Shown: positions 1-32,000 of the stretch, piece by piece
Position numbering within the stretch: position 1 is the first letter of the stretch
Layout: each line of letters starts with the position of its first letter
NCBI RefSeq assembly: GCF_002075285.3
Contig: NZ_CP021983.2
Coordinates: 1,830,001-1,862,000 of the forward strand
From: Halomicronema hongdechloris C2206
Lineage (GTDB): Bacteria > Cyanobacteriota > Cyanobacteriia > Phormidesmidales > Phormidesmidaceae
Direction of reading: 5' to 3'
Length of the DNA: 32,000 bases
Program-made: the position numbers and the translations under genes
Notes under the pieces: generated by a model
The model's input: the letters and a program-made list of their open reading frames with translations, nothing else
Databases searched by the model: none
What the model was told of the DNA's origin: nothing

Positions 1-799
1 TTTTGAGGGTCTCTTCCCGAATGCAGTCAAATACCTGCCGATGCAACGTCATAAAATCAGGGGAGAGGGTGTCATCAAAATGGCGGGGGCGACGCAGATG
101 AATCGGGATCTCGGCTTTAATATGCCCTGGATGTACTCCCATGATGAAGATGCGATCGCACAGGAAAATTGCCTCCTCAATGTCGTGGGTGACAAAAATC
201 ACCGTAGTTTTCAAATCACTCCAGATATCGAGCAGTAGCTCCTGCATCATGTGGCGGGTTTGGGCATCGAGGGCGGCAAAGGGCTCATCCATCAACAACA
301 CCGATGGCGAATTTACCAAAGCCCGGACAATGCTAGCTCGTTGCTGCATTCCCCCCGACAGCTGGGCCGGATAGCTATGGCGATAGCGATAGAGCCCCAC
401 CCGATTCAGGTAGTCATTGACCAACTCAGTGCGCTCAGCCTTAGCCATGCCACGGATCTTGAGGCCCAACTCAATATTCTGAAACGTCGTTTTCCAGGGC
501 AACAACGAATACTGCTGGAAGACAAACCCCCGGTCGGCCCCCGGTCGACAAACCGGCTGTTGGTCTACCAAAATGTAGCCCTCCGAGGGCTTGAGAAAAC
601 CGGCAATGCCATTGAGTAGGGTAGACTTGCCACAGCCAGACGGCCCTAACAAGCAGACAAATTCCCCCGGTTGAATACTGAGGTTAATAGCATCGAGCAC
701 ATGATTGATGTGTCCCTTCCGTCTGAAGGTGACTGACAGCCCCTCCACTTGCACAGACCCCTTAACACTCTGCGTTTGCTGCAACTGTTGCATCAACAT
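1..799 (-). CDS. ABC transporter ATP-binding protein, NitT/TauT (nitrate/sulfonate/taurine) type; 3' end runs off the window
   Basis: Hand translation of the minus strand from ATG 799-797 gives MLMQQLQQTQSVKGSVQVEGLSVTF... It contains Walker A GPSGCGKST, signature LSGGMQQR and Walker B LLMDEPFAALD. The frame is still open at position 1, so the ORF track misses it. Confidence 0.9.
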   Translation of the reverse strand, partial: MLMQQLQQTQSVKGSVQVEGLSVTFRRKGHINHVLDAINLSIQPGEFVCLLGPSGCGKSTLLNGIAGFLKPSEGYILVDQQPVCRPGADRGFVFQQYSLLPWKTTFQNIELGLKIRGMAKAERTELVNDYLNRVGLYRYRHSYPAQLSGGMQQRASIVRALVNSPSVLLMDEPFAALDAQTRHMMQELLLDIWSDLKTTVIFVTHDIEEAIFLCDRIFIMGVHPGHIKAEIPIHLRRPRHFDDTLSPDFMTLHRQVFDCIREETLK

Positions 800-893
800 G
801 ATTTTTCCAACCTAACGCGACAAATTGGCAGGGAACATGGGCTGAGGTTAGCCAGATCAAGCGGCAGTCTGAGCTAGCCAACGCCGCCAACCC

Positions 894-1781
894 TCAGGCA
901 TCTTGCTTTTTAATCACCCGCCAAGGCATGAGGGCAGCCATGGTGCGATTGACAGCCCAAGAGCTGATTGCCCCCATCAAGCCAATCAGCAACATGCCCA
1001 TGACAATCGGTGGATAGTTCGAGGTGACGTAAGATTCCCAGGTGATATAGCCAATGCCGTAACGCCCCGCCAAGATTTCAGCGGTGACTAAACAAAACCA
1101 GGCATTGCCCATGCCGATGGTAAGACCACTGGCGATACTGGGTAGGGAGCCAGGCAAAACAATATCTTTGAAAATATGCCAGGATCTTGCCCCTAAACAC
1201 TGCCCCACCCGAATCAACACCGTGTCACTGAGAATGCTCTCCACCCCACGAATGGTGCTAATCAACACCGGGAAAAACGCCCCCACAAAGGTGATATAAA
1301 CCATGCCACTCTCTGCATTCGGAAACATCAAAATTGCCAGGGGAATCCAGGCCACTGCTGGAATCGGCCGCAGCAGCTCCAACGGAGGCATCAGCAAATC
1401 TTCAACCTTCTCGAACCAGCCCGCCAGCACCCCTAGAATGATGCCCAGGCATGAGGCCACGGCATAGCCAATCATGACCCGCTGAATACTCGAGCGAAAG
1501 TGAACCCACGGGTCAGTGGTGAAAAAGGTCAGCGTGGCTTTCAACACCTGCAGCGGAGACGGTATCAGCTGAAAATTTACGAAAAAGCTGAAGCCGATGT
1601 TGCATAGAAACTGCCAGCCGCCAAAGAAAATCACTAAGGCCAGCAGGCGCCGCGCTGAACGATTGGCAAAAAACAACGCCCTCAAAGCCATGGCCGTTTG
1701 ATAACGCCAGCCCCGCCGCGACTGCCGTGTCGCCTTCGAAGTCATAACTGCCATAGGGTCTTCCTCTCCAGCAGAGCACAT
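894..1781 (-). CDS. ABC transporter permease (NitT/TauT family, TauC/SsuC-like)
   Basis: 295-aa ORF with multiple hydrophobic spans and a BPD-type permease core (LELLRPIPAVAWIPLAILMFP). It lies between the ATPase and SBP genes on the same strand. The true start may be the internal Met near 1754. Confidence 0.85.
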   Translation of the reverse strand: MCSAGEEDPMAVMTSKATRQSRRGWRYQTAMALRALFFANRSARRLLALVIFFGGWQFLCNIGFSFFVNFQLIPSPLQVLKATLTFFTTDPWVHFRSSIQRVMIGYAVASCLGIILGVLAGWFEKVEDLLMPPLELLRPIPAVAWIPLAILMFPNAESGMVYITFVGAFFPVLISTIRGVESILSDTVLIRVGQCLGARSWHIFKDIVLPGSLPSIASGLTIGMGNAWFCLVTAEILAGRYGIGYITWESYVTSNYPPIVMGMLLIGLMGAISSWAVNRTMAALMPWRVIKKQDA

Positions 1782-1801
1782 CCGTTCATCCCAGGGGCAA
1801 C

Positions 1802-1833
1802 GACCTAACGCCGTCCTTAGATAGCGTTAGGTC
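1802..1833 (-). promoter_or_regulatory. Intercistronic stem-loop between the SBP and permease genes
   Basis: Perfect 10-bp inverted repeat GACCTAACGC (1802-1811) / GCGTTAGGTC (1824-1833) with a 12-nt loop. It sits in the 206-bp gap between SBP stop (1988) and permease start (1781). Confidence 0.4.
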
Positions 1834-1987
1834 CACCAAGCCGGATGACCATTAGCAGCCACCTTACGCAGTTAGTGAAGTGCCCGTCTGTATTCCATAG
1901 GGCAGTAGTGATGCACATTCTCCGTAGATGGTCGGCTACAGCATTTCCTGGCTGGGTGCTGTAATCAGACTCAATGGCTGACTCAAG

Positions 1988-3526
1988 TTAGCGCCGACCT
2001 CCCACTAAGGCTCCTACCAGGGTAGGCTGGCGACCCTTAGCATAGCGATCTTGCAACCCTCGAAACGCCATCATCTGGCCCCCGGTTTCAGCGGCATAGG
2101 CCTGCGCATCAGACTCTAGTAAGAAGGCCGATACTTCATCACCGTTGCTGACGTAGTAAGAGTTTTCTGCAAACAGCTTCCAGCCATTGTTGCGGTCATG
2201 GACAAACATGACATCAGCCGCCTTGCCTTCTGCTTGCAGCGCAGCCAGGGCTTCTAACATGTTGCCAATCGAGGCAAAGTTGGTGACGGTTTCCTCGCCC
2301 TGAACCCAATACTGAGCCGCTAACTTCGGATCTTCGATGGCTTCGCCAGTCAGGGCATCTTCACCGGTAATTTGATAGGCCTCAGCGGTGGCGATCACCT
2401 CATCGTAAACCAAGTCCATCTCTTCCATGGCCTGCTGTAGATAGCTTTCATCAATCCAGTTGGTGACTTCAGCCGGGTCAACCGGATTTTCGATCTTGCC
2501 CAGACTAGTAAGGGTGGCAATGCTGTTTTTCAGGGCCTCCACATGGACTTCGCGAATAGTGGGGTCGAGGGGCTGTAACCCAGAAGGCCCCAAGAACATG
2601 TAAACGACCTCCTTCTCGATGCCCGACCATTCCTCGATGTTGGCCGAGATTTCTTCGGGACTTTCCCGGAAGATTTGGTTCGCCTCTAGCACTGCCTTGA
2701 GGTAAGCCACGACAATTTCAGGGTGCTCCTCGGCAAAATCAGAGCGCACCGTAATGCCATGGAGAGTGGGGACTCCGGTTTGGGCACCGTCAAAGATTTT
2801 CTTGGCAAAACCGCGGAAGGGAAATAGCTCACCGAAAGGAACAAAGTCAGCATGGGCATCAATCTGACCCGTGCGCAGGCTCGACCCGCCGACCTCTGGG
2901 GCCTGACTGATGAGCGTGACATCGGTTTCGGGATTGATGCCAACGTCATCTAAGGCCTTGAGCACCATGCCGTGAGCCGCTGAGCCAAAGGGCACTGAAA
3001 TCGTCCCCCCTTCGAGATCTGCCAATGAGGTGGCTTCACTATCTTTAGGAACAACAACTGCATTGCCAGCACCGTTAGGGCTATAGGCTAGTGTACCGAT
3101 ATAAATAGAATCAGCATCGTCAGCTTCCTGCTGGAATTTGATCAGATTAATCACCGCCGGAAAATCACCCATGAGACCAATATCAATTTGATCCGCCAGC
3201 ATTTTATTCGTGATCGGTGGCCCAGATGTATAGCTCGACCATTGCATGTCGTATTCGACCCCTTCATATTTTCCAGTGGTGGGTAAATGTTTTTCTAGCA
3301 GTCCCAATTCCCGTACAGTGGCGCCACCAACCGCAGTGTTGATTACCTGATCCTGGGTGCCAATTGCGACCCGAAGCACTTCCCCAGAGAGGCTTTCAGA
3401 GCTTGCCTCCTCGGCTCCTGAGTTCGCACCAGGATCAGAACAAGCTCCCACAAACATTACAGAACTAATTAGAAAGCCTGACGCTAGTAGTCTCTTCTGC
3501 CAGCCTAATTTAAGCTTCATATGCAC
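1988..3526 (-). CDS. ABC transporter substrate-binding lipoprotein (NMT1/TauA-like) with a ~140-aa C-terminal extension
   Basis: 512-aa ORF. The N-terminal signal ends in a lipobox-like FVGAC. The body resembles NitT/TauT-type periplasmic binding proteins, and the gene is the first of the transporter operon. It is about 150 aa longer than typical family members. Confidence 0.8.
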   Translation of the reverse strand: MHMKLKLGWQKRLLASGFLISSVMFVGACSDPGANSGAEEASSESLSGEVLRVAIGTQDQVINTAVGGATVRELGLLEKHLPTTGKYEGVEYDMQWSSYTSGPPITNKMLADQIDIGLMGDFPAVINLIKFQQEADDADSIYIGTLAYSPNGAGNAVVVPKDSEATSLADLEGGTISVPFGSAAHGMVLKALDDVGINPETDVTLISQAPEVGGSSLRTGQIDAHADFVPFGELFPFRGFAKKIFDGAQTGVPTLHGITVRSDFAEEHPEIVVAYLKAVLEANQIFRESPEEISANIEEWSGIEKEVVYMFLGPSGLQPLDPTIREVHVEALKNSIATLTSLGKIENPVDPAEVTNWIDESYLQQAMEEMDLVYDEVIATAEAYQITGEDALTGEAIEDPKLAAQYWVQGEETVTNFASIGNMLEALAALQAEGKAADVMFVHDRNNGWKLFAENSYYVSNGDEVSAFLLESDAQAYAAETGGQMMAFRGLQDRYAKGRQPTLVGALVGGRR

Positions 3527-3778
3527 GATAAATTAACTCGATGTTGGAATCATTTATTCACTAATTCAAGACTCTATCTGTAAATCGATATACATCCTCA
3601 AGTGATCTAAAGTTATGGTGGATAAAAGTATTTTTTGAATCAATCAATTTCTTTTATAACTAGAGTTATAGGCTAAATTCATACCCCCTGCAGCTGATAG
3701 TCTGAAGGTCATTCTTTGCAAAAACCTCCAGGCTCTAGACTGGGTCAAGGTTGGTTGACTGACAAAAGATTCTGCATT

Positions 3779-3797
3779 GGGCGCGGAAACCGCGCCC
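3779..3797 (-). terminator. GC-rich hairpin downstream of the kinase remnant
   Basis: GGGCGCGG-AAA-CCGCGCCC, a perfect 8-bp stem. On the minus strand it follows the stop at 3857-3859. The trailing T-tract is weak. Confidence 0.3.
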
Positions 3798-3856
3798 TTA
3801 CCAGATTTCGGATGCTGTAGGGGGCAGGTTCCCTGACCCTTTGGATAGTCTGGGTT

Positions 3857-4010
3857 CTATAGCACGATGGTGACGATGGTGCCCTGAGGCTGATTGTCTG
3901 CCACCAGAATTTGGCCGCCATGGGCTTCTATCGCTAACTTGCAAAACGCCAGCCCCAGGCCAGTTTGGATAATGCCGGCGACGGGATCACCAGTGCAGAA
4001 GGATGTTGAA
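3857..4010 (-). pseudogene. C-terminal remnant of a sensor histidine kinase (HATPase_c G2 box to stop)
   Basis: Hand translation gives ...FCTGDPVAGIIQTGLGLAFCKLAIEAHGGQILVADNQPQGTIVTIVL*, which carries the GxGLGL ATP-lid motif. An in-frame stop lies just upstream (~4012). No start codon or kinase core is present, and the upstream space is occupied by mgtC on the other strand. Confidence 0.55.
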
Positions 4011-4491
4011 AACGGATGCTTACCCTATGATTTCCCTCACCCCCATCCCTTGGCTTGAGAGCTTGGGTCGATTGCTGCTCGCTATCGGGTTGGGGGCAGC
4101 CATTGGTTGGGATCGCGAGTATGACAATAAACCGGCTGGGCTGCGCACCAACATGCTGGTGAGTTTAGGGGCGGCTCTATTCATCCTGGTTCCCCTACAA
4201 AGTGGGCTGGCGCAGCAAGATGCCAATACTATCGCCCGTAGCCTCGATGGCATTATCACCGGCGTGGGGTTTGTGGGGGCAGGCTCGATTCTACGGGAGC
4301 AACGGGTGCGGGGGCTCACCTCTGCCGCTGCCATCTGGATTTCGGCGGCGGTGGGGGTGGCAGCAGGGATGGGGCTGTGGCCATTGAGCCTGATGGGCAC
4401 CCTGTTGGCCATTATCATCCTGCGCATTATCAAGTGGTTGGAACGGCGATTATCCCCTAGGAAACGGACATCTAGGGCGCCAAGGCAGTAG
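4003..4491 (+). CDS. mgtC: MgtC/SapB family membrane protein
   Basis: 162-aa ORF with the family-typical N-terminus LLLAIGLGAAIGWDREYDNKPAGLRTNMLVSLGAALF and 4-5 hydrophobic helices. The start may be the Met at 4027. Confidence 0.85.
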   Translation: MLKTDAYPMISLTPIPWLESLGRLLLAIGLGAAIGWDREYDNKPAGLRTNMLVSLGAALFILVPLQSGLAQQDANTIARSLDGIITGVGFVGAGSILREQRVRGLTSAAAIWISAAVGVAAGMGLWPLSLMGTLLAIIILRIIKWLERRLSPRKRTSRAPRQ

Positions 4492-4694
4492 TAATAGGGC
4501 GGCTTGCCCTGACGGATGTGGCAAAAACCTAAAGAGATCTAGCAAAAATTTGGATTTAACGGCGGACTAGTCCACCATGGGGAATCGACGCTGGTCGGGA
4601 AAATATCCCGTCCTATGTTGGCATGGACATTCTCAATGGCTCGTGCGAGAGGAGTGTCCGTGATGAGTGCCCAGTAGCATCCCAGGAGAAATTT

Positions 4695-5246
4695 ATGTTG
4701 ACGGCGGCCGACATCATGACTAACGAGGTCTGCACCATCGATAGTTCAGCCAGTGTGGCGGATGCCATTGCACTGATGCAAACCCAGAAGGTGCGATCGC
4801 TAATCGTGAACCGCCGCAGCGCCGAAATGCCCTTCGGTATCGTCACCGAACGCGACATCGTCTACAAGGTGATTGCTCGGGACCACGATCCGGAGCGGGT
4901 GATTGTACAGGACGTGATGCGGCAGCCCTGTGTGGCCATTGAACCGAATCTGAGTATTCAAGAAATCGCTCAAGTCTTTTCAGATGCTGGGATTCAGCGG
5001 GCTCCGGTGATCAAAGATGGGGAATTGCTGGGGGTGGTCTCGGTCACCGATGTGGTCATGCGGGGAACGATAGCGGCGTCGAATCAGCCCGAGCTGGCCC
5101 AGCGGATCGCCGAAGCCGTGCGCCATGCCCGGTCCATCTGTCAGGAGAAAGGACAAAGTTCCCAGGACTGTGCGATCGCATGGGAAACCGTAGAAGAACT
5201 ACAAGCAGAAGCCGCCCATCGCCGGATTAAGCCCGGGGGGAGATAG
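4695..5246 (+). CDS. CBS-domain pair fused to a C-terminal CP12 domain (CBS-CP12)
   Basis: There are two CBS-like repeats (IMTNEVCTID...; VMRQPCVAIE...GIQRAPVIKDGELLGVVSVTDV). The C-terminus CQEKGQSSQDCAIAWETVEELQAEAAH carries the CP12 Cys pair and the AWxxVEEL core. AGGAGA lies at 4685-4690, just upstream of ATG 4695. The ORF track starts earlier, at 4623. Confidence 0.8.
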   Translation: MLTAADIMTNEVCTIDSSASVADAIALMQTQKVRSLIVNRRSAEMPFGIVTERDIVYKVIARDHDPERVIVQDVMRQPCVAIEPNLSIQEIAQVFSDAGIQRAPVIKDGELLGVVSVTDVVMRGTIAASNQPELAQRIAEAVRHARSICQEKGQSSQDCAIAWETVEELQAEAAHRRIKPGGR

Positions 5247-5275
5247 GGGAGAGTGGGGGAGTGATGGGGTGATGG

Positions 5276-5325
5276 AAGGATGAAGGATGAAGGATGAAGG
5301 ATGAAGGATGAAGGATGAAGGAATG
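5276..5325. repeat. Heptanucleotide tandem repeat (AAGGATG) x6 plus a degenerate copy
   Basis: Six perfect 7-nt units span 5276-5317, followed by AAGGAATG. GGGGTGATGG motifs flank it on both sides. It resembles cyanobacterial STRR-type short tandem repeats. Confidence 0.9.
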
Positions 5326-5442
5326 AAAGGCGGGGAGGTGGGGTGATGGGGTGATGGGGAGTGAGTAGCGTGGGTCATTTTACCTAGGCAGGGGAAATTA
5401 TGAATAGCCAGGGAAGGACCCACGGAGACGCGAGCATGAGGA

Positions 5443-8219
5443 TTACTCCGTCAGTCGCAATTCCGCCTTCACCACATCCGGGGTGCGCCGCAGCTTAAAA
5501 CCCACCTTCTCACAGACCCGCTGCATAGGCTTATTCTCATGCAAAATCTCGGCAGTGATGCGGGTCAGGTGTTCGTCTCGGCCAATCTGAATCAGCTGCG
5601 ACAGCAACTCTGTGCCTAGCCCCTGGCGCTGGTAAGGATCGCTGACCAGCATGGCGAATTCCGCCTCGTCGTGACCATGGAAACGGCTGAGGCGGCCGGC
5701 GGCCAGCACCTCATGCTGTTGAGTAGCTGGATCCTTGCAATCGACGACCAGGGCCATCTCCCGGTCGTAGTCCACGAAGCAGATGCGGGTGAGGCGTTCG
5801 TGGGCGATGCGCTGGCTCAACTTGAGCAAATGGAAGTAGCGGAAATAGACACTCTGTTCCGAGAGGGTCTGGTGAAACTGCACCATCAGCGGTTCATCCT
5901 CGGGACGGATGGGGCGAATGGTGACGGGGGTGCCATCCCGCATCGTCCAGGGCTTGACGTATTGACTGGGATAGGGACGGATGGCGGGTTTGGGTAGGGT
6001 ACTCAGGTCCACATCCGCCGGATGCAGGGCAATGCGGGCATCTAGGGCCAGGAGGGGATAGCGGCTGTGGACGCCGTCTACCAGTAGGGGGTTGATGTCG
6101 ATTTCTTTGATCTGGGGCCGCTCTAGAATCAGTTGACTGAAGCGCACCAGCAGTTTCTCCAGCTCCGCCAGGTCGACGGGGGGACGACCGCGCACTCCCT
6201 GCAGGGCTTGGTAGATCTTGGTCTGCTCCATCAGCCGTCTGGCCAGGGTGGTATTCAGGGGCGGCAGGGCCACGGCGCTATCTTTAAAGATCTCCACCAG
6301 TTGGCCCCCGGCCCCAAACAGAATCACCGGACCGAATTGCACATCCAGGCTGCTGCCGACGATGACTTCGTAGCCGTCTTCCCGGTTGATCATGGGCTGC
6401 ACGGTCACCCCTTGAAAATGCTCGGCCCCAGCCTTCTCGGCCACGGTGGTTGCGATCGCATCAAAGGCTTGCCGCACCGCCGCCGGGTCTTGCAGATTCA
6501 GCTTCACCCCGCCCACATCGGTTTTATGGGTCAGGGTCTGGGACAACAGCTTCACCACCACCGGATAGCCGATGGCCTCGGCCCATGCCACCGCTTCCTC
6601 TGCCGTTAGGGCGATGCGAGATGCCACCGTGGCAATGCCATAGGCACTGAGGATCTGCTTCGATTCAAACTCTGTCAGCAGGATGCGCTGGTGGGCCTGG
6701 GCCGCCTGGATGATCTCATCCACCACCTGGGAGCGATCGACGGCACACCGAACTCAGATTCCGGCAGCAGGGCCGGGGTTTTCATAGAGGCCCTTCAAGT
6801 TGTAGCTGTAGCGCCACATGAAATTGAATAAACGGGCGGCGGAGTCAGGGTAGCGGTAAGTGGCGATGCTGGCCCGGTGAGAATGGTTTCCCCATTGGTG
6901 ACCTCAGCCCCCGCCCATCCAGCTGGCCAATAGGGGTTTCTGGGCTCTCTGCACCGCCTGCTTCAGGTGCTCGGCGGTTTCGGTGGGGTCGGTCATGGCC
7001 TGGGGGGTCAAGATCACCATCAGGCCATCGCTGGTTGGGGCTCTTGGCAGGCGGTTTCAAAGGTCTGGGTATAGCGCTTGGGGTCGGGCGTCCCCGAGGA
7101 TGGTCGATGGGGGTTGCCATGGCTCCAGTGGCCGGGGCAGAAACCGATCTAAGGCCGTCCACCGTTTCCCGGCCAAGGGTAGTCAACTGGCCGCCGGTGG
7201 CGATCAAGGCGTCGGTGGGCTAAGACCCCAGGGCCGCCGGCCATTGGTGATGATCGTCAGCCGTGGGCCTTGGGGCAGGGGGTTTTGTTTTCCCCAGCAC
7301 TTCCGCCAGGTTAAACAGCTCCGAGATCCGTGTTCACCCGCAGGACGCCGCCGCAGCGGCGAAAGGCGGCATCGGAGGACGGCATCACTACCGGCCAGGG
7401 AGCCGGTGTGGGAGGCGGCGGCCTGGGCGGCGGCTTCGGTACGACCGGCCTTGATCACGATGATGGGTTTGGTCAGGGCCACTTCCCGGGCTGCCGATAG
7501 GAGAAGGAGCGGGCATTGCCGATGCTCTCCATGTAGATGACGATGCTGCGGGTGCGGGGGTCATCGCCCAGGTAGTAGATCAAGTCGCCCCAGTCCACAT
7601 CCAACATGGAGCCGATGGACAGAAAGGCGCTGAAGCCGACATTTTCCTGCAGGCTCCAGTCGAGCACGGCGGTGCAGAGGGCGCCGCTCTGGCTGATGAA
7701 GCCGACGTTGCCGGGGCGGGCCAAGGTGCTGGCGAAGGTGGCGTTGAGCCCTTGCAGGGGATTCATCACCCCGAGGCAGTTGGGGCCGATTAGCCGCAGG
7801 GAGCTATGGGCCAGTTTCGCTTTGATGGCCTGCTCTAGGGCGATGCCCTCGGCTCCGATCTCTTTGAAACCGGCGGAGATGACGATGGCCCCTTTGACCC
7901 CATGATCGATGCATGCTTGGATGACGCCGGGGACGGTGACGGCGGGGGTGGCGATGATGGCCAGATCGACGGCTTCGGGTACGGCCTGGAGGCTGGGATA
8001 GGCTCGAATGCCTAAGACACTCCGCCGTTTGGGGTTGATCGGAAACACGGTGCCGCCGAAGGGATTGCTAATCAAGTTCCACAGCAGGGTGCGGCCAACG
8101 CTACCGGGGCGGTCGCTGGCGCCGATGACGGCTACTGCCTCGGGGGCAAAGAGGGCGCTGAGGGGTTGCCGTTGCGATCGCAAAATGTCGTAAGCCGGAT
8201 CAGTCGTAGGCTTGAGCAT
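5443..8219 (-). pseudogene. Pat-like bifunctional acetate-CoA ligase (ADP-forming) family / GNAT N-acetyltransferase, reading frame broken between ~6740 and ~7500
   Basis: The N-terminal CoA-binding/ligase part is intact (ORF 7473-8219), as are the ATP-grasp and GNAT parts (ORF 5443-6726; QRQGLG motif). The middle can be read only by hopping frames: [32 protein letters not shown] / [14 protein letters not shown] / [29 protein letters not shown] / GGPGVLA / [11 protein letters not shown] / HWSHGNP / ILGDA / DPKRYTQTFE... Confidence 0.8.
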
Positions 8220-8322
8220 GACGGAGTAGCCCTAGAGGTACACAGACTGAAAACATCCACACTTCTGTTGTAGTGCGGGGATCGCGACGGATGATGGTTG
8301 ATTCGACAGGGTGGACGCGGGG

Positions 8323-8520
8323 ACACCTGCCCCCCGCAGGACTCCGCGAGGATGCCCTTGAGGGCATTGCGGAAACTGGCCTCAGAATAGGGCCCCCAGC
8401 GGGAACCCAACGCCCCGATGGTACTGTCATGACGCTGCTCATGACGCTTCAACTCTGCTAAGACGTCTCGATTATGCTGGTGTTGCTCATGCCACTGGCC
8501 CGTGTTGTCTTCTCTATGAA
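8323..8520 (-). pseudogene. Internal fragment of a DUF3782-type gene (paralogue of 9721-10374)
   Basis: The translation REDNTGQWHEQHQHNRDVLAELKRHEQRHDSTIGALGSRWGPYSEASFRNALKGILAES matches residues ~57-121 of the intact copy. The nucleotides align by eye to 10030-10210. The N-terminus and the C-terminal nuclease core are absent. Confidence 0.7.
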
Positions 8521-8553
8521 AAAGTGATATAGAAGCTCGTAGATTTTTTATTT

Positions 8554-9138
8554 TTAGTCGCGTTGAATTTTGTGAAACATCTCCTCAACCGTCAATTGCC
8601 ATTGGGAAAACGTCGGTGAAACAACCGTGTCATCTTGATTAAATACGGTTTCCGTATACGTGCCCTCAACCATTGCCAACACTGTCACGCGACCTTCTTG
8701 AGGATCAACAATCCAATATTCCGGGATGCCTCGCCATTCGTACTGATTGCGCTTGTCAAAATAGTCGCGGCGGCGGCTTTCCGCTCCGGAGCTGACCACT
8801 TCCACCACCAGCAGTGGTGGAGCCATCTCCAACGTAATTGCAGACTGCCCCAGGGCTTGTAATTGCTCTAGGTGCTCTGGTCGCAGCACGGTGAGATCCG
8901 GAAAGCGATTCTTGGGCTGTCCCAGCACTTCAAGGGCAAGCTGATGCGTTCTGACCCGTTGAAATCCAACAATGTCTGAAAAGGCGCGATCGAGCGCACG
9001 CGAGATTAAGACATTCTCATCCGATTCCGGCGGCACCTCGATTAAATCCCCATAAGTCAGCTCATACCGTCTATCTGTCCCGTCATCGTAGGCGAGATAG
9101 TCAGCAAACGTCACAATTTTCAGGTTGGCTTGAGTCAA
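8554..9138 (-). CDS. Uma2 (DUF820) family restriction-endonuclease-like protein
   Basis: 194 aa with the motifs PDLTVL..., LLVVEVVSSG and DYFDKRNQYEWRGIPEYWIVDP, which are typical of the Uma2 PD-(D/E)XK-like family. Confidence 0.85.
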   Translation of the reverse strand: MTQANLKIVTFADYLAYDDGTDRRYELTYGDLIEVPPESDENVLISRALDRAFSDIVGFQRVRTHQLALEVLGQPKNRFPDLTVLRPEHLEQLQALGQSAITLEMAPPLLVVEVVSSGAESRRRDYFDKRNQYEWRGIPEYWIVDPQEGRVTVLAMVEGTYTETVFNQDDTVVSPTFSQWQLTVEEMFHKIQRD

Positions 9139-9274
9139 GGAAACAACCTACATAACGCCTTCAACTAGATTGTAGTGTGAGCCCTAACTGAACAGTGGCC
9201 AGTACGTGAGGGAGCGATCGCCCTTCAAGAATGGCTGTTTTTGGATGATGAAGCGGAGGGATGCGATCATTCTA

Positions 9275-9439
9275 GACGATACCTACATGGCCGTCGGCAG
9301 TGAGGCCTATGCCGCCGCCCTATCGGTTTACAGCTACGCCAAGGCCAATAATAGTGGGGCGGGGCTAGATACGGCGGTGAGGGATTTGGGCATCCGGTTT
9401 GCCGGTCAGGGGAGACGGCGGCCTGCAGTGGAGGCCTAG
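9275..9439 (+). pseudogene. 3' fragment of an orf157 paralogue (last ~54 codons only)
   Basis: DDTYMAVGSEAYAAALSVYSYAKANNSGAGLDTAVRDLGIRFAGQGRRRPAVEA* aligns with residues ~102-157 of the intact gene at 19781-20254. It is joined at the CATTCTA|GACGATACC junction. Confidence 0.75.
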
Positions 9440-9504
9440 GAGAGGCGTTGTGTCCTCTGACGATAGGGTAAAATTCTCCTGACAATTAACTCAACAGCCC
9501 CGCC

Positions 9505-9543
9505 GAGACCGTTGCTGTGTTGAGCAGTAACGGTCTTTGTTTT
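9505..9543 (+). terminator. Conserved hairpin plus T-tract downstream of the orf157 fragment
   Basis: GAGACCGTTGCTG-TGTTGAG-CAGTAACGGTCT followed by TTGTTTTG. The same structure occurs at 11567-11605 and 20343-20384. Confidence 0.5.
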
Positions 9544-9720
9544 GCCGGTTACGATACCACTCCCGTCATTCCCGAAGCAGCGGGAGTCCAGATGTTGAGG
9601 AACTGTGCCTATCCTCAGTCAGCTATTTACCTAGACGCTAGTCTTCCCTATTTAAGGCTTGTCAGGTCAACTTTTCGCGTGCTTTCTCAAGATGGCAGCT
9701 CAATCACTTAACCTGGGCGG

Positions 9721-10374
9721 CTAAAGATTTTCCACGGCATCGGCATAACTATACACTTCGATTCCCAATGCCGCTGCTACAGGCAAGGCGCGATCGTCCA
9801 CCATGGGTGAAATCACTAGCTTGCGGCTAACGGGTCGTTGGTGGTGCTTTTGATAAAAGGTCGTCTTGCGATCGCAGGTATACATATCTGCCTTACTCAG
9901 GGAGGACTTGATCTCACAAATAAGCACGTCTCCGTTTTTGATAATGATGTCTAACTCCACCTGATCGGGCCGACCAAATACCTCGCCTGTATCGTCAAAA
10001 TCGTTAATATTCAACACCTGCACCCCGAAGGACTCTTCTAGGATGCCCTTAAGGGCATTACGGAAACTTGCTTCAGAATAGAGCCCCCAGCGGGAACCCA
10101 ACGCCCCGATGGTACTGTCATGACGCTGATCATGACGCTTCAACTCTGCTAAGACGTCTCGATTATGCTGGTGTTGTTCATGCCACTGGCGCGTGTTGTC
10201 TTCTCTATCGCGCTGCAGTTCTGCTAAGACACGGTCAAACCGGCTTTCGGTGTCGACTTTGCCAGCATAGTAGTCAGACACTGTCCTCAGCACAAAATCC
10301 CTGATGGCTGGATCGTTGGCGATCAAGTCGGGGAGGATGTCTTGCAGGGTCTGTTTCAGCTCGGCACTGGCCAT
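9721..10374 (-). CDS. DUF3782-type protein with a C-terminal PD-(D/E)XK-like nuclease core
   Basis: 217 aa. The N-terminus is helical and charged. The C-terminus reads RPDQVELDIIIKNGDVLICEIKSS, a D...E-x-K arrangement. Confidence 0.75.
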   Translation of the reverse strand: MASAELKQTLQDILPDLIANDPAIRDFVLRTVSDYYAGKVDTESRFDRVLAELQRDREDNTRQWHEQHQHNRDVLAELKRHDQRHDSTIGALGSRWGLYSEASFRNALKGILEESFGVQVLNINDFDDTGEVFGRPDQVELDIIIKNGDVLICEIKSSLSKADMYTCDRKTTFYQKHHQRPVSRKLVISPMVDDRALPVAAALGIEVYSYADAVENL

Positions 10375-10460
10375 GGGGAGCGACAGCGGATAGACTCTTC
10401 AATTCTATCGTTGGCGCCCTTGCCCCCGGCATCGCCTGCCAGAGGCGGGGACATTGACAT

Positions 10461-11147
10461 CTACCCATCGTCAGGGTCAACACTGAGGGCTCTCAGCCGT
10501 TCGGCCAATCGGGCCGAGCGTTGGCGCTCCTGGTGCAACAGTTCTGCCTGGGTCGGCAGTAGATCGCCCGTAGCCGTGACCCACCGCAGCCAAACGGCAT
10601 CCACAGTCTGGTAGCAGCCTTGCCAACGCACTAATCCTAAGCCCAGCTGTTGGCTGGCAAGGACTCCAGCGTCATTGAGGGTTAAAGGCTCGTAGTAGCC
10701 ACCTACCAGGCGAAACCCGGCCCATTCTTGCGGATTAAATGGATCAAACCAGAAATACTCAGGTACTCTTACTTGCTCGGCATACACCTGCTTTTTCCTG
10801 GTTTTATCATCGACAGCTGTGCTGTCTGATAGGAGCTCGATGACAACGTCTGGGCCTTTGCCCTCTTCCCACACCACCCAGCTTTTGCGTTCTCCTTTGG
10901 GAACGCCTAGGACCACGAATACATCCGGTCCGATGAAATCCTGATGACGAACTTGGGCCAGGCTGTAGTAGAGAAACATGTTGCCGCCTACGTACCCATC
11001 CTGTCGCCCGGCTAACCAAGGGTATAGGGTCTCAATCAGGAGATCCGATTGCAGCTTATGGCGTTGGGTCTCCATGGGGACACCGTCGTCGCAGGGGAGG
11101 TCATGCTGAGTGGGGGGGAGGGCGCTATCGAGGGGATGGCTGACCAT
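10461..11147 (-). CDS. Uma2 (DUF820) family endonuclease-like protein with a C-terminal coiled tail
   Basis: 228 aa with GPDVFVVLGV, PDVVIELLSDST and KKQVYAEQVRVPEYFWFDP. The C-terminus LPTQAELLHQERQRSARLAERLRALSVDP is a common tail in cyanobacterial Uma2 proteins. Confidence 0.85.
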   Translation of the reverse strand: MVSHPLDSALPPTQHDLPCDDGVPMETQRHKLQSDLLIETLYPWLAGRQDGYVGGNMFLYYSLAQVRHQDFIGPDVFVVLGVPKGERKSWVVWEEGKGPDVVIELLSDSTAVDDKTRKKQVYAEQVRVPEYFWFDPFNPQEWAGFRLVGGYYEPLTLNDAGVLASQQLGLGLVRWQGCYQTVDAVWLRWVTATGDLLPTQAELLHQERQRSARLAERLRALSVDPDDG

Positions 11148-11307
11148 GGGGTGAGCTTGATGGCAATGGGTGGTGTGCTTTCAGGGTAACTTGGATGCAG
11201 TGAGAAACATCAGTACCAGCAAAGTCCACCGTCGCTGACGGGATAGTCAATCAGTGGCATCTCTTTGACCAGAGTGTGTGCATCTGATTTAAGCCCTGGG
11301 CATTCTA

Positions 11308-11478
11308 GACGATACCTACATGGCCGTCGGTAGTGAGGCCTACGCCGCCGCCCTATAGGTTTATAACTACGCCAAGGCCAATCATCGGGGGGCGGGGCTG
11401 GATACGGCGGTGAAGGATCTGGGCCTGCGGTTTGCCCGTCGGGGTAGAGGGAAGTCTGCGGTGGAAGACCAGCCCTAG
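11308..11478 (+). pseudogene. Second 3' fragment of an orf157 paralogue, with an internal stop
   Basis: It has the same CATTCTA|GACGATACC junction as the 9275 copy. The reading DDTYMAVGSEAYAAAL*VYNYAKANHRGAGLDTAVKDLGLRFARRGRGKSAVEDQP* contains an in-frame TAG. Confidence 0.75.
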
Positions 11479-11566
11479 GAGAGTCGTTGCGCCCTCTCGC
11501 CGGGCCAACCGTCAGCGTGAGGATGGAGCAAAATTCTCCTGACAATTAACTGAATAGCGTTTCTCC

Positions 11567-11605
11567 GAGACAGTTGCTGTGTTGAGCAGTAACGGTCTTT
11601 GTTTT
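11567..11605 (+). terminator. Conserved hairpin plus T-tract (copy 2)
   Basis: GAGACAGTTGCTG-TGTTGAG-CAGTAACGGTCT followed by TTGTTTT. There is one stem mismatch relative to copy 1. Confidence 0.45.
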
Positions 11606-11779
11606 GCCGGTTATCGATACGAAGTTTCCGGCTCCCCTTCTCACGCTCTGGAAGTGAAGATTATGAAAGTGGAATGCCCTCAACAATTTGCTGTCCTCTG
11701 CCACAGGATAACACTACATTCAGTTTCTAGATAGAATGGGGATTAGTTTCCGATCTGGCAGATAGAAGGGTAACTCCAA

Positions 11780-12343
11780 ATGGTACAGGCACCATCTAAA
11801 CTACTGACTTTAGCAGAGTTCTTACGCTTACCAGAGACGAAACCCGCAAGTGAATACATCGATGGTCAAATTGTTCAAAAACCGATGCCCCAAGGGAAAC
11901 ATAGTGCGATTCAGGGGGAGCTTGTCGCTGCTATCAATGGGGTCGTTAAATCTAAGCGTATTGCTCGTACATTTCCTGAGCTGCGCTGTACCTTTGGTGA
12001 TCGTTCAATTGTCCCTGACATTGTAGTGTTTCTCTGGAACCGAATTCCTCGTGATGAAAATGGGGAGGTTGCCAACACGTTTCCTGCTACGCCAGATTGG
12101 ACAATTGAAATCCTATCTCCTGATCAAAGCCAGACAAAGGTAACGAAGAATATTCTTCACTGTCTGCGGCATGGAACCCAAATGGGTTGGTTAATCGATC
12201 CGGATGAGAAAACCGTGTTCGTCTACCGTCCAAAACAGGAACCTGACGTATTGGATCAACCAGATGAAGTTATTCCTGTCCCGTCGTTTGCAATTGATTT
12301 ACAGCTTACAATCGAAGACTTGTTTGCTTTTTTGTTGGAGTAA
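11780..12343 (+). CDS. Uma2 (DUF820) family endonuclease-like protein
   Basis: 187 aa with VPDIVVF, PDWTIEILSPDQSQTKVTKNILHCLRHGTQMGWLIDPDEKTVFVY. Confidence 0.85.
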   Translation: MVQAPSKLLTLAEFLRLPETKPASEYIDGQIVQKPMPQGKHSAIQGELVAAINGVVKSKRIARTFPELRCTFGDRSIVPDIVVFLWNRIPRDENGEVANTFPATPDWTIEILSPDQSQTKVTKNILHCLRHGTQMGWLIDPDEKTVFVYRPKQEPDVLDQPDEVIPVPSFAIDLQLTIEDLFAFLLE

Positions 12344-12741
12344 GACTTGAGATGAAGCCAACTGTCCAGCTTCCACATGAGTGAAACCGTCTACGATGAG
12401 ATTTTAGAGGAAATCTACAGGATTCGAGAGGAACATGCAAAAGTATTCAATTATGATTTGAAGGCTATAGCAATCACAGTTGAATTTCGAACAGCATCCC
12501 ATAGACTATAGGCTTTGTAAGTGATTCTCATTCTAAATTCAGTTAGGCTTGCTATATTTGTGATGACTTGCAGAAACGACAAGCAGCAAGCGGTAGAAAA
12601 ATCATTTCTAAACCTCTTCGCCAGCCTCGCCAGCCGCATAATCGGGATTCGTGAGAATTCGGGAGCATCTCAGTCTTGCAAGTTTGCCCTCTCCCCCTCA
12701 GTTCCCCTCTCCCATTTTTGCACCTAGGAAAACATTTATCT

Positions 12742-12863
12742 GTCATTCCCACGGCTCACGGAGTGTGCCCGGAGGGCGTAGCGGGAATCCAGGGCGTAAA
12801 TCTCAGCTAGGCCCAAAGCGCTCTACCTGGATTCCGGGTCGCGCTGCGCTTGCCCGGAATGAC
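12742..12863. repeat. MITE-like nested palindromic element
   Basis: Outer inverted repeat GTCATTCC (12742-12749) / GGAATGAC (12856-12863). Inner 10-bp inverted repeat GGAATCCAGG (12784-12793) / CCTGGATTCC (12827-12836). The adjacent 29 nt (12722-12750) recur inverted at 19383-19411. Confidence 0.5.
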
Positions 12864-13040
12864 GTATTGCAGTTGTTATAAATCATCTTAATGTTGGTTG
12901 TCTTAGCGGATTTGATATCAGATGGTCGGCGCAGGTCGATTTTGATTGTATAGCAGCGGTTTACTCAGAGAGAAGCTACTTCGTGTCTATAACCGCCCCG
13001 CGTTAACGTTTTGTCAGTCAACCAGCATTCCCACAGTATG

Positions 13041-13277
13041 CTAAGACTGAGTTATGGTCTTAGCGTTATGAAAAGGCGCAATAGCAAATTTAACCCCAAA
13101 CGCAGAATGCTGAAGGTTGAAGAATGTGATTTGCTGTATCAATAAAGCCTGAGTCGCATAATACATTGCATAGTGAGCACGAGAAACACAGGCTCGATAG
13201 CGCTTATTTTCTGAAAGCAATTGAGACGTTTCTAAATCCTCTCCAGCCAGATTCAGAAGTCGAGAAACGCTACTCAT
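13041..13277 (-). CDS. HEPN-domain protein (toxin partner of MNT), apparently C-terminally short
   Basis: MSSVSRLLNLAGEDLETSQLLSENKRYRACVSRAHYAMYYATQALL matches the first HEPN helices. Its ATG (13277-13275) overlaps the MNT stop as ATGA. It has only ~78 codons, against the ~120-135 usual for this family. Confidence 0.65.
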   Translation of the reverse strand: MSSVSRLLNLAGEDLETSQLLSENKRYRACVSRAHYAMYYATQALLIQQITFFNLQHSAFGVKFAIAPFHNAKTITQS

Positions 13278-13681
13278 ACTAAGATGCCTTCTCGACGGAC
13301 ATTCCAAAGTAGTGGAGAATTACGATAAAGAAAATCATTATGAGCTATTGGCATCACGGAAATCAGTTCATCATAGTCAAGCAATATAGCTAAACCAGCA
13401 TCCGCCATGCGAAAAATTTCATCACCGTGGGAAATCGTTTCATCTCTGAGCACCACCAACACATCTACATCTGATTCCTCAGTTTCCTCATGACGAGCAA
13501 CCGAACCATACAGCACTAAACTGGCTAACCGCTTGCCATAGAGTGCAGTCAGCTTCTGCTTAAATTCCCGTAAAAGCTGCTTAATTTTAGGATTGAGAGT
13601 ATCAGCGTCCTCAATGGTCGGAAGGTCACTTACTTGACAATCGGTAGCCTGGTCCGTGGGCTGATGATTTGAAGCAACCAT
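13274..13681 (-). CDS. Minimal nucleotidyltransferase (MNT) antitoxin-type protein
   Basis: 135 aa with the nucleotidyltransferase signature LYGSVARHEETEESDVDVLVVL. It is translationally coupled to the HEPN ORF. Confidence 0.85.
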   Translation of the reverse strand: MVASNHQPTDQATDCQVSDLPTIEDADTLNPKIKQLLREFKQKLTALYGKRLASLVLYGSVARHEETEESDVDVLVVLRDETISHGDEIFRMADAGLAILLDYDELISVMPIAHNDFLYRNSPLLWNVRREGILV

Positions 13682-13682
13682 A

Positions 13683-13711
13683 ATTGCAACCTGATTGCAA
13701 TACTAAGTATA
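13683..13711 (-). promoter_or_regulatory. Candidate -10 box and operator palindrome upstream of the MNT/HEPN pair
   Basis: The minus strand reads TATACT (13711-13706), then ATTGCAA-TCAGG-TTGCAAT (a perfect 7-bp inverted repeat, 13701-13683), ending 1 nt before the MNT ATG. Confidence 0.4.
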
Positions 13712-13805
13712 GAGGGCAGACGCTGGGATTGGAATGATTCTGATGGATGTAAAAAACTTTACTGTAACTGTAATTGTATAACTGTAATACTGTAAACCCG
13801 TGCCT

Positions 13806-13947
13806 GTTCAAGACGACCCAGTGCCTGTTTAAACAAGGCTGGCTTTGTTTAAAGACGAAGCAGTTCCTGTTGAAGACGAACTTATTGCTGTGGTTTTTGA
13901 AATTCCCTCGTTACTGGGGAGATGGCCTGATGGAGCGTTGGGCTGTA
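13806..13947 (+). repeat. Copy A of a dispersed repeat element (1.5 units of the 42-bp motif plus a ~95-nt tail), interrupted by IS630
   Basis: It aligns by eye with 20419-20460 plus 20587-20687. The last 8 nt of the element (GATGCGAT) resume at 15059-15066, after the IS. Confidence 0.6.
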
Positions 13948-15056
13948 AACCTCGTCCAACTTGAGACCTGGAGTTTTAGGCGAACCCAAGGTAGGGTAGA
14001 GACCTGTCCAAGATTCGTTCGCATTCATCATAGCGCTTGCTGGCGATTTATGAAATTGCCCAAGGCGACAGTGCGACTCAAGTGGCCTACCAGAGTCACC
14101 GGAACCCGCAAACGGTGATGGAGTGGGTACATCGCTATAACGCTCACGGCCCTGATGCCTTGACCTACCAGCGCAGTGGAGGTCATCCCCCCCTTTGTCG
14201 GATGAGGTCAAGCGCGGCATAGACCAAACCCTTCGGCATGCGTTGGACGTAGCAGCCACGCCCCCTCAGCAGCGCAGCGAGGAACCGGTTCCCCGCTGGA
14301 CCCTCAAACGCCTCGTGCGGTGGGTGAAAGAGACCTTTGCCATCGACTGCAGTCGAGAGACCTTGCGAAAACTCCTCAAGGAATTAGGCTTTTCCTGGAA
14401 GAAGGCTCGAAAACTGTTGAATAAAGCAAATCCAGAGCAGCGAGTGGCTTTTCTCAAAACGTTGGAGAAGCTATTAGACGACGCCCTGCATGAGCGCTGT
14501 TTGGTGGTGTATCTGGATGAGGCGCATGTCCATCTCGACACCGATGAAGGCTATGGCTGGTCCATTTGCGGTCAGCGGTTCTGGGTTTCTTCCAGTTCCC
14601 TGGCTTAGCGAAGGTCTCCTTTTATGGACTGTATCTCTACAACCTGGGGCAGGTTCGGATTTGGCCCTTCGAGCGGGCGAAACAGGAGAACACCGTCGAG
14701 GTGCTCAAACGATTGCGGGTAGAGTTTCCCGATGTCCCCATTAAACTGGTCTGGGATGGGGCTCCCTATCATCGGGCCAAACTCGTGCGAGAGGCGGCTC
14801 AAACCTTGGACATCGGGCTTGTGCGGTTGTCAGCCTACAGTCCTGATTTTATGCCCGTCGAGCATCTGTGGCACTGGTTGCGGGAGGACGTCACCTATCA
14901 CACGTGTTATGACCAAGAAGCCGATTTAATCGCCCAGGTTGATCGCTTTCAAGCACGGATTAATGCCGACCCGATTGCCCTCGCTGATCGCTTGTGGGTC
15001 AAATCTCATCTGGATCCTAAGGAGGAAAAACTCCGGGTTTCAACCTAGATGAGGTT
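13948..15056 (+). mobile_element. IS630-family insertion sequence (~1.1 kb) with TA target duplication
   Basis: The 30-nt terminal inverted repeats AACCTCGTCCAACTTGAGACCTGGAGTTTT (13948-13977) and the reverse complement of 15027-15056 (AACCTCATCTAGGTTGAAACCCGGAGTTTT) match at 24/30. TA flanks both ends (13946-13947, 15057-15058). A paralogous uninterrupted site ...GGCTGTAGATGCGAT lies at 20681-20695. Confidence 0.85.
13960..15048 (+). pseudogene. IS630/Tc1-mariner-type DDE transposase, disrupted
   Basis: The HTH part reads LLAIYEIAQGDSATQVAYQSHRNPQTVMEWVHRYNAHGPDAL. The DDE triad context is YLDEAHVHLD..., VWDGAPYHRA..., PDFMPVEHLWHWLRE. Reading requires frame changes near ~14032, at the C-run 14187-14193 and near ~14595. 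No clean start codon lies inside the element. Confidence 0.8.
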
Positions 15057-15252
15057 TAGATGCGATAGCCCTGCGGGGACTTCCTGTACGAATACGGTAC
15101 TCATTGTCAGAACCTTTCATCTTGACCACCCCATCAGGGCGTGGATCTTCGGCAAGTTGCTCAATCTTCTTAGCGATGCGATTGTAAACGTCATCAGGCA
15201 AAGCATCTAGCTGTTTTTGCACAGCTTTCGGTGTGATGATGGTGTAGGTCAT
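15040..15252 (-). pseudogene. RelE/ParE-family toxin, C-terminally truncated by the repeat element and IS630
   Basis: MTYTIITPKAVQKQLDALPDDVYNRIAKKIEQLAEDPRPDGVVKMKGSDNEYRIRTG is a typical RelE/ParE N-terminal two-thirds. The last ~9 codons (from ~15066 down) are read out of the inserted repeat element and the IS630 end. Confidence 0.7.
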
Positions 15253-15488
15253 GCCGATCGCTCTGCCCGTTTTGCCTTGTATTCATCAAAGGTCATGTAA
15301 TCCCCTGCTTCGTAGTCAGCACGGGCAGCCTGAATTTCAGCAATGTCCTCGGTCGAATCTTCATCATCGGGGAATAACTCGGCTTCTAGAAGTTCCCAAA
15401 GCTGATGTTTTTCAGCAATGTCTAGTGAGGAAATTGCTTGCAGCAATGATTGAAATGAGATGTCTACTTTCACAATATTCTCAGCCAT
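15249..15488 (-). CDS. Putative antitoxin of the relE/parE-like module
   Basis: 79-aa acidic protein (DDEDSTEDIAEIQAARADYEAGDYMTFDEYKAKR). Its stop overlaps the relE-like ATG as ATGA (15249-15252). Confidence 0.6.
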   Translation of the reverse strand: MAENIVKVDISFQSLLQAISSLDIAEKHQLWELLEAELFPDDEDSTEDIAEIQAARADYEAGDYMTFDEYKAKRAERSA

Positions 15489-15630
15489 TAGAACTTGCCT
15501 CTGTTTTTATTTTTGCATCGTGTATTTTCAATTGCTCCTGTGCCCATTCTCGCAGTTGCTCATCGAAGTCATAAGCCGCTTTGTTGCGCAGCGGTTTGAT
15601 CGTTTTGGGGGGAAGCATGATTTTAATCAT
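15481..15630 (-). CDS. 49-codon ORF, likely a relic of a NACHT-family gene 3' end
   Basis: Hand translation gives MIKIMLPPKTIKPLRNKAAYDFDEQLREWAQEQLKIHDAKIKTEASSNG*. The stretch DEQLREWAQEQLK is identical to the NACHT protein tail. Its ATG overlaps the vapC stop (ATGA), and its stop overlaps the antitoxin ATG (ATGGCTGA). It falls below the ORF-track length cutoff. Confidence 0.4.
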   Translation of the reverse strand: MIKIMLPPKTIKPLRNKAAYDFDEQLREWAQEQLKIHDAKIKTEASSNG

Positions 15631-16040
15631 GGTTGCAACCAGTTTTGAATTTGCAATTCAGGAATTCGTTGAAAATGACTGAGGTTATTGGTGATTACAC
15701 ATAATCCTTGAGCCAAAGCAGTAGAAGCGATTAGGATGTCTGCATCTCCAATCAGTTCACCTCGCTGTCTCAAAAGTGCGTAGATGTCAGAAGCTTTGAT
15801 AATGATTTCATCAGTCAGCAGCAAAATGATATTCACCTCACAGAAGAGATCGAATGCCGCAAGCTGTTTTGTTGCACCTTTTGCTTTTAGTCCACGCAGA
15901 ATCTCATATCGAGTAATGATCGAGAAAGTGAACTGTTCATGAGCGACCAAGTACTCCTGAGCTTTCGGAATCACAACTGGATCCTGGCGCAGGATAGCAG
16001 AGAGAATATCCGTATCCAGAAGTGCAGGTAAAACGGTCAT
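15627..16040 (-). CDS. vapC: PIN-domain ribonuclease toxin VapC
   Basis: 137 aa. LLDTDILS at the N-terminus carries the first acidic PIN residue, GDADILIASTALAQGLCVITNNLSHF the distal ones. There is an ATGA overlap with the upstream antitoxin. Confidence 0.9.
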   Translation of the reverse strand: MTVLPALLDTDILSAILRQDPVVIPKAQEYLVAHEQFTFSIITRYEILRGLKAKGATKQLAAFDLFCEVNIILLLTDEIIIKASDIYALLRQRGELIGDADILIASTALAQGLCVITNNLSHFQRIPELQIQNWLQP

Positions 16041-16276
16041 TGAATCAGTGAATCCTCAAAGAAACTTTGACGCTCTAAAGCAATTTGCTCAACGTCTTGA
16101 ATCTGCTCAGCAGAAAACCCTTCATAAACTTCAGCCGCCAACTGAAGCATTTGCTCTGGTCTTATTTTGGTTTGCGATTTAACAATCAACTGAACTTCCT
16201 GTCCTTCAGATAACTCTGGTACTTTTAATGGACGAAAGATCCCATTCTCATAAACTGCTTCTACAATCTGTTGCAT
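16037..16276 (-). CDS. vapB: VapB-type antitoxin (AF2212/DUF104-like)
   Basis: 79 aa starting MQQIVEAVYENGIFRPLKVPELSEGQEVQLIV, the hallmark N-terminus of this small antitoxin family. It starts 1 nt after the NACHT stop codon. Confidence 0.8.
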   Translation of the reverse strand: MQQIVEAVYENGIFRPLKVPELSEGQEVQLIVKSQTKIRPEQMLQLAAEVYEGFSAEQIQDVEQIALERQSFFEDSLIQ

Positions 16277-16277
16277 A

Positions 16278-18935
16278 TTATTCGACCTCCATTTCTAATT
16301 TTTCATTTTGCATTTTTAATTGCTCCTGTGCCCATTCTCGTAGTTGCTCATCGGGATCGTTGATGACGCGATCGCGCAGCAATTCAAAAGTTTTGGGATG
16401 GATGGAATAATGCTCAAGGAGAGCACGTAGAGCAATTTTACGAGGATTAATCGTTAGTGTCTCTGTGTCAGATTGAAAGGGATCTTCTACTGTAAGATCG
16501 CACAAAAGCTTGAAGATTTCAGGGTTTTCTACACAGCTTTGGATTAATTCTTCTAGTGCAGCTCGTCGAATCAGAGAATCTCTATTATCTTTAGAATGTT
16601 TTTTTAGGATGCATACTGCTTCTGAGAAATTAGAAAAGTATTGCCCTATAATTCGTAGAGCCGAAGTTTTAACTAGTGATTCGTGATCTCGCGTAACAAA
16701 TTCATCTAGCCAGAGCAAGCTATCCTTAGGATCTTTCTGCATTTTCACTATTCTGTCTATTGCTCTTAGTTGGAATTCAATTATAGATACCCAGTAATCT
16801 CCTGGGACTAAACTATATTGAGCTAGTTCTTTGAGGGATTTAATAATGTCTGATTCCGCATCTTTGTAGATGCATCTGTTTCTCGATTCGAGGAAGCAGT
16901 CAGCAGCAAGAATAACACTTAGAAATGAATACTCTTCTTGCCTGTAAGTTTGCCCCAATAGGAAATTTATAGCTTGAACTGCAAAATCGCTACTAATCAT
17001 TAAAATTATAAGTCTTAAAGTTTCATGCCAGGTTTCATCTTGCCAGTGTTGACCGAATATATCATCGCGTAGTTGTTCAAAGGTGAGGGTGTGCTGTTTC
17101 TCGAAGCGATGAACAATTTCAACCGCACAAAAATATTCTAAAAAGGTGCGGTGCATGAAGCCGTAGGTGTCGACTCCGCGATAGCAGAGGATGAAGTTAC
17201 GTTCGCGCAGTTGTTGAATCAGCCGATTGGCTTTTTCGCGGGGTTCACTGAAACCCTGATCGCGCAAATATTTGGTCAAAATGTGGGTGAGGCGATCGCT
17301 ACTAATCAAATTACCCTTCAGCCCCTCTTCCCCTGCCTGCATCTCATAGGCAATCAGGCGCAACATCTCTTGTTTCTCCCGCCGCCCGATCGCATCCATC
17401 GGAATCTGCAATCGCTTGTGATCCACATCCCAGTGGTAGAGCAACACCCGCGCAGCCTGGTCATAGAGGTCGGCGCGATCGCGGGGTAACTCCTGCCGTC
17501 GATTCAGAATTGCCATCATCGTCAGCAGTAGTGGATTGTCTGCCAGGTTGGAGATCGCTTTGGAATTGGCGATCGCATCTTTCAATCGCTGTTTTAGCCG
17601 CACTTTATCGGGATCGCTGCCCATTGATAAGTCATACCAGCGATCGATAAACTCGTGAATCTCGTCGGTATCGAGGGATTGAATTGTGAAGTGACGAAAA
17701 CTGCTGTGCTGAAGGCGATCGGGGTTGTAACCAATGATGCGAGATGTGACCAGCACCTGAGCTTTGGGATATTGCTGGGAAAAGCGAATAATATCGTCAA
17801 TGACGGTCGATTGGGTGGCGCGATCGAACACCTCATCCAGACCATCAAACATCACCAGGGTAGGAGACTCCAGTAAATACTGATGCAGTTGATGTTGATC
17901 AAACTGCCAATCTACACCCCGACCTTGATGGAGAAATTCGAGAAAGTTCGCAGATGGATTGATGGCGAATTCCCGCAACTCAATCAATAACGGTAGTTTC
18001 TCTGTCTTGCCTTCGACCCATTCCAGTGCTAGGTATTGCAGCAGACTCGACTTACCCGATCCTGGATCTCCTAAAATCACCGTCCGTTGCGAATCTGCTA
18101 CCGCTTCTAAAACCTTTCGTGCGGGTTGCTGAAAGTACTCGTGACGATAACGCTCTAAGGCTTCAGGCGATAAATCTGCTGCAAGTTGTCCTTCGGCTTG
18201 CAATTGTCGTTTCAAGTCCAGAGGCAGGTCGTAGCGCATTGGGGGCAAGGCTTCTCGCACCGTTTGCTCAATGAACATTGCCCAGAGCTTGATGGCATCA
18301 ACGCGATCGGTGCTGTCAAGGGTGTATAGCTTCAGATAGCCATAGCTGGACTGCAAACTGGCTCGATAAGTCTCAACATCAAAGCCGGGTGAGAGTTGCG
18401 CGGTATTGCGGGCAATGTCTTCTAGTAGATCGGTTTCAAGCAGCGATCGCAACTCTGGATTCGCTTTAACAATGCCCTTGACCTCATACACATATTCCTT
18501 GCAAATGCCCCGCCAATCAAACTCTTCTAAAGGAAATTGCCATCCAGAAACTTGATATTGTTGTGCCCAGATTTGCTCTAACTGCCCGTAATCAATTTGC
18601 TTACAATCCTTCTCAAAAGCTTTTCCCAGAATGGGGCGCACCGCCTTATCCTGCACAAACTTCTTGATTACTGCTTTGTAGTGATGCTGAATACTGGTTT
18701 CGGGAACGTCGTTAATCTGAAGCTCTTTAATAAATCGCTTGATAAAGTAGCCAACTGCTTCTGCCATCGGTGTTTTCAGTGCTGTGGCATTGAGTCGGCT
18801 GACTCCACTACTCAGGCAATCTTTAAAGAAATCTTGAACATACCCCTCAAGAACAGGCTTACTCAAATCGAGAACCTGCTCTAGCACTAGCTTGCCTAGC
18901 TCTATTCCTGTTGTGGCTGCCACCCATTCCAGCAT
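16278..18935 (-). CDS. NACHT/STAND P-loop NTPase with an unassigned ~285-aa N-terminal domain and a C-terminal HEAT/ARM-like repeat region
   Basis: 885 aa with Walker A ILGDPGSGKSSLLQYLAL and Walker B LVMFDGLDEV, followed by VLVTSR. The C-terminal third is helical-repeat-like (RRAALEELIQ..., ALRALLEHY...). Confidence 0.85.
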   Translation of the reverse strand: MLEWVAATTGIELGKLVLEQVLDLSKPVLEGYVQDFFKDCLSSGVSRLNATALKTPMAEAVGYFIKRFIKELQINDVPETSIQHHYKAVIKKFVQDKAVRPILGKAFEKDCKQIDYGQLEQIWAQQYQVSGWQFPLEEFDWRGICKEYVYEVKGIVKANPELRSLLETDLLEDIARNTAQLSPGFDVETYRASLQSSYGYLKLYTLDSTDRVDAIKLWAMFIEQTVREALPPMRYDLPLDLKRQLQAEGQLAADLSPEALERYRHEYFQQPARKVLEAVADSQRTVILGDPGSGKSSLLQYLALEWVEGKTEKLPLLIELREFAINPSANFLEFLHQGRGVDWQFDQHQLHQYLLESPTLVMFDGLDEVFDRATQSTVIDDIIRFSQQYPKAQVLVTSRIIGYNPDRLQHSSFRHFTIQSLDTDEIHEFIDRWYDLSMGSDPDKVRLKQRLKDAIANSKAISNLADNPLLLTMMAILNRRQELPRDRADLYDQAARVLLYHWDVDHKRLQIPMDAIGRREKQEMLRLIAYEMQAGEEGLKGNLISSDRLTHILTKYLRDQGFSEPREKANRLIQQLRERNFILCYRGVDTYGFMHRTFLEYFCAVEIVHRFEKQHTLTFEQLRDDIFGQHWQDETWHETLRLIILMISSDFAVQAINFLLGQTYRQEEYSFLSVILAADCFLESRNRCIYKDAESDIIKSLKELAQYSLVPGDYWVSIIEFQLRAIDRIVKMQKDPKDSLLWLDEFVTRDHESLVKTSALRIIGQYFSNFSEAVCILKKHSKDNRDSLIRRAALEELIQSCVENPEIFKLLCDLTVEDPFQSDTETLTINPRKIALRALLEHYSIHPKTFELLRDRVINDPDEQLREWAQEQLKMQNEKLEMEVE

Positions 18936-19071
18936 ACTGAGATTTCAGACGTGACCTAAAACTACCTCTAATATCGCATCCATATTGGGGAGATGCCAGA
19001 GATTTCAAGCTCAAGCCACAACAGACAACCTTGCGCTACGTCCCCACCAGTAACTCAGGCGGCACAACCAG

Positions 19072-19192
19072 GAGTAATCTCTCGATCAGGAGATCCGATT
19101 GCAGGTTATGGTATTGGATTGGGGATACCGTCGTCACAAGGGAGGTCATGCTGGAGTGGGGAGAGGGCGCTATCGAGGGGATGGCTGACCAT
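19072..19192 (-). pseudogene. 5' stub of a Uma2 gene (paralogue of 10461-11147)
   Basis: MVSHPLDSALSPLQHDLPCDDGIPNPIP* compares with MVSHPLDSALPPTQHDLPCDDGVPMETQ in the intact copy. The upstream 88 nt (19193-19280) are near-identical to 11148-11235. Confidence 0.65.
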
Positions 19193-19280
19193 AGGGTGAG
19201 CTTGATGGCAATGGGTGGTGTGCCTTCAGGGTAACTTGGATGCAGTGAGAAACATCAGTACCAGCAAATTCCACCGTCGC

Positions 19281-19574
19281 GGACTGGATGTATCGAGGCT
19301 TCTGGTAACCCGCGCAGGCGGGTTTTGCGTCTGTAGCTGCGGTTTTAACCGCCAAGCTAAACAGTTTTGTCAGTCAAGCAGGGAATGACAGATAACTGTT
19401 TTCCTAGGTTGATTAACCGGATTTCCTATCAATTGTTATGGATCGCGCTTCATTGGCAAGGCGTGATAGACCTCGCTAAGACCGCACTTAGTTTTCTGAG
19501 CCGGAGAGGTCGCCCGGGGAAATTTCGCTTTCCCCGGACCCCTACGACCAGGGCAAACCGTTGCCCTGGACCCT
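19281..19574. mobile_element. ~294-bp MITE-like insertion relative to the paralogous intergenic region at 11236
   Basis: It is absent from the otherwise collinear copy (11148-11310). It is bounded by GGACTGGAT (19281) and GGACGGGAT (19575), against a single TGACGGGAT at 11236. Internal hairpins include CCAGGGCAA-ACCG-TTGCCCTGG and the GGGAATGAC/TTTTGTCAGTCAA motifs shared with 12722-12750 and 13008-13024. Confidence 0.45.
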
Positions 19575-19780
19575 ACGGACGGGATAGTCAATCAGTGGCG
19601 TTGGATCGCGTTGCATCGGTGGGGATGCCAGGGGGATGTTGCTGGCCTCTGGCATTTGCAGCTGAACGCTGCCATCTGGGTTGACGTGGGCCCGGAGTCT
19701 TAAGGTTTGCATGAGAGGGTGTGCATCTGATTTAAGCCCTGGGCATTCTAAGTATGCAGTTTACAAAGGAGCCATAAATC

Positions 19781-20254
19781 ATGGCTAACAATCAAGTCAG
19801 TGCATCGCTGTCCGCCTCTGATCAGGCGGCGGTGCTATCCGCTATTGCCCAGATCAAAGCCAGCATGGACTTTTTAATCGACCTAACGATTCAAGACCGC
19901 AAACAGCTGCCCAAGATGGGCGATAAAAGCCGCGCCTTTGTCGGTCGCGCCCTGGAAGTCGCCACCCAGAATCCCGACTTTTTGCCCCGCTCCTTCGACG
20001 TGGAGGAAATGCGACGGGATGTGGAATTGACAACCGCCATGGAGCCTGTGGTTCTGGCTCTGAAGCAGCTCTATGAACTGGTAGACGATACCTACATGGC
20101 CGTCGGCAGTGAGGCCTATGCCGCCGCCCTATCGGTTTATACCTATGCCAAGGCCAGTGATAAAGGCGCTGGGCTGGATACAGCGATGAAGGATTTGGGC
20201 ATTCGGTTTGCCGGTCAGGGTAGACGGCGGTCTATAGTGGAAGGGCAAGCCTAG
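19781..20254 (+). CDS. Conserved hypothetical protein (orf157), the full-length copy of the family with fragments at 9275 and 11308
   Basis: 157-aa ORF. AAGGAG lies 8 nt upstream of the ATG. It is predicted helical, and I recognise no catalytic motif. Confidence 0.7.
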   Translation: MANNQVSASLSASDQAAVLSAIAQIKASMDFLIDLTIQDRKQLPKMGDKSRAFVGRALEVATQNPDFLPRSFDVEEMRRDVELTTAMEPVVLALKQLYELVDDTYMAVGSEAYAAALSVYTYAKASDKGAGLDTAMKDLGIRFAGQGRRRSIVEGQA

Positions 20255-20342
20255 AAGAGGTGTTGTGTCCTCTCGTCTGGCCAACCGTTAGCATTAGGAG
20301 GAATTGATATAACCCTGACAATTAACTCAATAGTGTTTCCCT

Positions 20343-20384
20343 GAGACCGTTGCTGTGTTAGACAGTGACGGTCTCAGTTTTGTT
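20343..20384 (+). terminator. Conserved hairpin plus T-tract (copy 3) downstream of orf157
   Basis: GAGACCGTTGCTG-TGTTAGA-CAGTGACGGTCTC followed by AGTTTTGTT. The two changes relative to copy 1 keep pairing as G-U wobbles. Confidence 0.5.
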
Positions 20385-20418
20385 AGGCCCCCAGGGCATC
20401 AATCGGGACTCCTTTCAT

Positions 20419-20695
20419 GTTCAAGACGAAATAGTTCCTACTTAAACAAGCCCGACTTTGTTTAAAGACGAAATAGTTCCTACTTAAACAATGCTGACTT
20501 TGTTTAAAGATGAAATAGTTCCTACTTAAACAATGCTGACTTTGTTTAAAGATGAAATAGTTCCTACTTAAACAATGCTGACTTTGTTTAAAGACGAAAT
20601 AGTTCTTGTTGAAGACGAACTTATTGCTGTGGTTTTGAGATTCCCCTCGCTACTGGGGAGATGGCCTGGTGGAGCGTTGGGGCTGTAGATGCGAT
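20419..20695 (+). repeat. Copy B of the dispersed repeat element: 42-bp tandem array (4 full units plus 1 partial) and an uninterrupted tail
   Basis: Units start at 20419, 20461, 20503, 20545 and 20587, a period of exactly 42. Units 3 and 4 are identical. The tail 20600-20695 matches 13865-13947 plus 15057-15066. Confidence 0.9.
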
Positions 20696-20728
20696 GCGAT
20701 CGCAAGTCAATATTGTCTCTGTGCCATC

Positions 20729-21880
20729 TCAAGACAAATCGGTTAGATTTATTTGCTCATGAAGTCTGTTAATGACTTGGATGATTTGTAGTCGATCGTC
20801 TTGCGTGAGATTAGAACCTGAAGGGAGACACAAACCGCGCTCAAATAGGTCCTGAGCTACTGTCCCACCAATAAACTTACAGTCTGAAAATACAGGCTGA
20901 AGGTGCAGAGGTTTCCATACAGGGCGGGCTTCAATGTTTTCCTTAGCCAGCGCCTGGCGAATTGTTTCCCGATTACAGCCGAATCTCTCAGGATCAATGC
21001 TCAAGCAGGTCAGCCAGCGAGTTGAGCGCCCGAATGGGGCTTCTGGCATAAATTCAATACCAGGTAGATGACCTAGCCCAGCTTGATACATTTCAAAGTT
21101 ATGACGTCGGGCCTCAACACGATCACCCAAAACCTGCAATTGGCCCCGACCAATCCCGGCTAGAACATTACTTAAACGGTAGTTATAGCCAATTTCAGAA
21201 TGCTGATAATGGGGAGCAGGATCACGGGCCTGGGTAGCAAGAAACCGGGCTTTATCCACCAATGACTGATCTGCAGACACCAGCATTCCACCTCCGGATG
21301 TGGTGATAATTTTATTGCCATTGAAAGAGTAGATTCCGATTTTACCAAATGTACCTGGTGCTCGGCCTTTATAGGTAGCCCCGAGAGCTTCTGCGGCATC
21401 TTCAATCAGAGGAATATCATAGCGATCGCAGGTTTCAAGAATGGGATCAATATCGGCACTCTGTCCATACAGGTGAACCAACACCACCGCTTTGGGGAGA
21501 TTTCCCGTCTTGGCTCGCTGGATCAGCACTTGTCGCAGCAGCTCAGGATCCATATTCCACGAAGTGCGATCGCTATCGATAAAGACAGGTCGAGCTCCTA
21601 AATAGGTGATGGGATTAGCTGTAGCTATGAAGGTGAGGGTAGAACAAAGAACCTCATCCCCGGCAGTTACACCAACGAGGCGAAGTGCCATATGTAGTGC
21701 GGCGGTGCCTGAACTAACTGCTGCAGCATGAGGACTGCCTACAACCTGGGCAAATTCGGCTTCGAAAGCTTCGATGTGAGGGCCAGCAGGGGCTAGCCAG
21801 TTCGTCTTGAAGGCTTCTTTGACTAATTCGAGTTCGCGGGTACCCATATGGGGGGGGGACAGAAAAATGCGATCAGCCAT
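20729..21880 (-). CDS. DegT/DnrJ/EryC1/StrS-family PLP-dependent sugar aminotransferase (PglE/EpsN-like)
   Basis: 383 aa with the PLP-lysine context YSFNGNKIITTSGGGMLV, and an N-terminus IFLSPPHMG...E typical of the family. Confidence 0.9.
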   Translation of the reverse strand: MADRIFLSPPHMGTRELELVKEAFKTNWLAPAGPHIEAFEAEFAQVVGSPHAAAVSSGTAALHMALRLVGVTAGDEVLCSTLTFIATANPITYLGARPVFIDSDRTSWNMDPELLRQVLIQRAKTGNLPKAVVLVHLYGQSADIDPILETCDRYDIPLIEDAAEALGATYKGRAPGTFGKIGIYSFNGNKIITTSGGGMLVSADQSLVDKARFLATQARDPAPHYQHSEIGYNYRLSNVLAGIGRGQLQVLGDRVEARRHNFEMYQAGLGHLPGIEFMPEAPFGRSTRWLTCLSIDPERFGCNRETIRQALAKENIEARPVWKPLHLQPVFSDCKFIGGTVAQDLFERGLCLPSGSNLTQDDRLQIIQVINRLHEQINLTDLS

Positions 21881-21886
21881 GTCTCC

Positions 21887-22519
21887 TCACGGTGAGCCTA
21901 AGGACCGCATAATCTTAGCGGGACAACCATAGGCTAAACAATGCGATGGCAAAGACTTTACCACCACAGCCCCGGCTCCACAGATAGTTTGTTCTCCGAC
22001 GGTTACACCAGGACAAAGGTGACTGCCGACGCCAAGCAATACACCGGTACCCAATGTCACCTGACCACAGAGTGAGCAGCCAGGGGCGACATGGCAGTAA
22101 TCGCCGATCACACAGTCATGATCGATGGTGGCACCAGTGTTGATGATGACGTGATGTCCAATTTGTGCATCGGTGTTGAGAACAGCATTGGCCATAATCA
22201 CGGTACCGAGCCTGATGTTGACGCCGATTGCGATTTGAGCAGAAGGATGGATAGCTGAGGTAAAGGAAGCACCGTAGGTTGTGAGTTTTTCAGCGATGTG
22301 TTGACGGATAGGATTGCTACCGATGGCAACAATCCAGTCGCCCTGAGCAGCCATCTGGGCCAGGGTATCCCCCCCCTGATAGACGGGTACTCCATGAATG
22401 GTTTGGTTGCTCAGAGCAGGCGAATCATCAACGAAGGCAGTGACTTTTCGCCCTTGCTTGAGCAGGATATCTAAGACAACTTTGCCATGCCCACCAGCAC
22501 CGTAAATATAGAGACTCAT
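21887..22519 (-). CDS. NeuD/PglD-family sugar N-acetyltransferase (hexapeptide-repeat)
   Basis: 210 aa. The N-terminal Rossmann-like part reads LYIYGAGGHGKVVLDIL. The C-terminal part has left-handed beta-helix hexapeptide repeats (IGHHVIINTGATIDHDCVIGDYCHVAPG...). Confidence 0.85.
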   Translation of the reverse strand: MSLYIYGAGGHGKVVLDILLKQGRKVTAFVDDSPALSNQTIHGVPVYQGGDTLAQMAAQGDWIVAIGSNPIRQHIAEKLTTYGASFTSAIHPSAQIAIGVNIRLGTVIMANAVLNTDAQIGHHVIINTGATIDHDCVIGDYCHVAPGCSLCGQVTLGTGVLLGVGSHLCPGVTVGEQTICGAGAVVVKSLPSHCLAYGCPAKIMRSLGSP

Positions 22520-23175
22520 TGGGGCGATCGTGACTCAGGCGAATTTCGGTCGGATAAGCGTCCCTGAAATTCAGGCATGGTTGCTTGTCCGGGGTGGCTA
22601 ACTCCCTCTCGCTGCAAGACTTTAAACAGGGTTAAGCTTAAAATCCTGAGATCCAGCCACAGGTTCCAATGATCGATGTACCAGACATCTAGCTTAAATT
22701 TCTCTTCCCAACTAATTGCATTGCGTCCATGCACCTGCGCCCATCCGGTAATCCCAGGCTTCATTTCGTGACGACGTGACTGCTCGGAGGTGTAGCGCTC
22801 TAAGTACTTCACTAGTAGTGGACGTGGCCCCACGAAGCTCATATCGCCTCTCAACACGTTCCACAACTGGGGCAGTTCATCGAGACTGGTTTTGCGCAAA
22901 AACTGGCCCAACGGTGTCAGGCGCGCTTCATCAGGCAGAAGAACTCCCTGGGCATCGCGATCATGAGTCATGGTGCGAAATTTATAAAAGGTGAAAATGT
23001 AGCTCCCTTTGCCTGGACGGGGTTGGCTAAACATTACAGGACGCCCCATCTTCAGATAAATAGCGATCGCGATCGCGATTATCAACGGTGAACATATCAG
23101 CAGCACGATTGCAGCGCACATCCTATCCGAAAACTCCTTGACAGTCCTAGGGAAAAAGCTCTGATGGGCCATCAT
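22516..23175 (-). CDS. Small initiating phosphoglycosyl (undecaprenyl-phosphate sugar) transferase, PglC/WbaP-C-terminal type
   Basis: 219 aa. One N-terminal re-entrant helix is followed by the bacterial sugar-transferase core QPRPGK...FYKFRTM...[21 protein letters not shown]...PGITGWAQV. Confidence 0.9.

Positions 23176-32000: not shown

Follow-up and report, generated by a model that had tools for sequence, protein, structure and literature searches.

The window analysed here is a 32,000-nucleotide stretch of the Halomicronema hongdechloris genome that contains six consecutive open reading frames (ORFs) packed into one minus-strand chain. The six ORFs and their five junctions had been described in a sequence-only reading and are all present. 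At the head of the chain is an NNH2-NACHT-HEAT NTPase gene (885 aa; 16278–18935), assigned from its ORF and Pfam matches; its product is 100% identical to a protein of Halomicronema hongdechloris C2206. Its TAA stop codon (16280–16278) is separated by 1 nt from the ATG (16276) of vapB, which encodes a 79-aa AF2212-like antitoxin (16037–16276; PF01954, E 7e-13). vapB overlaps, as ATGA, the gene for a 137-aa PIN-domain toxin, vapC (15627–16040; Pfam PIN, E 3.4e-10), whose stop codon in turn overlaps the ATG of a 49-codon ORF (15481–15630). The stop codon of this ORF overlaps the start of the next antitoxin gene in ATGGCTGA (15481–15488). This gene, AT2 (79 aa; 15249–15488), is antitoxin-like, belongs to no Pfam family and is the partner of a ParE/RelE-type toxin, whose truncated ORF (15040–15252) it again overlaps as ATGA. 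The array ends at an IS630-type insertion sequence on the plus strand (13946–15058), delimited by 32-nt inverted repeats (13946–13977 and 15027–15058) and carrying a frameshifted transposase with HTH (Pfam HTH_33) and DDE_3 matches.

The NACHT protein comprises an NNH2 domain (residues 25–207, ~18315–18863; PF22734, E 1.6e-58), a NACHT P-loop module (residues 284–434, ~17634–18086; PF05729) and a hypervariable HEAT-repeat region (~16450–17018; weak HEAT_2 Pfam match). Walker A (GDPGSGKS) and Walker B (DGLDE) motifs are present in the translation. Compared with the homologous locus L002, the HEAT region is unalignable by blastn, whereas both of its flanks can be aligned. Conservation across the protein is highest in NNH2, which is 70–95% identical in 50 sampled homologues, and PF22734 is found in 120 of 120 NACHT homologues among the matches listed, with or without toxin-antitoxin (TA) genes downstream. 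The N-terminal ~285 aa had been read as lacking an effector motif; none was recognised here either, but the region is a catalogued domain, NNH2, for which Pfam, PADLOC, a PDB sequence search and Foldseek against PDB and BFVD returned no known effector fold. The conservation of NNH2 and its presence irrespective of TA genes argue that this domain, and not the variable downstream toxin, is likelier to be the protein's constant output module. The NNH class was defined among the bNACHT proteins, for which many cyanobacterial paralogues were reported (Kibby et al., bioRxiv 10.1101/2022.07.19.500537). The present protein shares the tripartite bNACHT layout, with an N-terminal domain, a NACHT NTPase module and, as presumed sensor, C-terminal repeats. 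Unlike those systems, it belongs to a clade in which about two thirds of loci have an attached TA array. This NNH2-NACHT-HEAT clade rises above no PADLOC or NCBIfam defence threshold, all matches being sub-threshold; the family presumably serves in defence.

Of the two TA pairs, the first has a vapC that appears intact. The acidic residues D9, D11, E46, D99 and D101 of VapC are invariant in the family alignment, and its matches to VapC ribonucleases of solved structure include the tRNA(fMet)-specific group (E 2.8e-13 to 1e-6). It shares with the tRNA(fMet)-cleaving enzymes the PIN acidic residues, the upstream antitoxin gene and the ATGA overlap, but its antitoxin is of the AF2212-like type. 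The pair, which falls in a cyanobacterial subclade, also differs from type II VapBC modules in lacking an upstream intergenic region of its own, since it starts directly behind the NACHT stop. The vapBC family is mostly free-standing and independent of NACHT; a NACHT link is confined to the 3 closest of the 80 best metagenomic VapC relatives. The second pair is toxin-dead, because its toxin is truncated to 60 of 86 residues. Although previously labelled relE, the ORF retains only residues 1–60 of an 86-aa ParE/RelE-type toxin: a full-length homologue used as tblastn query matches with these residues only (15073–15252), the remainder is missing from the window, and the 3ʹ part of the ORF is junk reading into the end of the IS630-type element. 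The Pfam ParE_toxin match is weak for this fragment (E 0.005) compared with the full-length homologue in L005 (E 4.8e-12). The toxin was truncated later, leaving a stump that abuts the insertion sequence. In other loci, AT2 is always followed by a ParE_toxin gene. The AT2 family has 231 members in a 5.8-billion-protein database, all given source names being cyanobacterial, and AT2-ParE pairs occur without NACHT in four sampled loci.

The 49-codon ORF does not form a gene family of its own; it derives from the NACHT C-terminus as a diverged relic of the last HEAT repeat, here termed R. A 68-nt direct repeat of 85% identity joins 15498–15565 in the ORF to 16286–16353 at the NACHT end, and both tblastn and an R-HMM identify the ORF as an orphan R copy with the tail SSNG*, which belongs to the cassette that follows. 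The R-HMM match spans 15529–15609, with the first half degenerate and the core kept. The terminal R copy, also an R-HMM match, is the last HEAT repeat of the NACHT protein, HPKTFELLRDRVINDPDEQLREWAQEQL (16317–16400), and contains the R core, NDPDEQLREWAQEQL, the joint of recombination. It is followed by a variable C-terminal tail, KMQNEKLEMEVE (16281–16316), which carries the vapB ribosome-binding site, GGAGG. Across loci, this tail co-varies with the first downstream cassette, and in evolutionary terms it belongs to the vapBC cassette. The ATGGCTGA junction is identical at the window relic and AT2, at the NACHT/antitoxin boundaries of L005 and L058, and at the relic of L160, where a stand-alone R-AT2 unit lies distant from any NACHT gene. 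Orphan R copies between cassettes are found in ~19 of 67 loci, with no more than 3 per locus, and their identity to the terminal copy of the same locus ranges from 46% to 96%. Their cores are well kept at the protein level, and some relics contain frameshifts or stop codons (L016, L018 and L080). The left edge of the relics lies 3–21 nt from the preceding toxin stop, next to several unrelated TA families.

The arrangement occurs more often than by chance and recurs in dozens of other genomes. This is evident by the position of type II TA genes, which lie directly downstream of NACHT on the same strand in 38 of 59 homologous loci and are absent downstream in 21 (about one third). In the 3 kb that follow the NACHT stop, 122 TA-family matches occur, all on the same strand, versus 2 upstream (binomial P 2.5e-31), and in 32 of 41 loci the start of the first TA gene lies between –9 and +65 nt relative to the NACHT stop. 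Recurrent small-protein families likewise lie nearly all downstream, the few upstream clusters coming mostly from one syntenic pair, L040/L071. Homologues of vapBC directly follow NACHT homologues at 6 genome loci and homologues of the AT2/RelE pair at about 9, so the chain is not the product of a single insertion. vapB homologues directly follow NACHT or R in L002, L014, L026, L046, L049, L060 and L080–L082, the vapC match being partial in L002 and L060. The slot is filled by about 10 or more unrelated TA families, among them VapBC, ParE/RelE, HigB, RelE with RelN, YafQ-like, HicB, UPF0175 with DUF3368 and other PIN types. As the sequence-only reading supposed, literature searches found no description of NACHT-VapBC coupling, nor of any such NACHT-TA system, and this recurrent gene architecture of related cyanobacteria is apparently undescribed.

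Comparison of individual loci places the breakpoints at R. In many related cyanobacteria, TA pairs are exchanged at such a copy of the last ~100 bases of the NACHT gene. The closest NACHT gene, in L078, is 88% identical at the nucleotide level and collinear with the window up to 16318, the end of the R core, past which the two have unrelated tails and cassettes. Conversely, window positions 15087–16400 (R-vapB-vapC-R-AT2-relE) recur in L080 with 84% identity over 1315 nt; this common block begins at 16400 and in L080 is preceded by a different cassette and by a NACHT gene of much greater divergence. The identical-codon fraction is 0.75 for vapC versus 0.54 for NACHT. L027 and L060 share 97% identity as far as an orphan R core extends, then carry different cassettes before homology returns downstream, and L041 and L080 have a common C1-plus-R module (94% identity) amid unrelated DNA. 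Cassette order is reversed in both L081 and L082, and L028 has a chimeric antitoxin. Cassettes have thus been added, displaced and reordered through recombination within R, which left R relics between them. In most locus pairs, cassette and NACHT synonymous divergence is similar, which indicates that much of the association is old co-inheritance; a real partnership in function between NACHT and TA genes would fit this too.

On balance, the locus is probably a modular array in which TA cassettes dock, and are reshuffled, at the conserved 3ʹ end of an NLR-like gene. In this model, R of the NNH2-NACHT-HEAT gene of filamentous cyanobacteria would be the docking and crossover point for interchangeable type II TA cassettes. 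Each cassette would consist of a short cassette-specific tail, which supplies the final 10–15 codons, either of NACHT or of an R relic, and brings the antitoxin ribosome-binding site, followed by the TA genes. The window array would then read vapBC, R relic, antitoxin plus ParE/RelE toxin, with the later truncation beside the IS630-type element. Exchange at R would be homologous and not site-specific, because R-core synonymous sites are not conserved above the gene-wide baseline. The array is likely co-transcribed and translationally chained with NACHT, and R relics may be kept partly as leader ORFs of the next antitoxin. A functional NACHT-TA link is presumed, in which the cassettes would be addiction or abortive-infection modules of a generic kind, lending stability and perhaps backup to the NLR-like locus. 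Several points count against this model. Simple homologous recombination would not be expected to create consistent left edges of R relics de novo, and the proximity of these edges to toxin stops may point to a mechanism of greater precision or to selection for R as a leader or promoter. Moreover, the orphan cores are better conserved than would be expected of pure scars, and the similar synonymous divergence of cassettes and NACHT in most locus pairs leaves room for a genuine partnership.

It had earlier been suggested that the effector role might be delegated to the co-translated PIN toxin. The recurrent adjacency and the absence of a recognisable effector fold in NNH2 agree with such delegation; the interchangeability of the cassettes, their absence from a third of loci and the mostly free-standing vapBC family do not. 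In its wider form, a dedicated two-part system would have a NACHT sensor that lacks an effector and, once activated, frees or activates the toxin translated with it (VapC in the window), for instance through sequestration or destabilisation of the antitoxin. Adjacency kept in different genomic contexts, tight same-strand packing with overlaps, and similar divergence of cassette and NACHT would all suit it. However, the TA families that swap between loci in this slot number about 10 or more, are unrelated and differ in toxins and antitoxins, so a specific protein-protein mechanism would be hard to conserve and a system dedicated to VapBC does not hold. Furthermore, 21 of 59 loci lack downstream TA genes, toxins are often truncated beside an intact NACHT (the window relE; vapC in L002 and L060), and the protein's most conserved region is NNH2 itself. 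We therefore regard a dedicated system as unlikely.

Chromosomal integrons hold small, often promoter-poor cassettes that all face the same way, are spaced by a repeated element and lie downstream of a fixed platform, and TA modules are a common cargo thought to stabilise the array. The present arrays resemble them in orientation, cassette size, repeat spacing, TA cargo and fixed platform, but neither an integrase gene nor a structured site of the attC type was identified, and what recurs is coding sequence for a HEAT repeat, without extra DNA-level conservation. That a recombinase acts at an R site to insert and excise circular TA cassettes is very unlikely, even though crossovers are sharp at the R core end, relic left boundaries are consistent beside different TA families and the L160 unit has no NACHT nearby. 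R lacks excess synonymous conservation, the IS630 transposase is the only recombinase-type gene among window ORFs scanned (5.4 to 22.5 kb), and no recurrent large gene family was found beside the arrays across loci. The range of identity between orphan and terminal R copies fits homology-dependent exchange and decay. Equally improbable is that R copies are passive relics, eroded from tandem NACHT paralogues each with TA genes, and that TA genes unrelated to NACHT pile up in a variable island. The mixed content of the window island and the relics with frameshifts or stop codons fit such erosion, and TAS 'islands' of closely spaced TA pairs of different classes are known generally, ascribed to preferential incorporation at one site or transfer of multi-TA cassettes (Makarova, Wolf and Koonin 2009, PMC2701414). 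However, random erosion would give many lengths, whereas relics start within a few codons of one point; the downstream bias of TA genes is unlike island scatter; and breakpoints fall at the R core in independent locus pairs. No anchor gene, joint repeat or STAND/NLR link is named for the TAS islands (PMC2701414).

The docked-array model has parallels in displacement arrays. In Rhs/CdiA C-terminal displacement (PMC3150448), the 3ʹ-end coding segment of a large gene is likewise repeated before each module, new modules push out older ones, which are left as orphans, and recombination in the repeat swaps modules. In Rhs/CDI the protein's own toxic C-terminal domain is swapped together with an immunity gene, whereas here only a 10–15-residue NACHT tail is exchanged and each toxin, encoded by a separate type II TA gene, is intracellular and neither secreted nor contact-dependent. 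Effector-immunity displacement in the Vibrio cholerae T6SS (PMC5361080) similarly leaves arrays of displaced modules downstream through recombination at a conserved upstream segment. The anchor there is a secretion-system locus and most genes retained are immunity genes; here it is an NLR-like gene, with whole TA pairs as modules.

The window locus is an island that also holds three Uma2 genes, a PD-(D/E)XK gene, the insertion sequence and an MNT/HEPN pair. The latter comprises, on the minus strand, an MNT nucleotidyltransferase gene (13274–13681) and a short HEPN ORF (13041–13307), recognised by Pfam (NTP_transf_2 and HEPN) and by PADLOC (PDC-S09). These ORFs may be a further cassette of the window array, split off by the insertion sequence; MNT-type genes occur within the arrays of L020 and L075.

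The NNH2-NACHT-HEAT gene (16278–18935, minus strand; ORF and Pfam) is followed on the same strand by five small ORFs. The first, vapB (16037–16276), begins 1 nt past the NACHT stop behind a GGAGG and matches the AF2212-like family in Pfam; it overlaps as ATGA with vapC (15627–16040), a Pfam PIN gene. The vapC stop in turn overlaps the ATG of a 49-codon ORF (15481–15630), which meets the 79-aa antitoxin-like gene AT2 (15249–15488) at the junction ATGGCTGA. The chain is completed by a toxin ORF labeled relE (15040–15252), which overlaps AT2 as ATGA and has a weak Pfam match to ParE_toxin. All six minus-strand ORFs and every junction reported by the sequence-only reading were reproduced at exactly the same coordinates, but two of the gene assignments need correction.

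For the second toxin-antitoxin (TA) pair, both genes and their ATGA junction stand, whereas the relE toxin is not intact. A full-length toxin homologue of 86 aa (ParE_toxin, E 4.8e-12) matches the window only at residues 1–60 (15073–15252), and the other 26 residues of this ParE/RelE-type toxin were not found anywhere in the window. As a candidate ParDE or RelBE module, the pair thus lacks a full-length ParE/RelE-fold toxin, and the second toxin of the window is, by its sequence, dead. The ORF reads into an IS630-type element with 32-nt inverted repeats at 13946–13977 and 15027–15058. The transposase of this element (14037–15048, plus strand) is split into three overlapping ORFs (HTH, HTH_33, and DDE_3), reflecting either frameshift mutation or programmed frameshifting. 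The 49-codon ORF has the coordinates and overlaps first described; however, it is not a separate gene but a divergent duplicate of the NACHT C-terminus. A 68-nt direct repeat with 85% identity links the two (15498–15565 vs 16286–16353, spaced 788 nt), and protein-level similarity extends over PKT...DEQLREWAQEQLK. For annotation, short ORFs of this kind are relics of the upstream gene and not new genes.

The first pair has the organization of a VapBC module: a PIN toxin with conserved acidic residues and, ahead of it, a small antitoxin gene overlapping as ATGA. Residues D9, D11, E46, D99, and D101 of VapC are invariant in the family alignment, and among solved structures the protein is related to VapC ribonucleases, the tRNA(fMet)-specific group among them. 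The window VapC is judged intact from its sequence. An Rfam scan gave no match within the array. Promoter and terminator predictions were no more numerous than in shuffled sequence, and the same scan predicted no minus-strand terminator-like site from NACHT to relE.

The NACHT protein, 100% identical to a Halomicronema hongdechloris C2206 protein, has the parts that mark bacterial NLR-related NACHT proteins, namely an NTPase module, an N-terminal domain, and C-terminal repeats. Pfam places NACHT (PF05729) at residues 284–434 (E 3.3e-13; 50.2 bits vs a cut-off of 26.7), and the translation contains Walker A (GDPGSGKS) and Walker B (DGLDE) motifs. The HEAT_2 match is weak, at 26.7 bits slightly below the cut-off of 27.7. 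The N-terminal ~285 aa had been described as carrying no recognizable effector, which Pfam, PADLOC, PDB sequence, and Foldseek searches bear out; the region is not anonymous, however, since residues 25–207 are NNH2 (PF22734, E 1.6e-58). NNH2 belongs to the "NACHT N-terminal helical" domains that Kibby et al. (bioRxiv 10.1101/2022.07.19.500537) named, and PF22734 is present in all 120 NNH2-NACHT-HEAT homologues among the matches listed. An AlphaFold2 model of the domain is all-alpha (mean pLDDT 70); Foldseek found no known effector fold for it (best E 0.93 in PDB and 1.1 in BFVD), and a PDB sequence search with NNH2 gave no match. Defense models matched only below threshold (PADLOC PDC-S60, E 3.5e-7; NCBIfam EruA, 47.9 bits vs a cut-off of 1000). 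With no Avs model among the PADLOC matches and no effector fold by Foldseek, the protein is not, as judged by PADLOC, a member of the Avs family.

This family is large, with 2714 proteins at E<=1e-20 among 8000 candidates scored. Across 50 homologues, NNH2 and NACHT are the most conserved part (70–95% identity), and within the hypervariable HEAT region only the last repeat, termed R, is kept. Between close relatives, the HEAT region at ~16450–17018 cannot be aligned, yet both of its flanks can (89% and 83% identity for the window vs locus L002; 86% and 97% for L027 vs L060). This suggests that the sensor region has been replaced or is diversifying very fast, in the style of NLRs.

Adjacency of TA genes and NACHT in other genomes had been set as a check on the chain, and it was found. 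In a scan with one genome per species, which yielded 77 loci, nearly all from filamentous cyanobacteria, tblastn placed vapB/vapC homologues (59–88% identity) directly behind a NACHT homologue in L002, L014, L026, L046, L049, and L060, and AT2/RelE homologues (52–91% identity) in L004, L005, L015, L018, L036, L041, L043, L057, and L058. Clustering of small ORFs from the 3 kb flanking the NACHT gene on each side showed the recurrent families to be almost confined to the downstream side. By Pfam and NCBIfam, they include ParE/RelE, HigB, and RelE toxins, the latter with RelN-type antitoxins, as well as YafQ/ParE-like, HicB, and UPF0175 with DUF3368; several PIN types and partner proteins belonging to no family are also present. 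TA-family matches within 3 kb numbered 122 downstream, all on the NACHT strand, vs 2 upstream (binomial P 2.5e-31; 179 kb and 160 kb of DNA covered, respectively). At least three more TA-like singletons were seen upstream by eye, leaving the picture unchanged. TA genes occur in 38 of the 59 loci that have at least 1.5 kb of downstream sequence; in 32 of 41 loci the start of the first one lies between −9 and +65 nt relative to the NACHT stop, and loci elsewhere carry up to 6 TA-family genes. The upstream flanks have no genes in common, one syntenic pair excepted, so the NACHT-TA unit has been held together across different genomic contexts.

Among the downstream genes, an ~80-aa protein that usually lies behind HigB-type toxins is commoner than HigB itself (21 loci for its cluster vs 9). 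It sits directly behind NACHT with no toxin gene before it in L016, L030, and L043, and L009 and L002 also carry it downstream of NACHT; antitoxin-only remnants seem common. The idea that this family (C0a) represents the N-terminal half of HigA was dropped, as a PDB profile search gave no significant match, and the protein is called here only a small protein that follows HigB-type toxins.

The modules behind NACHT are joined through R. An HMM of this repeat, run on 67 non-redundant loci, found extra copies (orphan R) downstream of the NACHT stop in about 19, up to three per locus and located between cassettes, that is, TA genes plus a short tail. Orphan R usually starts 3–21 nt past the preceding toxin stop, and its frame ends near the next antitoxin start. 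Copies that appeared to form a half-length class were full-length R with indels in the first half. The 10–15 residues that follow the conserved core NDPDEQLREWAQEQL co-vary with the first cassette: the tail ...QQMExQGGxSxWT accompanies a PIN-like gene and a 70-aa gene, ...KLKMEESSNG accompanies AT2/RelE, and EELVKLEGER accompanies a RelB-like gene, a 65-aa gene, and a PIN gene, each tail ending at the stop codon. The 49-codon ORF of the window likewise ends ...SSNG and stop, and its junction with AT2 is the NACHT/AT2 junction of L005 and L058.

Breakpoints between related loci fall at the core. Collinearity between the window and the closest NACHT gene, that of L078 (89% aa and 88% nt identity), extends from window position 19015 to 16318, the core end; beyond this point the tail and cassettes of L078 are unrelated to those of the window. 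Identity between L027 and L060 is 97% across the 3ʹ end of NACHT, the first cassette, and an orphan R core; past this core their cassettes differ, and homology returns ~370 nt on. A module of the 70-aa gene plus R is common to L041 and L080 (94% identity) within unrelated flanks. The segment R-vapB-vapC-R relic-AT2-relE (15087–16400) recurs in L080 as one 1315-nt block with 84% identity, where it follows another cassette and a NACHT gene that is only 73% identical to that of the window over 956 nt; the identical-codon fraction between the two loci is 0.75 for vapC (n=120) vs 0.54 for NACHT (n=354). L081 and L082 have the opposite order, AT2-RelE preceding vapBC. L028 has a 99-aa ORF, 11 nt past the NACHT stop, that encodes a chimeric antitoxin, its N-terminal half RelN-like and its C-terminal half from the HigB-partner family, which shows that recombination occurs within cassettes too and not just between them. 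From these breakpoint, block, and order comparisons, the chain of the window did not arise from a single local insertion, a possibility that the sequence-only reading had allowed; it is one arrangement of shuffled modules.

Third-codon and synonymous positions of the core are no more conserved than the gene-wide baseline of other conserved codons, so there is no evidence for a recombinase recognition site, and a DNA-level site in R is unsupported; among window ORFs scanned (5.4–22.5 kb), the IS630 transposase is the only recombinase-type gene. Recent invasion by mobile cassettes was likewise rejected, most associations being old by identical-codon fractions. Synonymous divergence and identical-codon fractions are alike for cassette and NACHT in most locus pairs, from which the association appears largely old and co-inherited with episodic swaps; the window vs L080 and the window vs L041 RelE are discordant and point to exchange. 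Orphan R is nearly identical to its own terminal copy in L043 and L045 (92–96%), and no closer to it than to foreign copies in L046 (46–58%) and the window (79%), whose orphan and terminal copies lie at 15529–15609 and 16317–16400. This range is consistent with exchange driven by homology, with occasional gene conversion, and with decay. Two features are not accounted for by simple homologous recombination: the R relics have a uniform left edge beside unrelated toxins, and the core of orphan R has stayed well conserved, even in copies with a frameshifted first half. A reasonable explanation would be that R is selected as a leader ORF or promoter serving the antitoxin that follows. An AT2 locus on a 6.3-Mb contig (L160) points in the same direction: an R relic ORF is joined there to AT2 through the usual ATGGCTGA junction (4377–4740; toxin truncated), with no NACHT gene within 4.5 kb upstream. 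R plus cassette can hence exist away from NACHT.

Two palindromes in R deserve mention. CATGAT..ATCATG, which lies at the left end of the relics in the window and in L160, was discarded as a site since the positions aligned with it in L005 and L058 are ordinary NACHT codons (LINY-type). The R-D-R-A codons of R often spell GCGATCGC, which is HIP1, a cyanobacterial palindrome (for example, in L001, L003, and L006).

The sequence-only interpretation is partly supported: the linkage of NACHT to VapBC is real and recurrent, but it belongs to a promiscuous cassette array and not to a dedicated machine. Several findings bear on the proposal that the effector role is delegated to the PIN toxin. Cassettes are interchangeable, a third of loci have no TA genes, and NNH2 and NACHT are the most conserved part. 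Members of both TA families also occur without NACHT. The vapBC family is widespread (at least 465 relatives encoded in the first 600 pattern-matching metagenome stretches), and NACHT or R precedes only the three closest among the best 80 of these at least 465 loci; the AT2 family is small (231 proteins, the named members all cyanobacterial), and NACHT is absent from all four sampled long-contig AT2 loci. Together, these observations argue against VapC as a dedicated effector. They would favor a generic coupling, with common transcription and translation, addiction-type stabilization of the NLR-like locus, and possibly a back-up abortive response. A more ambitious reading, which we consider doubtful, would make the last HEAT repeat a portable joint for pooled TA cassettes, giving an array that is integron-like, shuffled by recombination, and chained in its expression to that of the immune sensor. 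The toxins would then be plug-in effectors or a "dead-man-switch," set off by a disturbance of NACHT expression or of the antitoxins, R relics would be functional leader ORFs or promoters, and the whole would be a new class of modular NLR-TA defense locus with its own cassette exchange.

Bacterial NLR-related proteins are usually viewed as systems of one gene, and TA modules as selfish or abortive-infection elements that roam freely. The NNH2-NACHT-HEAT family numbers thousands of proteins in filamentous cyanobacteria, and in about two-thirds of the loci examined NACHT and TA genes are physically linked, with the joint inside the coding sequence of the NLR-like gene itself. If the coupling is functional, it offers a testable model for an NLR without an enzymatic effector that uses, or is guarded by, exchangeable toxins. 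If the link is no more than evolutionary, it would still reveal a new route for the spread of TA cassettes, which would carry the conserved end of a host gene present in many copies as their homology handle, and the "C-terminal displacement" logic of Rhs/CDI loci would extend to intracellular immunity genes too.

In their logic, the arrays seen here come closest to Rhs/CDI C-terminal displacement (PMC3150448) and T6SS effector displacement (PMC5361080). As in Rhs/CDI loci, copies of a conserved coding segment from the 3ʹ end of the main gene stand ahead of downstream orphan modules, with breakpoints at the core. Unlike them, the swapped NACHT tail is just 10–15 residues and not a toxin domain of its own with an immunity gene, and, unlike both Rhs/CDI and T6SS loci, the modules are intracellular type II TA pairs whose toxins are separate genes. 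Polarity and packing resemble integron arrays, but the window ORFs scanned (5.4–22.5 kb) include no integrase, and no structured site resembling attC was seen. In 2009, "TAS islands" were described in general terms (Makarova, PMC2701414), with neither an anchor gene nor a joint repeat, and the window qualifies as one, with VapBC, AT2/ParE, and MNT/HEPN within 3.3 kb. According to Kibby et al. (bioRxiv 10.1101/2022.07.19.500537), the bNACHT genes tested there were only rarely in poorly conserved operons. Full-text literature searches returned no description of NACHT-TA arrays.

Beyond the array, an MNT gene and a HEPN ORF lie at 13041–13681 (minus strand). MNT matches PADLOC PDC-S09 (E 3.9e-35); the 88-aa HEPN ORF matches no more than the first 48 positions of a 117-position profile, and this toxin is therefore probably truncated too. 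A 29-nt inverted repeat with one mismatch (12722–12750 and 19381–19409) brackets MNT/HEPN, the IS630 element, the TA array, and the NACHT gene. Zero copies are expected by chance, and the repeat is absent from all 159 other loci compared; the pair could mark the borders of an island or be a small repeat element present in two inverted copies. Upstream of NACHT, a lone palindrome (19306–19329, minus strand) scores 34.5 bits against Rfam CRISPR-DR28 (gathering score 35, E 0.002), with no array. The neighborhood at 8554–12343 is a variable island containing three Uma2 (PD-(D/E)XK) genes (8554–9138, 10461–11147, and 11780–12343) and a DUF3782/PDDEXK_10 gene (9721–10374). On the other side, a sugar-modification cluster (DegT, PglD-like) begins at 20729.

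Follow-up and report, generated by a model that had tools for sequence, protein, structure and literature searches.

Probable recombination at a conserved NACHT gene tail and the placement of toxin–antitoxin cassettes in Halomicronema hongdechloris and other cyanobacteria

Gene content of the locus

The window, the whole stretch of DNA analysed here, comprises 32,000 nucleotides of Halomicronema hongdechloris C2206 (contig NZ_CP021983.2, positions 1,830,001 to 1,862,000). As listed in Table 1, it carries a NACHT gene ending in a conserved tail, followed by a vapBC pair, a relic of the same tail, a second antitoxin gene with a ParE/RelE-type toxin gene, and an IS630-family element, in that order.

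Table 1. Features of the NACHT locus and its downstream cassettes (window coordinates)
Feature	Position	Strand	Basis or remark
IS630-family element, frameshifted transposase	13940–15065	+	HTH_33 and DDE_3 domains (Pfam)
ParE/RelE-type toxin gene, truncated after YRIRTG	15088–15252	−	ORF continues to 15040 into IS sequence
Second antitoxin gene (AT79), 79 aa, partner of the ParE/RelE toxin	15249–15488	−	recurs with toxin in 17 loci
49-codon ORF over the relic	15481–15630	−	ORF list; Pfam search without match
Relic tail, truncated pseudo-copy of NACHT 3′ end	15530–15617	−	nhmmer and model alignment
vapC, PIN-domain toxin gene, 137 aa	15627–16040	−	Pfam PIN, E = 3.4e-10, 41 bits (cut-off 23.6)
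vapB-type antitoxin gene, AF2212-like, 79 aa	16037–16276	−	Pfam PF01954, 7.1e-13
NNH2-NACHT-HEAT STAND NTPase gene, 885 aa	16278–18935	−	Pfam NNH2, E = 1.6e-58; NACHT, E = 3.3e-13
Post-core extension of NACHT gene (KMQNEKLEMEVE*)	16278–16317	−	holds GGAGG ribosome-binding site for vapB
Conserved tail, last ~55 residues	16278–16449	−	homologue comparison
Intact tail core, 36-mer copy 1, encoding DEQLREWAQEQL	16318–16353	−	motif search and homologue alignment
Hypervariable, low-GC repeat region, residues 641–840	about 16450–17022	−	homologue comparison
Conserved part, residues 1–640	about 17023–18935	−	homologue comparison

The NACHT protein has the NACHT NTPase module expected of bNACHT proteins (PF05729, 50.2 bits against a cut-off of 26.7) and a clear NNH2 domain (197.8 bits), together with a HEAT_2 match just under its cut-off (26.7 against 27.7 bits). 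No curated antiphage family was matched above cut-off, the PADLOC and NCBIfam antiphage models matching only weakly, at the domain level. Compared with 19 full-length homologues, the protein is 85–90% identical over residues 161–640, 56–68% over residues 1–160 and 71% over residues 841–880, and only 15–32% over residues 641–840; at the nucleotide level, homology to nearly all other loci ends at 17008–17023 and restarts near 16450. Such hypervariability of the C-terminal 200 residues among orthologues is what would be expected of a sensor. The gene is moreover a mosaic: locus L007 shares its variable region, with homology that breaks off precisely where the core has its 3′ terminus (16318), and locus L008 shares its N-terminus, tail and vapBC but not the variable region.

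The pair next to the gene is predicted to be a type II system of the VapBC type, as a PIN-domain toxin gene is preceded by a small antitoxin gene that overlaps it by 4 nt (16037–16040). NCBIfam VapC models match vapC at 72 bits, under their curated equivalog cut-offs, and vapB homologues are found in L008, L041, L026 and L035. The vapB ATG lies 1 nt past the NACHT stop codon, and the post-core extension before it aligns collinearly with the corresponding junction between tail and vapB in L008. The first-pass annotation had described vapBC as a low-G+C cassette. Its hand counts of 23/60 (inside vapC) and 33/60 (in the relE-like gene) were exact on recount, but the composition of vapBC is unremarkable and gives no evidence of foreign origin: its G+C of 0.415 falls at the 21st percentile of 650-nt windows within the window, the adjoining last third of the NACHT gene has even less (0.364), and the tetranucleotide correlation with the rest of the window (0.49) is within the range of random segments (0.46 ± 0.09).

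The distal cassette is incomplete. AT79 gives only a weak VapB15 match in NCBIfam, and when the 86-aa homologue of the toxin from L014 was used as a tblastn query, only residues 1–60 aligned, the C-terminus being missing from the window. The toxin scores 17.9 bits against a Pfam cut-off of 23, and full-length relatives reach 41.6 bits (ParE_toxin, E = 1.9e-10). The segment 15040–15488 lacks a complete RelE/ParE-fold toxin, its gene being truncated at the IS630 element, which has imperfect terminal inverted repeats beginning near 13939 and 15065 and truncates the cassette array distally.

The repeat that brackets vapBC is a 36-mer, AATTGCTCCTGTGCCCATTCTCG(C/T)AGTTGCTCATCG, whose copies at 15530–15565 and in the NACHT tail core lie on the same strand and match at 35 of 36 positions. 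With at most three mismatches allowed, it is found twice in the window and in none of 100 dinucleotide shuffles. In a repeat search of the window (family D9), it grows to 68 nt at 85% identity (15498–15565 against 16286–16353), and a nucleotide tail profile (nhmmer) stretches the relic further, over model positions 23–110; at the protein level the relic reads PKTIKPLRNKAAYDFDEQLREWAQEQLK and the gene PKTFELLRDRVINDPDEQLREWAQEQLK. Motif search, ORF translations and Pfam thus bear out the earlier account of two co-oriented copies, the left one in a 49-codon ORF and the right one in the NACHT C-terminus, with vapBC between them. The accompanying TTTTGCAT does occur near each copy (at 15511 and 16306, 19 and 12 nt before the respective 36-mers), but the two occurrences are out of register and are not aligned as homologous positions in the D9 repeat.

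The relic lies between vapC and AT79, and its junction with the vapC stop coincides with that in L041 and L026. Its pre-core segment (15566–15617) is strongly diverged and its core agrees with the family consensus at 35 of 35 aligned positions, a comparison biased by the reliance of relic detection on the core. The 49-codon ORF begins with an ATG that shares nucleotides with the vapC stop (ATGA), and at its end the stop overlaps the following ATG (ATGGCTGA). The earlier description of the relic as still wired into the downstream antitoxin start is right. This ORF is unlikely to be an independent gene: it has no Pfam match, and in equivalent relics elsewhere the reading frame is not conserved. 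There the frame that is open ahead of the core ranges from 4 to 105 codons, most relics meet a stop soon after the core, and 6 of 42 have a stop inside the core or within ten codons before it.

The tail family and its arrays in other cyanobacteria

When DEQLREWAQEQL was searched irrespective of codon usage in genome and metagenome contigs, it was found in 47 contigs, 24 of them genome contigs from as many different cyanobacterial assemblies and 23 from metagenomes, in each case either at the end of an 860–1160-aa NACHT homologue or in a short relic. The 12 amino acids are invariant in every intact copy found. The motif marks the 3′ end of one group of orthologous NACHT genes. The genome scan yielded at most one locus per assembly, and the only genes common to L001–L024 and the window by ORF clustering are the NACHT gene and the toxin–antitoxin (TA) cassettes.

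The nhmmer profile detected 88 tail copies in 48 sequences, co-oriented within every locus. In 21 of these sequences there are 2–9 copies with a median spacing of 698 nt, and between successive copies lies a type II TA pair of one of at least ten types, including PIN/AF2212, ParE/RelE, HigBA, YafQ/ParE-like, UPF0175/DUF3368 and DUF2283. The 42–45 relics all keep no more than about 75 nt before the core, their 5′ ends ranging over model positions 2 to 47, and none retains NACHT or variable-region sequence. Decay is greater in relics distal to the gene than in those close to it (permutation within arrays, P = 0.0016 and 0.005; 7 arrays, 25 relics). Similarity of the pre-core segment is independent of the type of cassette upstream or downstream (0.61–0.64 in all classes), and a fixed cassette boundary is therefore not demonstrated. 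No description of such an architecture, with arrays of TA cassettes behind a NACHT gene, was found in the literature searched.

Probable recombination at the tail and its alternatives

Homologous recombination at the conserved tail, by which TA cassettes are inserted, deleted and reordered directly downstream of the NACHT gene, is the explanation we favor, with a probability of roughly 0.7. In L014, L028 and L041 the intact gene abuts AT79 through an overlapping stop/start, TCTAATGGCTGA, and the AT79-ParE pair follows it with the same junction sequence as that of the window relic; apparently the same abutment is present in L030, L037 and L004. In L008, vapBC comes directly after the intact gene (82.8% identity over 761 nt), and L041 has the cassettes of the window in another order. 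The crossover itself can be followed in L001 and L042, which are 99.5% identical and differ by about 2.5 kb, corresponding to three cassettes: L001 tracks one L042 tail copy to 7385 and the other from 7461, and the exchange therefore took place inside the tail, including the 5′ part of the core. It is the one mapped crossover, resolved to a 75-nt interval.

The proposal that vapBC was placed by recombination at the NACHT tail is thus upheld as far as recombination at this site is concerned. An empty site was found in the form of intact genes abutting the antitoxin in the loci named above; a same-species genome lacking vapBC was not found, and for this reason the direction of the event in the window is one that we infer, and insertion of vapBC is here indistinguishable from another tail-mediated rearrangement. 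Identities between the cassettes of the window and those of other loci roughly follow the identities of the NACHT N-termini, so that they speak for rearrangement alone and do not demonstrate horizontal movement of cassettes.

The 36-mer would then be, at the nucleotide level, the core of the HEAT-like repeat that comes last in a cyanobacterial NNH2-NACHT-HEAT gene present in single copy, its twelve invariant codons forming the longest near-identical DNA common to all alleles and leftover copies. Each cassette would be flanked by a tail fragment on both sides, and insertion next to the gene would strand the previous gene end as a truncated relic, giving rise to arrays of the form gene-tail-[TA]-tail-[TA]; since cassettes keep a fragment on either side, every gene-adjacent insertion would leave a relic behind. 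Exchange of this kind would presumably depend on RecA or on circular intermediates. In the window, the NACHT gene most likely ended in what is now the relic core and its extension at the time when AT79-ParE/RelE held the first position, a place that this pair still has in L014, L028 and L041. vapBC, the proximal and probably the newer cassette, may later have been joined by a crossover at or near the core, bringing its own old downstream tail fragment as in L041 and L026, which would explain why a decayed pre-core segment lies beside a pristine core. The final tail codons also contain the ribosome-binding site of the first cassette gene and overlap or adjoin its start codon, and the cassettes are for this reason probably read through from the NACHT transcript.

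A further possibility, which we regard as rather unlikely, is that the NACHT 3′ end is a platform for cassette capture, at which TA operons are gained gene-proximally via a coding handle of 36–110 nt and are read through from the NACHT transcript. If so, the sensor gene would bear an exchangeable set of toxin effectors or addiction modules, and an integrase-free, integron-like or Rhs-like diversification system would be common to several orders of filamentous cyanobacteria. The tail handle may also be the 3′ anchor for swapping the hypervariable sensor domain.

It is improbable that the arrays arise by an integron-like site-specific system, in which a recombinase recognizes the core and takes up circular TA cassettes at the end of the gene. 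Co-oriented, regularly spaced and repeat-punctuated arrays, breakpoints at the core and the greater decay of distal repeats, which suggests gene-proximal insertion, would suit such a system, as would the unusual uniformity of two core codons (CAA in 19 of 19 genes and CGA in 17 of 19). However, the core is no more conserved at synonymous positions than invariant N-terminal codons are (0.75 versus 0.69), and relic 5′ ends vary. No recombinase gene is conserved among the loci, and the Pfam search of array genes and ten flanking ORFs revealed none besides the IS630-type transposase. The tail also has neither an Rfam match nor a hairpin, as judged by single-strand DNA folding of both window copies on both strands (z-scores −0.02 to +1.7).

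Slightly less probable is retention of the tail copies mainly as a regulatory module that supplies each cassette with a ribosome-binding site, translational coupling or a promoter, rather than as a scar of recombination. A GGAGG or AGAGG about 9–10 nt before the antitoxin ATG is indeed present in both window copies and in L014, L004 and L022, and vapB, vapC, the relic ORF, the antitoxin gene and the toxin gene of the window are joined by overlaps of 4–8 nt. Nevertheless, this ribosome-binding site sits in the extension, outside the conserved core, relic reading frames are not conserved, and a consensus promoter scan gave 6 sites against 3.5 ± 1.8 expected, no excess over chance. Regulation would leave the creation of the copies unexplained; it is compatible with recombination at the tail but no substitute for it.

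The other origin suggested in the first-pass annotation, fusion of two neighboring or tandem-duplicated NACHT loci by a deletion that spared only the tail of the second gene before its own TA pair, is marginally less probable again. Internal deletions do occur, L009 joining the N-terminal NNH2 region directly to the tail in a 127-codon frame, and the gene of L004 is broken into pieces. Fusion is nevertheless difficult to reconcile with the uniform extent of the relics, all of which begin no more than about 75 nt ahead of the core, and arrays of 4–9 relics would require as many genes to have been deleted to one end point. No assembly in the genome scan gave more than one locus; the difference between L001 and L042, moreover, is a tail-to-tail crossover and not a gene deletion. 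Finally, chance similarity or a generic dispersed cyanobacterial repeat unconnected with NACHT genes, favored by nothing except the presence of other repeat families in the window, is rejected by the shuffles and by the motif searches, as the window holds only two copies, all 47 external contigs have the motif at a NACHT gene end or in the downstream array, and the viral contigs and plasmids searched gave no match.

Comparison with known systems

The TA arrays behind the NACHT gene resemble both the orphan-cassette arrays of Rhs/CDI loci (2012, PMC3482391; Koskiniemi et al., 2014, PMC3967940) and the cassette arrays of chromosomal integrons, including the TA cassettes of Vibrio superintegrons (PMC8618304, PMC1382264), and differ from each. 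As in Rhs/CDI, small modules of two genes each are arrayed behind a long conserved gene, and in front of every module is a short piece with homology to a conserved part of that gene; homologous recombination at the repeated stretch would exchange or displace modules, the displaced ones staying downstream. In rhs and cdiA, however, the repeated homology precedes a variable toxin domain that is fused to the main protein in the same frame, and recombination changes the toxic tip, whereas here the homology lies at the very end of the gene. The tail fragment does not lead in frame into a toxin domain; it meets a stop within 5–20 codons, after which antitoxin and toxin are encoded by genes of their own. 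These modules are independent type II TA operons, and a cytoplasmic NACHT NTPase takes the place of the secreted toxin as main protein.

With integrons, the arrays share small, co-oriented and tightly packed cassettes, many of them TA pairs, that are separated by repeats beside a fixed platform gene, as well as signs that new cassettes enter next to the platform (here the decay of distal relics, from 7 arrays only). They differ in having neither an IntI-type integrase nor an attC-like imperfect palindrome, and in that the repeat consists of coding sequence from the platform gene, with variable 5′ ends that point to general homologous recombination.

The bNACHT proteins, bacterial NACHT proteins related to NLRs (Kibby et al., bioRxiv 10.1101/2022.07.19.500537), are likewise abundant in multicellular cyanobacteria and have a variable sensor part; the word "antitoxin" is absent from that paper, which thus reports no TA cassette array. 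In Microcystis aeruginosa, a ParE/ParD-like TA pair with direct repeats on both sides lies behind the orthocaspase gene MaOC1 (Klemencic et al., 2021, PMC7935541). There too a cyanobacterial gene of the cell-death or conflict type precedes a RelE/ParE-type module between two direct repeats, but these repeats lie between genes, are identical over 152 bp, contain inverted repeats and are not copies of a gene end, the locus has a single cassette and no array, and the upstream gene encodes a caspase homologue and not a NACHT NTPase. A functional link between the NACHT protein and the toxins behind it is conceivable; a precedent for such coupling is the MaOC1 protease, which was shown to cleave the antitoxin (PMC7935541).

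The duplicated gene end in the window

Every relevant gene of the locus lies on the minus strand in the ORF survey of the window, and the 36-mer reported by the first-pass annotation is indeed present twice, and 100 shuffles of the sequence yielded no chance match. This 36-mer, here called the core, encodes 12 invariant amino acids within the tail, the conserved 3′ end of an NNH2-NACHT-HEAT gene; the parts of the tail before and after it are the pre-core and the extension, and a truncated tail copy separated from the rest of the gene is a relic. Because the repeat extends gap-free over 68 nt (85% identity), and its left copy reaches 15617 in a nucleotide profile of the tail, the left copy is a truncated duplicate of the NACHT gene's final ~45 codons. 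The two TTTTGCAT octamers sit 7 nt out of register relative to the repeat.

The hand counts of G+C behind the earlier description of vapBC as a low-GC cassette are exact, but low G+C does not distinguish it: at 0.415, vapBC ranks at the 21st percentile among windows of its size, and G+C is lowest (0.364) in the 3′ third of the NACHT gene. Neither this rank nor the tetranucleotide profile, which is ordinary, supports compositional foreignness of vapBC. Exact-protein look-ups returned no record for the NACHT or antitoxin proteins of the window.

Table. Features of the NACHT locus and its surroundings, in window coordinates
Feature	Position	Strand	Remarks
NACHT-type ORF, 885 aa	18935..16278	minus	Pfam NNH2 E=1.6e-58, NACHT 3.3e-13, borderline HEAT_2
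Variable region of NACHT gene	16450-17022	minus	residues ~641-840
Core 36-mer, right copy	16318-16353	minus
First 79-aa ORF, AF2212-like antitoxin	16276..16037	minus	Pfam 7.1e-13
137-aa ORF, PIN domain (vapC)	16040..15627	minus	Pfam 3.4e-10
49-aa ORF across relic	15630..15481	minus	no Pfam match
Core 36-mer, left copy	15530-15565	minus
Second 79-aa ORF, antitoxin of ParE/RelE pair	15488..15249	minus	no Pfam match
70-aa ORF	15252..15040	minus	weak Pfam ParE_toxin match
IS630-family element	~13940-15065		imperfect terminal inverted repeats starting near 13939 and 15065
IS630 transposase ORFs	14195-14608, 14566-15048		frameshifted
Nucleotidyltransferase (MNT) + HEPN TA-type pair	13041-13681	minus
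136-nt direct repeat	13807-13942, 20546-20681		85%
42-nt tandem repeats	20420-20629
Multi-part repeat	9268-9613, 11075-11613, 19080-20389		73-100% identical segments
157-aa ORF	19781-20254		no Pfam match
Uma2-family endonuclease genes	8554-9138, 10461-11147, 11780-12343
DUF3782/PD-(D/E)XK gene	9721-10374
Rfam CRISPR-DR28 match, isolated	19306-19329	minus	34.5 bits vs gathering score 35, E=0.0023

Tails, relics and cassettes across cyanobacteria

The peptide DEQLREWAQEQL was back-translated with full codon degeneracy, and public genome and metagenome collections were scanned with it. The genome collection yielded 24 contigs from 24 different assemblies, of which 22 have a cyanobacterium in the title (those named being Elainellales, Nodosilinea, Leptolyngbyaceae, Microcoleus, Tychonema, Caldora and Myxacorys) and the other two only 'uncultured bacterium'; the metagenome collection yielded 23 contigs, and viral contigs and plasmids contained no copies of the motif. 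In every case, the motif forms the extreme end of an 860-1160-aa NACHT homologue or lies in a short open frame downstream of one, and all homologues have the C-terminal pattern NPR..AL..LL.HY.THPKT.ELLRDRA.NDPDEQLREWAQEQL in common. The 36-mer is therefore a mark of NACHT 3′ ends and not a generic dispersed repeat, the outcome by which the first-pass annotation would have been refuted. Querying with the 56-aa tail at protein level gave 12 short relic ORFs but no full-length protein; word-index limits are probably the cause, and the result says little about the spread of the family. Public predictions of relic tails (P0001-P0012), which are unnamed or called 'hypothetical protein', are gene-end fragments of 36-94 aa that carry no Pfam domain.

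With a nucleotide profile built from the tails, 88 copies were detected in 48 sequences, always on a single strand within a locus: 27 sequences (many of them short contigs) have a single copy and 14 have two; four copies occur in four sequences, and three, five and nine copies in one sequence each. The median spacing of successive tails is 698 nt, and nearly all spacings lie within 400-1437 nt; the intervening sequence consists of co-oriented gene pairs of at least 10 recurring types. Two of these cassettes, which are type II toxin-antitoxin (TA) pairs, occur in the window, namely AF2212 + PIN and 79-aa antitoxin + ParE/RelE; the others are HigB + HigA-like protein, PIN-like protein + 70-aa partner, 72-aa antitoxin + YafQ/ParE-like toxin, UPF0175 + DUF3368, 65-aa protein + PIN-domain protein, DUF2281 + RelE, DUF2283 + its partner, and HigA-like protein + RelE. 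Tail copies flank the cassettes, and the junctions on both sides are conserved across loci. Clustering of the ORFs of the first 24 loci and the window revealed no shared gene beyond the NACHT gene and the cassettes, and no conserved recombinase near the arrays.

The extension varies with the cassette, reading ...KMEESSNG* before the 79-aa antitoxin and ...QGGSSEWT* before the PIN-like cassette. Because the ribosome-binding site of the first cassette gene lies in the extension, expression of the cassettes by read-through from the NACHT gene is plausible. Similarity of the pre-core is independent of a common upstream or downstream cassette type in a fixed-boundary test. The cassette of a PIN-like protein (147-166 aa) and a 70-aa partner, present in L003, L007, L012, L013, L016, L018, L021, L022, L025, L009 and L045, always stands directly behind the first tail copy, which is an intact gene end where this can be judged, and its start codon lies within the end of that tail (..GAATGGACTTGA..); it was never found behind a later tail, in which it differs from other cassette types. 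In L009, a 127-codon frame at 6156-6539 (oriented to the gene strand) fuses the NNH2 N-terminal region to the tail (..FYQPALKRFVRDRAINDPDEQLREWAQEQL..), an internal deletion of nearly the whole NACHT gene in which the tail and the following cassette are kept.

A function of the core at the DNA level was considered after a first count over 20 genes, in which synonymous sites were nearly invariant, and was dropped because the N-terminal control was similar: the mean major-codon fraction was ~0.75 for core codons versus 0.69 for 192 invariant degenerate N-terminal columns in the same table of 19 non-redundant genes. A permutation test on a codon window only partly overlapping the core gave 0.71 (P=0.37), and only CAA (19/19) and CGA (17/19) stand out among the core codons. 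Folding of the tail produced no hairpin or attC-like structure on either strand (z-scores -0.02 to +1.68), an Rfam search matched no family, and a promoter scan gave no matches beyond chance. Most simply read, the unbroken row of twelve invariant amino acids produces the longest DNA stretch of at least 90% identity, which makes the core the preferred place for homologous exchange.

Relics are decaying pseudo-copies. A stop codon in or just before the core frame is found in 6 of 42, and many have non-synonymous changes; their identity to the consensus is 91% in the core versus 80% in the flank, in a set of relics that were detected by way of the core. Among the seven arrays that have at least three tails, agreement with the core consensus is poorer in distal than in proximal relics; permutation within arrays gives P=0.0016 when core matches are scored and P=0.005 with the profile score. 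Distal relics are older than proximal ones, a polarity that fits new cassettes entering beside the gene and agrees with vapBC being the newer cassette in the window.

Recombination at the tail

Direct evidence of exchange comes from an Elainellales MAG (L001) and a metagenome contig (L042), which are 99.5% identical over 4.6 kb and differ by three additional cassettes (~2.5 kb) in L042. Compared site by site, L001 agrees with the first of the flanking tail copies up to 7385 and with the second from 7461, so that the crossover lies within a 75-nt interval of the relic tail, including the 5′ two-thirds of the core. Tail-to-tail exchange removes or adds cassettes, and cassette order varies between arrays.

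The NACHT gene of the window is itself a mosaic. Its N-terminal 1.9 kb is common to nearly all loci at 72-89% identity, and nucleotide homology breaks at 17008-17023 and resumes near 16450 in nearly all of the ~30 loci that cover the segment. The variable region between these points, which is low in G+C (0.364 G+C, GC3 0.289), hypervariable and sharply bordered, has a match in L007 only (86%) and looks like a swappable sensor-domain cassette between conserved DNA. Protein identity to 19 homologues is 56-68% at residues 1-160, 85-90% at 161-640, 15-32% at 641-840 and 71% at 841-880. Because homology and identity drop in residues 641-840 and recover at the tail, the tail is a conserved island, with a hypervariable sensor region on one side and a variable cassette array on the other. 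The homology with L007 stops precisely where the core ends on its 3′ side (16318), beyond which L007 has a different cassette; L008 shares with the window the N-terminus, the tail and vapBC, and not the variable region.

No locus with the arrangement of the window was found in the scans of the genome and metagenome collections. The empty-site arrangement that the first-pass annotation had proposed to look for does occur, though in species other than that of the window (NACHT N-terminal identity at most 89%): in L014, L028 and L041, an intact NACHT gene is directly followed by the antitoxin-ParE/RelE pair, and L030, L037 and L004 appear to be organized likewise. The junction in the first three has the sequence found behind the window relic, ...GGAGG.AAGTTCTAATGGCTGAGAAT, in which the stop overlaps the start. 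In L008, close vapBC homologues directly follow the intact gene (82.8% identity over 761 nt including the tail), and in L025, L001/L042 and L022 other cassettes lie between the gene and the antitoxin-ParE pair, which is the layout of the window with a different first cassette. In L041 the antitoxin-ParE pair follows NACHT, and then come a tail, another pair, a tail, vapBC and a tail, so that the cassettes of the window recur there in a different order.

The vapC stop meets the relic tail at one and the same position in L041, L026 and the window; vapBC therefore travels with a downstream tail fragment. In L041 and L026, the relic behind vapC has a decayed core and terminates the array. The window relic has an equally decayed pre-core, and its core, which continues into the antitoxin gene, equals the consensus at 35/35 aligned positions. 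We propose that two direct tail copies recombine to release a circle with one cassette and one hybrid tail, and that this circle, or a linear fragment acquired by transformation, could re-enter through one crossover or two at the intact tail, which would duplicate the tail and shift the earlier gene end downstream. The window relic would be accounted for by a crossover at the core: the old pre-core would have arrived with vapBC, and the fresh core with its extension would previously have been the working end of the gene, with its antitoxin still attached. The earlier proposal that vapBC was inserted by recombination at a NACHT tail is thus supported in substance by the tail-to-tail crossover, the conserved junctions and the empty-site-type loci. 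A fusion of two NACHT loci, which the same annotation had offered as the alternative origin of the second tail, is unlikely. The locus in the window is one instance of a recurrent architecture, a variant of homology-driven cassette arrays.

Related systems and surroundings of the locus

The orphan-cassette arrays of Rhs/CDI systems are closest in logic, in that homology to a conserved part of a large gene precedes each displaced two-gene module; unlike the NACHT tails, this homology leads in frame into the toxin domain (PMC3482391, PMC3967940). Integron arrays are closest in layout, whereas the NACHT-tail arrays have neither of the two parts that define an integron, the integrase and attC, both of which were tested. 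Searches on NACHT, TA and cyanobacteria, on cassette arrays and on TA acquisition found only one related case, MaOC1 of Microcystis, where a TA pair behind an orthocaspase gene is fenced by 152-bp intergenic repeats (PMC7935541); the repeats there are of a different type, and there is only a single cassette. Gene-end-punctuated TA arrays were not described in the literature searched, the coverage of which was incomplete, so that a prior description elsewhere is possible.

If true, the scheme would be a simple integrase-free way to collect and reshuffle TA modules at one address beside an immune-type sensor, and a concrete mechanism for the origin and turnover of chromosomal TA 'islets' that have no mobility genes. 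The interest would lie mainly in the link of an NLR-like sensor gene to exchangeable toxin modules, and the conserved gene end would act as a common recombination anchor between the hypervariable sensor domain upstream and the cassette array downstream. Whether the NACHT protein acts jointly with the toxins then becomes a question, for which the Microcystis orthocaspase and its neighbouring antitoxin are a precedent (PMC7935541). For annotation, dozens of short 'hypothetical proteins' would be explained as gene-end relics.

The IS630-family element truncates the distal ParE/RelE toxin gene near 15087. The C-terminus of this toxin was found neither beyond the element nor elsewhere in the window, and therefore a deletion accompanied or followed the insertion. 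Just past the element, the MNT/HEPN pair lies on the strand of the array, with no adjoining tail relic detected. The 136-nt direct repeat brackets the whole NACHT, TA and IS630 island, its right copy continuing the run of 42-nt tandem repeats, and may delimit a larger inserted segment of ~6.7 kb. The third and longest copy of the multi-part repeat is directly upstream of the NACHT gene and covers the 157-aa ORF; the CRISPR-DR28 match lies slightly below its gathering score. The surrounding island also contains three Uma2-family endonuclease genes and a DUF3782/PD-(D/E)XK gene.
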